Assembly: GCA_002399405.1 (NCBI GenBank)
Contig: DHDP01000013.1
Coordinates: forward strand, 150,784 to 214,783
Length of the DNA: 64,000 nucleotides
Reading direction: 5' to 3'
Origin: Treponema sp. UBA4873
GTDB taxonomy: Bacteria; Spirochaetota; Spirochaetia; Treponematales; Treponemataceae
Position numbers and translations under genes: made by a program. This document shows positions 1-64,000 of this stretch, one piece after another. The notes under the pieces were generated by a model. That model saw only the letters and a program-made list of their open reading frames with translations. It did not search any database and was not told the origin of the DNA. Position 1 is the first letter of the stretch, and every line of letters starts with the position of its first letter.

Positions 1-546
1 GACTATGTTCTTTCAAAAGCGGGTCTTATGCCTTCCGAACTCGACTACACGGCGCTCTGCGAGGGACCGGGCTCGTTCACGGGACTCAGGCTCGCGTTCG
101 CGGCCCTTAAAGCCGTAGAACACGCCGGAAACGTTCCGCTCTACGGCATTCCGACACTCGAAACATATGCGCAGCCGTACCGGAAGCTCCCTCTCCCGGT
201 AGTTTCCGTCGTCGACGCTAAGAAAGATAAATTTTACGCGGCAGTTTACGACGGAGAAAAAGAACTCCTTCCCGCCGGCGATTATGAAATCGCCCGGATT
301 ACGGACGTATTGAAGGATAGAAAGGAATTGTTAATATGCGGTCCGGACGCCGGAATGTTTGCAGAGAGGACTGCGGAATTCCGTACTACTGAAAAAATGT
401 ATGTGATGCCGTTCACCGAAGTAACGACGGATGCGCTTTTCGCGCTCGCAGAGGAGCGCATCGCACGGAACGTTCCGCCGCTCAAAGATTTCGACGGACC
501 GGTTTACCTTCGTGCGAGCGAGGCTGAAGAGCATATTACTGCTTGA
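1..546 (+). CDS. tsaB: tRNA threonylcarbamoyladenosine biosynthesis protein TsaB (YeaZ-like), 5' end cut by window edge
   Basis: Frame 1 is open from nt 1 (DYVLSKAGL precedes the listed Met). Motif [19 protein letters not shown] is typical of TsaB/YeaZ. Confidence 0.75.
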
Positions 547-763
547 GCAGCTTTGAAAGCGAGTCGAGCGCGCCCGTAGTTCCGACTGCAGCAGCCTTAT
601 TTTCCTTCTGAATCGCATTGAATACTTCTTCGCGGAATACTTTCACGCTTTTAGGCGCTTCAACTCCTATTTTTACCTGATCGCCGCGGACCTCTATAAT
701 CGTTATGGTGATGTTGTCGCCTATTTTTATCTGCTCGTCGACTTTACGGGAAAGTATAAGCAT
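536..763 (-). CDS. csrA: carbon storage regulator CsrA
   Basis: 75 aa, [38 protein letters not shown] is the canonical CsrA fold sequence. Lies directly downstream of fliW. Confidence 0.92.
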
Positions 764-764
764 A

Positions 765-1208
765 TCATTTACCCTCCCGTGTTTTCAGAGCGTTTATAAT
801 GTCGTGCTTGGTCGTCCATTTGTTGTCGCTCAGAATGATTTGTTCGCACAGATTGTTCTTTTTGTTAATAATAATCGGTCCCTGGAGATTGGCCGTTATA
901 TGAGAACCGTCGGTCGGTATTGTTAAAATCGCCATGACGATAACGTCCTCGGGAGATTTTACGCCTATTTTCGCAAGACTCTCGTCGTCTATATCCGCCT
1001 CGTAATCAGTGCAGATAACAAACGGATCGACAATAAGAAACGCGAGTTTCTCATCATCAAGCGACTGCAGCCAGATGAACGGATTGTACTCCGATTCTAT
1101 GATTGCATATCTCTTATATTCCTCGAAACCGAACAGTCCTTCGGGAAATGTGACGATCTGCTTCTGTTCGACAGTCTTTATGCCCATTGTTTTTGTTTTT
1201 ATATCCAT
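765..1208 (-). CDS. fliW: flagellar assembly factor FliW
   Basis: 147 aa with [29 protein letters not shown] motifs. fliW-csrA adjacency. Confidence 0.88.
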
Positions 1209-1238
1209 ACCGTTTCACCTTTTGTTTCACCTTGCTGA

Positions 1239-2483
1239 TTATTTGATGTAATTGAGCAGCGTATTGCTGTAGAGTTTTGCCGCCGTACTGAGCGTCGCCT
1301 GATGCGTATAGTCCATCATCTTCATGTCGGTGGCGGCTTTTGAAATATCGAGATCACCTTCATTTGAAATAAGCTGCGTTACGTTGAGCGCAGTTCCGGA
1401 ATTGCGCGTTACGTTAAGTCGCGCCCGTTCGTATTCCGAACCGGACTTAGCGACGCGCGCAACAAGATTTCCCAGCCCCTGATCAAGAGAGCCGAGCACT
1501 CGTCCGCCGATCGATTCCTGATCGCCCGTAAGAAGCGCATTCCTCAGCGCAATAACGGTGTCGAACAGAGAACCGCCCGAAACACGCACGCTGGTGCCGA
1601 GATTATACGGCGGCTTCTGGCTCTGCTCCTTAACAATTCCGAGCTCGCTGAGAGACGTTCCGCTGACATCCTGAAGCCACAGCTGGCGCGCGTCGGTCGT
1701 CTCAAGATTCAGTCCCCTGGTTACCGGATCGACGCTCGCCTTCACCGCCGCCCCGCTGTCGTTTATCTTCGACACAAGCGAATAAATATTATCGCCCGCA
1801 TTCACCTGAACCTGCGCACCGTCGACGGAAATAACTCCGTCAGCAGACGCCTGCCAGCTGCTTCCGTCTCTTCCTCCGTAGAGCTGCTGTCTTTCCGCCC
1901 AGAACGTGCGGTTACCCGCGTTGTCCGTCGAAAGATATTTGTGTTCGTCAATTTCAACGTTCACGGAATCGACGTTTCCGTTATACCTGACATTCTCAAT
2001 AAGCGGAATGCCGGAACCGGAAACATTTCCCATCTCTATGTCGAACGCCTGCGTTTTTGTATTCGTTCCCGCAAAAAGAGAATTCCCGTCTTCGCCCGTC
2101 GCATTTGCGTTCTGAACAAGTTCCCTCAGCAGTTCGTCCACCTCTGTCGCCATGTTCTTCATGTCGTCTTTTGTGTAAACGCCGTTTGCACCGGTAACAG
2201 CCAGCTCGCGCACACGCTGCATGATGTTGAGCGAATTGTTCATGTATCCTTCCCGCTGCGCAAACTGGTCGGTAAGCGTCTGTGCGTTTTTTTCAAAGTT
2301 CTGCACTCGTGAAAGATACGACTGATACCGCACAAGATGACCCGCAGCTATAGGATCGTCGCGCAGTTCCTGAATGCGCCGCTGACTTCCGAGCTGATTG
2401 TTCTGCTTGTTAAGACGCGATTCCTGCAGGCGGAGATTCGCCTGCGTATCCATATTATCCATCTGTGAACTGACTCTTCTCAT
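1239..2483 (-). CDS. flgL: flagellar hook-associated protein 3 FlgL
   Basis: Flagellin-like N and C termini (MRRVSSQMDNMDTQANLRLQES.., C-terminal LSTAAKLYSNTLLNYIK). I chose the start at ATG 2483, which has GGAGGA 6 nt upstream, not the longer ORF start at 2636. Confidence 0.85.
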   Translation of the reverse strand: MRRVSSQMDNMDTQANLRLQESRLNKQNNQLGSQRRIQELRDDPIAAGHLVRYQSYLSRVQNFEKNAQTLTDQFAQREGYMNNSLNIMQRVRELAVTGANGVYTKDDMKNMATEVDELLRELVQNANATGEDGNSLFAGTNTKTQAFDIEMGNVSGSGIPLIENVRYNGNVDSVNVEIDEHKYLSTDNAGNRTFWAERQQLYGGRDGSSWQASADGVISVDGAQVQVNAGDNIYSLVSKINDSGAAVKASVDPVTRGLNLETTDARQLWLQDVSGTSLSELGIVKEQSQKPPYNLGTSVRVSGGSLFDTVIALRNALLTGDQESIGGRVLGSLDQGLGNLVARVAKSGSEYERARLNVTRNSGTALNVTQLISNEGDLDISKAATDMKMMDYTHQATLSTAAKLYSNTLLNYIK

Positions 2484-2590
2484 AATCTTCCTCCAAACAA
2501 ATGTTACGGTCATGGATGACCGTTTGCGCCTGCAATTTTCAATTCCAGAAAATTGCAATATCAGAAAAATACATGGATGTATTTTTCTGA

Positions 2591-4462
2591 TTAGACGCCC
2601 AAGCGGTTTATAATCGTATCGAGCATCTCGTTCCACGTCTTGATAAAAGACGCGGCAGCGTTGTATCCGTGCTGAAATTTAATAATATCGGCGAGCTCCT
2701 CGTCTATGTTCACGCCGCTGATTGAGTCCCGCATGTTGCGGAGATCGGCCATAATTGCGTTCTGATTCTTCGTCTGCGTTTCCGCCTGCTCGCCCTTCAG
2801 ACCTACGTTCGTCACTGTATCGGCGAAATAGTCGTCGAACGTCCGGTTGCGGCCTATCATAACCTGCGTGTTGCGGATCGACGCGATTTCGAGTGCCGCC
2901 TTTCCGTCGCCCGCAGCAATGCCGCCCGACGCATCGGTGAATCCCGCGGCTACGCTCATCACGTCGCTTTTAATGGCAGGATTCACCGTGATATATGCGG
3001 AGGGATTCACCATAGGAGTTACCGCAAACTGCGCTCCGGCAAGGTTGTTCACCGCATCGGCCCGGTTAAAGTCGTATGCACCTGCGGCGCCGCTCCCGTT
3101 CAGAATACCGGCATATCCGGTAAGGAACATTCCGCTGTCCTCCACGTGGCGTATGACGAAATCGGGGTTTTCCTGAGCCTGCGCCGTCGTCGCCTTGAGG
3201 ACAAGATTATTATTTCTGTCCAGATACGCCTTTACTTCGCCGTTACTGTCGTTTATTCTGCTCACAACGTCGGCGACAGTATCCGTCGAATGATACGCGA
3301 CGTTCACAGTTCCCGACGGAGCGGAAAACGTCATCGTACCTTCAAGGCCTATCTGTTCCTGAGCGCTGAGCCTGTTCGTTCCCGTAAAACGGAATACGTA
3401 CGAATGATCCATCAATCCGTCCCCGTTGACGTCGTAGTTGCCGTTAACGTTTTCGACGAACGGATGCTCGGTGAAAAAGTCGAGTCCGGTTGTACCGTTC
3501 GCGCCTACTGCGTTGCGGTGGACATCGTTCACAAGGTCCGCGAAATTCATCGTCATCGTGTTGAGCGACTGCATTTCGTTGCGGACATCAGTGTCGCGGA
3601 GTTCTATGAGCGCGCCGAGCTGGCCGCCTCTCACAACGGCATTATCGCCGGTGTCTTTCCAGACGAGCTGCGAATTGCCGTTGTTGTCGACGACGGTTTT
3701 AAGATCAAATCCGCGTGCAATACCGCCCTGAACAAGCACACGTCCGTCCACATGCACCATAAACTCGTCGTCGTCGCGGTCGCTCCGCGTGATGTTCACG
3801 AGTTTTGAAAGCTTGTCCACGAGATTGTCGCGCTGATCGAGCAGGTCGTTCGGATTGTCGCCCATGCCTTTTGAACGTACAATCTCGCCGTTGAGCGCTG
3901 CAATCTGATTCGCATAATTATTAACCTGCTTTATCGTCGCGTCGATGTCGCCGTTGAGCAGCGTGTTGATTCCCTGCAGACTTTCGTAGCGCTGGTTTAT
4001 CGAGTCGGTAAGGGATTCGCCGCGCGTAACGACCGCCTGACGGGAAGCCTGATTCTCCGGATGGATCGAAAGCTCCTGCCACGATTCCCAGAATTTATCC
4101 ATATTGGAACGTATTGAAATATCGTCGGGCTCGTTGTAAATCTTTTCGAGCATCGAGTAATATTTGCTGCGTGTATCCCAATACGTTTCCTGATTAGCCT
4201 GCTCGGTGATTCGTTCGTCGAGCAACTGATCGCGCACGCGCGTGATGCTCTCCGCAACCATTCCCTGTCCGACCATTCCGGGCGCTTCCGGGCGTTCAAG
4301 TTCAGGACGGTACAGGGGATCAAACTCCTTCAGTTCAACACGCTGGCGTGAATATCCTTCCGTATTTGCGTTTGAAATATTGTGGCCCGCAGTCGTAATC
4401 GCCTGCGTATGAGCCATAATGCTCCGTTTACCAAGTTCTATTCCTGAAAATGTTGATCCCAT
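2591..4462 (-). CDS. flgK: flagellar hook-associated protein 1 FlgK
   Basis: 623 aa. The N-terminus FSGIELGKRSIMAHTQAITTAGHNISNANTEGYSRQRVEL is the FlgK signature. Confidence 0.9.
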   Translation of the reverse strand: MGSTFSGIELGKRSIMAHTQAITTAGHNISNANTEGYSRQRVELKEFDPLYRPELERPEAPGMVGQGMVAESITRVRDQLLDERITEQANQETYWDTRSKYYSMLEKIYNEPDDISIRSNMDKFWESWQELSIHPENQASRQAVVTRGESLTDSINQRYESLQGINTLLNGDIDATIKQVNNYANQIAALNGEIVRSKGMGDNPNDLLDQRDNLVDKLSKLVNITRSDRDDDEFMVHVDGRVLVQGGIARGFDLKTVVDNNGNSQLVWKDTGDNAVVRGGQLGALIELRDTDVRNEMQSLNTMTMNFADLVNDVHRNAVGANGTTGLDFFTEHPFVENVNGNYDVNGDGLMDHSYVFRFTGTNRLSAQEQIGLEGTMTFSAPSGTVNVAYHSTDTVADVVSRINDSNGEVKAYLDRNNNLVLKATTAQAQENPDFVIRHVEDSGMFLTGYAGILNGSGAAGAYDFNRADAVNNLAGAQFAVTPMVNPSAYITVNPAIKSDVMSVAAGFTDASGGIAAGDGKAALEIASIRNTQVMIGRNRTFDDYFADTVTNVGLKGEQAETQTKNQNAIMADLRNMRDSISGVNIDEELADIIKFQHGYNAAASFIKTWNEMLDTIINRLGV

Positions 4463-4486
4463 AGTGTACCTTCTTTACTTCCTGAA

Positions 4487-4921
4487 TTAATAAAGTTTGT
4501 TCACAACGACGCTCGACGGCTGCGAATGAACGATTTTTCCGCTCCGTGAATACACTTTACTGCGACTCTGAGGAACAGCCTCGTCGAGTACTCCCTGAAT
4601 GAATCCGCGCGTAATGGTGATATAATCGCCGAGCGCCTGATTTTCTGTTTTTGATTTGACAAGTTTGCCGCGTACCTGGGCAAGGAGCGGCATGGCAGCT
4701 TTTTTCGCTTCATCAGTCTGCTTCCGTGTAATACGTTCCCGTTCCGATTCAGCTTTTCTGAAATCGTCGGCAAGCATATTTATGCCGGAAACAGTCTCCA
4801 TAAGTTTTTCCCATTTCTTGTCGTGAACAGCTTTGCGAAGCTCAGCCTGCTCAACAAGCACTTTATCGAGAAGTTCGTTTTCCTTTGTAAGAATCTGTTC
4901 CAGTGTTGCTGCTTCTGCCAT
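4487..4921 (-). CDS. FlgN-like flagellar chaperone (hypothetical)
   Basis: 144 aa helical protein in first position upstream of flgK, as for flgN/yvyG-type genes. The call rests on context, not on a diagnostic motif. Confidence 0.4.
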   Translation of the reverse strand: MAEAATLEQILTKENELLDKVLVEQAELRKAVHDKKWEKLMETVSGINMLADDFRKAESERERITRKQTDEAKKAAMPLLAQVRGKLVKSKTENQALGDYITITRGFIQGVLDEAVPQSRSKVYSRSGKIVHSQPSSVVVNKLY

Positions 4922-4940
4922 ATAGTCTACCTCTCTTTCA

Positions 4941-4968
4941 TTATCGGGATAAAGAAAGAACGACTTTA
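4941..4968 (-). promoter_or_regulatory. sigma28 (FliA)-type promoter candidate for the flgN-like/flgK/flgL/fliW/csrA operon
   Basis: The minus strand reads TAAA-16 nt-CCCGATAA (consensus TAAA-N15-GCCGATAA) about 20 nt upstream of the ATG at 4921. Confidence 0.45.
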
Positions 4969-4992
4969 TATAAATATTCGAAATCAGTCCCC

Positions 4993-5022
4993 TTGACTCA
5001 TTCCCTTTTTATTTGTTATAGT
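4993..5022 (+). promoter_or_regulatory. sigma70-like promoter candidate for tRNA-His/tRNA-Arg
   Basis: TTGACT (4993-4998), 18 nt spacer, TATAGT (5017-5022), about 30 nt before tRNA-His. Confidence 0.4.
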
Positions 5023-5051
5023 TATCGGCGTACTGCAAAAAGTACCAACTC

Positions 5052-5124
5052 GGTGCCTGTAGCTCAGCGGTAGAGTCCCAGATTGTGGATCTGGTTGTCG
5101 TGGGTTCGAAACCCACCAGGCACC
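5052..5124 (+). tRNA. tRNA-His (GTG)
   Basis: Cloverleaf found by eye: encoded G-1, acceptor GTGCCTG/CAGGCAC, anticodon stem CCAGA/TCTGG with loop TTGTGGA, T-loop GGTTCGAAACC. Confidence 0.9.
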
Positions 5125-5135
5125 CTTTTTTGAAT

Positions 5136-5209
5136 GCGATTATAGCTCAACTGGATAGAGCAACGGACTTCGAATCCGTAGGTTGGCGGTTCGACTCCGC
5201 CTAGTCGCA
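5136..5209 (+). tRNA. tRNA-Arg (TCG)
   Basis: Acceptor GCGATTA/TAGTCGC (one G-U), anticodon stem ACGGA/TCCGT with loop CTTCGAA, T-loop GGTTCGACTCC. Confidence 0.9.
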
Positions 5210-5218
5210 GCAGAACAA

Positions 5219-5245
5219 GGCCGTGCATGACACGGCTTTTTATTT
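5219..5245 (+). terminator. intrinsic terminator after tRNA-Arg
   Basis: GGCCGTG-CATGA-CACGGC followed by TTTTTATTTTT. Confidence 0.6.
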
Positions 5246-5290
5246 TTAACACCGGCCGACACAAATTATGAAAAAACAAGGGACGGGGAC

Positions 5291-5319
5291 TTGATATTTT
5301 TTTTGTACTTTGCTATAGT
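5291..5319 (+). promoter_or_regulatory. sigma70-like promoter candidate for tRNA-Lys/Leu/Gly/Gly
   Basis: TTGATA (5291-5296), 17 nt spacer, TATAGT (5314-5319). Confidence 0.45.
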
Positions 5320-5357
5320 AGTGAACATTCAGCCACCGCGAAAGCGGATACTGATTT

Positions 5358-5430
5358 CGGGCCATTAGCTCAGCTGGTAGAGCAACAGACTCTTAATCTG
5401 TGGGTCGGCAGTTCGAAGCTGCCATGGCTC
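5358..5430 (+). tRNA. tRNA-Lys (CTT)
   Basis: Acceptor GGGCCAT/ATGGCTC, anticodon stem ACAGA/TCTGT with loop CTCTTAA, T-arm GGCAG-TTCGAAG-CTGCC. Confidence 0.9.
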
Positions 5431-5480
5431 AACCTTTACAAGACAATGTCAGCCGTCGTAAAGGCGCACTTGAACATTAT

Positions 5481-5560
5481 GCGAGAGTGGTGAAATGGCA
5501 GACACGCCAGACTTAGGATCTGGTGCCTTAGGCGTGAGGGTTCAAGTCCCTTCTCTCGCA
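5481..5560 (+). tRNA. tRNA-Leu (TAG)
   Basis: Acceptor GCGAGAG/CTCTCGC, anticodon stem CCAGA/TCTGG with loop CTTAGGA, long variable arm, T-arm GAGGG-TTCAAGT-CCCTT. Confidence 0.85.
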
Positions 5561-5597
5561 ATTCCGTAAACACTATGGTGTTGCGAATTACAGATTT

Positions 5598-5669
5598 GCG
5601 GGAATAGCTCAGTGGTAGAGCGCCACCTTGCCAAGGTGGATGTCGCGGGTCCAATTCCCGTTTCCCGCT
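5598..5669 (+). tRNA. tRNA-Gly (GCC), copy 1
   Basis: Acceptor GCGGGAA/TTCCCGC, anticodon stem CCACC/GGTGG with loop TTGCCAA. Confidence 0.9.
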
Positions 5670-5714
5670 CTATTGCTGCACTAATAAAGCGGCCGGAAAA
5701 CGCAAAGACCATTT

Positions 5715-5786
5715 GCGGGAATAGCTCAGTGGTAGAGCGCCACCTTGCCAAGGTGGATGTCGCGGGTCCAATTCCCGTTTCCCGCT
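5715..5786 (+). tRNA. tRNA-Gly (GCC), copy 2 (identical to copy 1)
   Basis: Same 72-nt sequence repeated 117 nt downstream of copy 1. Confidence 0.9.
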
Positions 5787-5795
5787 TAAAAGCAG

Positions 5796-5828
5796 GCGAT
5801 TCGGAGCAATCTGAGTCGCTTTTTTTTA
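5796..5828 (+). terminator. intrinsic terminator after the tRNA cluster
   Basis: GCGATTCGG..CTGAGTCGC stem (with G-U pairs) followed by a T9 run. Confidence 0.6.
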
Positions 5829-5868
5829 CTTTTTTCAATTTTATTATGTTATTGATAAGGAGCCTAGC

Positions 5869-7233
5869 GTGAAACTCACAAAAGAATTCACCAGTCTTGA
5901 AAAATCAGCAGTCAAACTGACTGTTACAATCGCGCAGAAAGACGTCGCAGATGCTTACAACGAAACAATCGGGAAATATGTAAAGAGCGCTCAGATTCCG
6001 GGTTTCCGCAAGGGACACGTTCCGGCAAATATTCTTGAGCGGAAATTCGGCGACGGAATAAAGGCCGACACGGTAAGCGAACTGATTGACAAATCGCTCA
6101 ACGATATCTTCAGCGACGATGCGGAAAAAGACAATCGTCCGCTTCCCTACGCGCAGCCAGTCATGGAAAAAATGCCGGAAATGGACCTTACAAAAGAGCT
6201 TACATTTACCGTCATGTACGACATTTTTCCGAAAGTCGACGTCAAAAACTTTTCGGGAATAACGATAAAAGAACCGCAGGTTGCAATCGGCGACAAAGAA
6301 CTGCAGGACGAACTTAAAGCCGTTCAGGAACGCAACGCCGTCGTTATCGACAAAAAGGACGACGAAAAAGCGGAAAAAGACAACATCGTCACAATAAATT
6401 ACAGTGAAATCGGCGACGACGGAAAAGAAATTGCAGGCAGCAAGCGGCAGGATTTTGTATTCACCGTCGGCAGCGGCGAAAATATTTACAAGATTGACGA
6501 CGACGTTATCGGAATGAAAAAAGGTGAAACGAAAGAAATTACCAAAAAATACGCAAAGGACGACAAGGATGAGGAGCTTGCCGGAAAAACGAAGAAAATC
6601 AGCGTGACAGTCACGGCAATCAAAGCGCGCAATCTCCCCACCCTCGACGACGATCTTGCGCAGGATGTAAGTGAAAAATACAAGACGCTCGACGACCTCA
6701 AGAAAGACATCATGAAGAACCTGGAAGCAGCACGGGACAGAAAAATCAGGGAAATCAAGAGCAACGATCTTCTTTCCCAGCTTATTGAAAAGAATCAGTT
6801 CGAGATTCCGGCGTCGATGCTCAAAGCCGAACTTGACGGACGCTGGCAGATGATGGCGCAGCAGTTCCAGACGACTCAGGAACAGCTCGAACGTATGATT
6901 ACGGCATCGGGGCAGAAAAAGGACGACATGCTCAAACAATGGTCGGCGGAGAGCGAAAAGATGCTCAAGAGCCGCATCATCGTCGACAACCTTATCCGCT
7001 CGCGTAGCATTTCGGTCACGCCGGAAGAAATCGAAGCCGAATATCAGCGGATTGCGGATGACGGCAACGTATCAGTGGACGAAGTGAAAAAGCACTACTC
7101 CGATGCGCGCGCAAAAGAATACCTGATAGACGACACGAAAGAACAAAAGCTGTATACAGAGCTCTATAAGGAAGTAAAAATCACGAAAGGCGACAAAACG
7201 GCCTTCGCAGACCTTTTCAAACAGGGCAACTGA
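5869..7233 (+). CDS. tig: trigger factor
   Basis: 454 aa, GTG start. N-terminus KLTVTIAQKDVADAYNETIGKYVKSAQIPGFRKGHVP is the trigger-factor ribosome-binding domain. Followed by clpP-clpX. Confidence 0.9.
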   Translation: MKLTKEFTSLEKSAVKLTVTIAQKDVADAYNETIGKYVKSAQIPGFRKGHVPANILERKFGDGIKADTVSELIDKSLNDIFSDDAEKDNRPLPYAQPVMEKMPEMDLTKELTFTVMYDIFPKVDVKNFSGITIKEPQVAIGDKELQDELKAVQERNAVVIDKKDDEKAEKDNIVTINYSEIGDDGKEIAGSKRQDFVFTVGSGENIYKIDDDVIGMKKGETKEITKKYAKDDKDEELAGKTKKISVTVTAIKARNLPTLDDDLAQDVSEKYKTLDDLKKDIMKNLEAARDRKIREIKSNDLLSQLIEKNQFEIPASMLKAELDGRWQMMAQQFQTTQEQLERMITASGQKKDDMLKQWSAESEKMLKSRIIVDNLIRSRSISVTPEEIEAEYQRIADDGNVSVDEVKKHYSDARAKEYLIDDTKEQKLYTELYKEVKITKGDKTAFADLFKQGN

Positions 7234-7256
7234 AACGTAAAGTACTTCTTATAAAG

Positions 7257-7294
7257 GTGGAATGTGCCTTTGCCGGGACATTCCACTTTTTTTT
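7257..7294 (+). terminator. intrinsic terminator after tig
   Basis: GTGGAATGT..ACATTCCAC 9-bp stem followed by T8. Confidence 0.7.
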
Positions 7295-7327
7295 ATGCAA
7301 TATATATAGTATATTATATATAACAGG

Positions 7328-7942
7328 ATGGATTATACTATGGATGAACAAATGAATAACCTTGTTCCCTACGTCATTGAACGCAGCGGAAACACAGAAC
7401 GCTCTTACGATATATTCTCCCGTCTGCTCAAGGACCGCATAGTTTTTGTGGACGGTGAAATAAACGACGCAACTGCCGATCTTATTGTAGCACAGATACT
7501 GTATCTTGAATCGGAAAATCCTGAAAAGGATATAAGCATGTACATCAACAGCCCCGGCGGATCAGTTACCGCAGGACTCGCCATTTATGACACTATGCAG
7601 TATGTGAAATGCCAGGTGCAGACAATCTGTATGGGCCAGGCTGCCAGCATGGGAGCCATTCTTCTTGCCGGCGGAACGCAGGGAAAACGCTATGCACTTC
7701 CGTCCTCGCGCGTCATGATTCACCAGCCGTGGGGCGGCGTCGAAGGCCAGGAAAGCGATATTTCCATACAGGCTAAGGAAATAATGAGACTCAAAAAGCT
7801 TACTATCGATTATTTTGCAAACAATACGAAAAAAGACAGAGAGCAGGTCGCTGCCGACATGGAACGGGATTTCTATATGTCCGCGGAGGACGCGCTCAAT
7901 TACGGCATCGTCGACCATATCATGCCAGGGAGGAAAAAATAA
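7328..7942 (+). CDS. clpP: ATP-dependent Clp protease proteolytic subunit ClpP
   Basis: [14 protein letters not shown].., GQAASMGA (active-site Ser) and MIHQPWGG (His) motifs. Confidence 0.93.
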
Positions 7943-9195
7943 TGAAACATTTCGGCAGCGATACAGAGTTCTGCTCATTCTGCGGAAAACCGGCCGATTC
8001 AACACGCCATCTTGTTTCCGCCCCGTCGGGGAACATTCACATATGCAATCAGTGCGTGGCTGTCTGCCAGAGTATTCTTGAGCAGGAGGAAGGCGATCTC
8101 GCTCCGATCGAAATGAGCGAAGTCCCGACACCGAGAGAATTCAAAGAGTATCTTGATCAGTATATTGTGGGCCAGGATGAAGCGAAAAAAACGCTTTCGG
8201 TCGCCGTGTACAATCACTATAAACGCATGTCCGTTCCGAAGGATATGCGCAGTGACGACGATGTTCAGATCGAAAAATCGAACATTCTGCTCATGGGACC
8301 GACCGGAAGCGGCAAAACGCTTCTTGCGAAAACGCTTGCACAGAGACTCAAGGTTCCGTTCGCTATTGCGGACGCTACGACGCTCACGGAAGCCGGCTAC
8401 GTCGGAGAAGACGTCGAAAACGTGCTTCTGAAACTCATCAACAACGCGAACGGCAACGTTCCCGCAGCTGAACGGGGCATCGTTTTTATCGACGAGATAG
8501 ACAAGATTTCGCGCAAAAGCGAGAATACATCTATCACGCGCGACGTCTCGGGTGAAGGTGTTCAGCAGGCGCTCCTTAAGATTATCGAGGGAACGCACGC
8601 AAGCGTTCCGCCGCAGGGAGGACGCAAACATCCTAATCAGGAAATGATCGACATAGATACGACGAATATTCTGTTCATTCTCGGCGGAGCTTTCGTCGGG
8701 CTGGAAAAAATCATAGAGCAGCGGACGGCTGAGCGCGCTATGGGATTCGGAAGCAACGTCGGTATGATGGACGAAGAACAGCGGATGAATCTCCTTAATC
8801 AGTGCACGCCGGACGACCTTGTAAAGTTCGGCATCATTCCCGAACTCATCGGACGCATGCCTATTACGGTGGCTCTGAAGGAACTTACGCGCGACGACCT
8901 CGTGAGCATTCTCACGGTGCCGAAAAACGCTATAACCAAACAGTTCAGGGCATCGTTCGGTCTTGACAACGTGGACCTTGAGTTCACGCCGGAAGCTATC
9001 GGAGAAATTGCAGACGAGGCTATCCGCCAGAAAACAGGCGCGCGCGGACTGCGGAGCATAGTGGAAAAAATGCTCACGGACATCATGTATGAAGTGCCGA
9101 GCATCAAGGATCATGAAAGGAAAAAGCTCGTCATCACGGCGGACATCGTGAAGAACAAGATTCATCCCGACGTGAACGCGCTGCTTACCGCATAA
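7942..9195 (+). CDS. clpX: ATP-dependent Clp protease ATP-binding subunit ClpX
   Basis: N-terminal Zn-finger CSFCGK..CNQC, Walker [18 protein letters not shown]. Its start overlaps the clpP stop (TAATG). Confidence 0.93.
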
Positions 9196-9203
9196 AACAA
9201 AGA

Positions 9204-9230
9204 AGACTTCCCGACAGGGAGGTCTTTTTA
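9204..9230. terminator. bidirectional hairpin between convergent clpX and the glycosyltransferase gene
   Basis: AGACTTCCC-GACA-GGGAGGTCT followed by a T run. Overlaps the stop codon of the minus-strand gene. Confidence 0.55.
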
Positions 9231-10355
9231 TTTTCTCCGTTCTTTTATAATTTTTTTCATTACGTCGATCGTCATGGAAACGGTGTTCACCCAGCTGAAA
9301 CGTTTTGTCCACTCTATGCCGTCGGCGATCATCTTTTCACGCAGCGCCGAATCGGTGACTATTTTTTCCATAGCGGCGGCAATCTCCTCGATATTGTTCG
9401 AATCAAAATAGACTGCCGCAGGACCGCCCATTTCGGGAAGCGCACCCGCTTTCGAGCACGCGACCGGAATTCCCGTCGCCATAGCTTCCAGAACCGGAAG
9501 CCCGACGCCTTCGTTTACGGATGGAAAGATACACGCATCCGCCCCCGCATACAGCTGGGGAAAACTTTCGTGAGGGAAAAAACCTGTGAGGAAAATATCG
9601 GAAGCAGCAGCAGACTGAAACGCTGCTTTGTGAACCTCTTCGGAATACGCTCCCTCTGCGCCCGCAAGCACGAGGCGGTGCGGCAGATGCGTCCGTTCCT
9701 TAAACAGCACGAACGCCTTTATGAGCTCGATGTGTTTTTTATCCGGTCCCGCAAGACGCGAACCGTAAATAAAATACGGACGCTTTACGGCAAACGGTTT
9801 TATGTTTACTGTTTCCGCATCGATCTGCATCTGAGGAAAAAACAGCCGGTGATCTATGCCATTGTGCACGACTTCGATTTTATCCGGATCGACTCCGTTC
9901 CGAACTAAGTCCTTGCGTACGAACTGACTCGGTGCGATGACTTTCTGAGCCTTTGCAAGACCGCGTTTTACCTGCATGCGGAGCGCCCAGTCTCTGTCCT
10001 CGCGCAGCGTGTTCGAAACGATGCTGTTTACGACTGCGATACCCGGTACTCTGAAAGAAAGCGGAAGCACGCGTTCGATCGCAGGATATAAAACCACATC
10101 ATATCCGGACGATGAAACGAAGTTATTCAGCTTGAAAAAGTGCCAGAAACGTTCGGCACCGAGACTGTCGGGAACGGGAACCGCCTTGAACGGAATTTCG
10201 CGGACTGACGTATAGGTATACCGGTCAATTTCAGAACCGAAAAGTTCAAATTCAACATCAGGCAGCTGAGGAAGGTTTGCAGTAAAGGAATGGAGATATG
10301 AACCTATCCCGGAACGACCATGATCGCAGCCGAACGTGTCAATACCGACTTTCAT
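9228..10355 (-). CDS. glycosyltransferase, GT4/GT-B family
   Basis: 375 aa. C-terminal FPSVNEGVGLPVLEAMATGIPV (E-x7-E type motif). Confidence 0.75.
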   Translation of the reverse strand: MKVGIDTFGCDHGRSGIGSYLHSFTANLPQLPDVEFELFGSEIDRYTYTSVREIPFKAVPVPDSLGAERFWHFFKLNNFVSSSGYDVVLYPAIERVLPLSFRVPGIAVVNSIVSNTLREDRDWALRMQVKRGLAKAQKVIAPSQFVRKDLVRNGVDPDKIEVVHNGIDHRLFFPQMQIDAETVNIKPFAVKRPYFIYGSRLAGPDKKHIELIKAFVLFKERTHLPHRLVLAGAEGAYSEEVHKAAFQSAAASDIFLTGFFPHESFPQLYAGADACIFPSVNEGVGLPVLEAMATGIPVACSKAGALPEMGGPAAVYFDSNNIEEIAAAMEKIVTDSALREKMIADGIEWTKRFSWVNTVSMTIDVMKKIIKERRK

Positions 10356-10402
10356 AGCTCGTAATTATAGCAACATTTCGGGAATTACGCTATAGTTTTT
10401 TT

Positions 10403-11536
10403 ATGAACGAAACAAACGTATTTTCCGGGCTTTCCCGTGCAATTCAGGAGCGCCTTGCAGCACTCGCAGTTACAACCCCTACTCCCGTACAGTCAAAAGT
10501 AATACCGGAACTGCTCGCGGGGAAAAGTATTCTTTTCCAGTCGGAAACAGGTACAGGAAAAACATTTGCCTACCTTCTGCCTCTTGTTCAGAAACTTGAG
10601 GCTGCCGGAAATGACGAACACGCCGTGCGGCTGCTTGTCTGCGCACCGACGCTCGAGCTTGCTTCCCAGATACGCGATGCGGCGAAAACAGTTACATCGC
10701 TCAAAACGGCGCTTTTTCTGGGCGGCTCTCCGATAAAAAGACAGACTGATTTACTGAAGGAAAAACCGGACATCGTCATCGGAAATCCGGCGCGGCTGCT
10801 CGAGCTTATCAGACTGAAAAAACTCAGGGTAAACTGCCTTGAAGCCGCCGTCTTTGACGAAGTCGACCGCCTTGTGAAACGCGAGTCGAAGGCCGACACG
10901 GAAGCCCTCCTCGGCACATTCCCCGAACACATTCAGATAACCGGATGTTCCGCAACTATAACGGGCGCAGTCCGCCAGTTCTTTTCGGGACTCGATTCCG
11001 TCGTCATGCCGCCGGAGGACGTGCTCCGAGAGCGCATTACGCACTGGGCGCTCTATGCGGAGCAGCGGGACAAGGTTGATACGCTTCGCAGTCTGCTTGT
11101 CGCTTTACGTCCGGAAAAAGCGCTCATATTTACGAGCCGCGCCGATCAGGTTGAGAACATCGTATCGAAACTGCTGTACAAGAAAATCGACTGCGCAGGA
11201 CTTCATGCAAAGGAAGACAAAACCGACAGAAAATCCGCGATCGACCGTTTCCGCAGCGGAAAATGCCGCATACTCGTCACAAGCGACGTTGCGGCGCGCG
11301 GACTCGACATTCCTGACATAACGCACGTGATTCAGATGGATCTCCCTGACGACGACGATTTTTTCATCCATCGCGCGGGGCGTACGGCGAGAGCAGGCAG
11401 AACGGGAACTAATATCGTTATCGGAGACGAATACGAAATGCGCCGGTACAGTTCGCTTGAAAAAAAGCTTAAAATTACGGTTTATCCGAAGATACTATAC
11501 GGCGGGAAAGTAACCGTACCTCAGGACGTACAATAA
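10403..11536 (+). CDS. DEAD-box ATP-dependent RNA helicase (motif II reads DEVD)
   Basis: Q-motif-like PTPVQ, Walker A SETGTGKTFAYLLP, motif II FDEVDRL, SAT, HRAGRTARAG. Confidence 0.85.
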   Translation: MNETNVFSGLSRAIQERLAALAVTTPTPVQSKVIPELLAGKSILFQSETGTGKTFAYLLPLVQKLEAAGNDEHAVRLLVCAPTLELASQIRDAAKTVTSLKTALFLGGSPIKRQTDLLKEKPDIVIGNPARLLELIRLKKLRVNCLEAAVFDEVDRLVKRESKADTEALLGTFPEHIQITGCSATITGAVRQFFSGLDSVVMPPEDVLRERITHWALYAEQRDKVDTLRSLLVALRPEKALIFTSRADQVENIVSKLLYKKIDCAGLHAKEDKTDRKSAIDRFRSGKCRILVTSDVAARGLDIPDITHVIQMDLPDDDDFFIHRAGRTARAGRTGTNIVIGDEYEMRRYSSLEKKLKITVYPKILYGGKVTVPQDVQ

Positions 11537-11639
11537 ATCAGGAGTACTTCAAAAGCAAACATACGTTCAAAAGCCGCTATGTTGATTGACCTCCCTATAA
11601 ACGTTATAATTAGAGGATAGTTTTATATGCGAGGTTCAT

Positions 11640-14600
11640 GTGTTTCTTAAAAGTCTAGACATTTTCGGTTTCAAATCCTTTGCGGACCGTACACATATTG
11701 ATTTTTCAGACGGAATTACGGCATTGCTCGGCCCGAACGGGTGCGGCAAGAGCAATGTCGTCGATTCCATAAAATGGGTACTGGCGGAGAACAAATCAAA
11801 GAACCTGCGCGCGGACAAAATGGAAGACGTTATCTTTAACGGGACGGAACGGCGTTCTCCGCTCAACGTCGCAGAAGTGACGCTCACTATCATGAATGAA
11901 AACGGGCTGCTTCCGCTGGAAGAGCCGGAAATAGCTATAAAACGGCGCCTGTACCGTTCGGGCGAAAGCGAATACTTTATCAACAACAGACAGGCAGGTC
12001 CGAAGGAAATCCGTTCGCTGTTCATGGATACAGGCATCGGAAAAGCGGCCTACTCCGTCATGGAACAGGGAAAAATCGACCAGATTCTTTCGAGCAAACC
12101 GGAGGACAGGCGCTATCTTTTTGAAGAGGCCGCAGGAATCAGCCGCAGCAAGGCTGAATGCGCGGAAGCGGAACGGGAGCTTGAGCGCACGCGCGTAAAC
12201 ATGCAGCAGATAGAAGTCGCGCTTGCGGAAATAAAACGCTCGTACGACACGCTTAAAGTACAGGCTGACAAGACAACAAAATACCGCAGCGTAAAAGACG
12301 AAATTTTCAACGACGAGCTCGATCTGACGCTGCTCAAGCTCAAGAACTTCGTGCAGGATAAAGCTCACAACGAAGAAGAACTCAAGCTTATTGAAAAAAA
12401 ACGCGATCAGGTGCGCAGGGAAATAGACGAAATCAACAACACGCTTTCCGAGAACATGGACAAAGTAAAGGCCATGCAGGAACAGGTGTACGCGAAGCAG
12501 GCCGACCTTATCGGTATACAGAAGGAAAAAAGCGGTAAACAGGATCTCGTCAAGCAGTTCAACGTGCGCGCCTCCGAAATACGGGAAAAAATCGGACAGC
12601 TGGAAGCGCATAAAAAGGCAATTCAGGACCAGATAGACAGTCTCACCGAAGAAATCGACGATCAGGAAGCGCAGCTTCACGAAAAGACGAAGCAGCTCGC
12701 GGACATCCAGAAAAACATCACTTCGTTTCAGAAAAATATAGAGACTGCAGGCAGTCAGATTACCGAAAACGACAGTCAGGCCGACGAAGCGAAAAAACAG
12801 ATTGCCGCACTCGGTGACGAGCGGGCGAAACTTCAGAAAGATCTGGCAGCCATTACCGAAGACATCGTTACGATGCTCGACGCGAAACTTAAGGACGCGG
12901 GATTTTCCGAAAGCGCAATGGCAAACGCGAAGGAAACGCTCGACAACGTTCTCGGCAGACTGAAAGTATTCACCGAAGGACGCAAAAACATTTTTTCCGA
13001 TTTTGCCGCGAACAGCTCGCATTCCGCCGATGACTGCGTAAAAACAGTGCGTGAAGCGGCCGACGCTTTTTCGGAAACGGGAAAACTCGTTGCTCAGCTT
13101 GAAAGTGCGCTCGGCGACTACATGAAGGCGTCTCCGGCGTTCATCACGGAATTCCTCGCTCCTGAAGGAATCATGACGAAAAAACGGGCCATCGATTCGA
13201 AGATTCAGGAAAATCTCACTCATATTGCGGCAATCAACGCCCACATAGACGAGCTGCACGCCGCAAACGCCGGACTCGTCGAAAAAATCAACGAATATAA
13301 GGAAACGCTTGGCAGGCTCAGAATAAACGAAGTGCAGATGAAGGAGCAGATTTCCGCCTCCGAACAGCAGGCCTCCATTCTGCGCCGTTCGCTCACGTCG
13401 CAGCAGAACACGCTGCGCGACACGGACGACGAACTTGTTAATGAAAACAAACACGCAGCGGATTTGAACGATCAGATTTCAGACGTTCAGGACGAGCTTG
13501 CGGAAATAGAGCAGAAAGGCATTGCGCTCGCGGACGAGCTTAAAACACTCGACGAGGGCATCGCAAAATGCAACAGCAGTGTTTCCGGCAAACAGAACGC
13601 GCTCAGGAAAAAACAGGAAGAACAGAACAGATGCCAGGAACAGTATGAAAAGCTCACGCTGTCGCTTGCCTCATCCGACACGGAAATCCGCAATGTCAAA
13701 CAGAACTTTCAGGATATGCATTCCCGCGACCTTATGGAATTCGAGGAGCGTATGTACAAGATTACGACGCCGTCTGCCGATATCCGCGAAAAACTTACAG
13801 CGGCAAAGGACAGACTCAAGGATCTGGGACAGGTGAACCTTATGGCGCCCGAGGAATTCACCGAGGTAAAGGAACGGTATGAACGACAGCAGGCGAACTA
13901 CGAGGACACAAAGAAGAGCCTCGAAAACCTGCAGCGTGTTTCGGAGGAAATCAAATCGAAATCGTCCGAAATGTTCCTCGATACGTACAATAAAATCAAG
14001 AAAAATTTCCACAATATGTTCCGCAGGCTGTTCAACGGCGGACGCGGAGAGCTCCGGCTTGAAGATCCGGAGAACGTGCTCACGAGCGGCATCGACATCT
14101 TTGCGCAGCCGCCCGGAAAGAAACTGGAGAACATCGCGCTGCTCTCAGGCGGTGAAAAGACGATGACTGCTGTCGCCCTCCTCTTCGCGACATATCAGGT
14201 CCGTCCGTCGCCGTTCTGTCTTCTTGATGAAATCGACGCTGCGCTCGACGACAAGAACGTCTCGAGTTTCGTCACGACGCTTCGTTCGTTCGCGAACGTA
14301 AGCCAGTACATCGTCATCACGCACAACAAGAAAACAGTTATGGGCGCAAGTACCATGCTCGGCATAACGATGGAAGAGTCGGGCGTGTCGAAGATTCTCG
14401 CGCTCCGTCTCGATAAGGACATCAAGCTCGGAGCAGCAATTCCCGAACCTGACGGGGACTTCGTCGAAGAGGACGTCGAGCCCGAAACGGCTGTCATTCC
14501 GCCGAGACCTGCAAAACGGATTCACACCCCCGACGGTTCCGTCATTGACCCGGAGCGCGGAAAACAGGTCCGGGCCGAAAAAGAACTCGAAAAGGAAGCT

Positions 14601-14711
14601 GCTGAAAAGGTAAAATCACCGGAAAAGAAACAGCCGGAAGAAAAGAAAAATCAGCAGGAAATGAAAGCTGATTCTGCCGCCGGAGATGAACAGGCCGGCG
14701 ACGAGGAATAA
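11640..14711 (+). CDS. smc: chromosome partition protein Smc
   Basis: 1023 aa, GTG start. N-terminal FKSF..GPNGCGKSN, long coiled coil, C-terminal LSGGEKTMTAVALLFA and LLDEIDAALD. Confidence 0.92.
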   Translation: MFLKSLDIFGFKSFADRTHIDFSDGITALLGPNGCGKSNVVDSIKWVLAENKSKNLRADKMEDVIFNGTERRSPLNVAEVTLTIMNENGLLPLEEPEIAIKRRLYRSGESEYFINNRQAGPKEIRSLFMDTGIGKAAYSVMEQGKIDQILSSKPEDRRYLFEEAAGISRSKAECAEAERELERTRVNMQQIEVALAEIKRSYDTLKVQADKTTKYRSVKDEIFNDELDLTLLKLKNFVQDKAHNEEELKLIEKKRDQVRREIDEINNTLSENMDKVKAMQEQVYAKQADLIGIQKEKSGKQDLVKQFNVRASEIREKIGQLEAHKKAIQDQIDSLTEEIDDQEAQLHEKTKQLADIQKNITSFQKNIETAGSQITENDSQADEAKKQIAALGDERAKLQKDLAAITEDIVTMLDAKLKDAGFSESAMANAKETLDNVLGRLKVFTEGRKNIFSDFAANSSHSADDCVKTVREAADAFSETGKLVAQLESALGDYMKASPAFITEFLAPEGIMTKKRAIDSKIQENLTHIAAINAHIDELHAANAGLVEKINEYKETLGRLRINEVQMKEQISASEQQASILRRSLTSQQNTLRDTDDELVNENKHAADLNDQISDVQDELAEIEQKGIALADELKTLDEGIAKCNSSVSGKQNALRKKQEEQNRCQEQYEKLTLSLASSDTEIRNVKQNFQDMHSRDLMEFEERMYKITTPSADIREKLTAAKDRLKDLGQVNLMAPEEFTEVKERYERQQANYEDTKKSLENLQRVSEEIKSKSSEMFLDTYNKIKKNFHNMFRRLFNGGRGELRLEDPENVLTSGIDIFAQPPGKKLENIALLSGGEKTMTAVALLFATYQVRPSPFCLLDEIDAALDDKNVSSFVTTLRSFANVSQYIVITHNKKTVMGASTMLGITMEESGVSKILALRLDKDIKLGAAIPEPDGDFVEEDVEPETAVIPPRPAKRIHTPDGSVIDPERGKQVRAEKELEKEAAEKVKSPEKKQPEEKKNQQEMKADSAAGDEQAGDEE

Positions 14712-14714
14712 CGG

Positions 14715-15083
14715 ATGTTCGACAAAGACGCTTTTTTTGAAAACATAAAGGAGCTCTTTACAGGCGATAAAAAAATCACCGCATACGTTTCATGCGCGCT
14801 TATTATCATGACGTGTACGGCGCTCACGGTTTTCATCGTCCAGAAGACAAAGAAACCTGCCGCCGTACAGAGCGGCGAGCGGGAGCTCGTTGCCGACCAG
14901 AAACTGCTCGTTCCCGACGGACCTGAAGTACAGAAAGGATACATCACTGCACGCCGGACAAAGGACAAATGGGACGACGCTGATGCGGAACGGTGGCTTA
15001 CGCTGCCGTCTAAAAAAGAACTCGACGATCTGGGCCGCGCAAACGATCAGCTGGTTCTCGATATCACAGGAGCTGCTCCGTGA
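14715..15083 (+). CDS. hypothetical membrane-anchored protein
   Basis: 122 aa with one predicted TM segment (YVSCALIIMTCTALTVFIV). Overlaps the next gene by 4 nt. Confidence 0.5.
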   Translation: MFDKDAFFENIKELFTGDKKITAYVSCALIIMTCTALTVFIVQKTKKPAAVQSGERELVADQKLLVPDGPEVQKGYITARRTKDKWDDADAERWLTLPSKKELDDLGRANDQLVLDITGAAP

Positions 15084-16651
15084 AAAAAATCAGCATACTT
15101 CCCGCAGCGGCTGCCGTGCTGCTCCTGTCCGTTTCATGCGCATCTGTACCGAAAACACAGCCGCCGGCTGAAAGTGTTCCGGCGGGACCGTCCGAACAGA
15201 TTTCTCAGGAGCAGTCCGCTGATGCAGAAAAACAGGACGCAGGGACGAAAGAAGCGTACGGTGATTTATCCGAGCCCGTTGCTTCCGATATTCCCGAAGG
15301 TTCAACTCCCGCTGCATCTCAACCGGAGCCTGAAGCGGCTGTCCCGTCTTCAGGCGGATTTGAAGAGCCTGTCGTACGCGACGAACCGTATGTTGAAAAA
15401 ACAGCAGCGTCTGAAAAAGAGGCCGCTGCACCGACAGAAACGGCTGTCCCTGAGGTTTCGGAACCGAAGCCCTCAGTACGGACACAGGCGGCTTCTGAAA
15501 CAAAGCCTGCAGTACAGGTGCCGTCGGCAGAACGGACGGACGCAGCCGCAGGTGCTGATGAGACAACGCCCGTAAAACGCGCCGCTGACGCACAGCGGAT
15601 TTCATCCGCAGGCGGAACCGTGTCTCAGCCGGAAACCACCGCGGATGTACAAAAGAGGGAAAGTACCGCCGTACCGGCGGAACCGGAGACTGCGGCGACT
15701 TCTGCCGGCGGCGGAACGCAGGCGGCAGAGGAATCGGAAAAGCCCGTTCCATCACGCTCGGTCACGCTCGATAGAAATCAGTATCTCGACGTCGCATACC
15801 CCGGCACCGGGTGGATATATCTCGGCGAGACTGACGGTACGAAGAACATGACGTTCTTCGGCCGGAAACTCGGCGAAACGGACACGTCGTTTACGCTCCG
15901 CGCGCGGAACACAGGCAGATCGCTTCTTCATTTTTACAAGAACGATGCGCTTACGGGAAATTACATCGACGATTATCTCGAGGTGAACGTCGCGGACAAG
16001 GATGCTTCGACGCAGGAACACGTTACGGCTCCCTCGTATGCCGATGCAGTTCCGCCCCGCCCGTCATCCGCAGTTGCAGAATCGCGGGAAGCGGACGACT
16101 TGCTCAAAACGGGCGGAACAAATTCCGGTGCACCTGCTGCTGCAGACTCCCGGATTCAGAATACGGAAACACAGCCGGCGGGCACACCGTCCGCATCAGC
16201 GGAAGAGGCTCCCGTCAAAACAGTCATCCAGACGACCGAATCGGCGCCGGAAAGCAGGTCAGGCAGTACGCCGCAGAACACAGCCGACAGAACGGGGGCG
16301 GCCCCCTCGTCACAGGCAGGCTCTTCGGGTGCACCTGCCGTGCCGGATGAACAAACAATGAACGAAAGCGCGGACAGCCTGCTCAAAGATGCACAGGACG
16401 CATACAATGCAAAACAGTACGAAAAGGCGCAGGCACTGCTCGCTGTTTTCTTCGATAAAGCCGTAACGCGCATCGACGAGGGATTATATCTGCAGGGGCA
16501 GATTCTGGAAGCAAAATCCTCAATTCAGAATATAAAAGGCGCGATAGATTCGTATGAAATACTTATGAAAAACTGGCCGGACAGTCAGCTTTGGCAGAAT
16601 GCCCGCCAGCGTGACATTTACTTACACCGTATGTATATCGATATACGATAA
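15080..16651 (+). CDS. hypothetical lipoprotein with a long P/A/E/T/S-rich low-complexity region and a structured C-terminal part
   Basis: Signal peptide plus lipobox (LLLSVSC). About 200 aa of compositionally biased sequence. C-terminal helical repeat-like segment (YNAKQYEKAQALL..). Confidence 0.6.
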   Translation: MKKISILPAAAAVLLLSVSCASVPKTQPPAESVPAGPSEQISQEQSADAEKQDAGTKEAYGDLSEPVASDIPEGSTPAASQPEPEAAVPSSGGFEEPVVRDEPYVEKTAASEKEAAAPTETAVPEVSEPKPSVRTQAASETKPAVQVPSAERTDAAAGADETTPVKRAADAQRISSAGGTVSQPETTADVQKRESTAVPAEPETAATSAGGGTQAAEESEKPVPSRSVTLDRNQYLDVAYPGTGWIYLGETDGTKNMTFFGRKLGETDTSFTLRARNTGRSLLHFYKNDALTGNYIDDYLEVNVADKDASTQEHVTAPSYADAVPPRPSSAVAESREADDLLKTGGTNSGAPAAADSRIQNTETQPAGTPSASAEEAPVKTVIQTTESAPESRSGSTPQNTADRTGAAPSSQAGSSGAPAVPDEQTMNESADSLLKDAQDAYNAKQYEKAQALLAVFFDKAVTRIDEGLYLQGQILEAKSSIQNIKGAIDSYEILMKNWPDSQLWQNARQRDIYLHRMYIDIR

Positions 16652-16677
16652 CCGGTGTTCAACGATGTGGAGGTCGT

Positions 16678-17388
16678 ATGAAAAAAATTTTTGAATCGAT
16701 GGTCCTGCTTATTGCAGCATGCATGTTGTTTTCCTGCACTGTCAATAAACCTGCTGAAGCACCGCGGACAATAACAGTGAACGGTACGGGAACAGTAAGT
16801 GCGGAACCGGATCAGGCATCCATCATCGTTTCCGTCGTTACGCAGGAATGGGTGGCAAAGCAGGCTGCCGACGAAAACGCCGCAGCGATGACGAAAGTAC
16901 GCGACGCCGTCATTGCCGCAGGAATCAGGGCAGACGACATCACGACGACGGACTACAGCATTGCCCGCCAGGACACATGGTCGAACGGCCGCAGCTGGCC
17001 CGGAAAATATCAGGTGCGGAACAGCCTTAACATCACTATAAAAAACACGTCTCTCGCAAGCACGGTGATAGACACGGCAGTCGCAGCCGGCGCGAACGAA
17101 CTTACTTCTCTCTCGTTCAGTGTCGCCGATACTTCTTCCCTTGTCCGGCAGGCACGAACGCTCGCCGTTCAGCAGGCTCAGGATGCGGCATCCCTTTTAG
17201 CCGGTGCGAGCGGCTGTAAAATCGGACAGGTTGTCAGCATTTCGGAAAACAATAATTCCGGCGCGCGTCTTCTGAGCAAAACGTTCAAAGCGGAAGCGGC
17301 AATGGCTGTTGCGGACGCCTCGACACCCGTGTCCGCCGGAAAGATAGAAGTCAGTTCGAACGTTACAATAACGTACGCCTTGCAATAA
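16678..17388 (+). CDS. SIMPL/DUF541-family lipoprotein
   Basis: Lipobox MLFSC. ITVNGTGTVSAEPDQASIIVSV and the C-terminal GKIEVSSNVTITY pattern are typical of SIMPL (26 kDa periplasmic immunogenic protein) family members. Confidence 0.7.
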   Translation: MKKIFESMVLLIAACMLFSCTVNKPAEAPRTITVNGTGTVSAEPDQASIIVSVVTQEWVAKQAADENAAAMTKVRDAVIAAGIRADDITTTDYSIARQDTWSNGRSWPGKYQVRNSLNITIKNTSLASTVIDTAVAAGANELTSLSFSVADTSSLVRQARTLAVQQAQDAASLLAGASGCKIGQVVSISENNNSGARLLSKTFKAEAAMAVADASTPVSAGKIEVSSNVTITYALQ

Positions 17389-17448
17389 AAGCTTTTTGCA
17401 GTTAATATAATGATTCATCAAATAAAATAAGTTAAGGAAGAAAACCGA

Positions 17449-18747
17449 ATGCTCGATTATAAATTTATTAAAGACAATCTCGATGCTGTAAAACAGAATA
17501 TCATCAACCGAAACATGGTCGCGGACGCCGATCTTGTCGTAAAACTGTACGACGAGCGCACTGCCCTTACGACAAAACTGCAGCAGCTCCAGCAGAAACG
17601 CAACGAGAATGCCGCCGCGATGAAAGCGAAAATGGACGACGCAAAACGGCAGGAGCTTATTGCGGCCGGAAAACAGCTTAAGGACGATATTTCCGCAGCT
17701 GAAAAGGAACTGACCGACATTGAACCGAAACTCGAGGAGGCTGCCCGCAGGATTCCGAATATGGCAAATCCCGAAGCGCCCGTCGGCAAAGTCGACACGG
17801 AAAATCTTGAGGTAAAAAAAGTCGGCAATCCGCGCAAATTTTCCTTCAAACCGAAGGATCACGTAGAGCTCGGAGAATCGCTCGACATAATCGATTTTGA
17901 CCGCGGAACGAAAGTTTCCGGGCAGAAATTCTACTATCTTAAAAACGAGGCGGTTTTTCTTGAGCAGGCGCTTATCATGTACGCGCTCAATACGCTCCGC
18001 AAACACGGTTTTACACCGTTCATCACGCCAGACGTCGCAAAACAGGAAGTTCTGCAGGGCATAGGATTCAATCCGCGCGGAAACGAATCGAACGTCTACT
18101 GCATTGAAGACGAAGGCACTTGTCTCGTCGCGACGGCGGAGATTACGCTCGGAGGATATCATTCGGGCGAAATACTCGATAAGTCGAAACTTCCGCTTTT
18201 TTACTGCGGACTTTCCCACTGCTTCCGCCGCGAGGCGGGCGCCGCAGGACACTTCAGCAAAGGTCTGTACCGCGTACATCAGTTCGATAAAGTCGAAATG
18301 TTCGTCTACTGCCTTCCCGAAGAGTCGGACAAACTTCACGAGAAGCTCCGTCTCATTGAAGAGGAAATATTTACCGGTCTCGGACTTCCGTTCCGCGTCG
18401 TGGATACGTGTACCGGCGACCTGGGCGCACCGGCGTACCGCAAGTGGGATCTTGAAGCATGGATGCCCGGAAGAACCGACGATGCTCACCCCGACGGAGA
18501 TTACGGCGAAGTCACATCCACTTCAAACTGCACCGATTATCAGGCACGCCGTCTTAACATAAAGTATAAGGACGACGACGGCAAAAACAAATACGTTCAT
18601 ATGCTCAACGGCACTGCAATAGCAGTCGGAAGAGCGATGCTTGCCGTACTTGAAAACTATCAGAATGAGGACGGTTCGGTCACTGTTCCCGAAGTTCTCA
18701 GACCGATCTGCGGATTCGACAAAATCGGACCGAAAGCCGGGAAGTAA
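17449..18747 (+). CDS. serS: seryl-tRNA synthetase
   Basis: N-terminal coiled-coil arm. Class II motifs (FRREAGAAG, GEVTSTSNCTDYQARRL, LNGTAIAVGR). Confidence 0.92.
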   Translation: MLDYKFIKDNLDAVKQNIINRNMVADADLVVKLYDERTALTTKLQQLQQKRNENAAAMKAKMDDAKRQELIAAGKQLKDDISAAEKELTDIEPKLEEAARRIPNMANPEAPVGKVDTENLEVKKVGNPRKFSFKPKDHVELGESLDIIDFDRGTKVSGQKFYYLKNEAVFLEQALIMYALNTLRKHGFTPFITPDVAKQEVLQGIGFNPRGNESNVYCIEDEGTCLVATAEITLGGYHSGEILDKSKLPLFYCGLSHCFRREAGAAGHFSKGLYRVHQFDKVEMFVYCLPEESDKLHEKLRLIEEEIFTGLGLPFRVVDTCTGDLGAPAYRKWDLEAWMPGRTDDAHPDGDYGEVTSTSNCTDYQARRLNIKYKDDDGKNKYVHMLNGTAIAVGRAMLAVLENYQNEDGSVTVPEVLRPICGFDKIGPKAGK

Positions 18748-18789
18748 TCGGCTGGGTGAACCGGACGGAAAATTTCCACTGACGAAAAA

Positions 18790-19719
18790 TCAGAGGAATA
18801 ACTTCTTCGTCGCCTTTTCATACATGAAGCGCTTGTCTTCCTCCTGCAGCGACGTATACACACAGTCCGCGCATACGCGCTTTCTGTCGCCGCTGCAGTA
18901 AATTTTCGCCGGTACGCACGTGGCGAATACGTCGCGCTTCGCCACCGGTCCCTGTCTGAGCATGAATGACATTCTGAGCGCGTATTCGGCTCCCTGCGAC
19001 AGCGGGAACGTCTCGTTGGCGCTGCCGAACACTATCCGCTCGTGGTCCACATACAGAATATTGAACGGTTTTACCCGCCCCTCCACCGCTTCCAGCGAGT
19101 TTGTCACTTCAACGAGATATCTGCATACGGGAATGAGCTGAATCCCGTTTCCCGCCGTTTTTTCCTTTTTGGCTTCGGCGACGAACTGCTCGAGGTATGT
19201 CTTCGCTTTTTTCTGGTCGGCAAGCGGAATTGTGCTCCATGCGGGACGCGTGAAAAGCTCGAACCCGTCGCCGGGAATGCAGTTGATGTTCACTTCGGCT
19301 TTGTTGCTGCAGGAATAATAAATTGAAGCGGAAAAATCGTAATCGTGTCGTATTTCCACATCCGCAATGCGGTGTATTACAGCCGGAATCACGAGGGCAA
19401 GACCGGACTTTATCGATTTCATTTCCGTCGTGAAGTAAAGACCTACGCGGTTAAAATAAAATTCCACGCGTACCTGTCTTCCCGCAAATCCGATCACCGA
19501 CTGGGGAGGATTCTTCAGCAGAATGATTCCTTTGTCGAGCACCGTAATCTGCTCGGCCTTCAGCGCGACGGGAAAAACGGCGGACAAAAGCGGTCTGATT
19601 TTATCGTCATCACCTTCCGTTTTTTTATCGACAGGCGTCACGGTGACGGGAACGTTGCCGTCTATTAAATATTGAAGTACAAGCTGTCTTTCAATTCCCG
19701 TAAGATCTTTATTTTCCAT
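18790..19719 (-). CDS. hypothetical protein (possibly a tandem PilZ-like beta-barrel; weak)
   Basis: 309 aa with no diagnostic motif recognised. Coding-looking, and overlaps the upstream gene end by 11 nt. Confidence 0.45.
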   Translation of the reverse strand: MENKDLTGIERQLVLQYLIDGNVPVTVTPVDKKTEGDDDKIRPLLSAVFPVALKAEQITVLDKGIILLKNPPQSVIGFAGRQVRVEFYFNRVGLYFTTEMKSIKSGLALVIPAVIHRIADVEIRHDYDFSASIYYSCSNKAEVNINCIPGDGFELFTRPAWSTIPLADQKKAKTYLEQFVAEAKKEKTAGNGIQLIPVCRYLVEVTNSLEAVEGRVKPFNILYVDHERIVFGSANETFPLSQGAEYALRMSFMLRQGPVAKRDVFATCVPAKIYCSGDRKRVCADCVYTSLQEEDKRFMYEKATKKLFL

Positions 19720-20383
19720 CAGCTCTGCCCCACCTTTGTATTTCTATCTGACTGATTTTATAGCCGCTGCCGTTCTTTATAAAATAGAAAAGCACATCCG
19801 CATATCCTTTCCCGCATTCGAAGCGGACAGGTATTTCATAATCGTCCGCTATGAACGGAGCGCCGTATATTTTCCCCGTAAATAAATCTCCGGCGTCCGC
19901 ACCGGGCAGGTCTTCACCAAACGTCTGCTTCCACCCCGTTTTCAAATCATCAAGGAACAGAACGTACGAAAAAAGACATCCGTCAGCCATCAGGGAATCC
20001 GCGCTCTGCTGCGACGAAACGGTTGCACAGGCTGTGTCGAGCGCAGTCCTCAAATCCTGCTGGATAAACGAGGTGTCGAGACTTCCGAAACCGTCGATGA
20101 ACGGATAAACGGACGAAGGGACGGACGAAGAAGCAGCGACAGACTGAGGTGTGAGCTTTACAGCTTTATCAACCGCATCCGCCGTCGAAATATCCTGCAC
20201 AAGACGCATGCTTTCAAGTTCCCGCGTCCAGAGTATCTCAGCATCCTTTTTATCGGCCTCTGTACGGAGCGTGTCGCCGGAGGAATCGGTAAAAGCGGCA
20301 GCAGTACCGTTTGCGCATGAAAATACGGAAAAAAGCGCGCAGAAAAAGAGGATACATACTATACTTCTTTCCATAAACTTCAT
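19709..20383 (-). CDS. hypothetical lipoprotein
   Basis: I chose the start at an internal Met (MKFMERSIVCILFFCALFSVFSC has a lipobox). The longer ORF to 20491 adds a non-signal N-terminus. Confidence 0.55.
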   Translation of the reverse strand: MKFMERSIVCILFFCALFSVFSCANGTAAAFTDSSGDTLRTEADKKDAEILWTRELESMRLVQDISTADAVDKAVKLTPQSVAASSSVPSSVYPFIDGFGSLDTSFIQQDLRTALDTACATVSSQQSADSLMADGCLFSYVLFLDDLKTGWKQTFGEDLPGADAGDLFTGKIYGAPFIADDYEIPVRFECGKGYADVLFYFIKNGSGYKISQIEIQRWGRADGK

Positions 20384-20526
20384 TTGCAGTAAGTATACTA
20401 TATTTTCCGCTGAAAATATAGTATTGCGCTGACGACGTAATCCGCAGTCATTGAAAGGCGGCCTTTTTTCTGATAAAATAAAAGTTATCATATTAATATT
20501 AATCTCCTGACTATTCGAGGTGCTCT

Positions 20527-22551
20527 ATGCCGCTTACACTGACTGAAAAGATTCTTCAGGCCCACATTGTTCCGGAAGCATGTGCGGACACAAAATTCAT
20601 CCCCGGTACGCCTATTGAGCGCGGTGCCGATATTGCGGTCCGCATCGACCAGACGCTCACGCAGGACGCGACCGGTACGATGACGTACCTCCAGTTCGAA
20701 ACGATCGGTATTCCGCGCGTAAAGACGGAAGTTTCCGTTTCGTACGTCGACCACAACACACTCCAGACCGACTACAAGAACATGGACGACCACCGCTACC
20801 TTCAGAGTGCGGCGGCAAAATTCGGCCTCTATTTCTCCCGTCCGGGAAACGGCATCTGCCATCAGGTGCATCTCGAGCACTTCGGAAAACCGGGAAAAAC
20901 GCTGCTCGGTTCCGACAGCCACACACCGACGGGCGGCGGCATCGGCATGATTGCGATAGGCGCCGGCGGACTCGACGTTGCCGTCGCGATGGGCGGCGGT
21001 GCGTTTCATCTCGCCATGCCGAAAGTGTTCGGCGTACAGCTCACGGGAAAACTCCGCAGGGGCGTAAGCGCAAAGGACATCATCCTTGAAGTACTCCGCC
21101 GCGAAACGGTAAAAGGCGGCGTCGGTGCGGTATACGAATATTTCGGTCCCGGTGTGGATTCCCTCACTGTTCCGCAGCGCGCAACAATCACGAACATGGG
21201 AGCCGAGCTCGGCGCAACATGCTCGATATTCCCGTCCGACAGGAAGACGAAGACGTTTCTCGCTTCAATGGGCAGGGCAAAGGACTGGACAAAACAGGAA
21301 GCTGATCTCGGCGCAGAGTACGACAAGATAATTCAGATTGATTTGAACAAGCTCGGACCTCTGGCCGCGCAGCCGCATTCTCCCGATGCAGTAACGACGG
21401 TAAAGAAACTTTCGGGAACAAAGGTAACGCAGGTTGTCATAGGTTCCTGTACGAACAGCTCTCTCGACGACCTTGAAACGGTCGCGGCAATCGTCAAGGG
21501 GAAACACATCGCGCCGGGCGTCGAAGCGGGAATCACGCCGGGCAGCCGCGCGACGCTTCTCATGGCGGACAAGGCGGGCATTCTCGGCACGCTCATCGAA
21601 GCGGGATTCCGCATTCTTGAAAGCGCATGCGGTCCGTGCATCGGCATGGGATTCGCACCGAACAGCAGCGGAGTATCGCTGCGTACGTTCAACCGCAATT
21701 TCAAAGGCCGGAGCGGCACTGCGGATGCAAACGTCTATCTTGTCTCCCCTGAAACGGCTGCCGCGTCGGCAGTGACGGGAACCTTCACCGAAGCGGAAAA
21801 AATCACGTATACGGACCACGCGTATGTGCGCGGCGTACGCGTGAGCATGCTCGACGGAAAAGACAAGCGCCTTGCCCCGGCTGCAATCAGAAAAGCAGGA
21901 AAAGACGAAGGTATGATTGTTCCGCCGCTGACTCCGGCGGCTGCAGCGAAAGTCGAAATAGTGCGCGGCCCGAATATTAAGCCGTGCCCGCCCTGCCCTC
22001 CGTGCGCAGCTTCGCTCAAACTGCCGGTGCTGCTTAAAACGGGCGACAACGTATCAACCGACGACATCATGCCTGCAGGGACAAAGGTGCTCCCGTTCCG
22101 CTCGAACATCCCCGAAATCAGCAAGTTCACGTTCTCACGTCTGGACGAAACGTTCTACAGCAGAGCCGAAGCGACAAAATTCAGCGGATGTTTCGTCGTC
22201 GGAGGCGAAAACTACGGACAGGGCTCATCTCGGGAGCACGCGGCTCTCGGACCGATGTACCTCGGAGTGCGCGCCGTCATTACGAAGAGCTTCGCGCGCA
22301 TCCATAAGGCGAATCTCGTAAACTACGGAATTATACCGGTTACATTTGTAAATCCTGCCGATTATGATATACTGAATCAGGGAGATACGCTTGAAATCAC
22401 CAACATTGCGGAAGCGCTCAAAACCGGCAGCGAGTTCACCATTGTTGTAAACGGAAAAACGATAAGAGGTGTAAACGATTTAAGCAGGCGGAGCCGCGCG
22501 ATTCTTATCTCAGGCGGACTTGCGTCGTACACACGCAAAGGCGGTAACTGA
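20527..22551 (+). CDS. aconitate hydratase (aconitase family, fused large and swivel domains)
   Basis: 674 aa with DQTLTQDATG, GSDSHTPTGGG, GSCTNSS, CGPCIGMG and NYGQGSSREHAAL motifs. Confidence 0.85.
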   Translation: MPLTLTEKILQAHIVPEACADTKFIPGTPIERGADIAVRIDQTLTQDATGTMTYLQFETIGIPRVKTEVSVSYVDHNTLQTDYKNMDDHRYLQSAAAKFGLYFSRPGNGICHQVHLEHFGKPGKTLLGSDSHTPTGGGIGMIAIGAGGLDVAVAMGGGAFHLAMPKVFGVQLTGKLRRGVSAKDIILEVLRRETVKGGVGAVYEYFGPGVDSLTVPQRATITNMGAELGATCSIFPSDRKTKTFLASMGRAKDWTKQEADLGAEYDKIIQIDLNKLGPLAAQPHSPDAVTTVKKLSGTKVTQVVIGSCTNSSLDDLETVAAIVKGKHIAPGVEAGITPGSRATLLMADKAGILGTLIEAGFRILESACGPCIGMGFAPNSSGVSLRTFNRNFKGRSGTADANVYLVSPETAAASAVTGTFTEAEKITYTDHAYVRGVRVSMLDGKDKRLAPAAIRKAGKDEGMIVPPLTPAAAAKVEIVRGPNIKPCPPCPPCAASLKLPVLLKTGDNVSTDDIMPAGTKVLPFRSNIPEISKFTFSRLDETFYSRAEATKFSGCFVVGGENYGQGSSREHAALGPMYLGVRAVITKSFARIHKANLVNYGIIPVTFVNPADYDILNQGDTLEITNIAEALKTGSEFTIVVNGKTIRGVNDLSRRSRAILISGGLASYTRKGGN

Positions 22552-22571
22552 TATTTTATAGGAGAGATTTT

Positions 22572-23288
22572 ATGAACGTCCATAACATAATGGAAGAATA
22601 CGTCAAATCACGCGTCGACCTCATGTTCGACCAGCTGAATGAAAACAAACCAGTCTGGTTTACGTGCAGCTGCGAGGACTGCCGGCTGGACGCCGTGAAT
22701 TACGTACTTAACCGCACGACGCCGCGGTACGTAGTTTCCGGCCGCGGCGTCGTGCACAATTCCGAAGTGTTGGACAACCCTCAGATGCGTGCGGACGTCG
22801 ATGCGCTTGCAATCGAGGGGATACGCCTTATCAACGCTGTTCAGCGCCCCTACCATAAAAACATCAAACAGGCAGGAAAGAACGACATTCAGCAACCGTC
22901 ATTCAACTTTCCGGTATTCATCGGCACGGTTTTCGACGGAACGAGTTTTGAACCGCTGTCCGACGCGGCAATCACGCTCAAATACGGAGACATGATTGTG
23001 GACATGATAGACAAGACATGGCCGAATCCGTGCCGCACGTACAAAGCTACAAAGGGCACGTATTCCTTCTGGGCTAAACCGTTCAGGGCGGATAAATCCG
23101 GAATAAGCAGGCAATTCAACTTTACGGTAGAAGTTGCGGTGAAAGAGTATTCGCCCGTCAGCTATGCGTTCGACATTCCCGTCGTAAGCGATTCCGACAG
23201 TAAAACGGAAATGAATACGTCGTATTCGGTCAAGATTCAGGATTTATTTCTGTTCCGCAGCGATGTGAGCAATCCGATGGAAGACTGA
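22572..23288 (+). CDS. ComFB-domain protein with an extra C-terminal domain
   Basis: The N-terminal ~90 aa (EEYVKSRVD..CSCEDCRLDAVNYVLNRTTPRYVVSGRG) match the late-competence ComFB fold. The remaining ~140 aa are unassigned. Confidence 0.6.
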   Translation: MNVHNIMEEYVKSRVDLMFDQLNENKPVWFTCSCEDCRLDAVNYVLNRTTPRYVVSGRGVVHNSEVLDNPQMRADVDALAIEGIRLINAVQRPYHKNIKQAGKNDIQQPSFNFPVFIGTVFDGTSFEPLSDAAITLKYGDMIVDMIDKTWPNPCRTYKATKGTYSFWAKPFRADKSGISRQFNFTVEVAVKEYSPVSYAFDIPVVSDSDSKTEMNTSYSVKIQDLFLFRSDVSNPMED

Positions 23289-23363
23289 TTTTAGGAATGT
23301 ACCGCATTTCTGAATGAGCTTATTGACACACAGCTTTTTATTCTATATAGTAGAACAACATCC

Positions 23364-23437
23364 GGACGATTAGCTCAGTCGGTTAGAGCACTTGGTTTAC
23401 ACCCAAGGTGTCGGGGGTTCGAATCCCTCACCGTCCA
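23364..23437 (+). tRNA. tRNA-Val (TAC)
   Basis: Anticodon stem CTTGG/CCAAG with loop TTTACAC, T-loop GGTTCGAATCC. The acceptor stem has one A:C mismatch in my hand fold. Confidence 0.85.
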
Positions 23438-23670
23438 TTTTACATCCTTACTTCAAAAGAACAATCAAAACAACAAGAAAATACTCACCACATCTGACAG
23501 AAATTCTTTCTTCTGCTGATTATTCGCCTCCCTCTCTAATGTCGTGGTACGCTTATTTATGACTGATTTTCTCTCGCAATAAAACAGTATAAAAATTTGA
23601 CAAATACAAATAACGGAGTTATCATTCTACTTAGCGAACAAGTGACTTACTCACACAGTGGAGGTTGTAT

Positions 23671-24870
23671 ATGAAAATAACAAAAATTGATGTATTCCGA
23701 GTGGACGATCCTTCAAACACAAATTGGCATCCGGTCCTTTGTCGCATATATACTGACAACGGTTTATATGGGGACGGAGAAGCGGCTATCGCGTATGGAA
23801 TCGGTAGTACGGGAGCTTTTGGAATGGTTCAAGATCTTGCCAAACTGGTGATCGGCATGGATCCGCTCGATACTGAAGTTATCTGGCAAAAATTGTACCG
23901 GAAAACATTTTGGGGACAGAATGGTGGCAGTATCGTAACCGCAGGAATAAGCGCCATAGATTTGGCATTATGGGATATAAAGGGAAAATTCTTTAATGTT
24001 CCCGTGTATAAGCTTCTTGGTGGAAAACAAAACGACAATTTGCGGACATATGCATCCCAACTGCAATTCGGCTGGACAAAAGAAATGGGGGCAATGTTTA
24101 AAACCGCAGATTATGTTGCAGCCGCAAAAAGGGCACTCGCAGAAGGATATACGGCAATAAAAATCGATTTCTTTACCTATCGTCCGGAGGGAGGTGCCTA
24201 TACGGATAAAGAAAGAACAACTCTGATCAGTCCCGATATCCTGTCGCAAGTCGTAGGGCGGGTAAAAGCCGTACGTGAGGCTGTCGGTGATAAAATCGAT
24301 ATAATCATCGAAAATCACAGCTTCCTTGATGCACAATCAGCAGTTCAACTTGCAAACGCGGTTGAACCATACAATATATTTTATTTTGAGGAACCAAATA
24401 CTCCGGATCCTCAAACAGCGAGATATATCAGTTCTAAAATACGTATTCCGATTGCAAACGGCGAGCGAATTTACACACGTTGGCAATACAAACATTATTT
24501 CCAGGATAATACACTGCAAATAGCGCAACCAGATTTAGGAACGTGCGGTGGCATCACTGAAGTAAAAAAAATATGTGATATGGCTTATGCATATGATGTT
24601 GCAATACAGATTCATGCATGCGGAAGCCCTATTTGTACCGCAGCATCGCTTCAGGTCGAAGCTGCTATTCCTAATTTTATTATACATGAACATCATCAGG
24701 CTAATCTTTGTGACTTCAATATAAAACTTTGTAAGTATGATTATCAACCGATACACGGAAAATTCAAAGTTCCCGACCTACCGGGTCTCGGTAATGAATT
24801 ATCGGATTATGTGCTCAATGAATCTCCGAAAGTAACGATTGAAGGCGATAACGCTTTCTGGAGCATGTAG
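23671..24870 (+). CDS. enolase-superfamily enzyme (mandelate racemase / galactonate dehydratase-like), paralog 1
   Basis: MKITKIDVFRV.., SAIDLALWDIKGK, metal-ligand-like IIENHS, FEEP and ANGER, plus IQPDLGTCGGITE and IQIHACGSP. ATG at 23671 with GGAGG upstream. Confidence 0.8.
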   Translation: MKITKIDVFRVDDPSNTNWHPVLCRIYTDNGLYGDGEAAIAYGIGSTGAFGMVQDLAKLVIGMDPLDTEVIWQKLYRKTFWGQNGGSIVTAGISAIDLALWDIKGKFFNVPVYKLLGGKQNDNLRTYASQLQFGWTKEMGAMFKTADYVAAAKRALAEGYTAIKIDFFTYRPEGGAYTDKERTTLISPDILSQVVGRVKAVREAVGDKIDIIIENHSFLDAQSAVQLANAVEPYNIFYFEEPNTPDPQTARYISSKIRIPIANGERIYTRWQYKHYFQDNTLQIAQPDLGTCGGITEVKKICDMAYAYDVAIQIHACGSPICTAASLQVEAAIPNFIIHEHHQANLCDFNIKLCKYDYQPIHGKFKVPDLPGLGNELSDYVLNESPKVTIEGDNAFWSM

Positions 24871-24920
24871 TTTTTCGTTTTATGTTTCTGCTTCGACGGT
24901 ATCTAAAAGGAGGATACGTT

Positions 24921-26294
24921 ATGAATACAACTAACAAAACAGCATCCGAGAATGGCATTCTGGGATTCACTGAACTGTGGGCACTTGGAGTCGGTCAAGT
25001 AATCGGCGCAGGAGTTATTACACTCATCGGACCGGCAATCGGTCTAACGGGATATTCAGTCTGGCTTGCTTATTTTGTTGCGGTACTGCTCGGCGCTGCA
25101 ACGAATTTACCGCTTATTATTTTTTCTTCGGTCACCAAATATTCCGGCGGTGACTACTCGATAATTACCATGCTTGGAGGTGAAAAAATAGGCGGCATGT
25201 TCATCGTCGGATTCATTCTCCAAATGCTTGCGATGTCGCTGTATGTAACAGCGATCGGTCTGTATACAGAATCGCTGTTCCCCGCAGTAAACGGAAAAAT
25301 GGTCGGACTTATATTACTTGTTCTCTTTTACATAGTAAATATGTTCGGAGTTGCTAATATGGCAAAATTCCAAAAAGTAATGTCAGCCCTGCTTGTGGTG
25401 GTCCTTCTCATGTTTGGAATCGTTGGTTTGATAAAAGGAAATTTCAGCAGCAGCATAGCGATTGCATCAAAACAATTTTTCAGCAATGGTTTTACCGGCT
25501 TCTGGAGCGCAGTTATGCTTCTCGTTTATTCATGCCAAGGCTATAAACTGACGGTCATGTATGGAGGACAAGCGAAAGAACCGACAAAAAACATGCCCCG
25601 CGCATTACTTGCCGTTATTCCTGTTATTCTTGTGATCTACACGTTAGTCGCTTTTGCGGATGTAAGTGTTCTTCCTCTCGACCAGGTCATTAATAAACCT
25701 TTAACACTGGCCGCAAAGGCAATACTCCCGTCAGCACTGTTCATTATATTTATCATCGGCGGACCGATCATGGCATTACTGACAACGCTGAATTCAACGT
25801 ATGGAGCAATGGTTGGTCCTTTTGAAAAAGCTGCAAAAGACGGCTGGTTCCCTGCAGGACTTGCAAAAAAGAATAAATATGGTGCCGCGGTAGTTATTCT
25901 GACTATAGAACTTATTATCGGAGTAATTCCGGTATTACTGAATTTTTCGGTCGCAACAATTGTAAATAATATAATGCTGATTACTTCTGTGTATCAATTT
26001 CTATTATATTATTCTCTGCTTCAGGTACCCAAAAAAATGCCCAGTAAATGGAGCCATGCAACAATGCACTGCAATAATGCAGTCTATTATGGTATAATAA
26101 TATTAGCTGCTTTTTTCCAAATTCTTATTTTATACAAATCAATAAAAAACCTGACGCCGGCAGTGGCAATAACCAATATAGCAGTCTTGCTTATCTGCTT
26201 TATTTATGCGGTTGTTCGTCATAATCTTGGGAAGACACATATTGATACAGAAGGCATGCTTGAATTAACTGACACAAACTATAAGGAGGTGTAA
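24921..26294 (+). CDS. APC-family amino acid/polyamine-type permease
   Basis: About 457 aa, about 12 hydrophobic segments, N-terminal GFTELWALGVGQVIGAGVI. ATG at 24921 preceded by AAAGGAGGA. Confidence 0.75.
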   Translation: MNTTNKTASENGILGFTELWALGVGQVIGAGVITLIGPAIGLTGYSVWLAYFVAVLLGAATNLPLIIFSSVTKYSGGDYSIITMLGGEKIGGMFIVGFILQMLAMSLYVTAIGLYTESLFPAVNGKMVGLILLVLFYIVNMFGVANMAKFQKVMSALLVVVLLMFGIVGLIKGNFSSSIAIASKQFFSNGFTGFWSAVMLLVYSCQGYKLTVMYGGQAKEPTKNMPRALLAVIPVILVIYTLVAFADVSVLPLDQVINKPLTLAAKAILPSALFIIFIIGGPIMALLTTLNSTYGAMVGPFEKAAKDGWFPAGLAKKNKYGAAVVILTIELIIGVIPVLLNFSVATIVNNIMLITSVYQFLLYYSLLQVPKKMPSKWSHATMHCNNAVYYGIIILAAFFQILILYKSIKNLTPAVAITNIAVLLICFIYAVVRHNLGKTHIDTEGMLELTDTNYKEV

Positions 26295-26295
26295 A

Positions 26296-27486
26296 ATGAA
26301 AATTACAAAGATCGATGTATTCCGGCTCAGTACTGCAAGTTCAAAAATGAATAGTCCTATCGGATGCAGAATTTATACGGATTCTGGAATCTATGGCGAC
26401 GGTGAAGCGGGTATGGCCTACGGGGTCGGAGGTACCGCTGCGTTCGGTATGGTATGTGACTTAGCAGAAATTATTATCGGGATGGATCCTTTTCGAACTG
26501 AAGCTATTTGGGAAAAAATGTACAAAACGACGTTTTGGGGACAAAACGGCGGGCCTGTCGTTTTTTCAGGTATTGCAGCAATTGATGTAGCACTTTGGGA
26601 TATCAAAGGGAAGTATTTTAATGTTCCATGCTACGTTTTACTCGGTGGAAAAATGAGGGATACCCTGAGAACATATGCGTCTCAACTGCAGTTCGGATGG
26701 GGACAGACAGGAAAAACACCGCATCTGTGGGCGGTAACTCCTCAAGATTATGCAAGAAACGCACGGCTCGCAGTGGATGAAGGATTCGATGCCGTAAAAA
26801 TCGATTTTTTTGACCGGGATGAAAAAGGACAGAAATTAACAACTCTTGAACAAACAGGACTACTTTCCCCCCGCATGCTCAATATGGTCGAATCAAGAAT
26901 AAAGGCGGTCCGAGACGAAATCGGATATGATGTTGATATCATTATGGAAAACCATTCCTATCCCGATGCATTAAGTGCGGTACAGTTGGGTAAAATTGCC
27001 GAAAAATATAAAATTTGGGCATTCGAGGAACCGAATACTCCGGGAATTAAGACAGCCGAATATATTACCAAAAACCTTTCCGTCCCAATTGCAAACGGAG
27101 AACGACTATTCAGCAGGTGGCAATACGCCCCTCTGTTTGAAAAGAATCTGGTACAGCTGATACAGCCGGATATCGGTAATTGTGGCGGAATTACAGAAGT
27201 AAAAAAAATATGCGATATGGCATATACGTATGATGTCGCAGTACAGATACATGTTGCCGGCAGTCCGCTTGCAACAAACGCAGCGCTCCAAATCGAATGC
27301 GTTATACCAAATTTTGTCATTCATGAACATCATACCTGCAATCGCATGGATACCTGTCTCGGTCTGACAAAATATAATCTTCAACCGGAGCAGGGATTTT
27401 TCACCGTTCCTGACTTGCCCGGTCTGGGGAACGAATTCCTTAATGAAGCGATCGAAAAAGCGTATTTGCGGAAAATAATCGAATAG
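26296..27486 (+). CDS. enolase-superfamily enzyme, paralog 2
   Basis: Same motif set as 23671-24870 (AAIDVALWDIKGK, IMENHS, FEEP, ANGER, IQPDIGNCGGITE, IQIHVAGSP). Confidence 0.8.
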   Translation: MKITKIDVFRLSTASSKMNSPIGCRIYTDSGIYGDGEAGMAYGVGGTAAFGMVCDLAEIIIGMDPFRTEAIWEKMYKTTFWGQNGGPVVFSGIAAIDVALWDIKGKYFNVPCYVLLGGKMRDTLRTYASQLQFGWGQTGKTPHLWAVTPQDYARNARLAVDEGFDAVKIDFFDRDEKGQKLTTLEQTGLLSPRMLNMVESRIKAVRDEIGYDVDIIMENHSYPDALSAVQLGKIAEKYKIWAFEEPNTPGIKTAEYITKNLSVPIANGERLFSRWQYAPLFEKNLVQLIQPDIGNCGGITEVKKICDMAYTYDVAVQIHVAGSPLATNAALQIECVIPNFVIHEHHTCNRMDTCLGLTKYNLQPEQGFFTVPDLPGLGNEFLNEAIEKAYLRKIIE

Positions 27487-27499
27487 GCGCGGCACGTAA

Positions 27500-27538
27500 A
27501 CGGCTCTTTGCCATTCCGAAACAAAGGGCCGTTTTTTT
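27500..27538. terminator. bidirectional intrinsic terminator between the enolase paralog 2 and GntR genes
   Basis: ACGGCTCTTTG..CAAAGGGCCGT 11-bp stem followed by T7. Confidence 0.65.
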
Positions 27539-28277
27539 ATGTATCTGCGGATTCAGCCGACGGCTTAGTATCAAGAATTTGAATATAGATTTTTTTGCAC
27601 GTCTCTTTGTCATGCGCCGCAATTGCCTTATAAAGCAATACATGCAAGTCGCCATCAGGTTCAAAATACAAATGCTGTTTCGACATAGCATCACGCTTTG
27701 TGAGCAGATTTTTTACATGTGTCCGTATCAGCATCCATGTCAGTTTGTATATATCCCGATAAAGATTATTGTGACTCATGATGCAAATCTGATAATGAAA
27801 ATCCATATCGGCTTCGACAAGATCTTCAAGTCCCTCGCCTGTCGTAATATATGAATCCCGAAGCTGCAGATACTTCTCCATTTTACTTTTCAACACCGTA
27901 AGTTCTTCATTACCCGGATTTTCACATGCAAGAGTAGCGCATTCTATTTCAATCAGTCGCCGAAGAGCCCAAGTTTCATCAATTTTCTGCTTAGTCAGAT
28001 AAATATCGGAAACAGCTTCCATATAGTTTGAAAACGAAAAACTTCTTACAAAAGATCCTTCTCCTATCTGCGTTTCAATAATACCTATAGAACTGAGTTT
28101 TTGTAACGCTAATCGGACGGTAAGACGATTTACGCCGTACATTTTCGCCAAATCGGCTTCTGCAGGCAATTTGCAGCCCACTTTCCACTCTCCGTTCATG
28201 ATCGCATTTTTTATTTCATGAACGACCTGATCAACCATTGAAATACGCTTTATCGGAATAATATCTTTTTTACTCAT
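27537..28277 (-). CDS. GntR-family transcriptional regulator (FadR/FCD type)
   Basis: wHTH segment LPAEADLAKMYGVNRLTVRLALQKL plus a helical C-terminal FCD-like domain. Internal Met at 28277 chosen as the start. Confidence 0.8.
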   Translation of the reverse strand: MSKKDIIPIKRISMVDQVVHEIKNAIMNGEWKVGCKLPAEADLAKMYGVNRLTVRLALQKLSSIGIIETQIGEGSFVRSFSFSNYMEAVSDIYLTKQKIDETWALRRLIEIECATLACENPGNEELTVLKSKMEKYLQLRDSYITTGEGLEDLVEADMDFHYQICIMSHNNLYRDIYKLTWMLIRTHVKNLLTKRDAMSKQHLYFEPDGDLHVLLYKAIAAHDKETCKKIYIQILDTKPSAESADT

Positions 28278-28458
28278 ATCATTAACCTGTTCACTGTTAT
28301 CAAAAATGTATTGAATTCCAACGACGATTTCCCCATGTTGTTTCATCATGCAATAATTCTTATCTTATAGAAGGAAATCGTACTACTTATTATAGCATAG
28401 TATTAAAACAACATCTATCAAAAACCGGATTTGACCAGCACATTTATGGCCGGAGCAC

Positions 28459-28494
28459 GATAAATCGGCATGTACACGGTCATGCCGATTTATC
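28459..28494 (-). terminator. 14-bp perfect hairpin downstream of the chemoreceptor gene (no U-tract)
   Basis: GATAAATCGGCATG-8 nt-CATGCCGATTTATC. Confidence 0.35.
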
Positions 28495-28604
28495 ATATAA
28501 GCAGATATCGGAGCTGAATACTTTTATTTCGTGCCTGCATAATCTTCAAAAGTGCCGCCGGGTAATTTTCCGGTTCTTTTGGGAGAAAATTATTTTTTAT
28601 ACTA

Positions 28605-30764
28605 TCATACTTTGAAAGTGTCGATCTGACTGCCAATCTTTGTTATGGAGTCTTTCATTCGCTGTGATACAGCGGTAAGCGCATTCCCCATATCATCTAC
28701 TTTTGTTGCACCAGCAGACATTTCGTTCATACTGTTTTTCATCGTTACAGTAGCATCTTGTAACCGTTTTACTTCATCTAGTATCGCTTTATTACCTGCA
28801 GACATTTCCTGAGAAGCTGTCCGCACCTCTGTGGTACTGTCGTTCATTGCACTGAGTGCCTGCCCTATCTGTTTGGATCCTTCAGATTGTTCTATCATGG
28901 CACTTTTTATCTGACGTACAAGTTCATCAGTTTGCTGTATTTTCACAGATACGCTCTTGAACGCTTCACTTGACTCTGACGAGGCTGCAACAACTGTATC
29001 GATCGAATCCCTGATTTTATTCAGCTGCTCCCCGATTGTTTTTGACTGAGCACTTGATGTTTCTGACAGTTTTCTGATTTCATCAGAGACAACACTGAAT
29101 CCTTTTCCTGCTTCTCCCGCATGTGCAGCTTCAATTGCCGCATTCATAGCAAGAAGATTTGTCTGGCTTGCAATATTCGCAATTGCCAGATTTGCTTCCT
29201 GAAGCATATCCGACTGTTTTTCTATCTGAGTGATGCGCCTATTAACATCATCCTGCTTTTTCGAACCTTCATGAGCCTTCTGTTGAAGTTCATCAAAAGA
29301 ACCCGCCATTTTCTCAACAGACTGATTTACAGAATCGATATTGCCAATCATCTCCTCAACCGCAGCGGATGCCTGAGTTACCCCTGAAGATTGAGTCTCT
29401 ATCATCCGCTCAAGAGAAGCAATATTAGATGCGATCTGGTTTACGGCCCCTGCGGTTTCTTCTACACTGGATGCCTGGTTTGAAATTTGTTCTCTGACGC
29501 TGTCGATGTTGCCGATAATCTGTTCAATAGACGTACCTGCATCTTCTGCAGTAGTCTGCAAATCCTGTCCGGCCAGAGCGAGAGACTGTTTTGAATTCTT
29601 TATATCAGAAATCATTGAATGCAGTTTTTCAGTAAACCGATTGAATCCGTTTACAACAGATCCGATTTCATTATTGGAGTTGATGGAAATCCGCTGCGTA
29701 AGATCAGCATTGCCAGTCGCTATTCCATTGATTGCTTTTTCCACCTTCTGCAGCGGTTTTAAAGCTATTAGTATAATAAGACTTGCTATAAAAAGGAGCA
29801 GAAATACTATTATGCCGGCGGTGAATACAAGACTTCGAGCCAGTTCGTGAGAAGTTTCGTACATCTGTCCGGCTGAAATCTCAAGAGCACAGCTCCATGG
29901 CGTTCCTGCTATCGGCGCATAAAAAACACAGACTCTCTGCCCTTTGAAATTGTTTATCCACATATATCCGGTTTCGCCCGATATCATCTTTTTTGCCATT
30001 GCGGTTATATCGCTGGAACCAGAGTCTTCTAACGAGGTCAGATTTTTCTTCATGATCAAAGACGTGTCCTGATGTACTATAATGGTTCCGTCTCCCCCAA
30101 GCAGCCACATAAAGCCACTGCTTCCGAGTTTTACACTGTTAATGATATCCTGGACGGTGGAAAGTGTAACGACACCGGAAAAGAACCCGATCGTCCTCCC
30201 ATTTACTTTTGCGGCTTTTGTAACATGCAGTATTTGACCTCCTTTTCCCATATCAATGACAGGATTGTCGACGTCTTCATCTTTTCCATCCTGCATTATA
30301 GCCTTGAAATAGGAACGCTTTGTCAAATCGTATCCGCTATGACCGTCGTCTATAAAAGCACTTCCATCCTTCCCGCTGTACAGGACATAATCGAAATCAC
30401 TGCTTCTGTTATGAACATGGTCTTGAAGCCACTGAAAAATCATCTGCGAGTCACCTGTCTGTACAACGTCGGCTGTCGTGTACAGATTCATCTCTTTCAT
30501 ATATTCGCTTACTTTGTTGGATATTGCTAATGAATATGCACCTGTTATCTCCCGGCAGCTCTGGATATAACTATTTTCAATTAATTTGCCCGATATGCCG
30601 GAAATAAGAAAAATTTGCAGCACAGTTAACACCAGAAACGAAAAACCGAGCGTCAGTAAAAAAAACACGATCAATTTCTGCTTTTTTCTGGGTTTCGGTT
30701 CCTCCGTCAGATTTTGTATACTTTCTTCCTGATTTTCATACGCTGCTTCGCCAATGACCTTCAT
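28605..30764 (-). CDS. methyl-accepting chemotaxis protein with a periplasmic dCache-like sensor and HAMP domain
   Basis: 719 aa with two TM segments flanking an approximately 270-aa sensor. Signalling hairpin [32 protein letters not shown]. Confidence 0.88.
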
Positions 30765-30965
30765 GAAATTCCCCCGTATAATAGTGCTATCAATTGATTT
30801 TACCGAACCGCCTAGCGATCCAGTATTCAGATGAACACATTATATACCCATATATCAGAAAAAGCTAGTTTTTCAGCTGGGGCTGCATCAATTCTCTTAT
30901 TTTCCTGTTATTTAGTCTGAATTTGAGATAAAAATTGTTCAAATCTTTGGTCTTTTCCGAAAATG

Positions 30966-32096
30966 TTAAGATGCCGGTGTCGTCATGAGCTGCAGTACGA
31001 GTTCCGTCGCAAGCCGGAGATCATCAAGCGTCGTGTATTCACCTGTCGTATGCGGCTGCTGCATTCCGCAGGCTGCGACGATACCGGTAATGCCGTAGAG
31101 CGCAAAATTATTGTTGTCGCTTCCGCCGAATGTCGGTGCAAACTGCGCTTTCAGGCCGAGCGAACGGCACGCTGCGGAAAAATTACGGACAGCGGATGAT
31201 TCAGGCGGTGTCGTATATGCATGAATCCGTATGTCCGACGTTACTGCGGCAGACGCGCCGCAGGCTGCTGCGGCCGTTTCAAAGAGGGTGCGGGTTTCCT
31301 CCATGAGTGCAAGCGCATCGCTGTGGACGGCGCCGCGGATTTCGCCTTCAAGTATAACGGAGTCGGGAACAATATTCGTTGCAGTTCCGCCGCGTATCGT
31401 ACCGATATTGCGGGTACTGTGCGTGCCGATTCTGCCGAGCTGAAGTTTCTGTACGGCGCCTGCCGCCGCCTGTATGGCGTGAACGCCTTTCTCGGGTTCG
31501 AATCCTGCGTGTGCCGCTTTCCCCTTCACTTCAACGGAAAACGAAATAAGCGTCGGTGCGCCCACTGCGGCGCTGCCGATTTGTCCGCTCAGATCGAGTA
31601 CGTACGCTTCTTTTGAACGAAGTATGCTGAAGTCCAACACGCGGCTGCCTCTGCAGTAAACTTCTTCCGCGACGGGAAAGAGCAGCTCGAGGCTGCGGTG
31701 CGGAATACGGCGTGTCTCCAGAATCCGGACTGCTTCAAGAATTTCGGCTACGCCTGCGGCGTCGTCGGCGCCGAGTACGGTGTTCCCTGAACTCGTGATG
31801 CGGCCGCCGTCGTGCAGTACTGCTTTTTTCCCGATGCCCGGCATGACGGTGTCGAGATGTGCGGAAAAAAGCAGCGGTTCTCCGGGAAGCGTTCCGCTCA
31901 TGCGCCCGAGAACGTTGCCTGTGGTAAGAAACTGATCGCGGGAAGGCGCATCGTCTTCCGAAACGCCGGCGCCGAGATCCGAGAGGAATTTCTTTACGTA
32001 ATCCGCTGCGGCTCGTTCGTGCCCGCTCGGAGAGTCTATGCTTACGAGTGTACTGAATAATTCAAAAAGAGGTTCTCCCTCGGCGTGAATTTCCAT
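30966..32096 (-). CDS. M20-family metallopeptidase (PepT/tripeptidase-like)
   Basis: HLDTV, GADDAAG, EEVYCRG and the C-terminal PHTTGEY pattern. ATG at 32096 has GGGAGGA upstream. Confidence 0.75.
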   Translation of the reverse strand: MEIHAEGEPLFELFSTLVSIDSPSGHERAAADYVKKFLSDLGAGVSEDDAPSRDQFLTTGNVLGRMSGTLPGEPLLFSAHLDTVMPGIGKKAVLHDGGRITSSGNTVLGADDAAGVAEILEAVRILETRRIPHRSLELLFPVAEEVYCRGSRVLDFSILRSKEAYVLDLSGQIGSAAVGAPTLISFSVEVKGKAAHAGFEPEKGVHAIQAAAGAVQKLQLGRIGTHSTRNIGTIRGGTATNIVPDSVILEGEIRGAVHSDALALMEETRTLFETAAAACGASAAVTSDIRIHAYTTPPESSAVRNFSAACRSLGLKAQFAPTFGGSDNNNFALYGITGIVAACGMQQPHTTGEYTTLDDLRLATELVLQLMTTPAS

Positions 32097-32142
32097 ATCA
32101 GTTCTTCCTCCCATTAACAAAAAATGTATTTCCGTGTTTCAT

Positions 32143-33186
32143 TCAATAATGAAGGAATTTTTCGCCGGGCGTTCTGCTCAGTCTGCTCCTGTTCTGCGGA
32201 ACGGACCAGACGGCGTCGTAATCGATCTGATCCGCGAAGCGCGTATTAAAGTCGATGAAGTTCGAACCGTCTGTCAGTTTTTCCTTATGAGTGCCTGCTG
32301 ACGCAATATCTTTCAGATACGTGTTGTTTCTGAATGCGGGAATCACGTACAGGTCGCGCGCGTACTCCCACAGGTTTTTGTAGTCGACTACCCGGTGCTT
32401 GATGGGGCCGATATTCCTGTAATAGTGCGTGTCGAACCGGGCGAGCGTAACGAACAGGCGTACGTCGCTGTCGGTCACGTAATCGCCGAAGAGAAACCGT
32501 TTGTCCTCAAGACGTTTTTCGAGCAGATCGAGCGAATCGTAAAAATCATCGAACGCTTCGTTGTACGCGGTAACCGACTGTGCAAACATCATACGGTACG
32601 TAGCATTGTTCACATGCGGAAACAGCCAGTCGTTGAGTTCGTCGATATCTTTGCGCAGATGAACCGGGTAGATGTCGGGCGCATCAGGTTTCTGAAACGG
32701 CCTGAATGCCGCTTCCAGATAATTTGTAAGCCTGTTGTAGTCGTTGTTCACTACTTTTCCGGTCGTCACGTCGACAAGTGCGGGAACGGTGCAGCGGCCG
32801 GTATAGGAAGGATCGGTCCGGTTATACAATTCGCTGAGAAACTGAACGCCAAGCACCGGATCGCGGCGGTCTTTGTCGTAGACGCATTCCCAGCCGTACG
32901 CACTGTTTTCCGGGCTGCGGCCTACGAGATTTATGCTCACGGCATTCTCAAGACCGAGCAGTTCGCGCACAATCGAGGAACGGTTCGACCAGTGGCATCC
33001 TTTTGCCCAGAAGAGCCGGTAGCGGCCGCTTTCGGCTTTCAGATCTTCAGGTCCGTTCCCGAACGGTGTACGGAACCGGTTCGGCTGTCTCTGAAACGCA
33101 CCGCGTTCGTCGATTTCAACTTTTATTTCATTAGGCCGTTTCTTTAAATTTTCTTCCGGCGTTTTTACATCGCATCCGCAGCTCAT
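32143..33186 (-). CDS. Xi-class glutathione transferase / glutathionyl-hydroquinone reductase-like (YqjG/ECM4 family), paralog 1, most divergent
   Basis: Family architecture is kept (GRYRLFWAKGCHWSNR, TVPALVD, DVRLFVTLARFDTHYY). Active-site box reads CHWSNR instead of CPWAHR, and NNATYRMMFA replaces NNGVYKAGFA. N-terminus MSCGCD. Confidence 0.8.
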   Translation of the reverse strand: MSCGCDVKTPEENLKKRPNEIKVEIDERGAFQRQPNRFRTPFGNGPEDLKAESGRYRLFWAKGCHWSNRSSIVRELLGLENAVSINLVGRSPENSAYGWECVYDKDRRDPVLGVQFLSELYNRTDPSYTGRCTVPALVDVTTGKVVNNDYNRLTNYLEAAFRPFQKPDAPDIYPVHLRKDIDELNDWLFPHVNNATYRMMFAQSVTAYNEAFDDFYDSLDLLEKRLEDKRFLFGDYVTDSDVRLFVTLARFDTHYYRNIGPIKHRVVDYKNLWEYARDLYVIPAFRNNTYLKDIASAGTHKEKLTDGSNFIDFNTRFADQIDYDAVWSVPQNRSRLSRTPGEKFLHY

Positions 33187-33205
33187 TCAGTACCTCCGTG
33201 CTTTT

Positions 33206-34195
33206 TCATTGTTCAATACGGAATTTTTGTTCCGGGTGACTGCTCAGCCGTGAACGTTCCTCAGCCGGCAGATTCCAGACCGACGCGTCGGGACCTTTCG
33301 GGACAATTCTGAACGGATTGCCGGTAACGGCGCACAGGTGATAATGCTTTTTGATCGCTTCAAAATCAGTCGTATCGCCGAATCCATGTGTCTGGTACAG
33401 ATCGCGCGCATATCCCCAGAGATTCCGGTAATCGCGGATTCTGTTCCTGTTTACCTTGAATCCGTTGTAATACGCAGCGTCGAACCGGGCGAGCGTAACG
33501 TACAGGCGCACGTCGGATTCGGTAATAAAATCGCCGAAAAGGAAACGTTTTGTTCCCAGTTCTTTTTCCAGGCTGTCGAGCCGGGCAAATACGGTGTCGT
33601 ATGCTTTTTCATACGCTCCCTGACTGCGGGCAAATCCCGCTTTATAGACGCCGTTGTTCACTTCGTGAAACAGTATATCGTTGAGCGAATCGATGTCGCC
33701 GCGCAGCTGCTCAGGATAGAGATCGGGAGCATCCGCGCGGTGAAACGGCTTCCATGCGGTCTCCCACCAGCGTGTCAGATTGAAGTAATCGTTGTTGACC
33801 GCTTTTCCAGTCTTCAGGTCGACGACGACCGGAACGGTAAAACGCCCCGTATACTCCGGGTCTGCTTTCAGATAGACGTCGCTGATGTACGCAACGTGAA
33901 GCACCGGATCGAGTCCGTCCCTGTCGAGCGTGAAAGCCCAGTCGCTTTCGGGTTTGTCCGGCCGTACCGGATCAGCCGTACCGAGACTGATTACTTTGTC
34001 GAGTCCGAGCAGACTGCGTACAATGACCGAACGGTGCGCCCACGGGCAGACAGGCGCCCAGAGCAGCCTGTACCGTCCGGCCTCAACGGGCAGCTCGCCC
34101 GGTCCGCTTCCGAACGGAGTTGTAAATTCGTTATACTGCCGGTGGAATTCTCCGCCGTTCTGAATCTCGCCGCCTATCCATTCTTTTACTGACAT
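33206..34195 (-). CDS. Xi-class GST / glutathionyl-hydroquinone reductase-like, paralog 2 (canonical CPWAHR)
   Basis: GRYRLLWAPVCPWAHRSVIV, VNNGVYKAGFARSQ, DVRLYVTLARFDAAYY. Confidence 0.88.
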   Translation of the reverse strand: MSVKEWIGGEIQNGGEFHRQYNEFTTPFGSGPGELPVEAGRYRLLWAPVCPWAHRSVIVRSLLGLDKVISLGTADPVRPDKPESDWAFTLDRDGLDPVLHVAYISDVYLKADPEYTGRFTVPVVVDLKTGKAVNNDYFNLTRWWETAWKPFHRADAPDLYPEQLRGDIDSLNDILFHEVNNGVYKAGFARSQGAYEKAYDTVFARLDSLEKELGTKRFLFGDFITESDVRLYVTLARFDAAYYNGFKVNRNRIRDYRNLWGYARDLYQTHGFGDTTDFEAIKKHYHLCAVTGNPFRIVPKGPDASVWNLPAEERSRLSSHPEQKFRIEQ

Positions 34196-34225
34196 ACATG
34201 TCCTTCCTTATTCGTGCGGAGGGTT

Positions 34226-35269
34226 TTATACCCCGACACGGAATTTCTGTTCCCGATGACTGCTCAACCGTAAACGTTCCTCCGCCGGCACATTCCATCC
34301 GCTTGTGTCGGGGCCTTTCGCGACAAGTCCGTACACGTTGCCCTCCAGCGCACGCAGGTGCGGCGACGTCTGGTAATGAATCTTGTACTTGTCGAAACAG
34401 GTCGTCTCCCTGAATTCCGGAATCTGATACAGGTCGCGGGCATATCCCCATAAATTGTGGTAGTCGGCGATTCTGTTCCGGTTCGCACGGAAGACAGTGT
34501 TGTAGACAACGTCGAACCGCGCGAGCGTCGGATAGAGCCTGACGTCGCTGTCGGTGACGAAGTCGCCGAACAGAAAACGGTCCGAAGAGAGCCGTTTTTC
34601 GAGATAATCGAGCGCCTGAAACAGCCTGTCGTATGCAGCTTCGTACGCCGCCTGAGTGCGCGCAAAGCCGACATCGTAGACGCCGTTGTTCACGCGTTTG
34701 AAAATGAACAAGTCAAGTTCGTCTATGTCGGAACGGAGATCCTGCGGATACAGATCCGGCGCATTTTTTTTGTGAAACGGTTTCCACTCTGTGTCGAGCT
34801 GCTGGGGAATCCGGAAATGATCGTTCGTCACGCCCAGTCCCGTCTTCGTGTCGACGATAATCGGCACCGTTGGACGCTCGTTAAAATCGCTTTTCGTGCG
34901 CGTGTATATTTCTTTCAGATAGTGTATGCCGAGCACAGGATCTTTTCCGCCGGGATCGTCGGAAAACACCCAGCCTTCTCTGTCGCGCATGAGACCTGCA
35001 GCCCCCAGACTGATGACGCTGTCGAGCCCGAGCAGGTTCCGCGTAATGACGACTTTGTGCGCGTGCGGGCACGCCGGCATCCAGACGAGGTGGTACCGCC
35101 CCGCTTCCACGGGCCATTCGCCCGGGCCGCTGCCGAATCTGCCTTTAAACAGATTATCCTGAATCTGCATACTTCCGTCGCTGTTCATCTGATGACGGAA
35201 CGTGTCCTCAAAAAGCTGTGCGCCGGAGCTTTCGTCCGGTCGTGAAACAGTGCAGCATTCGTTGCTCAT
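34226..35269 (-). CDS. Xi-class GST / glutathionyl-hydroquinone reductase-like, paralog 3
   Basis: GRYHLVWMPACPHAHKVVIT, VNNGVYDVGFARTQ, DVRLYPTLARFDVVY. N-terminus MSNECC. Confidence 0.85.
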   Translation of the reverse strand: MSNECCTVSRPDESSGAQLFEDTFRHQMNSDGSMQIQDNLFKGRFGSGPGEWPVEAGRYHLVWMPACPHAHKVVITRNLLGLDSVISLGAAGLMRDREGWVFSDDPGGKDPVLGIHYLKEIYTRTKSDFNERPTVPIIVDTKTGLGVTNDHFRIPQQLDTEWKPFHKKNAPDLYPQDLRSDIDELDLFIFKRVNNGVYDVGFARTQAAYEAAYDRLFQALDYLEKRLSSDRFLFGDFVTDSDVRLYPTLARFDVVYNTVFRANRNRIADYHNLWGYARDLYQIPEFRETTCFDKYKIHYQTSPHLRALEGNVYGLVAKGPDTSGWNVPAEERLRLSSHREQKFRVGV

Positions 35270-35278
35270 CGCCGCGCC

Positions 35279-36271
35279 TCACTGCTGTTCCGCACGGAAT
35301 TTGTGCTCAGGGTCGCGGCTCAGTTTTGCCCGTCCGTGCGGTTCGTTCCATATGGAAACGTCGGGACCTTTCGCAAGGATTCCGTACGGGTTCTGACTCT
35401 GCGAACCGAGCTGATAGCCGCGTTTTATCGAATCGAAATCGGTATTCACGCCGAATCCCGGCGTCTGGTACAAATCTTTCGCATATCCCCAGAGATTCGG
35501 AAAGTCTATGAGTCTGTTGCGGTTGACGCGGAAAACGATATAGTACGCCGCATCGAAACGCGCAAGCGTCACGTAGAGACGTATATCCGAATCGGTGACG
35601 TAGTCGCCGAACAGAAAGCGCCGCGCCGACAGCCGTTCTTCAAGCTGATCGAGCCGGGCAAAAAGCGCGTCGTATGCTTTTTCGTATTCCTGCTGCGTTT
35701 CAGCGAATCCCGCTTTGTATACGCCGTTGTTCACGTCGTTGAAAATAACGTCGTTGAGCGAATCGATGTCGCCGTGCAGCTCTTCGGGATACAGGTCGGG
35801 CGCCCCTTTTTTATGGAACGGCTTCCACGCAGTCTCCCAGTAGTTGGTGAGTTTGAAGTAATCGTTGTTGACGACTCTGCGCGTTTTAACGTCGACGACA
35901 GTCGGCACCGTCGCCCTGCCGTCGTATTCGGGATCGGTTTCCGCGTAGATTTCCGGCAGATACCGTATCTTCAACACGGGGTCCACGCCGTCCGGGTCGA
36001 GCGAGAATTCCCATCCCTGCGGCGTGCGTACCGGATTAACTTTTCCGGTGCTGATGACGCTGTCGAGTCCGAGCAGACTGAATGCGATTGTCTGCCTGTT
36101 TGCCCACGGACAGATTGCCGCCCAGATGAGCCGGTAACGGCCCGCCTCGACGGGCAGCTCGCCCGGTCCGCTTCCGAACGGAGTCGTGAACCTGTTCTTC
36201 TGACGCTGAAATGCGCCTGTCGGCGTTATCTCATGTGCACTTTCCGAAGTTGCTACTTTACCTTCTGCCAT
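35279..36271 (-). CDS. Xi-class GST / glutathionyl-hydroquinone reductase-like, paralog 4
   Basis: GRYRLIWAAICPWANRQTIA, VNNGVYKAGFAETQ, DIRLYVTLARFDAAYY. ATG at 36271 with GGAGG upstream. Confidence 0.87.
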   Translation of the reverse strand: MAEGKVATSESAHEITPTGAFQRQKNRFTTPFGSGPGELPVEAGRYRLIWAAICPWANRQTIAFSLLGLDSVISTGKVNPVRTPQGWEFSLDPDGVDPVLKIRYLPEIYAETDPEYDGRATVPTVVDVKTRRVVNNDYFKLTNYWETAWKPFHKKGAPDLYPEELHGDIDSLNDVIFNDVNNGVYKAGFAETQQEYEKAYDALFARLDQLEERLSARRFLFGDYVTDSDIRLYVTLARFDAAYYIVFRVNRNRLIDFPNLWGYAKDLYQTPGFGVNTDFDSIKRGYQLGSQSQNPYGILAKGPDVSIWNEPHGRAKLSRDPEHKFRAEQQ

Positions 36272-36293
36272 ATACGAAACCTCCATAAGAGTT

Positions 36294-36321
36294 ACCTCTA
36301 AAAACTGAAGTTTTTAGAGGT
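36294..36321 (-). other. perfect 12-bp palindrome/hairpin between the GNAT gene and GST paralog 4
   Basis: ACCTCTAAAAAC-TGAA-GTTTTTAGAGGT. No U-tract on either strand. Confidence 0.6.
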
Positions 36322-36359
36322 TCCCATAAGAAAATCAGGCGGAGCTTACGCACCGTTCG

Positions 36360-36794
36360 TTAAATTTTTTTCTCGGTATAAATCGTTTTGAAAACACCGC
36401 TGTCGTCGGTATTCGCATAGTCGGCGGTATATCCGAGTTTTTCGTAAAAGCCGACGGCCTCGTCGCGGCTCGTGATGATAACATCGTTCACACCGAACGA
36501 TTTGAGCCACTCTTCCGCACCCGCGACAACCTGCCGTCCCACTCCTTTACCGCGGTATTCTTCCAGAACGCAGACGCGCTCGATTTTAGCGCGGCCACCG
36601 TCGAGAATGTGAAGACGGCACGTTCCGACGGGGAGACGGCCATCGAGCGCGAGAATATATTTCGTTTCCGGCGTATCTCGTTCGTCGAATTCCTGATCGA
36701 GCCGGACGCCGAAACCCCTGATCATTGCCTGCGTGCGCACGTAATGAACGCCCGCGCGCTGCCATTCGTTTTCTGCATGGATAATCGTTATCAT
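36360..36794 (-). CDS. GNAT-family N-acetyltransferase
   Basis: 144 aa. Acetyl-CoA site pattern VLEEYRGKGVGRQVV. Confidence 0.8.
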   Translation of the reverse strand: MITIIHAENEWQRAGVHYVRTQAMIRGFGVRLDQEFDERDTPETKYILALDGRLPVGTCRLHILDGGRAKIERVCVLEEYRGKGVGRQVVAGAEEWLKSFGVNDVIITSRDEAVGFYEKLGYTADYANTDDSGVFKTIYTEKKI

Positions 36795-36809
36795 TTGTTT
36801 ATACTCCCC

Positions 36810-37574
36810 TTAAATTACGTAATCAAGATTCGACAGCGCTTTCGTCTTATACAGAAAATCTTTGAGACGCTGGCTCCGAGGATTTTCAAACAGCTGTTTT
36901 GCAGTCCCCTGTTCGACAATTTTTCCCTTCTCAAGAAAAATTACTTTATTGGAAACCTGCCGTACGAAATTCATCTCGTGCGTTACGAGCAGAATCGTGT
37001 TTCCGTCCTGCGCCGCCTTGCGGATTGTCGCAAGTACTTCGCCGACAAGTTCCGGATCGAGCGCGGACGTCGGTTCGTCCATAAGCAGCAGCCGCGGTTC
37101 CATTGCAAGCGCGCGTGCGATAGCGACGCGCTGCTGCTGTCCGCCCGATAAATGCGCCGGATAGTGATAAAGCCAGCCGCCGAGTCCGACTTTCTCAAGC
37201 TGCGCCCGAGCCGTGCGCTCAGCTTCCGCCCGACTGTATTTTTTTACGACGATCAGTCCTTCCATCACGTTCTCAAGGACTGTCTTGAGTTTAAAGAGAT
37301 TGAACTGCTGAAAAACCATCTCCGTATACCGGCGGAGTTCGTGAAGTTCTTTTCCCTTAATGCTGCTCAAATTGAATTCGGTCCCGCCGATAGTGACGTT
37401 CCCCTGCTCCGGCTGCTCGAGCAGATTCAGGCAGCGCAGCAGCGTCGATTTGCCTGTTCCCGACGGACCGATAATGCTTACGACAGTCCCCTCTTCTATG
37501 CTCAAGTCCACGCCGTCGAGTACGACGTTCGTTCCGAATTTTTTAGCCAGACTGCGTATTTCTATCGTGCTCAT
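36810..37574 (-). CDS. polar amino acid ABC transporter ATP-binding protein
   Basis: GPSGTGKST, LSGGQQQRVAIARAL, LLMDEPTSALDPE (GlnQ/TcyC-like). Confidence 0.88.
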   Translation of the reverse strand: MSTIEIRSLAKKFGTNVVLDGVDLSIEEGTVVSIIGPSGTGKSTLLRCLNLLEQPEQGNVTIGGTEFNLSSIKGKELHELRRYTEMVFQQFNLFKLKTVLENVMEGLIVVKKYSRAEAERTARAQLEKVGLGGWLYHYPAHLSGGQQQRVAIARALAMEPRLLLMDEPTSALDPELVGEVLATIRKAAQDGNTILLVTHEMNFVRQVSNKVIFLEKGKIVEQGTAKQLFENPRSQRLKDFLYKTKALSNLDYVI

Positions 37575-38314
37575 ATTTCCGCTCCTGAAGGAACTCCCTT
37601 CGGTACAACCGGGCTGTCCGGAACAGTGAAGCGTTTTTCAAGAACGCGGAATATCCGCTCAATGACGAGCGTCAGTCCCCAGTAAATAATCGCAAGCGAA
37701 CAGTACGATTCAAAATAGCGGTAGCTTGTCCCCGCGAGTATTTTTCCTTCCGCCGTCATTTCGACAACCGAACAGGAAAAGGCAAGCGACGTTCCTTTTA
37801 AAAGAGCTATGAGCGAATTCCCGAGCGACGGAAGCGCCACCGCAAGCGCCTCGGGAAACAGAATACGGCGCAGTATCTGCATGTTCGTCATGTTGATCGA
37901 CTTAGCCGCTTCTATCTGTCCCTTGTCGACGGAATTGATTGCGGAGCGGATCGTTTCCGAATCGAACGCTGACTGATTCAGTCCGAGCGCGACGATTGCG
38001 AACACTATCGACGGTATGCTGTTGATGTTGTAGCTGCTCCCGTGATAGTAATTAAAATACTTGAGTGCGAGCGGAATGCCGAAATACGACAGATAGAGCT
38101 GTACGATAATCGGCGTACCGCGCATGACGGAAACGAACACTGCCGCAATCTGGTAAAGCACCGGTATTTTGTTCTGCTTTACAAGCGCAATAATAAGTCC
38201 GAGCACCCAGCCGATAATCATCGCTGCAACAGTCAGTTCGAGCGTGACCGGCAGATATGCAAGAAGCTGCGGTATCTGGGTAAAAACAAGTTCGGCATCA
38301 AAAAGCTTGGGCAT
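37571..38314 (-). CDS. polar amino acid ABC transporter permease
   Basis: 247 aa, HisM/GlnP-type, EAA-like segment VDKGQIEAAKSINMTNMQILRRILFPEA. Confidence 0.85.
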   Translation of the reverse strand: MPKLFDAELVFTQIPQLLAYLPVTLELTVAAMIIGWVLGLIIALVKQNKIPVLYQIAAVFVSVMRGTPIIVQLYLSYFGIPLALKYFNYYHGSSYNINSIPSIVFAIVALGLNQSAFDSETIRSAINSVDKGQIEAAKSINMTNMQILRRILFPEALAVALPSLGNSLIALLKGTSLAFSCSVVEMTAEGKILAGTSYRYFESYCSLAIIYWGLTLVIERIFRVLEKRFTVPDSPVVPKGVPSGAEI

Positions 38315-38330
38315 CGGAGACCTCGTTCAC

Positions 38331-39182
38331 TTACTGCTGCGCTTCCGGTGTGTAGTCCTCACCGAAATATTTTTCGCAGATTGTTTTCGACGTTCCGTCT
38401 TTTATCACTTCCGCAAGTCCTTTGTTGATATCCTGCACGAGCTGCTCGTTTCCTTTGCTTATAATCAGGTAGCTGTACGGCTCACCCATAATCTGCTTCG
38501 ACACAGTGTCGGAAACTTCAAGCGGCTTCAGATTAAAGTGATACTGTTCGTTGTAGACGCCGTACATCGGTTTGTCGATGATGAGAAAATCGTATTTACC
38601 GGCTTCAATGTCCTGCAGCTGTGAAATCAAATCCGCTTCGGTGTACTGGATTTTTATCTGCTTGTCAGGATTCGCGTCGTTGTATTCCTTTACCGACGTC
38701 GTAACGTTTGCAGCCGCGTCTCCGACGCATGTTTTGCCGCTCAGTTGGGAAAAATCCTCAATACTGTCGAGGGTGATTTTTCCCGGATTCACGACGATGA
38801 CGTACCTGTTTCTGAAAATAGGATCGGAAAAAAGGTACTTCTCTTTCCGCGATTCAGTCTGTACGAAATTGTTCACACCGATCTGATAGCGGTCGGAGTC
38901 GAGTCCGGCGAAAATAGACGAAAAATCCGTTTTTTCGATAACGAGTTTGTACTGGGGCAGTCTTGAAAAAATCGCCTGAATCAGTTCGATATTTTCGCCG
39001 ACAAGTTCATTCTTTTCATTGACGTACGTAAACGGACGCGGCATTCCGCCCGTAACGGCATATACCGTTTTGACGTCTTTTCCTTCGGCCTTTGCCGAAT
39101 CTGCGTTCTTTTTTGCACACGACGTAACAGCCAGAACTGCAGCCGCGGCTGCAATCATCTGTATTCCTATCCTTTTTTTCAT
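38331..39182 (-). CDS. amino acid ABC transporter substrate-binding lipoprotein (family 3 SBP)
   Basis: Lipobox LAVTSC. Type-3 SBP length and motifs. Confidence 0.8.
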   Translation of the reverse strand: MKKRIGIQMIAAAAAVLAVTSCAKKNADSAKAEGKDVKTVYAVTGGMPRPFTYVNEKNELVGENIELIQAIFSRLPQYKLVIEKTDFSSIFAGLDSDRYQIGVNNFVQTESRKEKYLFSDPIFRNRYVIVVNPGKITLDSIEDFSQLSGKTCVGDAAANVTTSVKEYNDANPDKQIKIQYTEADLISQLQDIEAGKYDFLIIDKPMYGVYNEQYHFNLKPLEVSDTVSKQIMGEPYSYLIISKGNEQLVQDINKGLAEVIKDGTSKTICEKYFGEDYTPEAQQ

Positions 39183-39207
39183 AGAAAGCCTCCCTAAAAT
39201 ACCTATT

Positions 39208-39272
39208 ACCTATTTGTTTAGTAGGTTTTTATATAGTGAGGATATACTACTAAACCGGTAGGTAATTGTCAA
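39208..39272 (-). promoter_or_regulatory. promoter with two ACCTA-N9-TAGGT-type palindromes upstream of the SBP gene
   Basis: The minus strand reads TTGACA (39272-39267), 17 nt spacer, TAGTAT. Site 1 (39245-39263, one mismatch) lies in the spacer and site 2 (39208-39226, perfect) lies downstream. Confidence 0.55.
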
Positions 39273-39303
39273 TAGCTTTCCGATTATTTTTATCCGATTG
39301 CGG

Positions 39304-39975
39304 TTACCGGCGTTCTTCGCTGTTTTCTGTCCGAATTTTTACGTCCCGTATGTAGTTGTATATGGTGTATTTTGAAACACCAAGCTCAGCAGCGACAATA
39401 TCGACTGCCCCCTTTATGTCGAAAATCCCCTGTTCCTGAAGCCGCTGAATAATACTTTTATTTTTTTCAATCGGAGCAATACCGGTAGCTTCGCTCGTTT
39501 CTTTCAGCACTTTCAGAAAGGCGGCGTGGACAAGATTTTCCACTTTGTCGGGATAACTTTCTCCAGCAGATTTATCTTCCGCCCCCCGTTCAGGAGTCAT
39601 GAGTATTTTCATAAACTGATTAAGCGGAGCACTTATATCAAAGCGTATACGGATGCAGCCGATAAGTTCTCCGCCGTCGTTTCTTATAATTATTAATACG
39701 GAGCGGAACTGTTTTCCTGAAGTACTGCCTGATATATACGGGCCTATGCAGTTTTCCGGCGTATGTTCCGCTTTTTTCACCAGTTCAATTTCGGAACCGG
39801 TCAGAAGCGGTTCGTCCTGACGCGCTGAATCAGCAGAGCTGTCTTCATATACGAGAGCCTGCGTTCCGCCGTCGAGAGAGTAAATACGTACGTCGCAGCA
39901 GCTGCCGAATATTCTGCTTATCCCGTCTGCTGCGGCCGTATACGATTCTAATTTTTTCCTGTTTTCTTCAGTCAT
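39304..39975 (-). CDS. YheO-like transcriptional regulator (PAS-like N-domain plus C-terminal HTH)
   Basis: 223 aa. C-terminal AVDIVAAELGVSKYTIYNYIRDV HTH. The N-terminal sensor-like domain has the YheO pattern (ISRIFGSCCDVRIYSLD..). Confidence 0.6.
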   Translation of the reverse strand: MTEENRKKLESYTAAADGISRIFGSCCDVRIYSLDGGTQALVYEDSSADSARQDEPLLTGSEIELVKKAEHTPENCIGPYISGSTSGKQFRSVLIIIRNDGGELIGCIRIRFDISAPLNQFMKILMTPERGAEDKSAGESYPDKVENLVHAAFLKVLKETSEATGIAPIEKNKSIIQRLQEQGIFDIKGAVDIVAAELGVSKYTIYNYIRDVKIRTENSEERR

Positions 39976-39981
39976 CTTCTG

Positions 39982-41052
39982 TCAGATCTTTTTTGATGAA
40001 AAAGTTTTTGATGCAGGATCATACGTCACGCTTTCTGGAACGCCGGGCAGCACGGTGAAATGTTCTGCGACGAATTTTGTAACATCGGTGTCGGCCTTCA
40101 AATCGCCTGTCTTCTGCAGTTCCCCGGAAGCCGAAACGAAAGTTTTACGTCCCCCGCTCACCGACGGCGAATAGTTGTACGAAGCGAGCAGCTGTGCATT
40201 CGTCGCAAGGTCTCCTGCGCAGAATCCCGAGTCATACTGCTCTTTAGCGGCTTCGCCTGGTAATGCCTGAATATAAGCGGCAGCTTTCTGAATCGCGCGC
40301 GTATATGCGGCTGCAGCGTCGGGACGTTCTTTTGCAAGTTTCGTCGTAACGTACGCGGTACAGCAGTACTCGCCCTTGAATTTGTCGTCTGTACCTGTGT
40401 CGAGAATCGTTCTGAAACCGTACTGCTGCTGCGCTTTATACGCGACAGGGTCGTGGATGCCGGCCGCATCTATTGCGCCGTTCGAAAGGGCAAGCCCGAG
40501 GTCGGTGAGCGCATAAACGACGAACGTCACTTCCGCATCGGGGCCGGAGGACTTGATTCCGACGTCTTCAAGTTTTCGCTTGATGTTGAGCGTCGCCGAA
40601 TCAGAAAGGCCGGAGACGCCTATCTTTTTTCCGCGCAGGTCGGACGGCGAATAAATCTTCGAATCAGCACGTGAAAAATATTTCGTGCATCCCGTGTGCA
40701 GGCCCGTCGTGAACGTAATGTCGAGCCCGTTGTCTATCGGCTGGATAAGACTCGCCGTAAGCCCGACGCATGCGTTTATTTTTCCCGCTGCGAGAAGTTC
40801 CGCCGACTGATTCAAATCCACCTCTTCCATCTTGTACGGGATGCCTGCTTCCTTGAATTCTTTGTCGAAGAAACCGTCTATGTATCCGATATGCAGCGGT
40901 GCAAGACAAAGCGAGCCTTTCGCATAACCGATAATTACGACTGGTTTTTCCGCTTCCGCGGACGCCGCCTTCGTTTTTCCTTTGCAGCCTGCAACGGCGA
41001 GACATACGCCCGCGGCGGCAAGTGCAAAAAGCGTTCTGTTAACACACTTCAT
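39982..41052 (-). CDS. NMT1/THI5-like ABC substrate-binding lipoprotein (SsuA/TauA-like, aliphatic sulfonate/nitrate/taurine family)
   Basis: Lipobox LAVAGC. 356 aa with the SsuA-like fold pattern. Partners with the SsuB/SsuC-like genes at 43412-45162. Confidence 0.65.
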   Translation of the reverse strand: MKCVNRTLFALAAAGVCLAVAGCKGKTKAASAEAEKPVVIIGYAKGSLCLAPLHIGYIDGFFDKEFKEAGIPYKMEEVDLNQSAELLAAGKINACVGLTASLIQPIDNGLDITFTTGLHTGCTKYFSRADSKIYSPSDLRGKKIGVSGLSDSATLNIKRKLEDVGIKSSGPDAEVTFVVYALTDLGLALSNGAIDAAGIHDPVAYKAQQQYGFRTILDTGTDDKFKGEYCCTAYVTTKLAKERPDAAAAYTRAIQKAAAYIQALPGEAAKEQYDSGFCAGDLATNAQLLASYNYSPSVSGGRKTFVSASGELQKTGDLKADTDVTKFVAEHFTVLPGVPESVTYDPASKTFSSKKI

Positions 41053-41070
41053 AAGAACCTCCTCTTATTA

Positions 41071-41736
41071 TTAACCTTCTGCCGTAAGCATTCCCTGTTT
41101 CATACGGTAGAACCGATATCTGTTTCTGACGAATGCACTGTCGTGCGTCGCTACAATGACGCACTTTCCCGACCGGTACTGTTCGTCAAGAAAATTCCGT
41201 ACTATTTCCGCATTGTCCTCATCGAGATTGCCCGTCGGTTCGTCTGCTATGATGATTTCAGGGGCAGCATAGACGGCCCGTGCAAGCTCCGCTCTCCGGT
41301 ACTCGCCGCCCGAGAGCTGTTCCGGACAGGAATCCGCAACGTCGCCGAGCCCGAGCCGGGACAAAATTTCGTACAATCTTTCTTCGTTTACGGAGAAGCC
41401 GTTTATAGTCTGCGGAAAAACGATATTTTCGCTCACGGTAAAATTTCCGAGCAGCCCTCCGTTCTGCATAACGTATCCGATTTCACTGTTGCGAAGTTTT
41501 GTCCTGCGGCCTTCACGCAACGAAAAAATATCAGAATCATTAATAAAAACCGTACCGCTTTCCGGTCGTGAAATTCCAGAAAGGCAGTTAAGCAGCGTCG
41601 TTTTGCCGCTGCCCGACTCTCCGAAGATGCAGACGAATTCGCCGCCGGAAATCCTAAGATTAACATTATTAAGCGCATCGAACGATTTGTTCTGCCGTAT
41701 GTATTTCCTGCCTATGTTTTTTGCCTCAAGCGTCAT
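41071..41736 (-). CDS. ABC transporter ATP-binding protein (MacB/LolD/FtsE-type)
   Basis: GESGSGKTT, LSGGEYRRAELARA, IIADEPTGNLD. Confidence 0.85.
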   Translation of the reverse strand: MTLEAKNIGRKYIRQNKSFDALNNVNLRISGGEFVCIFGESGSGKTTLLNCLSGISRPESGTVFINDSDIFSLREGRRTKLRNSEIGYVMQNGGLLGNFTVSENIVFPQTINGFSVNEERLYEILSRLGLGDVADSCPEQLSGGEYRRAELARAVYAAPEIIIADEPTGNLDEDNAEIVRNFLDEQYRSGKCVIVATHDSAFVRNRYRFYRMKQGMLTAEG

Positions 41737-42950
41737 CCGTTCACCTCATGTACTAATGAAACAGGTTCCATATTGTTAATACGAACGAATTGTGCAGTAA
41801 GTGAAATCAGGTACAATACACTGACAGCGGCGGACATTTCAAGAACAATCCGGGTCATTGAATATACGTCCGGAAGCACATACGGAACTGCAAACAATTC
41901 CTTAAGGTGCGTATCAAACAGCCTCAGAAATATGGTTATCGAAACGAATCCCGCCGTACTGCCGGTTCCCGCAAGCAGCGCCGTTTCAGTAAAGAGCATG
42001 CGGAATATCTGCGTCTTCCGTATACCAGCCGTAAGCATGTTTCCGAATTCCCTGCTTCTTGTCTGCACCGTCACCGCAGACAGCGCGAACAGTGCAGTAC
42101 CTGCGAAAACAAAGAAAAGGAACATCAGCATTTTTCCGTATATGCGGAAATCCCTAAGCGTGTCTGCAAACCTCGAGACTAACTCGTCACCGGCAAACAC
42201 GCGTATTCCCGCTGCACCGTACTGTTCGGCAACAGCAGTTTTAAGACCTTCAGAGGCAGTACTTCCGTCAGTTTTGACGAAAACCGCGGATATGCTCCGA
42301 TTTCCGGAAAACGGCAGCTGATTTTTATAGCGCGGATCACCGGCAATCGCGTAAGCCGCACCGTACGTGATAAAGGCGCTGCTGTCGTATCCTATGCCCG
42401 TTTCATCAAGGACGGCCTTAACTGTAAAATGTCTGCCGAAAAACTGTACTGATTCGCCGGGCTTTTTTCGTATATTCCTGCCGACTATTATTTCATCGTC
42501 GCTGATACTGCCGATTCCTTTTTCAGAAAGCCAGGGGCCGACGGAAAAATCAGTTTCCGGGTCAAAGGCAATCAGCTGTATCAGATTGTCGCAGCACGAC
42601 GCTCCGAGCGAAGCCAGAAACAGCTGCGAACTTACTTTTGAAACGCCTTTTACCGCCGCTATTCTGTCGATCCAGTTCCGCTCAAAATTGACGGTGCACG
42701 GCTTTCCGAGAAAAAGAGCGTTGTCGACATTCGTAACATACGCAGCCGGTACGACAATAACGTCCGCACCGAGCCGCTGCCGGGCACGCTCTATGCCTTC
42801 ACCCATGCTCTCCGAAAGAAAACTGCTCAGAAACAGCAGAGCGGCCGTAACGGCAAACAGTATGAGCAGTACGACGGAACGAAATCTCTGATGAATAACA
42901 TTTTTTACTGCTGCCCGTCCGGCGGTTATTTTTTTTATCTGTCCGTTCAT
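41733..42950 (-). CDS. FtsX-like ABC transporter permease (MacB-type periplasmic domain)
   Basis: 405 aa. TM1, a large extracytoplasmic domain, then three C-terminal TM segments. 4-nt overlap with the ATPase gene. Confidence 0.75.
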   Translation of the reverse strand: MNGQIKKITAGRAAVKNVIHQRFRSVVLLILFAVTAALLFLSSFLSESMGEGIERARQRLGADVIVVPAAYVTNVDNALFLGKPCTVNFERNWIDRIAAVKGVSKVSSQLFLASLGASCCDNLIQLIAFDPETDFSVGPWLSEKGIGSISDDEIIVGRNIRKKPGESVQFFGRHFTVKAVLDETGIGYDSSAFITYGAAYAIAGDPRYKNQLPFSGNRSISAVFVKTDGSTASEGLKTAVAEQYGAAGIRVFAGDELVSRFADTLRDFRIYGKMLMFLFFVFAGTALFALSAVTVQTRSREFGNMLTAGIRKTQIFRMLFTETALLAGTGSTAGFVSITIFLRLFDTHLKELFAVPYVLPDVYSMTRIVLEMSAAVSVLYLISLTAQFVRINNMEPVSLVHEVNG

Positions 42951-42977
42951 ACTGTCGCCTCCGTTGCGTGTATCAGA

Positions 42978-43388
42978 TTAGTGCAGATGCTCTCTCCCGC
43001 TTTTCATAATAAGCACGATGAGGTTTCCCGCCGTAACTATAAGAGTAATTATTCCTATTGCATAAATCGCAGGAAACGTGACCGTTCGGCACGGCATCGT
43101 GTTCATCGAACATCCGCCTATAAGGACAAACGGAAGCAGAATGACGAAAATCGTATCAGCCGCGGCAAAAATCGATGTATAAATTTTCTCCCGTGTTGTC
43201 GAAGAAAACACATACAATCCGGCCGACACAAAAAGCAGCACCGCCGTTCCTGTTTCCGCGCGTACGGTCCACCAGCATTTCATCGGAGGTTCCGTGAGTT
43301 CGCATACTTTGAACAACGTGTGCGGCCCGGCAAGCAGAAGTACTGCCGCTGCGGTGTAAACGACTGAAATGAAAATCTTATTTTTCAT
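42978..43388 (-). CDS. small integral membrane protein (DUF4418-like)
   Basis: 136 aa, 4 TM segments, conserved Cys/Trp patch (FKVCE..MKCWWT). This family often accompanies FtsX-type ABC pairs. Assigned from memory only. Confidence 0.45.
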   Translation of the reverse strand: MKNKIFISVVYTAAAVLLLAGPHTLFKVCELTEPPMKCWWTVRAETGTAVLLFVSAGLYVFSSTTREKIYTSIFAAADTIFVILLPFVLIGGCSMNTMPCRTVTFPAIYAIGIITLIVTAGNLIVLIMKSGREHLH

Positions 43389-43411
43389 ACTTTCTCCTTT
43401 TGTTAATAAAC

Positions 43412-44197
43412 TTACAGATTATACTCCGGCTGATGAATGACGCCGCCGTAATTCAACGCATCGAGAATTCTTTTTCGGTACGAAATGAACACGTCCTGAT
43501 TTCGCGCGCGCGGACGCGGCAGATTTATAACGACGGTCTCCTGTATCTTCGCGGGACGAGGGGTCATGATGACAACCTGATCGGAAAGATACACCGCTTC
43601 GTCAACGTCGTGCGTCACCATAAGCATGGTCATCCCCGATTCCCGCCATATGCGCATAATTTCATCCTGCATGTTCATGCGGGTAAAAGCGTCGAGCGCT
43701 CCGAGCGGTTCGTCGAGCAGGAGAACCTTAGGGTGACCGACGAGCGCCCGTGCAAGAGAGGCGCGCTGAGCCATTCCGCCCGACACCTGATGCGGATATG
43801 CGTGCCTGAAATCCTCCAGTCCCACAAGTCTGATAAACTCGTCCACGTCCTTCTTTTTTTCTTTGTATATGTGTCTGGCTTTGAGGCCGAACGCGACGTT
43901 GTCCCTGATTGTCATCCACGGAAAAAGATTCGCCTGCTGGAAAGCAAATCCGATTTCACTCCCCGGTTCCTTCACCGCTTCCCCGTCGAGAAAAACTTCT
44001 CCTTCCGTCGGTTCGTCGAGCCCTGAAACGATTCTCAGCAGCGTCGATTTTCCGCAGCCAGACGGCCCGATGAACGAAACGAATTTTCCCGGTTCAATGT
44101 CTATGCTCAAATCCCTGAACGCGGTTACGGTATCTTCTTCGGGACGGGTCTTTTCGAAAACGCGCGTCACATGCCTGATGCTCAGGTTTCCTACCAT
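43412..44197 (-). CDS. ABC transporter ATP-binding protein, NitT/TauT family (SsuB/TauB-like)
   Basis: GPSGCGKSTLLR, VSGGMAQRASLARAL, LLLDEPLGALD. ATG at 44197 has AAGGGAG upstream. The longer ORF starts at 44218. Confidence 0.85.
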   Translation of the reverse strand: MVGNLSIRHVTRVFEKTRPEEDTVTAFRDLSIDIEPGKFVSFIGPSGCGKSTLLRIVSGLDEPTEGEVFLDGEAVKEPGSEIGFAFQQANLFPWMTIRDNVAFGLKARHIYKEKKKDVDEFIRLVGLEDFRHAYPHQVSGGMAQRASLARALVGHPKVLLLDEPLGALDAFTRMNMQDEIMRIWRESGMTMLMVTHDVDEAVYLSDQVVIMTPRPAKIQETVVINLPRPRARNQDVFISYRKRILDALNYGGVIHQPEYNL

Positions 44198-45162
44198 TTG
44201 ATGACTCCCTTCTGCCACACAAGCAGTCTGCCGCGCACTTTAAACAGCAACGTCAGAATGAGTGAGCACACCACCGCGATGATGAACAGCCCCGTGTATA
44301 CGCCGGAATACACCATCATCTGTTTCTGCCAGTTGATGTACCAGCCGATGCCCGCAGAAGTTCCGACCATTTCCGCCGTCATCAGAGTTATGAACGAACC
44401 GCACGTTCCGTTGAACAGTCCGAGAAATATACTCGGCATAGCTCCCGGAACGGCGACGTGCCATATCTGATACGAATTGCTTGCGCCGAGCGTTCGCGAC
44501 ACTTCAAAATACGATTTGTTGATCGACTGAATGCCGCTGCTCGTCATGAGCGCCACCTGAAACCAGACAGTAAACGCAATAAGAAACACGCTCGCTGAAT
44601 AACTTGTCGGAAAACTCGAAAGCGCAAGCGGAATCCATGCGGTCGTCGGAATAGGTCCCAGTACTTTAACAACGGGGTTAAGCCAGTACGCGGCGCGCCT
44701 GCTGAATCCGAGAAGTACGCCGGAGAAAAAACCGACCACGGCGCCGAAAAAGAAACCCGTCGCAAGAAGACGCAGCGAAAACAGAACGCACTTGAGCAGA
44801 AATATTCTGTCGTGCAGGAACGTCTCGACGATGCGGTCGAGCGACGGAAAAAAAAGAACGGGCAGTACGACGAATTTCAGAGTGAACACGTTCAGTATGT
44901 TGAAAAACAGTATGATTCCGGCATACAGAGGTCCGTGATACGCGAGGTACGAATCGAGCCGCGGAGCAAAAAACGAGACCGCATAGGCAACGGCATATAT
45001 TCCCGTCAGAATCAGAAGCAGATACAGAAAATACGGACGTGCGGCCGCTTTCTGCAGCGGCGAATCGGGAAGCGCCAGCTGGATGAGCAGCGCGAATCCG
45101 ATTGAAGTCGGCGGAAGAATTTTTTTACTTTGTTTTACCACAGCTGATTTCTGTATCATCAC
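44191..45162 (-). CDS. ABC transporter permease, NitT/TauT family (SsuC/TauC-like)
   Basis: 323 aa multi-TM protein with an EAA-like segment (NKSYFEVSRTLGASNSYQIWHVAVPGAMP). Confidence 0.8.
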   Translation of the reverse strand: MMIQKSAVVKQSKKILPPTSIGFALLIQLALPDSPLQKAAARPYFLYLLLILTGIYAVAYAVSFFAPRLDSYLAYHGPLYAGIILFFNILNVFTLKFVVLPVLFFPSLDRIVETFLHDRIFLLKCVLFSLRLLATGFFFGAVVGFFSGVLLGFSRRAAYWLNPVVKVLGPIPTTAWIPLALSSFPTSYSASVFLIAFTVWFQVALMTSSGIQSINKSYFEVSRTLGASNSYQIWHVAVPGAMPSIFLGLFNGTCGSFITLMTAEMVGTSAGIGWYINWQKQMMVYSGVYTGLFIIAVVCSLILTLLFKVRGRLLVWQKGVIKW

Positions 45163-45181
45163 AGCACTTCCCTGACAGACG

Positions 45182-46138
45182 CTACTCGGCGAACAGTCCC
45201 GTGCTCAGATAACGCAGCCCCGTGTCGGGCAGAATCACCGCAATCGATTTCCCCTTGAATTCGGGACGCTCAGCAATCTGCGTTGCAGCCCAGAGCGCAG
45301 CCCCTGAAGAAACGCCGACGAGTATTCCGTCCGACTTTGCAACTTCACGAGCGGCTTTAAAGGCGTCAGCCGCACGAACGGTAATCGCTTCGTCGTAAAT
45401 CGTCTTGTCGAGATTCGGCGGAACGCGGGAAGGATCGACGTCTGAAAAACGGTGGACGCCCGTTATGTCGTTTTCCTCAAGTACCGGTTCGACCGCAGCG
45501 ATGTAGATTTTTTTGTTTTTTCCTCTCAGATATTTTCCCGTGCCGCTCAGCGTTCCGCCCGTTCCGACGCTGGCGACGAACACGTCCACGTCTCCGCCCG
45601 TATCGCGCCAGATTTCCTCTCCGGTTGTCTCATAATGACTCGCAGGATTTGCAGGATTCGCGAGCTGATTGACGTTTAAGTCGCCGCTCTGCGCCAAGAG
45701 GTCGAACAGAAGAAAACCGGCCGCCATGAAATCACCGCCCGTTTCGTCGAGCTTCTGTTTTACTTCGGGAACTTCGCTCATATTCACAAGCTCCGCTCCG
45801 TACGCTTTTATTACCTGCTTGCGTTCTTCGCTCACGAAGTCCTGAATATACGTTTTAAAATGATACCCTTTGGAAGCGGCCAGCGCCGCAAGCGCAATTC
45901 CCGTGTTTCCGCTCGTCACTTCGACGAACGAACCGCCCGGCTTCAAACTTCCGTTTTTTTCAGCATCCTCTATCATGCCTTTAGCAATACGGTCCTTTAC
46001 GCTGTTCGTCGGGTTAAAATATTCAAGCTTTCCCAGAATCGACGCGCTCAGATTGTGCCGCTTTTCATAGTTAACAAGCTCCAGAAGCGGCGTGTTCCCT
46101 ACCAGTTCACTGATTGACTTGTGAATGTTTTTACTCAT
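45182..46138 (-). CDS. cysK: cysteine synthase A (O-acetylserine sulfhydrylase)
   Basis: GNTPLLEL, PLP-lysine context FNPTNSVKDRIA, TSGNTGIALA, GTGGTLSG. Confidence 0.9.
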   Translation of the reverse strand: MSKNIHKSISELVGNTPLLELVNYEKRHNLSASILGKLEYFNPTNSVKDRIAKGMIEDAEKNGSLKPGGSFVEVTSGNTGIALAALAASKGYHFKTYIQDFVSEERKQVIKAYGAELVNMSEVPEVKQKLDETGGDFMAAGFLLFDLLAQSGDLNVNQLANPANPASHYETTGEEIWRDTGGDVDVFVASVGTGGTLSGTGKYLRGKNKKIYIAAVEPVLEENDITGVHRFSDVDPSRVPPNLDKTIYDEAITVRAADAFKAAREVAKSDGILVGVSSGAALWAATQIAERPEFKGKSIAVILPDTGLRYLSTGLFAE

Positions 46139-46370
46139 AGTTTATCTCCCATTAAAAATAAGACTCAAAAAAAAGTCCCGACACCGCTTCCAATTGCAGT
46201 ATCAGGACCTCCGGTTATCCAGTCAGTTCCCCGGGAAACGCTTCCCGTACAGTTACGCAGAACACGCTGAGTAAATCCTCATGACTTAATCAGCGGTCCC
46301 TTGTACTCCTTATTTACCTACTTTTATAATAGGTTTTTAGTATATTATAATTGTTTCACCCATTTGTCAA
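46139..46370 (-). promoter_or_regulatory. promoter plus structured 5' leader with intrinsic terminator (leader copy A) upstream of cysK; unclassified riboswitch/attenuator candidate
   Basis: TTGACA (46370-46365), 17 nt spacer, TAATAT (46347-46342). ACCTA-N9-TAGGT at 46316-46334. The conserved core is GGAACTGACTGGATAACCGGAGGTCC (reverse complement of 46205-46230). A 13-bp stem (46175-46187 with 46196-46208) is followed by U8 (46167-46174), about 30 nt before the ATG. Confidence 0.7.
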
Positions 46371-46417
46371 GTATTTTAGTAGGCAATAAAGGGAATGTTT
46401 CACAAATTCAAACTTAT

Positions 46418-47569
46418 TTAATCGGCTTCATTCAGATACTCGAAAACGTAGTTAATGAGAAATTCAACTCCGTATTTCAGAACGCCTTCGTCGACTATCG
46501 TTTTGTTCGTATGGCCGACTGTATATTTCTCATTGACCGCAGCACCCACATGAATGAACGTTCCCGGTATAAATTTCTGATAAAGCGCAAAGTCCTCTCC
46601 GCCCATGAACGGTCTCCCCCATTTTACAGCTTTGCTGCCGTAAAGACGCTGTATGACTTTTACAGCCCTGTCGGTGCAGGTTTTGTCATTATTCACGGAA
46701 ACACCCGGCCCCCAGAAATCCGCGGCAACATCGGCACCTGCAGTCTCCGCTATATTTGCCGCGATTTCCCGTACCGATTTATTAAAAATGTACACATTTG
46801 ATTCCTGAAGCGTTCTGAAATTATACGATATATCGACAGATACAGGTTTGCCGTTTTCCTGATGAGTAGCTACGACAGTCGGGACGGTAACAACCTGCTC
46901 GTTCTGCGGATACCCGTATGCGGCAAGAGCGCTCACGTTGTTTATTATCTGCGACGCGGTAATTATGAGATTGGAAGTAAGGCTGTCGCGTTTTTTCAGA
47001 TGGATTTCGATGTTCGCGCCTATTGAACTCGCAATTCCGTATCCTACTTCGAATACGCCGAGATCGAGCGTCGTTGCATTATGAAGTCCTATGATAGTGT
47101 CAACATCATTCAGTCCGCCGGCTGCAACGATTTTTTTCGCTCCGGCGCCGATCTCTTCGCCTTCCTGAAAAAATATCTTTACGGTTCCGTGAATCTGCTC
47201 TTTCAGTTCATTGAGCAGCTTTGCAGTTCCAAGCATAAAAGTGATATGAGAGTCATGGCCGCAGGCATGCATAACGCCCTCGTTCTTCGACGAAAACGGA
47301 ACACCAGTTTCTTCTTCGACAGGCAGCGCATCAATGTCACCGCGCAGCGCTATTGTCTTTCCGGTTTTACTTCCTTTTATCGTTGCTATGATGCTCGTTG
47401 CGGGAATTTTTTCATAGCTTATGCCGAGCCTGTCGAGTTCGCCTGCAATATATTCGCAGGTTTTAAATTCCTGACTTCCAAGTTCGGGATATTCATGAAA
47501 ATGCTCGTAATTTTTTCTCAGATAGGTATCATTATCTTCGACAAGTTTTCTTATTTCTTCCTGTGACAT
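46418..47569 (-). CDS. M20D-family amidohydrolase (N-acyl-amino acid deacylase / YxeP-like)
   Basis: 383 aa with HEYPELGSQE, ALRGDIDALP, HACGHD, and C-terminal GGEDFALY..FIHVGA. Confidence 0.8.
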   Translation of the reverse strand: MSQEEIRKLVEDNDTYLRKNYEHFHEYPELGSQEFKTCEYIAGELDRLGISYEKIPATSIIATIKGSKTGKTIALRGDIDALPVEEETGVPFSSKNEGVMHACGHDSHITFMLGTAKLLNELKEQIHGTVKIFFQEGEEIGAGAKKIVAAGGLNDVDTIIGLHNATTLDLGVFEVGYGIASSIGANIEIHLKKRDSLTSNLIITASQIINNVSALAAYGYPQNEQVVTVPTVVATHQENGKPVSVDISYNFRTLQESNVYIFNKSVREIAANIAETAGADVAADFWGPGVSVNNDKTCTDRAVKVIQRLYGSKAVKWGRPFMGGEDFALYQKFIPGTFIHVGAAVNEKYTVGHTNKTIVDEGVLKYGVEFLINYVFEYLNEAD

Positions 47570-47584
47570 TTCCGACGCTCCCTG

Positions 47585-47947
47585 TTATTCACCGAACGCT
47601 ATATCGACAGTGCCTGCATTTACGGATGCGATTTTTTCCGCCGTGTCGGTTACTATTTTTCTTGTTTTTTCTATTTCGTCTTTCGTTTCGAAGACACCCT
47701 CGTATGTTATATCCGCCGTATCGGGAATAATATTCGATTTCTGCCCCGCATTGAATTCAACAGGTTCGAATCTGAAATTGTCGAAACTGTCGAATTCATA
47801 CGCAAGTCTTGCTGTTATGATATTTATTATTTCCGCAGCAGTGACTATAGGATCATGACATTTAAATGGAACGGAACTGTGTCCGCCTTTTCCGTTTACT
47901 GTAATTTTTGCAGAAAGTAAATTTGCTGCCATAACAGGCCTCCACAT
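47585..47947 (-). pseudogene. stand-alone fragment corresponding to the lid/dimerisation domain of an M20D amidohydrolase
   Basis: 120 aa. ITVNGKGGHSSVP..DPIVTAAEIINIIT..NAGQKSNIIPDTADITYEG matches the middle third of M20D enzymes. The N-terminal metal-binding half and the C-terminal part are absent. The ORF is squeezed between the ABC ATPase stop (47960) and the full-length M20D start (47569). Confidence 0.55.
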
Positions 47948-47959
47948 ATACTCAATTTA

Positions 47960-48718
47960 TTATATTGCATATTCCGGCGGAATCCTTACGTTATTTTTCG
48001 CGAGAAATTCCTTTGTACGGAGATTTTGCGGAGCGTTGAAAATCTGCTCCGGTGTTCCGCTTTCGACGATTCTGCCTTTTTCGAGAAAAATCACCTTTGT
48101 CGCTACGTTGTATACGAACGACATTTCGTGCGAAACGAGAATCATCGTATTGCCGTTCTCTGCTATTTTTCTGATTGTCTGAAGCACTTCCTCCACCAGT
48201 TCAGGGTCGAGCGCGGAAGTAGGTTCGTCGAACAGAAGCAGTTCCGGTTCCATAGCAAGCGCGCGTGCAATGGCAACCCGCTGCTGTTGTCCGCCCGACA
48301 AATGCTGCGGATAATAATCGCTCCTGTCGGAAAGGCCCACGAGCGACAATTCTTTTTCGGCGATCTTTTCAGCCTCTTCTCTACTCTTTTTCTTAACAAC
48401 AATAAGCCCTTCCATAACATTTTCAAGCGCTGTCTTTTTCTTAAAGAGATTAAACTGCTGAAACACCATGCCGATCCGCTTCCGCAGCTCTATTATGTCT
48501 TTCTTCGCATGCAGCACATAATCGAATTGAAAATCGTCCAATGAAATAGCTCCTCGTTCCGGTTTCTCAAGAAGGTCTATGCATCTCAAAAACGTCGACT
48601 TACCCGTTCCCGACGGACCTATAATTGCAACAACATCGCCCTTGCCGATTGAAACGCTCACTCCGTCAAGCACGGTGTTTCCGTTGAAAGATTTGTAAAT
48701 ATCTTTTATCTCAATCAT
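47960..48718 (-). CDS. polar amino acid ABC transporter ATP-binding protein (paralog of 36810-37574)
   Basis: GPSGTGKST, LSGGQQQRVAIARAL, LLFDEPTSALDPE. Confidence 0.88.
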   Translation of the reverse strand: MIEIKDIYKSFNGNTVLDGVSVSIGKGDVVAIIGPSGTGKSTFLRCIDLLEKPERGAISLDDFQFDYVLHAKKDIIELRKRIGMVFQQFNLFKKKTALENVMEGLIVVKKKSREEAEKIAEKELSLVGLSDRSDYYPQHLSGGQQQRVAIARALAMEPELLLFDEPTSALDPELVEEVLQTIRKIAENGNTMILVSHEMSFVYNVATKVIFLEKGRIVESGTPEQIFNAPQNLRTKEFLAKNNVRIPPEYAI

Positions 48719-48721
48719 ATG

Positions 48722-49477
48722 TTATTGTCCCCTGCATTCGGCAACGGCTACTTTTGCGGAATCGTTTTTTCCGACAACATCAGGCACTTTCACTGCTTTA
48801 CTGATAAGACGGATAATCTGTTCAAGCACAATAACAAGCGCCCAATAAATTACCGCGAGCGCAACGTATGCCTCAAAGTAGCGGTAATCGCGCCCTGCTA
48901 GAATTTTTCCCGCGGCCGTCATCTCTATGACAGAACAGCTGAACGCAAGCGACGTACCTTTTATTAATCCTATAAGCGTGTTGCCGAGCGGCTGAATCGC
49001 AAGCTCCACGGCCTCCGGAATGACGATTCTCCTGAGGGACTGCCACCCCGTCATACCGATTGCCTGCGCTGCTTCCACCTGTCCCTTGTCGACTGCTTCG
49101 AGCGCCGAGCTTATGACAACGGAGTTATATGCGGCCTGATTGAGCGCAAGCGCGGCTATCGCGTAAATAATCGGCGGAATGGCCGCTACGTTGTAATCTG
49201 TTCCGTTCCAGTAATTAAGGTACTGAAGAAAAATCGGTATGCCGAAATACGAAACGTACAGCTGCACAATAATCGGCGTTCCCCGTATCACCGAGATGAA
49301 AACGATCGACAGCTGATTCAGCACTTTGATTTTTTTTATGCGGATAACCGCGATAACGAAACCGAGCAGCAGGCCCAGCACCATCGACCATAATGTCAAA
49401 TATAACGTAACGGGAAGATATTTCAACATTGCGGCAATATCAGTGCCGACAACCTTTATATCGAACAGATTCAGCAT
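48722..49477 (-). CDS. polar amino acid ABC transporter permease (paralog of 37571-38314)
   Basis: 251 aa. VDKGQVEAAQAIGMTGWQSLRRIVIPEA. Confidence 0.85.
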   Translation of the reverse strand: MLNLFDIKVVGTDIAAMLKYLPVTLYLTLWSMVLGLLLGFVIAVIRIKKIKVLNQLSIVFISVIRGTPIIVQLYVSYFGIPIFLQYLNYWNGTDYNVAAIPPIIYAIAALALNQAAYNSVVISSALEAVDKGQVEAAQAIGMTGWQSLRRIVIPEAVELAIQPLGNTLIGLIKGTSLAFSCSVIEMTAAGKILAGRDYRYFEAYVALAVIYWALVIVLEQIIRLISKAVKVPDVVGKNDSAKVAVAECRGQ

Positions 49478-49489
49478 AGCGGCCTCTGT

Positions 49490-50386
49490 TTATTTACCGT
49501 CGGTAATTTCGTGCGCTTTTTCCACATCCGCGAGCGCAGGGGCAATGTTTTTCCCTTCGAAATATTTTCCGCTGATAGTTCCGATTGTTCCGTCCGCAAG
49601 CGCTTCTCGGTATGCCTTGTTCATGTCAGCAGCAAGCTGAGGATTTTTTTTCGAAACTATGAAAAAATTTCCGAGCGTAAGCAGCGGGCCGCCGACTGCT
49701 CCGAGTTCCTCCTTCGTTACATCAATAAATTGAAGTCCCTTTATTCCCGCATTCTTAACCTGGCTCTTCATAGAAACTGTCGTAAAGAAATAAAAATCTA
49801 TCTTGCCGGCCGACACGTCGACCGGATACGTATTAACGTTGTCGACGTATATCAGTTTCACCGGATTTTCGGGATGCTGTTTATTATACGTCTCGAACAA
49901 ATTGGCGTTATACGAAGACGAATCGACTTCAGTTGTATGGCCGCCGATGTCCTTAAACGATTTGATTTCGCTGTTTCCCTGTTTAACAAGAAGCGCGTGC
50001 GGATCAAAAGCATATTCATCCGTAAAGATGTATTTTTCGCCGCGCGATTTATTGTAGCCGAAATGATTGCATCCGACCTGATATAATCCCGCATCGATGC
50101 CGGTGAATATCGAAGGAAATTCAGTTATCTGAATGCTGAATTCGTACCGGGGAAGGCGACTGAAAATTTCCGTGAGCACTTCTATATCATACCCGGTTAA
50201 TTTTCCGCTGTTATCCACCGTTACGAACGGAGCAGGACCTCCGCTCGTTGCCGCGACAATCCTCTGTTTTTGAACGGAAGAACCGTCGTTCTTTTTTTTG
50301 CTCTTCGAAAATCCGCCGAAGACAACAGTCGTCATCATGAATACAGCCGCCAGAACACGCACTGCGGAATTATTTATTTTTTTCAT
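49490..50386 (-). CDS. amino acid ABC transporter substrate-binding protein (family 3 SBP)
   Basis: 298 aa with a signal peptide and the type-3 SBP pattern. First gene after leader copy B. Confidence 0.8.
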   Translation of the reverse strand: MKKINNSAVRVLAAVFMMTTVVFGGFSKSKKKNDGSSVQKQRIVAATSGGPAPFVTVDNSGKLTGYDIEVLTEIFSRLPRYEFSIQITEFPSIFTGIDAGLYQVGCNHFGYNKSRGEKYIFTDEYAFDPHALLVKQGNSEIKSFKDIGGHTTEVDSSSYNANLFETYNKQHPENPVKLIYVDNVNTYPVDVSAGKIDFYFFTTVSMKSQVKNAGIKGLQFIDVTKEELGAVGGPLLTLGNFFIVSKKNPQLAADMNKAYREALADGTIGTISGKYFEGKNIAPALADVEKAHEITDGK

Positions 50387-50627
50387 ATTGATGCCTCCTT
50401 GAATATGAAAATGAAGTGAAAATAAAAAAAAGGTTCCGACACCGCTTTTTAAATTGCGGTATCGGAACCTCCGGTTATCCAGTCAGTTCCTCGGGAAACA
50501 CATCCCGTAATACTACCCGGGACTGCTGAGTAAATCCTGCCGGTTCAATCAGCCGTCCCGTGTTCCTTATTTACCTAGTTTTACAATAGGTTTTGAGCAT
50601 AATATAATCGATTCAGCTGTTTGTCAA
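50387..50627 (-). promoter_or_regulatory. promoter plus structured 5' leader with intrinsic terminator (leader copy B)
   Basis: TTGACA (50627-50622), 17 nt spacer, TATTAT (50604-50599). ACCTA-N9-TAGGT at 50573-50591. The core (reverse complement of 50464-50490) is identical to copy A except for the last bases. A 14-bp stem (50432-50445 with 50456-50469) is followed by U8 (50424-50431). Confidence 0.7.
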
Positions 50628-50675
50628 GTATTTTAGTGGGATTTGGAGAATTATACGAAAATAATATTATTATTT

Positions 50676-51926
50676 TCAAAGGAAAACGCGGAACGTAGTG
50701 CCCTGGCCCGGAACACTCTCCGCCCTGATGCTGCCGCCGTGTGCTTTGACGAGCGCATATGCGATAGTAAGGCCGATGCCTGAACCGCCTGTCGCGCGCG
50801 CCCGGGATTTATCAGTCCGGTAAAACCGCTCGAAAATATGCGGCAGCTCTCCGGGGGCTATTCCGATTCCCGTGTCGGAAATGTCCGTTTCCTTTCCGTC
50901 GGAACGGATCGTGATGCCGCCGCTGTCCGTGTATTTCACCGCGTTCGACAGGATGTTTACAAAGACCTGCCTGATGCGGTCGTAATCCGCGTACACTGTT
51001 TCTGAATGAAGATCAAGTTTGATGGAGATGCCTTTTTTGAACGCAGCGCCCCGGAATTGTTCAGCCGTTGCTTCCAGAAGGTCAGCCAGGTCGAACTCCG
51101 TCTTGTGCAGCGTAATATGCTCCCATTCAATGTCGGTCAGAAGCGAAAGGTCCGTCACCAGTTTCGACAGCCGCTGTATTTCCTCGCTGCAGCCGGCAAG
51201 CCTGTCGGGGGTCGGTTCCCAGATGCCGTCGGTGAGCGCCTCCATACTCCCCTGAAGACAGGCAAGAGGAGTGCGCAGCTCGTGGGCAACGTCGGTCGTA
51301 AGCTGCCGCTGTTTTTTGTCCGCCTCGTTCAGAACAAGCGACGCCAGCGCGACGGCGATGACGATGCTGACTGCCGTAAAAACGGCAAGCGAAAGGAAAA
51401 AAAGCCTGTTCAGTGAAAAAAGAAACACGGATTCGCCTTTGCTGTAAAACAGTGGACCGAACGTCTCGATTGTGATGAAACCGACAGCTCTGCCCGCGTA
51501 CGACAGGGGATACTCCAGAATCTGAGGCGTACCGCCGGCTTTACCTAGTTTATTCATCCTGCTGCGTATCTCGTTCAAAACCCGGTTGCATTCCGCCATA
51601 TCGCACACGCGGGCGTCCCAGACAATACGTCCCTCTGTATCCCTCACTGTGACTATGTACCCTTCATGCGTAAAATGCATGCCGAGCGCCTCGACCGTCC
51701 TCACGTCGAAGCGTTCGGACAGCGGATCGTACAGTTCCGAGATTGAACGAAGAATTTCCTGCTGTTTTTCTGCAATGGCTTCGGATACGAGACCGGAGAA
51801 CAGCGACTGCGTAAAACGGTTTATACCGGCAGTCAGTACAATCAGCGCAAGACTGATGCAGAACGCATAGATAAGAATGAGACGCTGTTTGAGCGTCGGC
51901 CTGAAAAGTGCAGATATACGTTTCAC
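50676..51926 (-). CDS. sensor histidine kinase (two TM segments, HisKA, HATPase_c)
   Basis: H-box TTDVAHELRTPL, N-box ILSNAVKYT, G-boxes DTGIGI and GGSGIGL. Confidence 0.88.
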   Translation of the reverse strand: MKRISALFRPTLKQRLILIYAFCISLALIVLTAGINRFTQSLFSGLVSEAIAEKQQEILRSISELYDPLSERFDVRTVEALGMHFTHEGYIVTVRDTEGRIVWDARVCDMAECNRVLNEIRSRMNKLGKAGGTPQILEYPLSYAGRAVGFITIETFGPLFYSKGESVFLFSLNRLFFLSLAVFTAVSIVIAVALASLVLNEADKKQRQLTTDVAHELRTPLACLQGSMEALTDGIWEPTPDRLAGCSEEIQRLSKLVTDLSLLTDIEWEHITLHKTEFDLADLLEATAEQFRGAAFKKGISIKLDLHSETVYADYDRIRQVFVNILSNAVKYTDSGGITIRSDGKETDISDTGIGIAPGELPHIFERFYRTDKSRARATGGSGIGLTIAYALVKAHGGSIRAESVPGQGTTFRVFL

Positions 51927-51941
51927 CGTGCATACCCCGCC

Positions 51942-52643
51942 TTACAGTATACAGCGGTAACCCATGCCGTACACGGTTTCAATATATTTCGGTTCTTTCG
52001 GACTGTCCGAAAGTTTTTTCCGCAGGTTTTTAATATGCAGATCTATAGACCTGTCGGAACTGCCCGAATCGTCGTTTCCGATATGCGCAGTGATTTCATC
52101 GCGCGTAAAAATCTTTCCGGGTCTCGATACGAGCAGCACGAGAATCCGGTATTCGTTTCCGGTAAGCAGCACGGGCTCGCCGGAGCGCAGCACCGTCCGC
52201 TTTTCGCAGTCGATCACAAGGTCCGAAAATGAAACGGTTCCCGCCGTTTCCGGCTGCGCGCTCCGCCTGAGGATTGCGCCTATCCGCGCCGTCAGTTCGC
52301 GCGGACTGAACGGCTTCGTTACGTAGTCGTCCGCCCCCATATTCAGTCCGTGGATAATGCTCTGCTCGTCGGTTTTCGCGGTAATCATGATTACAGGAAC
52401 GTTTTTACGGCATCCGCTGTAAAAACCGTCCCTGATCCGGCTGCACAGCAATTCTCCCGGGATGTCAGGCAGCATGAGGTCAAGCAGCACGAATGAAATC
52501 TGCTCGCTGTCCAGAATGTTCTGGGCCCCGCTTCCGCTCTGAGCGCACAAAACCCGGTAACCGGCGTGTTCAAGATATGCGCGGAGCGTTTCAAGAATTT
52601 TCGGTTCGTCGTCGACGGCCAGAATTGTCTGTTTGTCGTTCAT
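51942..52643 (-). CDS. OmpR-family response regulator
   Basis: Receiver ILAVDDEPKI..VLLDLMLPD, winged-helix C-terminus (YIETVYGMGYR). Start at ATG 52643; the longer ORF to 52772 adds a non-homologous hydrophobic extension. Confidence 0.88.
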   Translation of the reverse strand: MNDKQTILAVDDEPKILETLRAYLEHAGYRVLCAQSGSGAQNILDSEQISFVLLDLMLPDIPGELLCSRIRDGFYSGCRKNVPVIMITAKTDEQSIIHGLNMGADDYVTKPFSPRELTARIGAILRRSAQPETAGTVSFSDLVIDCEKRTVLRSGEPVLLTGNEYRILVLLVSRPGKIFTRDEITAHIGNDDSGSSDRSIDLHIKNLRKKLSDSPKEPKYIETVYGMGYRCIL

Positions 52644-52695
52644 GTATCCCCCGCAAAAAATCAAACGAAGCCGATGATTGCACGCGAAGCCACAA

Positions 52696-54603
52696 TCAAT
52701 AGCCTCCCGAGCCGCCGCCTGCACAGCAGCTGCCGCTGCTGCCAGTATTATAATAATCGTCGGGATATACAAGTGTTTCGAACGACGATGCCTCCTTTTT
52801 TACCGCCGCCGTGTCTATTTTTGATATATCGTCGACAGTTTTGACGTATCCGAAGAAGATACTGTCTCCTGTCGAGAATCCGAAACTTTCGCGGGGCATC
52901 ACGAACAGACTGTTCTCGGACTGCTTTTCAAGCGGCACTATCGTCGTATACGCGGGAACTCTGAGTTCCGCGCTGCCGTCGTCGTCCGATTTGTTGCTGA
53001 TAATCCACTGCGCAGGGATATCCTTCTGAAGCACTACGACGGCGGGCGAAAATCCTTCGTCGGTGAGCGTTATGCGTACTGTCTGGATATTCTGTCCTTC
53101 GTACGTATCCGGCCGGGCAACGGCAATTTCGTCCACCGGAATCGTGTAGCCGGAAGGCTTCGGCCCCTGCTGGTCGGGTTCGGAGGCTGCGGCGTCGAGC
53201 GAGGCCTGGTCGGCTACGACTTTTATGGAACTCCTTATCATGCCCATCCAGCAGCTGTAGCGGAACGTGCCCGTTTTGTCGGGGGTGAACGTAATTGTAT
53301 TTTCGCCCGTTTTAAATTGATATTGGATGTTGTATTCCGGAATAATCATCCTGTTGTTGCATCCGTTGATGCTTCCGGGAGGCGCGTTGATTGTCCATTT
53401 TACGGGAACGCCCTGCCTGACGGTAATCGACGGATATCTGCCGGAAGCGAGAGTCGAGCTCACGGTCTGCACTCCGTTTTCCGTTTTTGCGGCGGAGCTG
53501 CCGGATGCTGGTTTTCCCGTACTCTGTGCGGCCGATACGGCGCTGGCGGGAAGAAATCTGTCGAGCGACAGGCCCGAAAGTACCCAGCCCTGAGAAAACA
53601 TGGTGATTCCCATAACAGTCACGATGCACGCCCCTACGGTCATGACGCGGTGCGTGAACTTTTTGCTCAGCACAGTGCTCAGCACGCCGAGTCCGAACAT
53701 GAGCGGAACTGTTCCAAGCGCAAACAGCAGCATAGCCGCAGCTCCGCGGAGTGCGCTGCCGGAGGCAAGCGCATACAGCTGCATCGCCTGCAGCGGTCCG
53801 CACGGCATAAGTCCGTTGAGCAGCCCTATAACAAAAGGATTCGTGTTCGTACCTTTTATGCGGTTCAGTTTCGAACCGAGACGGGCCGGCATATGCGGCA
53901 CGATATACCGTAAAAACGGAAACAGGCCGAGCATGTTTATTCCCATGATGACCATGAAAACTCCGGCAGCAAGCTGCACCGCCCCGCGCGCTTTGCCGGA
54001 GAACGAAAACACCGAGCCGATGCCGCCCGCAATGCCGCCTGTTATCGTATAGGAAACAACCCGGCCTCCGTTGTACAGCAGACTCGGAAAGAGAGAGCTT
54101 TTTACTCCGGCCGGACTGCCGTTCCGCGCCAGTGTCTGGGAAAGATTGATTCCCCCGCACATCGCAATACAGTGAACGGAGGTGATGAGCCCTATGACGA
54201 ACATCATGCCGAGTCCCATCCCCGCCTCCGCCGTCGGGAATGCGCTGAAAATCGACGCACCGTAACGGTCGAACAGCAGCGCCGCCGTGACGATGACTGC
54301 AAGCAGACCGAAAGCCCGTGCCCAGACAGGAGTCCGGGGCTGAGTCTGAATCACGTCGTCGTTTCCGGAAATACCGTAGCCGAGCTCTTCGACGATTTTC
54401 CTGATGTCGGACGACGAAACGATCGCGGTGTCGTAGACGACCTTAGCCGTACCTGCGCGGTAACTGACGATAACTGATTTGACACCGTCTGTCGACGCCA
54501 GTTTCTGCTCGATTCTGTTCTGGCAGGCGATGCACGACATACCGGTTATACGGAAAAACTCCGTTTTCACCGTGGATTCCTGAGATTGTTCACTGTGTTC
54601 CAT
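52696..54603 (-). CDS. multidomain membrane protein: N-terminal HMA metal-binding domain, DsbD_2/TauE-like polytopic domain, two cupredoxin-like domains and a Cys-Cys/Gly-rich tail
   Basis: GMSCIACQNRIE (HMA CxxC). Membrane core with SVHCIAMCGG and LMPCGPLQ. YPSITVRQGVPVKWTINAPPGSINGCNNRMIIP..FRYSCWMGM (cupredoxin-like). C-terminus SSGSCCAGGGSGGY. Confidence 0.65.
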   Translation of the reverse strand: MEHSEQSQESTVKTEFFRITGMSCIACQNRIEQKLASTDGVKSVIVSYRAGTAKVVYDTAIVSSSDIRKIVEELGYGISGNDDVIQTQPRTPVWARAFGLLAVIVTAALLFDRYGASIFSAFPTAEAGMGLGMMFVIGLITSVHCIAMCGGINLSQTLARNGSPAGVKSSLFPSLLYNGGRVVSYTITGGIAGGIGSVFSFSGKARGAVQLAAGVFMVIMGINMLGLFPFLRYIVPHMPARLGSKLNRIKGTNTNPFVIGLLNGLMPCGPLQAMQLYALASGSALRGAAAMLLFALGTVPLMFGLGVLSTVLSKKFTHRVMTVGACIVTVMGITMFSQGWVLSGLSLDRFLPASAVSAAQSTGKPASGSSAAKTENGVQTVSSTLASGRYPSITVRQGVPVKWTINAPPGSINGCNNRMIIPEYNIQYQFKTGENTITFTPDKTGTFRYSCWMGMIRSSIKVVADQASLDAAASEPDQQGPKPSGYTIPVDEIAVARPDTYEGQNIQTVRITLTDEGFSPAVVVLQKDIPAQWIISNKSDDDGSAELRVPAYTTIVPLEKQSENSLFVMPRESFGFSTGDSIFFGYVKTVDDISKIDTAAVKKEASSFETLVYPDDYYNTGSSGSCCAGGGSGGY

Positions 54604-54605
54604 AA

Positions 54606-55106
54606 TCAGCTTCTTTTCCAGTTTCCGAAGATTGATTTTGCCTGCTTCAGCAGCGCAAGAGGTACGGTGATTTTCGTGTCGGTCTCCTGCTTGTACTGTT
54701 CGGGAACAGGGACAGGATTACATCCGCCCGCACGCACGCCCACCTGGCTCATACGGAACCTGTTGCCGCAGTTCTGGCAGACAAGCACGCTTCCTTCCTG
54801 CCGGTAAAATCCGCGGCCGGAATTGTAGCAGACCTGGCACGTATTGAACGCTGTTCTCACAGTTCCGTCAGGAGCGCGCACCGCGAGCACTTCAATCCGC
54901 GTGCCGTCTATGTCGGCCGGGAAGAACACCGCGTTTTTGCCGATTTCGGAGACGTTGATGACAATGTCGCTGTTTTTTACCGCAGACCGCACCGTGTTAA
55001 GGGCGGACGTCCCTGACTGGGCCGCGGCGCGCGCAGCACCGGCAGCTGCAAACATGCCGGTGAAAAAAAGCACCTGAAAAATCTTTTTGGACGGATTAAA
55101 TTTCAT
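54606..55106 (-). CDS. DUF2318-like Cys-rich exported/membrane protein
   Basis: Signal/anchor segment, then CQVCYNSGRGFY..VCQNCGNRFR..GGCNPVP (four-Cys zinc-ribbon-like pattern). ATG at 55106 with AAGGAA upstream. Confidence 0.5.
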   Translation of the reverse strand: MKFNPSKKIFQVLFFTGMFAAAGAARAAAQSGTSALNTVRSAVKNSDIVINVSEIGKNAVFFPADIDGTRIEVLAVRAPDGTVRTAFNTCQVCYNSGRGFYRQEGSVLVCQNCGNRFRMSQVGVRAGGCNPVPVPEQYKQETDTKITVPLALLKQAKSIFGNWKRS

Positions 55107-55218
55107 TTCTGTGTTCCTTACTGTCTGAATTTCAGAACCTCTATGTTCCGATACATCCAAATATAAGGGACAACTGTGTATAAATTATGTAGCCGGCGGA
55201 AACAATTTTACAAAACAG

Positions 55219-56502
55219 TTACAGATCGTCGTACAGGTCTTCAACGAGCGTCAGGCAGCCCCTGTATCCGCCGTACGTGCGGTTGAACACGAGTTTGTCG
55301 GTTACGGGATACGACAGAACGCTGCACTGACACCCTTTCCGGCTGCCGATTTCCCGTTCGTTCGTGCTGCCGATAAGCAGCGTGATTTCGTCGTTTTTCG
55401 CAAGCAGTTTTTCAATGTCGTACTGGTCTGAGGCAAAATACACTTCCGGCGCACGCGCATATTCCAAATTTGTTATGCGTTTTCTGACTGCATCCTTATC
55501 TTTGTCGCGGAACAGCGGTTCGCTCACAATCGTCAAAAGCGGCGTAAAACTGTAGTCGTTCGCGAGAAAGCGCGTAAATCCGACCGCATAGTTCGAATCG
55601 CTTACGACTGCGAAACGCTTCCAGCTGAGCTTTCCGATCGCCTGCTCGAAATAATCGTAGACGTACTCCTCTTCCTTCCGTACGACAGATTCCACTTTTC
55701 CGGAATCAAGCGAAAGCGCTTCCCCTACCTGACGTACGAATGCGGTCGTATCTGTCGCACCGACAGGCATTCCCTCTATTCGAAGCGTCGGAATGCCGAA
55801 CTGCCCGGACAGTTTTTTCTCGGCACCGCGGAGCAGCCAGGGATGAATGATGATGTTCAGCGCCGCACTGCCTGCCCGCTTCACCGCGTCGATTCCCTGA
55901 TGTTCCGTAAAAAACGTGTTGACTTCGAGACCGAGCGCCCTGAGTATGCGCGTAAACTCTTCCAGCGTTCCGCTCCAGTACGGATCGTGATAGGGAACGA
56001 TGCCGAACAGATTAACGAGATTCTGCTGCCTCGGCCCTTTAACCATGATTTTGTCTATAAACGTATCTATGACGGACTCGTATCCGAGCATGTCGTTTCC
56101 GGCAAATCCCGGCGTGTCGATAGCGTACACAGGCTTCGGCGCATTTTTGAATTCCGAAACGACGCTCTGGATGTCGTCCCCGTTTATGCCCGCAGTGCAT
56201 CCGGTAAGCACAAAATACGCGTCCGCGTCGATTATCTCCATCGCTCCCTGAATAGTCGTGCGGAGCTTGTCCGTCCCGCCGAACACGACCTCTTTCTCAA
56301 GCATGTTCGTCGAAGGCAGTGAAACTCCCGAAAGAAACGACGCAGTCCTGCCGCACGACTGTCCCTGCTCCGACGCGCACGTCTGCATGCAGCATCCGGG
56401 ACCTGAATGGTACACCGGACAGAACCGGTCGACTGCACTGAGCACGGCGTTGATTCCGGCAAGCGCGCACCCTCCGCGGGGATTCTCAGTTACTTCCGAC
56501 AT
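55219..56502 (-). CDS. nitrogenase component 1-like protein, beta (NifK/NifN-like) subunit
   Basis: 427 aa. NPRGGCALAGINAV, VYHSGPGCCMQ and FVLTGCTAGINGDDIQSV align by eye with the three P-cluster Cys regions of NifK. Confidence 0.75.
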   Translation of the reverse strand: MSEVTENPRGGCALAGINAVLSAVDRFCPVYHSGPGCCMQTCASEQGQSCGRTASFLSGVSLPSTNMLEKEVVFGGTDKLRTTIQGAMEIIDADAYFVLTGCTAGINGDDIQSVVSEFKNAPKPVYAIDTPGFAGNDMLGYESVIDTFIDKIMVKGPRQQNLVNLFGIVPYHDPYWSGTLEEFTRILRALGLEVNTFFTEHQGIDAVKRAGSAALNIIIHPWLLRGAEKKLSGQFGIPTLRIEGMPVGATDTTAFVRQVGEALSLDSGKVESVVRKEEEYVYDYFEQAIGKLSWKRFAVVSDSNYAVGFTRFLANDYSFTPLLTIVSEPLFRDKDKDAVRKRITNLEYARAPEVYFASDQYDIEKLLAKNDEITLLIGSTNEREIGSRKGCQCSVLSYPVTDKLVFNRTYGGYRGCLTLVEDLYDDL

Positions 56503-57965
56503 GTATTTTCTCCTGCTGCTTTAATATATTTAAACGGATCTTCGCTGTACCACGACTCCCTGTACGGAAGGCGCGCGTGAGCGGCGAGCTTTACGTTGAA
56601 TCCGGGATTCTCTATCTGGTCAGCCATTTTGTTGCCGAGATACAAAAGACCGTCGTATCCCATCGTCGGACGCTTTCCGTCGAGAACGTGCGTCGTCGGT
56701 ATGCCGAAACGCGCGGACCATTCGGGAACGCCGATGAACACGTCGGGCTTCAGCCTGTTCACGATGTTCACCTGTTCGAACGGTTCCATGTTCGCCACGT
56801 CGACGACAAAATCCTTGTGTATGCCGTTGAGGTATTCAATGTCGGTCTGCGCGTCCTGATTGTACGTCGGCGTTTCGAGCCCGACAAGTTTCATGCCGAA
56901 GTCGTCTATAAGCGCGGCTGCCGCAAACGAGCGGCCCGTTCCTCCGCAGATGAACACGCGCTTTCCTTCGAGCCGTTTCCGTATGCGGGCGACAAGCGGA
57001 AGAATCCGTTCATGCTCGCGCGCAATTATTTCCTCCGCTTCCTTTTCCTTTCCCGCGACTTTAGCGATGCCGCGGAACCACGCGTCCGTGTTGCGTACTC
57101 CGATCGGCATGACCGTGTGCGAATACGGAATACCGTATTTCCGCTTCAGTTCAATCATGAATTCGTCCGCGAACACCTTGCAGATGGACGTCGATGCTGA
57201 TGCGGCCGGTATTTTAAGGATCGACTCGAGGCTGCCGTAGAACGGAATGTAGTTCACCGTAAGTCCGAGCTGCCCGAGCATCCGCTCCATTTCAAGCTGA
57301 TCCTTGTAGCTGACAGTCGTCGGCGCGAACAGATTGACGAGCCCCGGAATCTTCGGTACGTGCCTGTCTTTCAGAATGTACTTCGAAATGGAAATGAACG
57401 CGCTGTCGAAGCCCGACGCGCAGATTTTCGATTTGAATCCTTCGCAGTGAACGGGAACAAGAATCGCCTTACTGTTCGCCTGTTCGTTTTCCACTATGCC
57501 GTCGAGGTCGTCGCCTATCATGCCGGACGCGCACGACGCGTAGATGAATATCAGTTTCGGCGCATACCGTTCCTCCGCCTGGTGAATCGCCCGCACAAGT
57601 TTTTTGCCGCCGCCGAAAACAATATCGTCCGAATCAAGATTGGTGACAATGATGTGCGGATTGCGTATGTATTTTACACCGCGGTGCGCCTGACCGACGC
57701 GGTACATATCCACTGCCATAACGGTGCACCCGACGCATCCCTGAGGCGAATGGGCTATGAAGACAGCGTCGTCGAGCGACATGAGCGCCGCCATGCTGTT
57801 TATCTCCTGACACTGCAGCCCCTGCGCAAACGTCCTGTCGGCGGCTTTGAGACATTTCTTTTCGAAACTGTACGCCAGTTCTTCGCTGCTTCCGCCGAGA
57901 TCGTTGTACGTTTCCGGCCGTCGCTCCCGTATTCCCGAATATGTTTCCGGCATCCCCTGCTCCAT
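56490..57965 (-). CDS. nitrogenase component 1-like protein, alpha (NifD/NifE-like) subunit
   Basis: 491 aa. LQCQEINSMAAL, IAHSPQGCVGC, DIVFGGGKKL, IYASCASGMIGDD, VPVHCEGF, STSICKVF..KRKYGIPY and GIPTTHVLD resemble NifD regions, including the FeMo-co Cys/His positions. Confidence 0.75.
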   Translation of the reverse strand: MEQGMPETYSGIRERRPETYNDLGGSSEELAYSFEKKCLKAADRTFAQGLQCQEINSMAALMSLDDAVFIAHSPQGCVGCTVMAVDMYRVGQAHRGVKYIRNPHIIVTNLDSDDIVFGGGKKLVRAIHQAEERYAPKLIFIYASCASGMIGDDLDGIVENEQANSKAILVPVHCEGFKSKICASGFDSAFISISKYILKDRHVPKIPGLVNLFAPTTVSYKDQLEMERMLGQLGLTVNYIPFYGSLESILKIPAASASTSICKVFADEFMIELKRKYGIPYSHTVMPIGVRNTDAWFRGIAKVAGKEKEAEEIIAREHERILPLVARIRKRLEGKRVFICGGTGRSFAAAALIDDFGMKLVGLETPTYNQDAQTDIEYLNGIHKDFVVDVANMEPFEQVNIVNRLKPDVFIGVPEWSARFGIPTTHVLDGKRPTMGYDGLLYLGNKMADQIENPGFNVKLAAHARLPYRESWYSEDPFKYIKAAGENTCRK

Positions 57966-57974
57966 TAATAATTA

Positions 57975-59075
57975 TTATTTTATGATTTCTTCGAGTACTC
58001 TGATCACTTCGGCATTGTCTTCCCGTGTGCCTATCGATATCCGCACCCACGTGGGAAGACCGAACTCAGCAGCCGGACGTATCAGTATTCTCCGTTTCAG
58101 GAATTCGGCCTCGATCCACGTGCTGTCCTTTCCCGTATCGAACAGAATAAAATTCCCGTTCGATCTGATATAGTTCAGGCCGAGTTTCTCAAGTTCAGTA
58201 TAGTAGAGTTCCAGCCCTTCCCTGTTGTTCTCCAGAACTTTTTTTCTGAACTCCGCATCGTCGAGGCTCACCAGTGCCGCTTCCTGTGCGAGCGTGTTCA
58301 CGTTTATGGGTATGCGGACTTTGTTCATATTCCGTATGATTTCAGGATTCGTTATTCCGAATCCTATTCTGAAAGACGCAAGGCCGTAGACTTTCGAAAA
58401 AGTTCTGAGAAGAATTACATTCGTAAATTTCTTCAACAGGTACACAGTGTCGGGATATTCTTCGGATATGAAGTCTATATACGCTTCATCAAGAACAACA
58501 ATAATATCACTTCTGACTGCCTCAAGAAAATTAAGCAGCTCGTTCTGACCGAGCAGCGTTCCCGTCGGATTGTTCGGATTGCATATCCATATAACTTTCG
58601 TTTTTCCGGTTATTTTCTTTTGTATACTGTCGAGATCGATTCTAAAATTCGTCAGGGGCACGTATACCGGTACGGCGTCCATCTGCAGCGTGACGTTCGT
58701 ATACCAGCCGAACGACGGGACGGGAATGACTGACTCACCGCCCGGTTCGAGAAAAGTCTCTGCAACGAGCGAAATCAGTTCGAACGAACCGTTCCCGAAA
58801 ATAAAATCAGCTTCGTCTGTTTTATACACGGACGACAGTTTTTCCCGGAGCTTCGTGCAGTTCGTATCGGGATAATACGGCAACAGGCTGACATTCTTCA
58901 CCGCTTCAGCTGCACGGGGAGAACAGCCTAATCTGTTTTCGTTCCCTGCAAGTTTGATGACGTCGGAAAAACCGTATTCTCTTTTCACCGATTCAAGCGT
59001 CCGCGCCGGACGGTAATCGCTTATTTTTTCCAGAGCCGTCCGCGCCCTCACCGCCGTATTATTTTTTCTGAACAT
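57975..59075 (-). CDS. class I/II PLP-dependent aminotransferase (HisC/CobD family)
   Basis: IKLAGNENRLGCSP.., YYPD, VWICNPNNPTG, RTFSKVYGLASFRIG (PLP Lys). Start at ATG 59075; the ORF track start at 59123 would overlap the upstream gene by 65 nt. Confidence 0.8.
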   Translation of the reverse strand: MFRKNNTAVRARTALEKISDYRPARTLESVKREYGFSDVIKLAGNENRLGCSPRAAEAVKNVSLLPYYPDTNCTKLREKLSSVYKTDEADFIFGNGSFELISLVAETFLEPGGESVIPVPSFGWYTNVTLQMDAVPVYVPLTNFRIDLDSIQKKITGKTKVIWICNPNNPTGTLLGQNELLNFLEAVRSDIIVVLDEAYIDFISEEYPDTVYLLKKFTNVILLRTFSKVYGLASFRIGFGITNPEIIRNMNKVRIPINVNTLAQEAALVSLDDAEFRKKVLENNREGLELYYTELEKLGLNYIRSNGNFILFDTGKDSTWIEAEFLKRRILIRPAAEFGLPTWVRISIGTREDNAEVIRVLEEIIK

Positions 59076-60156
59076 TTTCCCTATACTCCCCGACAAGACT
59101 GTCTGCCGTTTTAAAACCTGCAACTATTTCTTCCGTCGTCCGGCCGAATCCGAAATGCGTATACTCGGGAAATTCCGCAAGTATTCTGTCTGCAATAACC
59201 GGCAAGTCCCTGTCTTCAAGCTGCAAATCCGAAAGTGTGAAAGCTTCGTCAAACCCTGCAAGCCGCTGTATAGTCTCCCTGATTTCTTTGTCCGATTTTT
59301 TCTGGAGCACCAGCTGCGTTATGATGCCGAACGCCACAAGTTCGCCGTGAAGCATCACCCGCGACGCAGGTATTCTCCGCGACGCGTGGTAAAACGGATG
59401 GGCGAAACCGGAATACGCACGGGCTCCGACGAAACTTCCGACAAGACCCGCGAGATAAAATACGGAATCGATCGTACAGACTGCGTTGTCTGTTATTTTC
59501 CCGGCTCTTTTTTCTTCAAGAGCGGCGGACGCTTTCTTTTCAAGCTGGTCAAAAGCCAGTTTTGCGCTGTAAACGGAAATTTGAAGAGGCAGCGGATCAT
59601 CGTTTCCTGTCATCCCGAGAGAATTTTCGTACCATTTCGCAAACGTATCGACAATTCCCGCTTTTATATACCGCTCGGGAGCATCCATCAGTATCTTTGT
59701 ATCCGCCACTATAACCCGGGGCGTGTGCGGATTTGCGTAGAACTGCTCGAAGTCGCCATCTTTCGTATAGATGATTGAAACGGCAGCCCACGGAGCACAC
59801 GTTGCCGCAATAGTCGGTACGGAAATTACAGGCAGTCCCGCCAGCGTGCCGGCAGCCTTTGCGGCATCATGGACTCTGCCTCCGCCGACAGCAGCGATGA
59901 ACGCCGCTCTGTTCTCTTTTGCTTCTTCCGCAATCTGCTTCGCTTTTTCGAGTGTCGGATATCCTGCAAACGGGAAAAAAGTGAAAGAGACGTAATTTTC
60001 CAAAAAACTTTTTTTGAGTACATCCTGTACGGCGCTGAACGCTGTCGTTCCCGCCACTACTAATCCTGTCGTTCCGTACTCCCTGACGTATTTACCCGCA
60101 TTGTTCAAAGCGCCTGGTTCACTTATGTATTTTTCCGGAGTCTTAATCTCAAACAT
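59059..60156 (-). CDS. iron-containing alcohol dehydrogenase superfamily protein (glycerol dehydrogenase-like)
   Basis: 365 aa. AVGGGRVHDAAKA, PTIAATCAPW, His-rich metal site (FAHPFYHA..HGELVAFG). Confidence 0.75.
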   Translation of the reverse strand: MFEIKTPEKYISEPGALNNAGKYVREYGTTGLVVAGTTAFSAVQDVLKKSFLENYVSFTFFPFAGYPTLEKAKQIAEEAKENRAAFIAAVGGGRVHDAAKAAGTLAGLPVISVPTIAATCAPWAAVSIIYTKDGDFEQFYANPHTPRVIVADTKILMDAPERYIKAGIVDTFAKWYENSLGMTGNDDPLPLQISVYSAKLAFDQLEKKASAALEEKRAGKITDNAVCTIDSVFYLAGLVGSFVGARAYSGFAHPFYHASRRIPASRVMLHGELVAFGIITQLVLQKKSDKEIRETIQRLAGFDEAFTLSDLQLEDRDLPVIADRILAEFPEYTHFGFGRTTEEIVAGFKTADSLVGEYRENVQKK

Positions 60157-60350
60157 ATATTTTCATCCGCCTCCTGATCGATCTCACCGCCGCATATGCC
60201 GCACAAATAAAAAAGGTTCCGGCACTGGTATATTTCTATCTCAGTGCCGGAACCTCCGGTTGTCCAGTCAGTTCCTTTCTAAAAATTATAAACTATTACC
60301 TACTATTCCAATATGTTTTTGATAATAATGCGGGTGCCGGTATTTGTCAA
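60157..60350 (-). promoter_or_regulatory. promoter plus short 5' leader with intrinsic terminator (leader copy C, minimal version)
   Basis: TTGACA (60350-60345), 17 nt spacer, TATTAT (60327-60322). Degenerate palindrome at 60298-60316. The core is GGAACTGACTGGACAACCGGAGGTTCC (reverse complement of 60249-60275). A 13-bp stem (60215-60227 with 60242-60254) is followed by U6 (60209-60214). Confidence 0.7.
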
Positions 60351-60366
60351 GTATGCGGCGGCATGT

Positions 60367-61482
60367 TCAGCCCCACACTTCCTCCGCTATTTCCTTTACG
60401 AGCGCAAGTTTCGCCCACTGTTCGGCTTCCGTAAGTTTATTGCCGATCTCGCACGAGGCAAAACCGCACTGAGGACTTAGACACAGCCGTTCGAGCGGAA
60501 TATACCGGGCGGCCTCGTGTATCCGTGCAATGACAGCCTGTTTATCTTCGAGATGCGGAGACTTTGTTGTAACGAGTCCGAGCACCACTTTTTTGTCTCC
60601 GCTCACTTTTGATAGCGGCGCAAAGCCGCCCGAGCGGGCGTCGTCGTATTCAAGGTAGTACGCATCGACGTTTTCGCGTGCAAACAGCACAGCCGCGACA
60701 GCATCGTACGAACCGGAACTTGCATATGTGGAATGAAAGTTACCCCTGCACACGTGCGTGTTGATGACGAGGTCTCCGGGCTTTCCGTCGACGGCAAGGT
60801 TGTTGATTGCCAGAAGCTGCTCCTGTATTTCCTTAAGACCGGCCGTCGTGGTGCCGAAAAGCGACGTCGCACGCGGATCCACAAGCATACCCCACGAACA
60901 GTCGTCGAACTGGATATTGCGGCAGCCGGCGTCGTATAAGGCGCGGATTACCTTTTTATACCCGGCGGCGATATCATGCACAAGTTCCTCCGTAGTCCCG
61001 TAATACTTCCGGGTGTTCTCCAGCGCGAACGGCATAATCATCTGTTCAAGAAACTGTGCCGGAGCCGGAATAGTCTGCTTTGCGGCAGTTTCCGCGTCTT
61101 CAAACGCTTGTACGAATTTGTAATGGTCCACGAACGGATGATGGTCTACCGAAACTTTTCCGGTAAGATACGTATCGTCGATCATCGCGGCTTCGCCGTG
61201 GAACGGAAGGCCTGTTTGAGTTTTCGAATGCCCGACACCGTCGAACGCCCACATAAAATCGAGGTGCCACGTTGCGCGGCGGAATTCTCCGTCGGTGATG
61301 ACATGAAATCCCGCCTTTTTCTGCGCCGAGACGAGACTGCTGATGGCTTCGTCCTCCGCTCCTGTCAGTTCTTCTTTCGTGATTCTGCCCGCTTCAAAAT
61401 CGGAACGAGCTTTTTTCAATGAAGCCGGACGGAGAAAACTGCCGACAAAGTCGAATCTGAACGGAGTATGCAATGTGCTCAT
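60367..61482 (-). CDS. cobalamin-independent methionine synthase family protein (MetE C-terminal-domain type, YxjG/YxjH-like)
   Basis: 371 aa. PFRFDFVGSFLRP, ITDGEFRR..WHLDF, C-terminal SPQCGFAS. Confidence 0.8.
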   Translation of the reverse strand: MSTLHTPFRFDFVGSFLRPASLKKARSDFEAGRITKEELTGAEDEAISSLVSAQKKAGFHVITDGEFRRATWHLDFMWAFDGVGHSKTQTGLPFHGEAAMIDDTYLTGKVSVDHHPFVDHYKFVQAFEDAETAAKQTIPAPAQFLEQMIMPFALENTRKYYGTTEELVHDIAAGYKKVIRALYDAGCRNIQFDDCSWGMLVDPRATSLFGTTTAGLKEIQEQLLAINNLAVDGKPGDLVINTHVCRGNFHSTYASSGSYDAVAAVLFARENVDAYYLEYDDARSGGFAPLSKVSGDKKVVLGLVTTKSPHLEDKQAVIARIHEAARYIPLERLCLSPQCGFASCEIGNKLTEAEQWAKLALVKEIAEEVWG

Positions 61483-61614
61483 AATTACCTGCCTTTACGA
61501 TGTGTATTGGTAAAATTATACCGGCCGCACAAATCAACAGCAAATACTTTTTTTTATGTATAAGCCATAAATTTTAGTTATGACACTGACATATCTTCTA
61601 AAAAATGATACATT

Positions 61615-61633
61615 TCCTATTTACTCGATAGGT
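61615..61633. promoter_or_regulatory. TCCTA-N9-TAGGTAA palindrome just downstream of a candidate promoter for the trans-sulfuration gene
   Basis: CTGACA, 17 nt spacer, TACATT, followed immediately by TCCTATTTACTCGATAGGTAA. Same motif family as at leaders A, B, C and 39.2 kb. Confidence 0.5.
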
Positions 61634-61665
61634 AATTTATATTATTATCAGCTTCAGGAGCTGTT

Positions 61666-62874
61666 ATGATACACGATTTTTCAAAAAACGGATTTGCAAC
61701 GCGTGCAGTCCATGCAGGAGAAGCGCCGGATCCGGCGACAGGAGCTTCCGCCCCGAATCTCGTTATGTCGACGACATACGTCACTACGGCCGACGCGTCG
61801 TTCTCTGCCGAGGATTTCGGAGAAAACACTCCCTTTATTTACACACGGTGGGGCAATCCGACAATAGCGCAGCTTGAGCGGAAACTTGCTTCACTGGAAA
61901 ACGCGGAGGCCGCCGTTGCGTTTGCAAGCGGAATGGCCGCAAGCACCGGCCTGCTGCTCCAGTTTTTGAAACCGGGTGATCATCTCGTCGTCTCGGACGT
62001 GAGTTACGCAGGCGTGGCGGAATTCACAAAGGATTATCTGCCGTCGCACGGAATAGAAGTGACGAAAGTCGATTTGTCAGCCCCCGCGAACCTGAAAGCT
62101 GCAATACGGCCGAACACGCGTTTCGTCTATGCGGAAACGCCGGCGAATCCCATACTCAAACTCACTGATATTTCCGCAGCGGCCGCGATAACGCACGAAG
62201 CCGGCGCTAAACTGATAGTCGACTCCACGTTTGCAACGCCGGTCGCCACCCGTCCGCTCGAACTCGGTGCCGATTTTGTCGTTCATTCGCTTACAAAATA
62301 CATGAGCGGGCACGGAGACGCGATCGGCGGCGCGGTGCTCGGAAAAGCGGCAGACCTTGCGGAACTGAAAAAAGGCGCGAGCATTCATCTGGGCGGTATT
62401 ATCAGTCCGTTCAACGCATGGCTCATCCTGCGCGGAATTTCAACGCTGCCCGTCAGAATGCGCGCGCATGAGGAAGGCGCTTTTGCCGTGGCCCGTGCGC
62501 TCGAATCGAATCCGAACGTAAAGCGTGTCATTTACCCCGGACTCGATTCGCATCCGCAGGCGGAACTTGCGCACCGTCAGATGAAAAATTTTTCCGGCAT
62601 GATAAGTTTTCAGGTAAAAGGCGACGGCGGCGCCGCCGCCAGGCGTTTTTCGGACAGACTCGAAATAATCCACTATGCGGTTTCGCTCGGCCATCAGCGC
62701 AGCCTTATCTTTTATCTTGCGACAAACGACATGCTGCGGACCTCTTTTCAGATGACGGCAAAACAGGAAGCCGTGTACCGCAGCTTTGCGGGAGACGGAA
62801 TATTCCGGCTGTCTGTCGGACTAGAAGACCCTGCCGACATTATTGCAGATCTTGACAGAGCGCTGGAAGCCTGA
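61666..62874 (+). CDS. Cys/Met-metabolism PLP-dependent enzyme (methionine gamma-lyase / O-acetylhomoserine sulfhydrylase / cystathionine gamma-synthase family)
   Basis: 402 aa. TRAVHAG, YTRWGNPT, SGMAA, VVHSLTKYMSGHGD (PLP Lys). Confidence 0.85.
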   Translation: MIHDFSKNGFATRAVHAGEAPDPATGASAPNLVMSTTYVTTADASFSAEDFGENTPFIYTRWGNPTIAQLERKLASLENAEAAVAFASGMAASTGLLLQFLKPGDHLVVSDVSYAGVAEFTKDYLPSHGIEVTKVDLSAPANLKAAIRPNTRFVYAETPANPILKLTDISAAAAITHEAGAKLIVDSTFATPVATRPLELGADFVVHSLTKYMSGHGDAIGGAVLGKAADLAELKKGASIHLGGIISPFNAWLILRGISTLPVRMRAHEEGAFAVARALESNPNVKRVIYPGLDSHPQAELAHRQMKNFSGMISFQVKGDGGAAARRFSDRLEIIHYAVSLGHQRSLIFYLATNDMLRTSFQMTAKQEAVYRSFAGDGIFRLSVGLEDPADIIADLDRALEA

Positions 62875-62879
62875 AAGAT

Positions 62880-63545
62880 ATGCTTGATTTAGCTTTTATC
62901 CGTAAGGTTATTCCGCTGTATGTACACGCCGCAGGACTTACAATTTCCATCGGCGTCACCGGCATACTGCTGGCTTTCGCGGTAGGAATCATCTGCGCGC
63001 TGGTCCGCTATAAAAAAATCCCGGTGCTGAATCAAATTGTTTCTTTCTATATTGAATTGTCGCGCAACACACCGCTGCTCATTCAGCTCTTTTTCCTGTA
63101 TTTCGCGCTGCCGAAAATCGGCATCAGGATGAGCTCGGAACAGTGCGGAATCATCGGTCTTACGTTTCTGGGCGGCAGTTATATGGCTGAAACGCTCCGC
63201 AGTTCGCTCGAAACAGTTTCTCCCGTACAGATTGAATCCGGCGAATGCATCGGTCTTAGACGCAATCAGATCATCAGATACGTCGTCCTGCCTCAGGCGT
63301 GCACCGTTGCCGTTCCGGGACTCTGTGCAAACATCATGTTCATGATAAAGGAAACGTCCGTTTTCAGCGCAGTCGCCCTCGCGGACCTTATGTACGTTGC
63401 AAAAGACCTTATCGGTCTGTATTACAAAACAGACGAAGCGCTGCTGCTTCTCGTCGTTTCGTATTTTATTCTGCTGCTTCCCGTAACGCTTTTGAGCGCG
63501 TGGGCAGAAAGGAGATTCCGCTATGGTCAGTTCGGCACTGTCTGA
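62880..63545 (+). CDS. amino acid ABC transporter permease
   Basis: 221 aa. HisM/GlnP-type with VQIESGECIGLRRNQIIRYVVLPQA. Confidence 0.85.
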   Translation: MLDLAFIRKVIPLYVHAAGLTISIGVTGILLAFAVGIICALVRYKKIPVLNQIVSFYIELSRNTPLLIQLFFLYFALPKIGIRMSSEQCGIIGLTFLGGSYMAETLRSSLETVSPVQIESGECIGLRRNQIIRYVVLPQACTVAVPGLCANIMFMIKETSVFSAVALADLMYVAKDLIGLYYKTDEALLLLVVSYFILLLPVTLLSAWAERRFRYGQFGTV

Positions 63546-64000
63546 TGCGGTTGCCGGAGCGTTCAGAGTCCTCTTCCTCGGCCGGAATTTCGTCCGCCTT
63601 CTCGAAGGTCTGCTTGTAACAATCCGCATTGCCGCAGTTTCCGTCGCGCTTTCGCTCGTATCCGGCGTTTTTTTCGGCATGCTTATGACGGTAAAAAACA
63701 AACCGCTGCATGTGATGTGCAAAATTTATCTCGAATTTATGCGGATTATGCCGCAGCTCGTCCTGCTGTTTCTCGCGTATTTCGGACTTACGAGGACGTT
63801 CGGTTTTCACATTTCGGGAGAGACGTCCGTACTGCTCGTGTTTACGCTCTGGGGAACGGCGGAGATGGGAGACCTTGTCCGCGGCGCGCTCGAGTCGATT
63901 CCGCAGCATCAGTACGAGAGCGGACGCGCGCTCGGCCTCACCGAACGGCAGATATTCTTTTTCATCGTCATTCCGCAGACTGTCCGCAGACTTGTGCCGC
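63523..64000 (+). CDS. second amino acid ABC transporter permease, 3' end cut by window edge (not in the supplied ORF track)
   Basis: My own translation from ATG 63523 (frame 1) stays open to nt 64000: MVSSALSDAVAGAF...QHQYESGRALGLTERQIFFFIVIPQTVRRLVP (EAA motif). Overlaps the preceding permease by 23 nt. Confidence 0.8.
   Translation, partial: MVSSALSDAVAGAFRVLFLGRNFVRLLEGLLVTIRIAAVSVALSLVSGVFFGMLMTVKNKPLHVMCKIYLEFMRIMPQLVLLFLAYFGLTRTFGFHISGETSVLLVFTLWGTAEMGDLVRGALESIPQHQYESGRALGLTERQIFFFIVIPQTVRRLVP

Follow-up and report, generated by a model that had tools for sequence, protein, structure and literature searches.

The functional heart of a set of related leaders in a Treponema genome is a shared 27-nt core hairpin, rather than the longer module that is specific to two of them (leaders A and B). 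Together with the intrinsic terminator that it overlaps, this core forms a functional, covarying and widely conserved cis-regulatory RNA unit. We propose that the core hairpin acts as a factor-stabilised antiterminator, an ON switch for a sulfur-starvation regulon, with the small protein DUF2292 as its probable binder and two further hairpins of leaders A and B, M1 and M2, as add-ons; we put the probability of this reading at roughly 0.6. Directly established are the structures and their covariation, the overlap with the terminator, the kinds of gene around the hairpins and the tendency of hairpin and DUF2292 to occur together.

Four copies of a core hairpin in one genome

We analysed a stretch of 64,000 nt (the window), in which all leader features lie on the minus strand (Table 1). 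Leader B is flanked by a histidine-kinase gene and by the gene for an SBP_bac_3 binding protein, the first of operon B, whose product has weak NCBIfam similarity to a cystine-binding protein. In BLAST, leader B matched leader A with 80% identity over query positions 1–176 (about 177 nt; E = 3.9e-39) and leader C with 79% identity over query positions 110–175 only (about 66 nt). This bears out the sequence-only reading of the region, which had A and B sharing a longer stretch than C, and the strings quoted in that reading are all present. From the −35 box to the ATG, A and B are about 76% identical (186 of 246 alignment columns), and a three-way alignment shows the promoter and the palindrome to be common to A, B and C. 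Because A and B are paralogues, their likeness is by descent, and two sequences alone permit no statistical covariation.

Across the 4.0-Mb genome, a covariance model of the core (R1) found exactly four hairpins, namely A, B, C and a fourth, D, past the end of the window. The scores were 43 bits for C, 40.9 bits for B (E = 4e-11), 38.2 bits for D and 34.0 bits for A, which has one A–C mismatch in its P1 helix. The upper terminator stem GAUACYGC/GCGGUGUC is common to A, B and D and absent from C; given this distribution, the unit of M2, core and terminator was probably duplicated inside this genome.

Table 1. Coordinates of leader elements, operons and palindrome copies (positions count from the first letter of the window).
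Feature	Position	Strand	Remarks
Copy A leader	46139–46400	−	Paralogue of B
Leader A parts	46167–46370	−	Upstream of cysK-like gene 45182–46138
Leader A promoter	46342–46370	−	
Leader A palindrome	46314–46333	−	
Leader A M1	46259–46300	−	
Leader A M2	46232–46247	−	
Leader A core	46204–46230	−	
Leader A terminator and U-run	46167–46209	−	
Copy B leader	50387–50650	−	Paralogue of A
Leader B promoter-like site	50599–50627	−	TTGACA, 17-nt spacer, TATTAT
Leader B palindrome	50571–50590	−	CCTA-N9-TAGGTAA, just past predicted transcription start
Leader B M1 stem-loop	50519–50559	−	GGGACGGCUGA ... AGGAUUUAC UCAGCAGUCCC
Leader B M2 hairpin	50492–50507	−	CGGGA/UCCCG; ends one base 5′ of core
Leader B core hairpin	50464–50490	−	27 nt, putative antiterminator
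Leader B intrinsic terminator	50424–50469	−	14-bp stem, then U8
AGGATTTACTCAGC, copy in A	46266–46279	−	
AGGATTTACTCAGC, copy in B	50525–50538	−	
Histidine-kinase gene	50676–51926		Flanks leader B
SBP_bac_3 binding-protein gene	49490–50386		Flanks leader B
Operon B	47960–50386	−	SBP_bac_3 binding protein, permease, ABC ATPase (Pfam)
Two M20 amidohydrolase ORFs	46418–47947		After operon B genes (Pfam)
Copy C	60157–60360	−	Core present; M1 and M2 absent
Leader C parts	60209–60350	−	Upstream of Fe-ADH, aminotransferase and nitrogenase-like D/K genes
Leader C promoter	60322–60350	−	
Leader C palindrome	60296–60315	−	One mismatch
Leader C core	60249–60275	−	
Leader C terminator and U-run	60209–60254	−	
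Copy D	17 kb past window end		After nifH-like and DUF2292 genes, before ABC ATPase
Palindrome copy	39206–39225	−	Ahead of lipoprotein-like gene
Palindrome copy	61616–61635	+	Ahead of Cys/Met PLP enzyme gene

The core hairpin is conserved and covaries

In leader B, the core comprises a helix P1, GGAAC(U)/(G)GUUCC, an internal loop of GA facing A, a helix P2, CUGG/CCGG, and the terminal loop AUAA. All four copies have the features of the wider family, that is, P1, the invariant GA/A loop, a 4-bp P2 (CNNG/CNNG) and an A-rich loop of 4–5 nt. A scan of one genome per species found the exact 21-nt core at 22 loci in unrelated lineages, of which 21 were judged genuine and one (L023) is an apparent coding coincidence; the hosts are Lachnospiraceae, other Bacillota, Selenomonas, Methylococcales and a metagenome-assembled genome labelled Bacteroides. 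The core hairpin as such is spread over Bacillota, Negativicutes, Spirochaetes, Proteobacteria, Nitrospira and others. It was recovered by a fuzzy search on sequence in 53 of 80 loci that encode DUF2292 (see below), where the P2 variants CUAG/CUAG, CCAG/CUGG and CUGG/CCAG all keep their pairs.

Among 67 distinct core sequences, pairing was observed in 91.5% of cells and fell to 20–50% in slid controls. Double-change cells numbered 105, compared with 26.7 in shuffles, and none of 500 shuffles equalled the observed count. Because the R1 rows, that is, the 67 sequences, had been chosen by a regular expression that demands P2 pairing, we also counted matches to a relaxed pattern in which only the GA, the outer P2 C–G pairs and the 3′ A are fixed and no pairing is demanded, which offsets this bias only partly. 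With the relaxed pattern, 105 distinct sequences were matched close to DUF2292 stop codons. At the pair that closes the internal loop, 45 of them have U–G, 34 have C–G, 20 have U–A and 5 are unpaired; this position was paired in 100/105 matches, and the two inner P2 pairs in 91/105 and 100/105. The unpaired residues that are invariant in the covariation counts are the GA on the 5′ side and the single A on the 3′ side. Pseudomonas loci have a variant hairpin downstream of the DUF2292-type gene, with C-GA and not U-GA on its 5′ side, and no terminator was seen with it in the loci read.

No relevant family of Rfam 15 matched the window at the gathering score, nor 15.8 kb of sequence and the 191-nt leader at E ≤ 10; in these scans, the covariance models of SAM-I to SAM-VI, SAM/SAH, T-box and HMP-PP riboswitches gave no match, and microRNA-like noise on the terminator stem was the only return. 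Likewise, no relevant family was found in a Lacrimispora locus, or in eight related loci at E ≤ 1. A T-box-like reading, in which UGGA (UGGN) would pair with tRNA-Cys or an NCCA end, was rejected because the UGG lies in P2, which covaries (CUAG and CCAG variants). Our search of the literature on DUF2292/YezD, OscA, antiterminators and sulfur riboswitches found no published description of the core hairpin, and a 2025 review of RNA-binding antiterminators makes no mention of sulfur, cysteine, OscA, YezD or DUF2292.

Hairpin and terminator are mutually exclusive folds

Core hairpin and terminator share a strand in the predicted folds of all four copies, the 3′ half of the former doubling as the 5′ arm of the latter; in leader B, this arm has GGUUCC in common with P1. 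The minimum-energy folds of A and B contain a terminator of 14–15 bp, and in leader B the terminator is valued at −25.8 kcal/mol compared with −12.0 kcal/mol for the core hairpin. Transcripts of the four copies that end before the 3′ arm of the terminator have the core hairpin as their predicted fold (−8.5 to −14.4 kcal/mol), and those of full length have the terminator (−21 to −28 kcal/mol). Given that the terminator is the preferred fold of the full transcript, the default state would be OFF and the hairpin would need to be stabilised. A consensus terminator scan found the terminator of A and missed that of B, the loop of which is 10 nt long against a scan maximum of 8.

The same arrangement holds well beyond this genome. 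A stable hairpin followed by a U-run starts inside the motif, at an offset of 8–22, in 76 of 85 unique instances, so that the core hairpin and the terminator exclude each other. The nine exceptions are six Methylococcales loci, in which the hairpin stands about 20 nt before the start codon, and three cases that were missed by the script. In several loci of Proteobacteria and Nitrospira, we read the 3′ strand of P1 as able to pair with the downstream Shine–Dalgarno region, which would be the same switch logic at the level of translation.

The terminators themselves also vary in a compensated manner. As the sequence-only reading had proposed, the differences between A and B preserve pairing: C–G in A is replaced on both sides by U–A in B at one position of the stem, and at two others A has U–G and B has C–G. 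The stem is likewise compensated among all four paralogues.

The hairpin co-occurs with DUF2292 in a sulfur-linked gene context

The genes downstream of the hairpins encode cysK-like and O-acetylhomoserine sulfhydrylase-like enzymes and binding proteins of the NMT1 and SBP_bac_3 types, as well as M20 amidohydrolases, NifB-like and nitrogenase-like D/K proteins and a porin (Pfam and NCBIfam assignments). Upstream of many exact-core loci is an ORF of about 55 amino acids that belongs to Pfam family DUF2292 (PF10055). The Treponema genome has a single DUF2292 gene (E = 7.1e-17), directly upstream of hairpin D, in the order nifH, DUF2292, hairpin D, ABC operon.

Starting from the protein gave the converse result. 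Within the first 80 DUF2292 loci, R1 matched 60 at E ≤ 1.5e-5, and 71 of 72 matches at E ≤ 1 were on the strand of the DUF2292 gene. A second set of 80 loci, from Pseudomonas, Methylococcales, Nitrospira, Latescibacterota and others, gave 55 matches at E ≤ 1, every one of them downstream of DUF2292 on the same strand. The UGA of the internal loop lies between −4 and +83 nt from the DUF2292 stop codon in 57/80 loci: it is itself the stop codon in 16/80, the stop codon falls within 10 nt of it in 11 more, and in 30 loci the stop codon is 11–100 nt upstream.

We also compared the presence of motif and gene genome by genome, and report counts and not p-values because kin are not independent. For the 21 genuine exact-core loci, DUF2292 adjoins the hairpin at eight and is encoded elsewhere in the genome in 10/10 of the others tested, with three left out. 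Among 151 genomes of the same family, the motif was found in the Treponema genome itself (G000) and in G036, plus one weak coding-type match, and strong PF10055 matches in the same two genomes, plus two weak ones. A sample of 151 genomes from the class of a Methylobacter genome contained four with both motif and gene (two of these, G548 and G650, being unpublished genomes, on which this count partly rests), one with the motif only, which is a coding false positive, and one with the gene only, which has variant hairpins. Five genomes were found in which DUF2292 has no adjoining motif; in four of them it stands at another place in the genome, in front of genes for cysK-like or sulfhydrylase-like enzymes or for binding proteins, and the fifth, G662, showed no motif. 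This near one-to-one co-occurrence, which includes operons that lack DUF2292 (A, B and C), favours DUF2292 as the candidate partner of the hairpin, and would also be expected if DUF2292 were a mere signature gene of a riboswitch regulon.

The DUF2292 protein of one locus (L013) matches the NCBIfam model 'sulfur starvation response protein OscA' (NF033785) at E = 1.9e-9, below the cut-off of the model; the protein of the Treponema genome has no match to NF033785 at 1e-5. According to the accessible parts of two papers, oscA and sbp are transcribed as one unit, and chromate or sulfur stress induces oscA, a small gene, its function called unknown, whose inactivation causes Cr(VI) sensitivity (PMC2996968, PMC3596284, citing Viti et al. 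2009). In its AlphaFold model (pLDDT 75.7), DUF2292 consists of one helix and a β-hairpin. Foldseek returned no structural neighbour at E ≤ 0.001, the best rows being weak ones to MazE/AbrB, and there is no PDB relative by sequence; with so plain a fold and neither kind of neighbour, nothing marks DUF2292 as RNA-binding. It has no obvious ligand-sensing residues and is not rich in Cys or Met.

A palindrome at the promoter as a candidate operator

The promoter-like site of leader B matches the consensus at 11 of 12 positions and is conserved in A and C. Exact copies of the palindrome CCTA-N9-TAGGTAA occur seven times in the genome, five of these in the sulfur island. At two of the island copies (last rows of Table 1), no core hairpin was seen in the adjoining stretches that were read. 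Eight other genomes of the family match leader B by BLAST at the palindrome region only, often overlapping TTGACA, and palindrome-like sites recur at promoters without the A/B module both in this genome and in other Treponema genomes. The palindrome is probably, judging from this recurrence, a DNA operator for a transcription factor of the sulfur regulon. DUF2292 as the palindrome-binding protein was considered and rejected, as none of five palindrome-bearing Treponema genomes tested encodes it.

The module specific to leaders A and B

Between the palindrome and the core, leaders A and B carry M1 and M2, and the minimum-energy folds of both leaders consist of a 5′ palindrome hairpin, M1, M2 and the terminator. 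M1 reads GGGACNGCUGA ... UCAGCNGUYCY, and its inner stem joins a variable 5′ segment to the invariant GGAUUUA. Two local stems that had been proposed from the letters alone are found in both folds: the GCUGA/UCAGC stem, which is extended by GGGAC/GUYCY, and the CGGGA/UCCCG hairpin, with loops that differ between A and B. The string AGGATTTACTCAGC occurs twice in the window, in A and B only; shuffles lead one to expect 0.29 occurrences, and 4 of 100 shuffles reach two.

The changes within M1 are mixed. Three in the inner 5′ strand all still pair with the unchanged 3′ strand; one pair is C–G in A and a G–A mismatch in B, and a bulged U is additional in A. The earlier claim that changes in the helices maintain structure stands for most A/B differences, which are in loops or wobble-compatible, but not for the M1 pair that is broken in B. 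A pseudoknot or long-range helix had also been suggested between the invariant stretch and the upstream GGUAAAU: the complementarity AUUUAC/GUAAAU is present (6 bp and one G–U), but the helix is weak, and in the folds of A and B the GGUAAAU/AGGAUUUAC helix competes with the inner stem of M1. Moreover, GGTAAAT belongs to the palindrome, which is conserved at promoters without the module, so that an operator would account for its conservation without RNA pairing; the DNA operator appears to be the better explanation.

No homologue of the module was found in 200 genomes of the same family searched by BLAST with the whole of leader B, in which all matches were to the palindrome, the core or chance coding sequence, or in 337 genomes of the same genus searched with the module alone. 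The latter search gave matches of 18–50 nt in 12 genomes (E = 0.013–0.046), and the four inspected were one orthologous coding gene. In metagenome contigs, the exact A/B-type core had 0 matches, and the module pattern had 13, none followed by a core, which were judged unrelated and mostly coding. In sequencing run X6, a relative appears to have a variant form of the leader. Since no homologues were found, the support for M1 comes down to two paralogues with wobble-type changes and one disrupted pair. Three other identities for the module were rejected: M1 is not a degenerate second core (R1 finds nothing there with filters off), the module is not a decayed DUF2292 gene (tblastn matches were scattered, at E ≥ 0.02 in a tiny database), and it is not a leader peptide (the mini-ORFs differ between A and B and are without a Shine–Dalgarno sequence).

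M2 has more in its favour. Copy D has an analogous hairpin of the CGGAAA/UUUCCG type directly 5′ of P1, with a G–C to A–U change, and in the predicted folds of A, B and D, M2 or its analogue abuts the core helix. In Selenomonas leaders, a small GC hairpin precedes the core by 4 nt, and where two species differ in it, the change is compensated. Three paralogues of one genome thus lend some support to M2, which appears better supported than M1, and a role as a folding or stacking helper for the core hairpin is plausible from the modelled structures.

These results also qualify two broader statements made from the sequence. That the leaders are a functional RNA and no mere duplicated spacer is right for the core and terminator, which covary and are widely conserved, but carries little weight for the module. 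The idea that the module gives A and B a second input lacking in C found no support, as neither genome set nor the metagenome scan yielded a homologue. Confined to this genome in our searches, the module should not be treated as a conserved sensor.

Alternative readings

The core could instead be a very small riboswitch aptamer, the GA/A loop of which binds a sulfur-starvation metabolite (for example, O-acetylserine), with DUF2292 merely the commonest regulated gene. This would account for unpaired nucleotides that are invariant across phyla while the helices covary, and for hairpins wired to terminators in Bacillota and Spirochaetes or, by reading, to Shine–Dalgarno-sequestering helices in some Proteobacteria and Nitrospira; a tiny terminator-embedded aptamer also has a precedent in the HMP-PP riboswitch, as described in the accessible part of PMC6478431. 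However, a selective pocket would be hard to fit into a plain 27-nt hairpin with a 2 × 1 internal loop, and a regulated gene does not usually keep so closely to its control element as DUF2292 does to the hairpin, near one-to-one even across operons. The order of regulator gene and then terminator, too, resembles protein systems such as hutP (PMC12591593, accessible part). We consider an aptamer rather unlikely, but the main and a serious rival to a protein factor. Far less probable still is ribosome-mediated attenuation, in which a ribosome that translates an upstream ORF as far as a stop codon within the hairpin would select the antiterminator or the terminator. The coincidence of loop UGA and stop codon in 16 of 80 DUF2292 loci, and their proximity in 11 more, would fit such a mechanism, but leaders A, B and C are each transcribed from a promoter of their own and lack a conserved ORF upstream (as noted for the mini-ORFs of A and B), the stop codon is 11–100 nt upstream of the UGA in 30 loci, DUF2292 has no abundance of Cys or Met, and the invariant GA/A loop would be left unexplained.

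For the module, two readings differ from that of add-ons to a factor-stabilised core. In one, M1, M2 and the GGUAAAU/AUUUAC helix form a second sensory domain, which would provide A and B with an input that C lacks; in the other, M1 and the linkers are neutral sequence that was copied when the leader was duplicated, the hairpins are incidental or do no more than shield the 5′ end, and regulation is left entirely to the operator and the core/terminator unit. Folding of M1 and M2 in both copies, the mostly loop-located or wobble-compatible differences and the M2 counterpart with a compensated pair in D are what a sensory domain would predict. Against it are the failure of the family, genus and metagenome searches and of Rfam to return any match, the lack of a core-like element in M1, its broken pair in B and bulge in A, and a long-range helix that competes with the M1 inner stem and whose 5′ partner lies in an operator conserved without the module; we regard a second sensor as improbable. 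Neutrality of M1 and the linkers deserves more weight, though we still think it unlikely: the module is confined to two paralogues of one genome, M1 is absent from C, D and all instances inspected elsewhere, and at about 76% overall identity a 14-nt identical run is unremarkable, but the folds have z-scores of −6.3 (B) and −6.1 (A), both with the terminator included, and all three changes in the M1 inner 5′ strand keep pairing.

A model for the switch

In the antitermination model that we prefer, control would be exerted in two layers. At the DNA level, a σ70-like promoter would be followed by the palindromic operator CCTA-N9-TAGGTAA at about +2 to +21. At the RNA level, the unaided terminator would win (about −26 versus −12 kcal/mol) and transcription would stop before the transporter genes, unless a trans-acting factor recognised the invariant GA/A loop; the stabilised hairpin would then block the terminator and turn the operon ON under sulfur limitation. 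The likeliest factor would be the small YezD/OscA-like protein DUF2292. As add-ons, M2, which abuts P1, would probably help folding or stacking, and M1 has no assignable role. That regulation is in the ON direction, which factor is at work and what M1 and M2 might contribute are inferences from these data. DUF2292 itself may be no sensor: it might be made only when the operator-controlled promoter fires and then license other operons in a feed-forward manner.

A more general model can be offered tentatively, at a little under even odds. DUF2292/YezD/OscA would be a hitherto unrecognised family of small RNA-binding regulators that recognise GA/A-loop hairpins and thereby form a sulfur-starvation ON switch, through antitermination in Bacillota, Negativicutes and Spirochaetes and through release of the ribosome-binding site in Proteobacteria, Nitrospira and others. 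In the Treponema genome studied here, the hairpin would have been copied to four operons, with A and B adding a repressor operator and two extra hairpins to give a multi-layer gate. If the reading of the core is true, a compact RNA switch controls sulfur scavenging across many phyla, in a regulon that includes nitrogenase-like C–S reductase operons, cysteine synthase and sulfonate- or cystine-type transporters, and a molecular role would be assigned to DUF2292/OscA, a widespread small protein linked to sulfur starvation and chromate sensitivity.

Comparison with known systems

RNA attenuators of sulfur-metabolism genes are familiar in Bacillota as S-box (SAM) leaders and Cys/Met T-box leaders (PMC2566862, accessible part). 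These are much larger aptamers with known ligands, whereas the core hairpin has only 27 nt and no Rfam match to either. Closer in size is the HMP-PP riboswitch (thiS motif): its conserved element is likewise very small and is joined to an intrinsic terminator, and binding of the ligand suppresses termination (PMC6478431, accessible part). There, the aptamer is embedded in the stem of the terminator and recognises a thiamin precursor, whereas the hairpin described here is an alternative to the terminator. With regard to the protein, a named relative is OscA of Pseudomonas, a small protein homologous to DUF2292 (the match having been made with the L013 protein), the gene of which is followed by the variant hairpin.

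Among protein-dependent systems, RAT hairpins, which are bound by the CAT-domain proteins BglG, SacY and LicT, are short, have internal loops, overlap the 5′ arm of the terminator with their 3′ part and are stabilised by protein for antitermination. The core hairpin follows the same logic of hairpin and terminator overlap, but has no sequence likeness to RAT and serves a sulfur regulon and not a sugar regulon, and nothing in these data points to a CAT/PRD protein. In the hutP system of Bacillus subtilis, as set out in the accessible part of PMC12591593, the regulator gene comes first and a terminator precedes the structural genes; its product, a 148-amino-acid protein that forms a hexamer and is activated by histidine and Mg2+, binds NAG repeats in the RNA, destabilises the terminator and so causes read-through. 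Unlike in that system, the RNA here is a discrete GA/A-loop hairpin that would have to be stabilised, and the protein has about 50–60 amino acids and another predicted fold. The likeness to HutP lies in gene order, with DUF2292 followed by the hairpin and terminator and then by the structural genes.

A cysteine tRNA gene beside the hairpin

DUF2292 (PF10055) is the small protein that we proposed as a binder of the 27-nt hairpin. At every one of the eight loci checked, a tRNA-Cys(GCA) gene lies directly 3′ of the DUF2292 gene, and at six of them the hairpin and its terminator sit between the two (see table). On this gene order, sulfur-starvation control would appear to extend to a cysteine tRNA. 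The hairpin can also overlap the DUF2292 reading frame: across the 80 DUF2292 loci, its invariant UGA is the DUF2292 stop codon in 16, and a UAG inside P2 serves as the stop in two Bacillaceae loci. With the stop codon inside the hairpin, terminating ribosomes would therefore unwind it.

A candidate operator at sulfur promoters

The palindrome CCTA-N9-TAGGTAA is found at, or just 3′ of, the promoters of sulfur-related operons, and similar sites in other Treponema genomes overlap TTGACA boxes. We regard it as probably the operator of a regulator other than DUF2292. The DUF2292 gene is absent from all five palindrome-bearing genomes tested. In three loci from other Treponema genomes (L036, L037 and L039), ORFs of around 25 amino acids lie downstream of promoters bearing the palindrome, those of L037 and L039 ending in runs of cysteine codons; these ORFs may encode leader peptides that sense cysteine, or else small proteins rich in that residue.

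In a relative that is around 90% identical, a contig from sequencing run X6 joins window position 46336, within the sequence of RNA leader A, to 50620, upstream of its paralogue leader B, skipping 4283 bp and carrying 26 other letters in between. Either the two leader repeats have recombined, or the junction arose during assembly, at the repeat. Elsewhere in the window, the short ORF whose sole domain is the M20 dimerisation domain may represent a fragment of a gene.

Coordinates of the palindrome, tRNA-Cys genes and other features
Feature	Location	Strand	Remark
Palindrome	window 39206-39225	-	
Palindrome	window 46314-46333	-	
Palindrome	window 50571-50590	-	
Palindrome	window 60296-60315	-	one mismatch
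Palindrome	window 61616-61635	+	
Palindrome	G000:C10:233363-233382		own genome
tRNA-Cys(GCA)	L053 1674-1745		
tRNA-Cys(GCA)	L059 1679-1753		
tRNA-Cys(GCA)	L061 1688-1758		
tRNA-Cys(GCA)	L068 1687-1757		
tRNA-Cys(GCA)	L086 1692-1763		
tRNA-Cys(GCA)	L098 1695-1764		
tRNA-Cys(GCA)	L102 1692-1763		
tRNA-Cys(GCA)	L111 1607-1677		
120-aa ORF, M20 dimerisation domain only	window 47585-47947	-	between ABC ATPase gene and full-length M20 amidohydrolase gene
Three to four tandem paralogous units	window 32302-36217		~1040 bp each, 60-76% identical; repeat families D1-D4, D7, D9

A variant hairpin in Pseudomonas

Pseudomonas and its relatives (loci L212-L288) carry a variant hairpin, C-GA CUGG ACCA CCGG A-G with a GC-rich P1, located 20-60 nt 3′ of an oscA-like gene and followed by an sbp-like gene; in many of the non-Pseudomonas loci, the hairpins form a tandem pair.

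What the first reader, a model, noticed from the sequence alone, without database searches (positions are those of the whole stretch)
55219..60156. Orphan nitrogenase-like D/K pair in a sulfur-wired operon with Fe-ADH-like and aminotransferase genes (candidate Mar-like C-S bond reductase)
Two minus-strand ORFs overlapping by 13 nt (56490-57965, 491 aa; 55219-56502, 427 aa) read as nitrogenase component-1 alpha/beta-like proteins. By eye they keep the segments that carry the P-cluster cysteines. In the D-like protein these are LQCQEI, HSPQGCVGC and YASCASGMIGDD. In the K-like protein they are GGCALAGI, HSGPGCCMQ and LTGCTAGINGDD. The D-like protein also has a Cys and a His where NifD ligates FeMo-co (STSICKVF...KRKYGIPY; GIPTTHVLD). 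They therefore look like cofactor-bearing enzymes and not BchN/ChlN-type proteins. No nifH, nifB, nifEN, nifV or nitrogen-regulatory genes are in the window. Instead the pair follows an Fe-ADH/GldA-like gene and a HisC-family aminotransferase. It sits behind a promoter/leader cassette (copy C) shared with cysK and a polar amino acid ABC operon, between a metE-like gene and metal-handling membrane proteins, and close to a trans-sulfuration PLP enzyme. The only characterised nitrogenase-like enzyme in sulfur metabolism that I know of is methylthio-alkane reductase (MarBHDK, Rhodospirillum rubrum). It cleaves volatile organosulfur compounds to methanethiol for methionine synthesis. An ADH that makes or uses (methylthio)alcohols, an aminotransferase acting on methionine/keto-methylthiobutyrate, and a methanethiol-consuming sulfhydrylase would fit such a route. 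To my knowledge, a spirochaetal version with no linked H subunit and with this gene context has not been described.
Basis: partly seen in the sequence, partly recalled or inferred. Interest (0 to 1): 0.88.

Follow-up and report, generated by a model that had tools for sequence, protein, structure and literature searches.

The report
Mar-sister nitrogenase-like sulfur reductase
A gut-type Treponema carries the two catalytic subunits of a nitrogenase-like enzyme that is related to, but clearly distinct from, the known methylthio-alkane reductase and is wired into sulfur-scavenging genes; the family is widespread in anaerobes, but its reaction is still unknown.

Summary
Two overlapping minus-strand ORFs encode nitrogenase component-1 alpha/beta-like proteins with all six P-cluster cysteines plus a Cys/His cofactor pair. 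No NifH/B/X-like gene lies in the 64 kb. The host is a Treponema. [quoted passage not shown]

The pair is not a Mar orthologue. It belongs to a separate, tightly conserved clade ("D1K1"; 200/200 bootstrap, never inside the Mar clade). That clade lacks Mar's Loop I Arg428/His429 and the essential Trp195. It has instead an invariant histidine that aligns with nitrogenase His442.

In Firmicutes, D1K1 usually sits beside a true Mar-like pair (D2K2), one NifH-like gene, a NifB-like gene and NifX-like genes. The GldA-type dehydrogenase and HisC-type aminotransferase recur with these islands, always next to an SsuA-family ABC transporter. The operon shares a promoter-operator-attenuator leader with cysK.

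Best reading: the catalytic half of an uncharacterised, Fe-protein-dependent C-S reductase for anaerobic organosulfur assimilation, acquired horizontally, with partners encoded elsewhere. Substrate unknown. Novelty: new variant of a known kind.

The parts
60322..60350 (-). Sigma-70-type promoter TTGACA-17-TATTAT of the ADH-AT-D-K operon
   Evidence: 11 of 12 consensus matches, the best site in the 52000-61700 scan
60298..60319 (-). Operator-like palindrome AAAACaTA-N9-TAGGT just after the -10 box
   Evidence: Same element upstream of cysK, the amino-acid ABC operon and a fourth transporter gene; 6 matches against 1.0 expected
60204..60275 (-). Leader: conserved 26-nt core (60250-60275) overlapping the 5' arm of a 16-bp terminator hairpin (60212-60257) followed by a U-tract (60204-60211)
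   Evidence: Core occurs 3 times in the window with 0 expected. Fold -41 kcal/mol, z = -4.45, and the hairpin is kept in all three copies with stem changes on both sides. No Rfam family matches
59059..60156 (-). GldA-type (glycerol dehydrogenase family) Fe-ADH, 365 aa
   Evidence: PF00465/PF13685; NF006941 at 209 bits, below the 336 cutoff; best PDB hits are glycerol dehydrogenases at 3e-41
57975..59075 (-). HisC-type class I/II aminotransferase, 366 aa (ATG 59075; overlaps the ADH stop by 17 nt)
   Evidence: PF00155; TIGR01141 at 316.6 bits against a 276.55 cutoff; PDB 3ffh at 8e-69; gene call in L001
56490..57965 (-). D1: NFL alpha-like subunit, 491 aa; Cys52/77/145 (P-cluster), Cys262 and His426 (cofactor candidates)
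55219..56502 (-). K1: NFL beta-like subunit, 427 aa; Cys12/37/102 (P-cluster); overlaps D1 by 13 nt
46150..46420 (-). Full-length copy of the same promoter/operator/leader upstream of cysK (45182-46138)
   Evidence: CysK is PF00291
50408..50678 (-). Full-length copy of the same leader upstream of the polar amino-acid ABC operon (47960-50386)

Best explanation
The two ORFs encode the catalytic (component-1) heterotetramer of a Group IV nitrogen-fixation-like reductase. It is a paralogue of methylthio-alkane reductase, not an orthologue. Inferred mechanism: a NifH-like Fe protein encoded elsewhere delivers electrons, ATP-dependently, to a P-type cluster held by three Cys from D1 and three from K1. 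The electrons pass on to a NifB-derived L-cluster-type cofactor in D1, anchored by Cys262 and, unlike in Mar, by a histidine on the nitrogenase-type 'Loop II' (His426). The enzyme reductively cleaves a C-S bond of a small organosulfur compound so that its sulfur can be assimilated under anoxic, sulfur-limited conditions. The co-transcribed HisC-type aminotransferase and GldA-type dehydrogenase most likely convert an amino form of the substrate, through the oxo form, into the hydroxy form that the reductase attacks. This is the same three-step logic as Tpa-SarD-IslAB in Bilophila. Because the ADH/AT module always travels with an SsuA-family ABC importer in other genomes, I think a charged compound is more likely than a freely diffusing volatile thioether; candidates are a C2-C3 amino/hydroxy-alkanesulfonate or an S-substituted amino or hydroxy acid. 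The operon was probably acquired by the Treponema from Firmicutes. It is co-regulated with cysK and an amino-acid importer through a shared operator plus terminator-attenuator leader. Shown: homology, ligand conservation, clade separation, gene linkage and shared leader. Inferred: cofactor identity, His426 ligation, C-S chemistry, substrate class, sulfur-responsive regulation and trans-acting H/B.
For: Closest solved relatives are MarD and MarK (1.7e-72 and 3.2e-70), against about 1e-27 for NifD. The predicted fold is closest to MarD (TM 0.75-0.88), against about 0.67 for NifD. All six P-cluster Cys, Cys262 and His426 are invariant in the family. D1 is a separate clade from Mar (D1 200/200, Mar plus D2 200/200, nested 0/200). 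Signature differences in 13 of 13 D1 sequences: no Loop I Arg-His; Trp195 replaced, mostly by Cys; His375 replaced by Thr or Val; predicted channel residues changed and mostly smaller, N56/A59/A84/M87. In Firmicutes D1K1 lies in islands with NifB-like, NifX-like and NifH-like genes, CysK-type PALP enzymes, Cys/Met PLP enzymes and ABC importers. ADH plus AT accompany D1K1 in 6 of 19 D-anchored loci from 4 lineages. In the reverse test, 3 of 3 AT relatives sit beside the Fe-ADH, an NMT1-type ABC importer (SsuA-family by NCBIfam) and NFL genes, and 9 further top AT hits share contig lengths with D1 hits. The six binding proteins tested from ADH/AT loci score 131-160 bits on SsuA_fam (cutoff 163.5), not TauA. 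The leader is shared with cysK and an amino-acid ABC operon. Both characterised sulfur-cycle NFLs, Mar and Isr, are sulfur-limitation or substrate-induced C-S reductases (PMC13474568, PMC11423573, 10.64898/2026.08.20.746119).
Against: No Fe protein, NifB or NifX gene is in the window, and the rest of the genome could not be searched. Without them the enzyme cannot work. The model has low confidence at 176-183, which is the active-site helix. In Konateibacter the ADH-AT-SsuA-like module sits beside the Mar-like D2K2 with no D1K1 in 17 kb, so the module is tied to NFL sulfur islands in general, not specifically to D1K1. The aminotransferase passes the HisC equivalog cutoff and could be a real HisC. 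In the window itself the SsuA-like ABC system is 10 kb away and scores weakly (67 bits). R. palustris NflDK3, another orphan pair, showed no activity on any substrate tested (10.64898/2026.08.20.746119). No sulfite reductase was seen in any island.
Confidence: 0.5

Rival explanations
1. It is a functional methylthio-alkane reductase isozyme. Like R. palustris Mar1 and Mar2, it would cleave volatile thioethers (DMS, EMS, 2-methylthioethanol, methionol) to methanethiol, which the neighbouring Cys/Met PLP enzyme uses to make methionine. The ADH would make the methylthio-alcohol.
For: Mar is the closest characterised relative. The P-cluster Cys and Cys270 equivalent are kept. A MetE-like gene and a Cys_Met_Meta_PP gene flank the operon. 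In R. rubrum an ADH makes 2-methylthioethanol upstream of Mar (PMC13474568). In Konateibacter the ADH/AT module sits next to the Mar-like D2K2.
Against: Identity to MarD and MarK is only 33%, against 52-65% among the R. palustris Mar homologues (10.64898/2026.08.20.746119). It is outside the Mar clade in 200 of 200 bootstraps. It lacks His429 and Arg428, and Trp195 is replaced; substitutions at His429 and Trp195 inactivate Mar (PMC13474568). A better Mar orthologue coexists in the same islands. Volatile thioethers need no SsuA-type importer.
Confidence: 0.15
2. D1K1 is a NifEN-like scaffold or maturase that matures or stores the L-cluster-type cofactor for the Mar-like D2K2 enzyme, and is not itself a catalyst.
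For: The gene order B-X-D1-K1-H-D2-K2-X in Clostridium sp. Marseille-P2415 mimics nifB-X-E-N-H-D-K. D2K2 lies within 10 kb of D1K1 in 13 of 19 loci. The best NCBIfam hit of D1 is NifE (164.5 bits), and NCBI names several relatives NifE. A scaffold role for paired NFL sets was suggested in 2012 (PMC3464626).
Against: K1 keeps all three P-cluster Cys, whereas NifN keeps only one; this rests on knowledge of NifEN, with the K1 residues. D1K1 occurs without D2K2, H or B within 10 kb in 5 loci, including the window, and there it is co-transcribed with metabolic enzymes. In R. rubrum, Mar needs neither NifEN nor the nearby NflDK (PMC13474568).
Confidence: 0.15
3. It is an inactive leftover of a horizontally acquired island. 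The Treponema kept D1K1 but lacks a cognate Fe protein and cofactor synthase, so the pair has no activity.
For: No H, B or X gene is present in 64 kb. The D1 gene is split in Anaerocolumna xylanovorans, which shows that decay happens. R. palustris NflDK3 has no detected activity (10.64898/2026.08.20.746119).
Against: Both ORFs are intact with every ligand residue. They are translationally coupled and sit behind a strong promoter and a regulated leader. The ADH-AT-D-K arrangement is conserved in other Treponema assemblies (AT 82-93% identical, D and K in the same 90% clusters). Spirochaetes with dispersed group IV nifH/B/D/K loci are known (PMC13067680).
Confidence: 0.07
4. It is a true NifDK or NifEN that serves nitrogen fixation together with a nif cluster elsewhere in the genome.
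For: A Cys275 equivalent and a His aligning to His442 are present. Some termite-gut treponemes fix nitrogen (PMC13474568).
Against: All Nif/Vnf/Anf equivalog models score 3-10 times below their cutoffs. NifD Gln191 and His195 are replaced by Cys182 and Phe186. NifD is a much weaker match than MarD. The context and leader are sulfur-related.
Confidence: 0.02

Closest known systems
Methylthio-alkane reductase MarBHDK (Group IV-C NFL; R. rubrum; PDB 9FMG, 9D9U)
   Same: Best sequence and fold match. Same six P-cluster Cys and the Cys270-equivalent cofactor ligand. Sulfur-assimilation context. In relatives it sits with NifB-like and NifH-like genes.
   Different: Only 33% identity. Separate clade. 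No Loop I Arg428/His429. Trp195 replaced by Cys, His375 by Thr. Predicted channel residues changed. A candidate His ligand lies on Loop II instead. No linked H or B gene in this genome region. The Mar-like orthologue in the same islands is a different pair (D2K2).
Orphan NflDK pairs (R. palustris NflDK3, RPA2363-64; R. rubrum NflDK)
   Same: D/K pair without an adjacent H or B gene, in sulfur-gene neighbourhoods. NflDK3 is induced by sulfate limitation. Function unknown.
   Different: NflDK3 is 52-56% identical to Mar1 and keeps His429, so it is not the D1 type. Whether R. rubrum NflDK is D1-type could not be tested because its sequence was not on hand.
Isethionate reductase IsrBHDK (Group IV-F NFL; R. 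capsulatus)
   Same: An NFL enzyme for anaerobic sulfur assimilation that works with an SsuABC-type importer. Reported in Spirochaetota and Bacillota.
   Different: IsrD keeps only one of the three alpha-side Cys and lacks Cys275 and His442. IsrB is a BciD-like radical SAM enzyme, not NifB-like. The window's D keeps all of these residues, and its relatives sit with NifB-like and NifX-like genes.
Mo/V/Fe nitrogenase NifDK, VnfDK, AnfDK
   Same: Same fold, same six P-cluster Cys, Cys275, and a His that aligns with His442 on Loop II.
   Different: No Gln191 or His195. The Loop II is two residues shorter. Far below all family cutoffs. No nif genes nearby.
Bilophila taurine pathway Tpa-SarD-IslAB
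   Same: Same three-step logic: an aminotransferase, then an Fe-ADH-family reductase, then a C-S cleaving enzyme acting on the hydroxy compound.
   Different: Different enzyme families at every step: a class III aminotransferase, a SarD-type ADH and a glycyl-radical lyase. That pathway is dissimilatory. The resemblance is an analogy only.
Group IV nifD/K of the termite spirochaete 'P. corrugata' (PMC13067680)
   Same: A spirochaete with group IV nifD/K in a sulfur (cysteine synthase) operon and nifH/nifB at distant loci.
   Different: Its gene neighbours differ (leucine-rich repeat proteins). No ADH/AT pair is reported. Its sequence clade was not compared here.

Membership tests
Methylthio-alkane reductase MarDK (Group IV-C) | Six P-cluster cysteines (MarD C66/C91/C158; MarK C32/C56/C121) | tested here: met
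   D C52/C77/C145 and K C12/C37/C102
Methylthio-alkane reductase MarDK (Group IV-C) | Cofactor ligand Cys270 | tested here: met
   Cys262, invariant in the family
Methylthio-alkane reductase MarDK (Group IV-C) | Mar-specific Loop I carrying Arg428-His429 (His429 essential) | tested here: not met
   A 4-residue deletion removes it in 13 of 13 D1 sequences, while the D2 pairs keep 'SRHPG'
Methylthio-alkane reductase MarDK (Group IV-C) | Trp195 above the cofactor (W195A is inactive), and His375 | tested here: not met
   Cys182 and Thr367 occupy these positions; D2 keeps Trp and His
Methylthio-alkane reductase MarDK (Group IV-C) | Branches with R. rubrum MarD | tested here: not met
   NJ, 200 bootstraps: Mar plus D2 clade 200, D1 clade 200, D1 inside Mar 0. 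The tree is distance-based only; no ML tree with published reference sets was made.
Methylthio-alkane reductase MarDK (Group IV-C) | Linked marH and marB | tested here: not met
   None in the 64 kb window. The rest of the genome could not be tested.
Methylthio-alkane reductase MarDK (Group IV-C) | Cleaves DMS, EMS and MT-EtOH to methanethiol plus hydrocarbon | not testable with these tools
   Needs enzyme or growth assays
Nitrogenase NifDK/VnfDK/AnfDK (Groups I-III) | Passes the curated equivalog models | tested here: not met
   nifD 144 against 653.55; N2-ase-Ialpha 159 against 486; nifK 72.7 against 427.3
Nitrogenase NifDK/VnfDK/AnfDK (Groups I-III) | FeMo-co ligands Cys275 and His442 | tested here: inconclusive
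   Cys is met. His426 aligns to His442 in phmmer against three NifD chains (two A. vinelandii variants and one methanogen NifD) and in one MAFFT run, but is offset by two columns in another. No geometry is available.
Nitrogenase NifDK/VnfDK/AnfDK (Groups I-III) | Gln191 and His195, needed for N2 reduction | tested here: not met
   Cys182 and Phe186 occupy these positions
NifEN cofactor scaffold | Passes the NifE and NifN equivalog models | tested here: not met
   NifE 164.5 against 505.1; NifN 38.5 against 326.8
NifEN cofactor scaffold | The beta-like subunit has lost most P-cluster Cys (a [4Fe-4S] site) | tested here: not met
   K1 keeps all three Cys. The NifN feature is taken from established knowledge.
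Isethionate reductase IsrDK (Group IV-F) | IsrD keeps only the Cys88 equivalent and lacks Cys275 and His442 (PMC11423573) | tested here: not met
   The window's D keeps all three Cys plus Cys262. The Isr-like signature is seen in a different clade, P0186-P0215.
DPOR/COR (BchNB, BchYZ) and CfbD | Passes the curated equivalog models | tested here: not met
   BchB 105.6 against 490; BchN 54.8 against 420; CfbD 57.5 against 268
Group IV NFL, uncharacterised clade ('D1K1') | PF00148 alpha/beta pair; six P-cluster Cys; Cys275 equivalent; no Loop I; 'GIPxTH' Loop II motif | tested here: met
   Which published label applies (IV-D or IV-E) could not be assigned without the reference sequences.

The most novel reading that the evidence does not exclude
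D1K1 is a third kind of sulfur-cycle nitrogenase-like enzyme. It would be a Mar-sister reductase whose L-cluster-type cofactor is anchored in the nitrogenase manner (Cys plus a Loop II His). It would catalyse a so far undescribed reductive C-S cleavage of a charged amino/hydroxy organosulfur compound, delivered by an SsuA-like importer and prepared by a dedicated aminotransferase and dehydrogenase. Its ligand arrangement would also suggest that Loop II histidine ligation predates the Mar/nitrogenase split.
Probability: 0.3. Interest if true: 0.8.

Novelty: new variant of a known kind. Interest (0 to 1): 0.6.

Why it matters
A 2026 review calls assigning functions to the remaining Group IV NFL clades one of the field's greatest challenges (PMC13474568). 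This clade is abundant in gut, rumen and sediment anaerobes, with hundreds of 90% clusters. Its members are 64-78% identical (one at 56%) across Bacillota, Spirochaetota and Elusimicrobiota. It now comes with concrete handles: a conserved accessory module of an SsuA-like importer, a HisC-like aminotransferase and a GldA-like dehydrogenase, which narrows the substrate search, and a compact four-gene operon in a Treponema. The clade also bears on an open evolutionary question. The Mar structure paper could not infer whether the ancestral cofactor histidine lay on Loop I or Loop II (PMC12552129). Here, a relative closer to Mar than to nitrogenase has the Loop II type. If the enzyme releases sulfur from sulfonates or S-conjugates anaerobically, it adds a route to the anoxic sulfur cycle of animal guts.

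Tried and rejected
(1) Known riboswitch or leader family upstream: Rfam found nothing relevant at gathering or at E ≤ 1 thresholds.

(2) Identifying the exact genome: the genome-contig scan returned relatives but not the source genome. Only the genus was inferred, from 90% clusters.

(3) Searching the rest of the genome for H, B or D2K2: not possible, because only about 39 kb of an alternative assembly could be fetched.

(4) The metagenome-contig scan gave only 5 more loci.

(5) Naming clade representatives through cluster look-ups: almost all are unnamed metagenomic proteins, so R. rubrum NflDK and the published IV-D and IV-E labels could not be anchored.

(6) Measuring the Cys262-His426 geometry: model coordinates are not exposed.

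(7) The first bootstrap run timed out and was redone with a fast distance method.

(8) The downstream FtrD-like and HMA-DsbD-cupredoxin genes were tested as conserved partners. No homologue appears near D1K1 in any other locus, so they are treated as unrelated neighbours.

(9) A Faecalicatena sulfoquinovose paper that mentions both key terms proved irrelevant.

(10) Isr, NifDK, NifEN, DPOR and CfbD membership were all rejected on defining residues or cutoffs.

Full report
**Observation**

The two minus-strand ORFs are exactly where stated: 56490-57965 (491 aa) and 55219-56502 (427 aa), overlapping by 13 nt. Both match only the generic nitrogenase component-1 domain PF00148, at E 2e-79 and 7e-70. 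Every curated family model (NifD, NifE, NifK, NifN, Vnf, Anf, BchB/N/Y/Z, CfbD) scores three- to ten-fold below its cutoff.

The genes immediately upstream are a GldA-type Fe-alcohol dehydrogenase (59059-60156) and a HisC-type aminotransferase. The aminotransferase probably starts at ATG 59075, as called in an independent assembly. That gives a tight ADH-AT-D-K operon with 17-nt and 13-nt overlaps and one 9-nt gap.

tblastn with NifH-, NifB- and NifX-like proteins from a related cluster finds nothing in the 64 kb, and no third PF00148 gene exists. Pfam annotation of almost all ORFs of at least 180 aa that did not lie inside a longer ORF shows no nif or nitrogen-regulatory genes. Small PII-type genes and nifV were not searched specifically.

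The organism is a Treponema. Its seryl-tRNA synthetase falls in a 90% identity cluster with several Treponema MAG proteins, and near-identical D and K copies are annotated from Treponema MAGs.

**What the proteins are closest to**

Against all PDB sequences, the best hits of both proteins are 9FMG and 9D9U, at 1.7e-72 for D and 3.2e-70 for K. True NifD and NifE score about 1e-27 or worse. [quoted passage not shown] The other 'Nitrogenase' entries, 9P1X and 9SPZ, are archaeal true nitrogenases.

An AlphaFold2 model of D (pLDDT 76, pTM 0.77; low confidence at 1-50 and 176-183) matches MarD best in Foldseek (TM 0.75-0.88, rmsd 3.1-3.3 Å). NifD chains follow at TM about 0.67.

**Ligand residues**

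The numbering below follows the published R. rubrum residues.
- The window's D keeps Cys52, Cys77 and Cys145, equivalent to MarD Cys66, Cys91 and Cys158.
- The window's K keeps Cys12, Cys37 and Cys102, equivalent to MarK Cys32, Cys56 and Cys121.
- D Cys262 aligns with MarD Cys270 and NifD Cys275.
- All of these, and His426, are invariant in 38 family members.

Three Mar-defining features are absent.
- The 4-residue 'Loop I' that carries Arg428-His429 is missing. His429 is the cofactor ligand, and Mar is inactive when it is mutated.
- Trp195 is Cys182. The W195A variant of Mar is inactive.
- His375 is Thr367.

The four channel residues that differ between R. palustris Mar1 and Mar2 (M70, C73, Y98, I101) are N56, A59, A84 and M87 here.

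Instead, the invariant motif GIP(T/S/N)TH places His426 where phmmer aligns A. vinelandii NifD His442 and the equivalent His of a methanogen NifD. One MAFFT alignment agrees. A larger one offsets the two histidines by two columns, because the loop is two residues shorter than in NifD. In the model, His426 follows a short strand (424-425) and precedes the 436-452 helix, which is the topology described for Loop II (PMC13474568).

**It is a paralogue of Mar, not an orthologue**

Close homologues (72-78% identity) number in the hundreds of 90% clusters. Those that carry names come from Clostridia, Lachnospiraceae and Negativicutes. A Treponema MAG and an Elusimicrobiota MAG carry copies at 70%.

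In these genomes there are two D/K types.
- The window type (D1K1).
- A second pair (D2K2), only 28-30% identical to D1.

D2 scores higher against MarD than the window's D does (302-304 against 248-251 bits). K2 is 42% identical to MarK, against 33% for the window's K. D2 also keeps Trp195, His375 and 'SRHPG', equivalent to Mar's 'IRHNG'.

An exhaustive search of 1.84 billion representatives found 1534 relatives (124 at E ≤ 1e-30). Only a few 50% clusters lie close to D1.

A neighbour-joining tree was built from 57 sequences, and 200 bootstrap replicates were run on the same alignment.
- D1 is monophyletic in 200 of 200.
- The Mar clade, with R. rubrum MarD and all D2 sequences, is monophyletic in 200 of 200.
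- D1 never falls inside the Mar clade.

Its nearest neighbours (P0147, P0148; 186 of 200) lack both histidines. A further clade shows the published IsrD signature (only the Cys88 equivalent kept, no Cys275), which the window protein does not have.

The review states that Cys270, Arg428 and His429 are conserved in nearly all Group IV NFLs and that the nitrogenase His442 is absent from them. The 2012 census likewise found His442 in none of its nitrogenase-like alpha sequences. D1 is an exception on both counts. I found no description of this in the papers read.

**Gene context elsewhere**

These counts cover 19 D-anchored loci with usable flanks.

| Feature within 10 kb of D1K1 | Loci (of 19) |
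|---|---|
| D2K2 pair | 13 |
| NifB-like radical SAM gene | 10 |
| NifH-like gene | 8 |
| None of H, B, X or D2K2 (window, L010, L014, L018, L021) | 5 |
| ADH plus AT | 6, from four lineages |

CysK-type PALP enzymes, Cys/Met PLP enzymes, LysR or Rrf2 regulators and ABC importers are frequent neighbours. The 'orphan' arrangement is therefore common.

The six loci with ADH plus AT are the window, L006/L016/the P0044 locus, L010 and L014. In each of the five loci other than the window, the pair is contiguous with an NMT1-type ABC importer.

The reverse test agrees. Three of three look-ups of aminotransferase relatives show the Fe-ADH directly upstream, the same importer, and NFL genes in the same cluster. 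The three are a Logan metagenome contig, Anaerocolumna xylanovorans and Konateibacter massiliensis. Nine more top AT hits lie on contigs whose lengths match contigs carrying D1 hits, including two Treponema contigs with AT at 93% and 82% identity.

One caveat applies. In Konateibacter the module sits beside B-X-H-D2-K2 with no D1K1 in the 17 kb shown. The module is therefore tied to NFL sulfur islands in general and not uniquely to D1K1.

The six binding proteins tested from ADH/AT loci score 131-160 bits on the SsuA-family model (cutoff 163.5) and only 30-43 bits on TauA. The two Treponema binding proteins are weaker SsuA/SaoX-like matches. One locus continues with a sulfatase, its radical-SAM maturase and a TauE-type exporter.

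**Regulation**

The operon has the best sigma-70-type promoter of the region (TTGACA-17-TATTAT, 60350-60322). A palindrome (AAAACaTA-N9-TAGGT, 60298-60319) follows it. Next comes a leader whose conserved 26-nt core (60250-60275) overlaps the 5' arm of a 16-bp terminator hairpin (60212-60257) with a U-tract. The leader's minimum free energy is -41 kcal/mol (z = -4.45).

The core occurs exactly three times in the window, with 0 expected by chance: upstream of cysK, of a polar amino-acid ABC operon, and of this operon. The cysK and ABC copies carry about 90-100 extra nucleotides. The hairpin is kept in all three copies, with stem changes on both sides. The palindrome marks those three sites plus a fourth transporter gene. 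No Rfam family matches.

Co-regulation with cysteine synthesis is therefore well supported. The signal, and whether RNA or protein senses it, are unknown.

**Most likely function**

Mar and Isr, the two characterised sulfur-cycle NFLs, are both Fe-protein-dependent reductive C-S cleaving enzymes, used for anaerobic sulfur assimilation and induced by sulfur limitation or by substrate. D1K1 shares Mar's cluster-binding framework. In relatives it sits with NifB-like and NifX-like genes, which suggests a NifB-derived cofactor. It lies in the same kind of island.

I therefore propose that it is the catalytic component of a distinct C-S reductase. Its changed and mostly smaller predicted channel residues, altered active-site helix and different histidine anchor fit a different substrate.

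The ADH/AT pair, with an importer for charged sulfonate-type compounds, suggests an amino to oxo to hydroxy conversion that feeds the reductase. Bilophila's Tpa-SarD-IslAB pathway, as summarised in the review, uses the same logic. Both enzymes belong to families that typically act on C2-C3 skeletons: GldA on secondary alcohols and ketones or glycolaldehyde, HisC on a 2-amino group next to an anionic arm or on amino acids. That last point rests on established knowledge of the families.

Candidate substrates are hydroxy- or amino-alkanesulfonates, or S-substituted amino or hydroxy acids. Functionalised thioethers such as 2-methylthioethanol remain possible. The wider window fits a scavenging island, with four tandem GST-like genes, M20 peptidases, several amino-acid ABC systems, an SsuA-like ABC system, cysK, a MetE-like gene and a Cys/Met PLP enzyme. 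I give the general claim 0.5.

**Rivals**

| Reading | Confidence | Main argument |
|---|---|---|
| True Mar isozyme | 0.15 | Disfavoured by the failed Mar signatures, the clade separation and the coexisting D2K2 |
| NifEN-like scaffold for D2K2 | 0.15 | Suggested by the B-X-D1K1-H-D2K2 order and the weak NifE preference; opposed by the intact six-Cys site, stand-alone D1K1 operons with metabolic genes, and the finding that R. rubrum Mar needs no scaffold |
| Inactive relic | 0.07 | Opposed by perfect conservation, translational coupling, a regulated promoter and conservation across Treponema assemblies |
| Real nitrogenase or NifEN | 0.02 | Excluded by family cutoffs and the loss of Gln191 and His195 |

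**Novelty and verdict**

The family is not new as sequence. Nitrogenase-like pairs next to cysteine synthase genes have been noted since 2012. Orphan NflDK pairs are known. A spirochaete with dispersed group IV genes has been described.

Relative to the papers I read, three things are new.
- This widespread clade is separate from Mar and carries a nitrogenase-type Loop II histidine in place of Mar's Loop I ligand.
- A conserved module of an SsuA-like importer, a HisC-like aminotransferase and a GldA-like dehydrogenase accompanies these islands.
- A compact, apparently horizontally acquired ADH-AT-D-K operon in Treponema sits under a cysK-type leader.

I rate it a new variant of a known kind, with interest 0.6. 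It is a good experimental entry point to an uncharacterised NFL clade and to the question of the ancestral cofactor ligand. It is not the first spirochaetal or orphan example, and it is not a Mar.

Noticed in passing
window 46150-46420, 50408-50678, 60204-60350 (all minus strand); palindrome also at 39208-39229: A shared promoter, palindromic operator and terminator-attenuator leader with an identical 26-nt core (GGAACTGACTGGAYAACCGGAGGTYC), with 0 matches expected by chance. The cysK and ABC copies carry about 90-100 extra nucleotides upstream of the core. No Rfam family matches, so this is a candidate for an undescribed sulfur-responsive cis-regulatory RNA or protein-dependent attenuator in Treponema.
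   Followed up: partly
window 32143-36286 (minus strand): Four tandem paralogous GST_C_2 proteins (329-347 aa, the size of Xi-class or YqjG-like GSTs). They are flanked by M20 peptidases (30966-32120, 46418-47569) and amino-acid ABC systems, which suggests scavenging of glutathione or cysteine S-conjugates next to the sulfur regulon.
   Followed up: no
window 52696-55160 (minus strand): An FtrD-like membrane protein, then a 635-aa fusion of HMA, a DsbD_2 transmembrane domain and a cupredoxin-like domain, followed by a two-component system (50676-52772). They lie directly downstream of K but have no homologue near D1K1 in any other locus, so they are probably an unrelated metal-handling unit.
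   Followed up: partly
L025 9150-10595 (Anaerocolumna xylanovorans): The D1 gene is split into two ORFs (190 and 257 aa), while K1, ADH, AT and D2K2 are intact. This is a possible pseudogene or sequencing error.
   Followed up: partly
L026 1464-11769 (Konateibacter massiliensis): The ADH-AT-SsuA-like ABC module sits directly after B-X-H-D2-K2-X, with no D1K1 in the 17 kb shown. The module can therefore accompany the Mar-like pair alone.
   Followed up: partly
L004 18248-20172 compared with about 15750-17673 (Clostridium sp. Marseille-P2415): A K2 fragment, a NifX-like gene and a binding-protein gene are repeated at 100% protein identity. This is either a recent tandem duplication or an assembly artefact.
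   Followed up: no
representatives P0147 and P0148: The nearest sister clusters of D1 (about 40% identity; Oscillospiraceae MAGs) keep the six Cys and Cys270 but have neither the Loop I nor the Loop II histidine. They may use a third cofactor-anchoring solution or be cofactor-less variants.
   Followed up: no
L012 453-13884 (Treponema sp. MAG RGIG8904): A related Treponema carries K2-D2 (in that order, as in R. palustris marKD2), then CysK, LysR and a MatE gene, then ABC-D1-K1-SsuA/SaoX-like SBP, all on the + strand, without ADH/AT and without H or B in 21 kb.
   Followed up: partly
window 5053-5786 and 23364-23437: A cluster of six tRNA genes upstream of tig-clpP-clpX, plus one isolated tRNA. 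This looks ordinary.
   Followed up: no
window 23665-27486: Two mandelate racemase/enolase-superfamily genes flank an amino-acid permease, next to a GntR/FCD regulator (27537-28349). This small catabolic unit of unknown substrate sits in a lower-GC stretch (about 41-42%).
   Followed up: no
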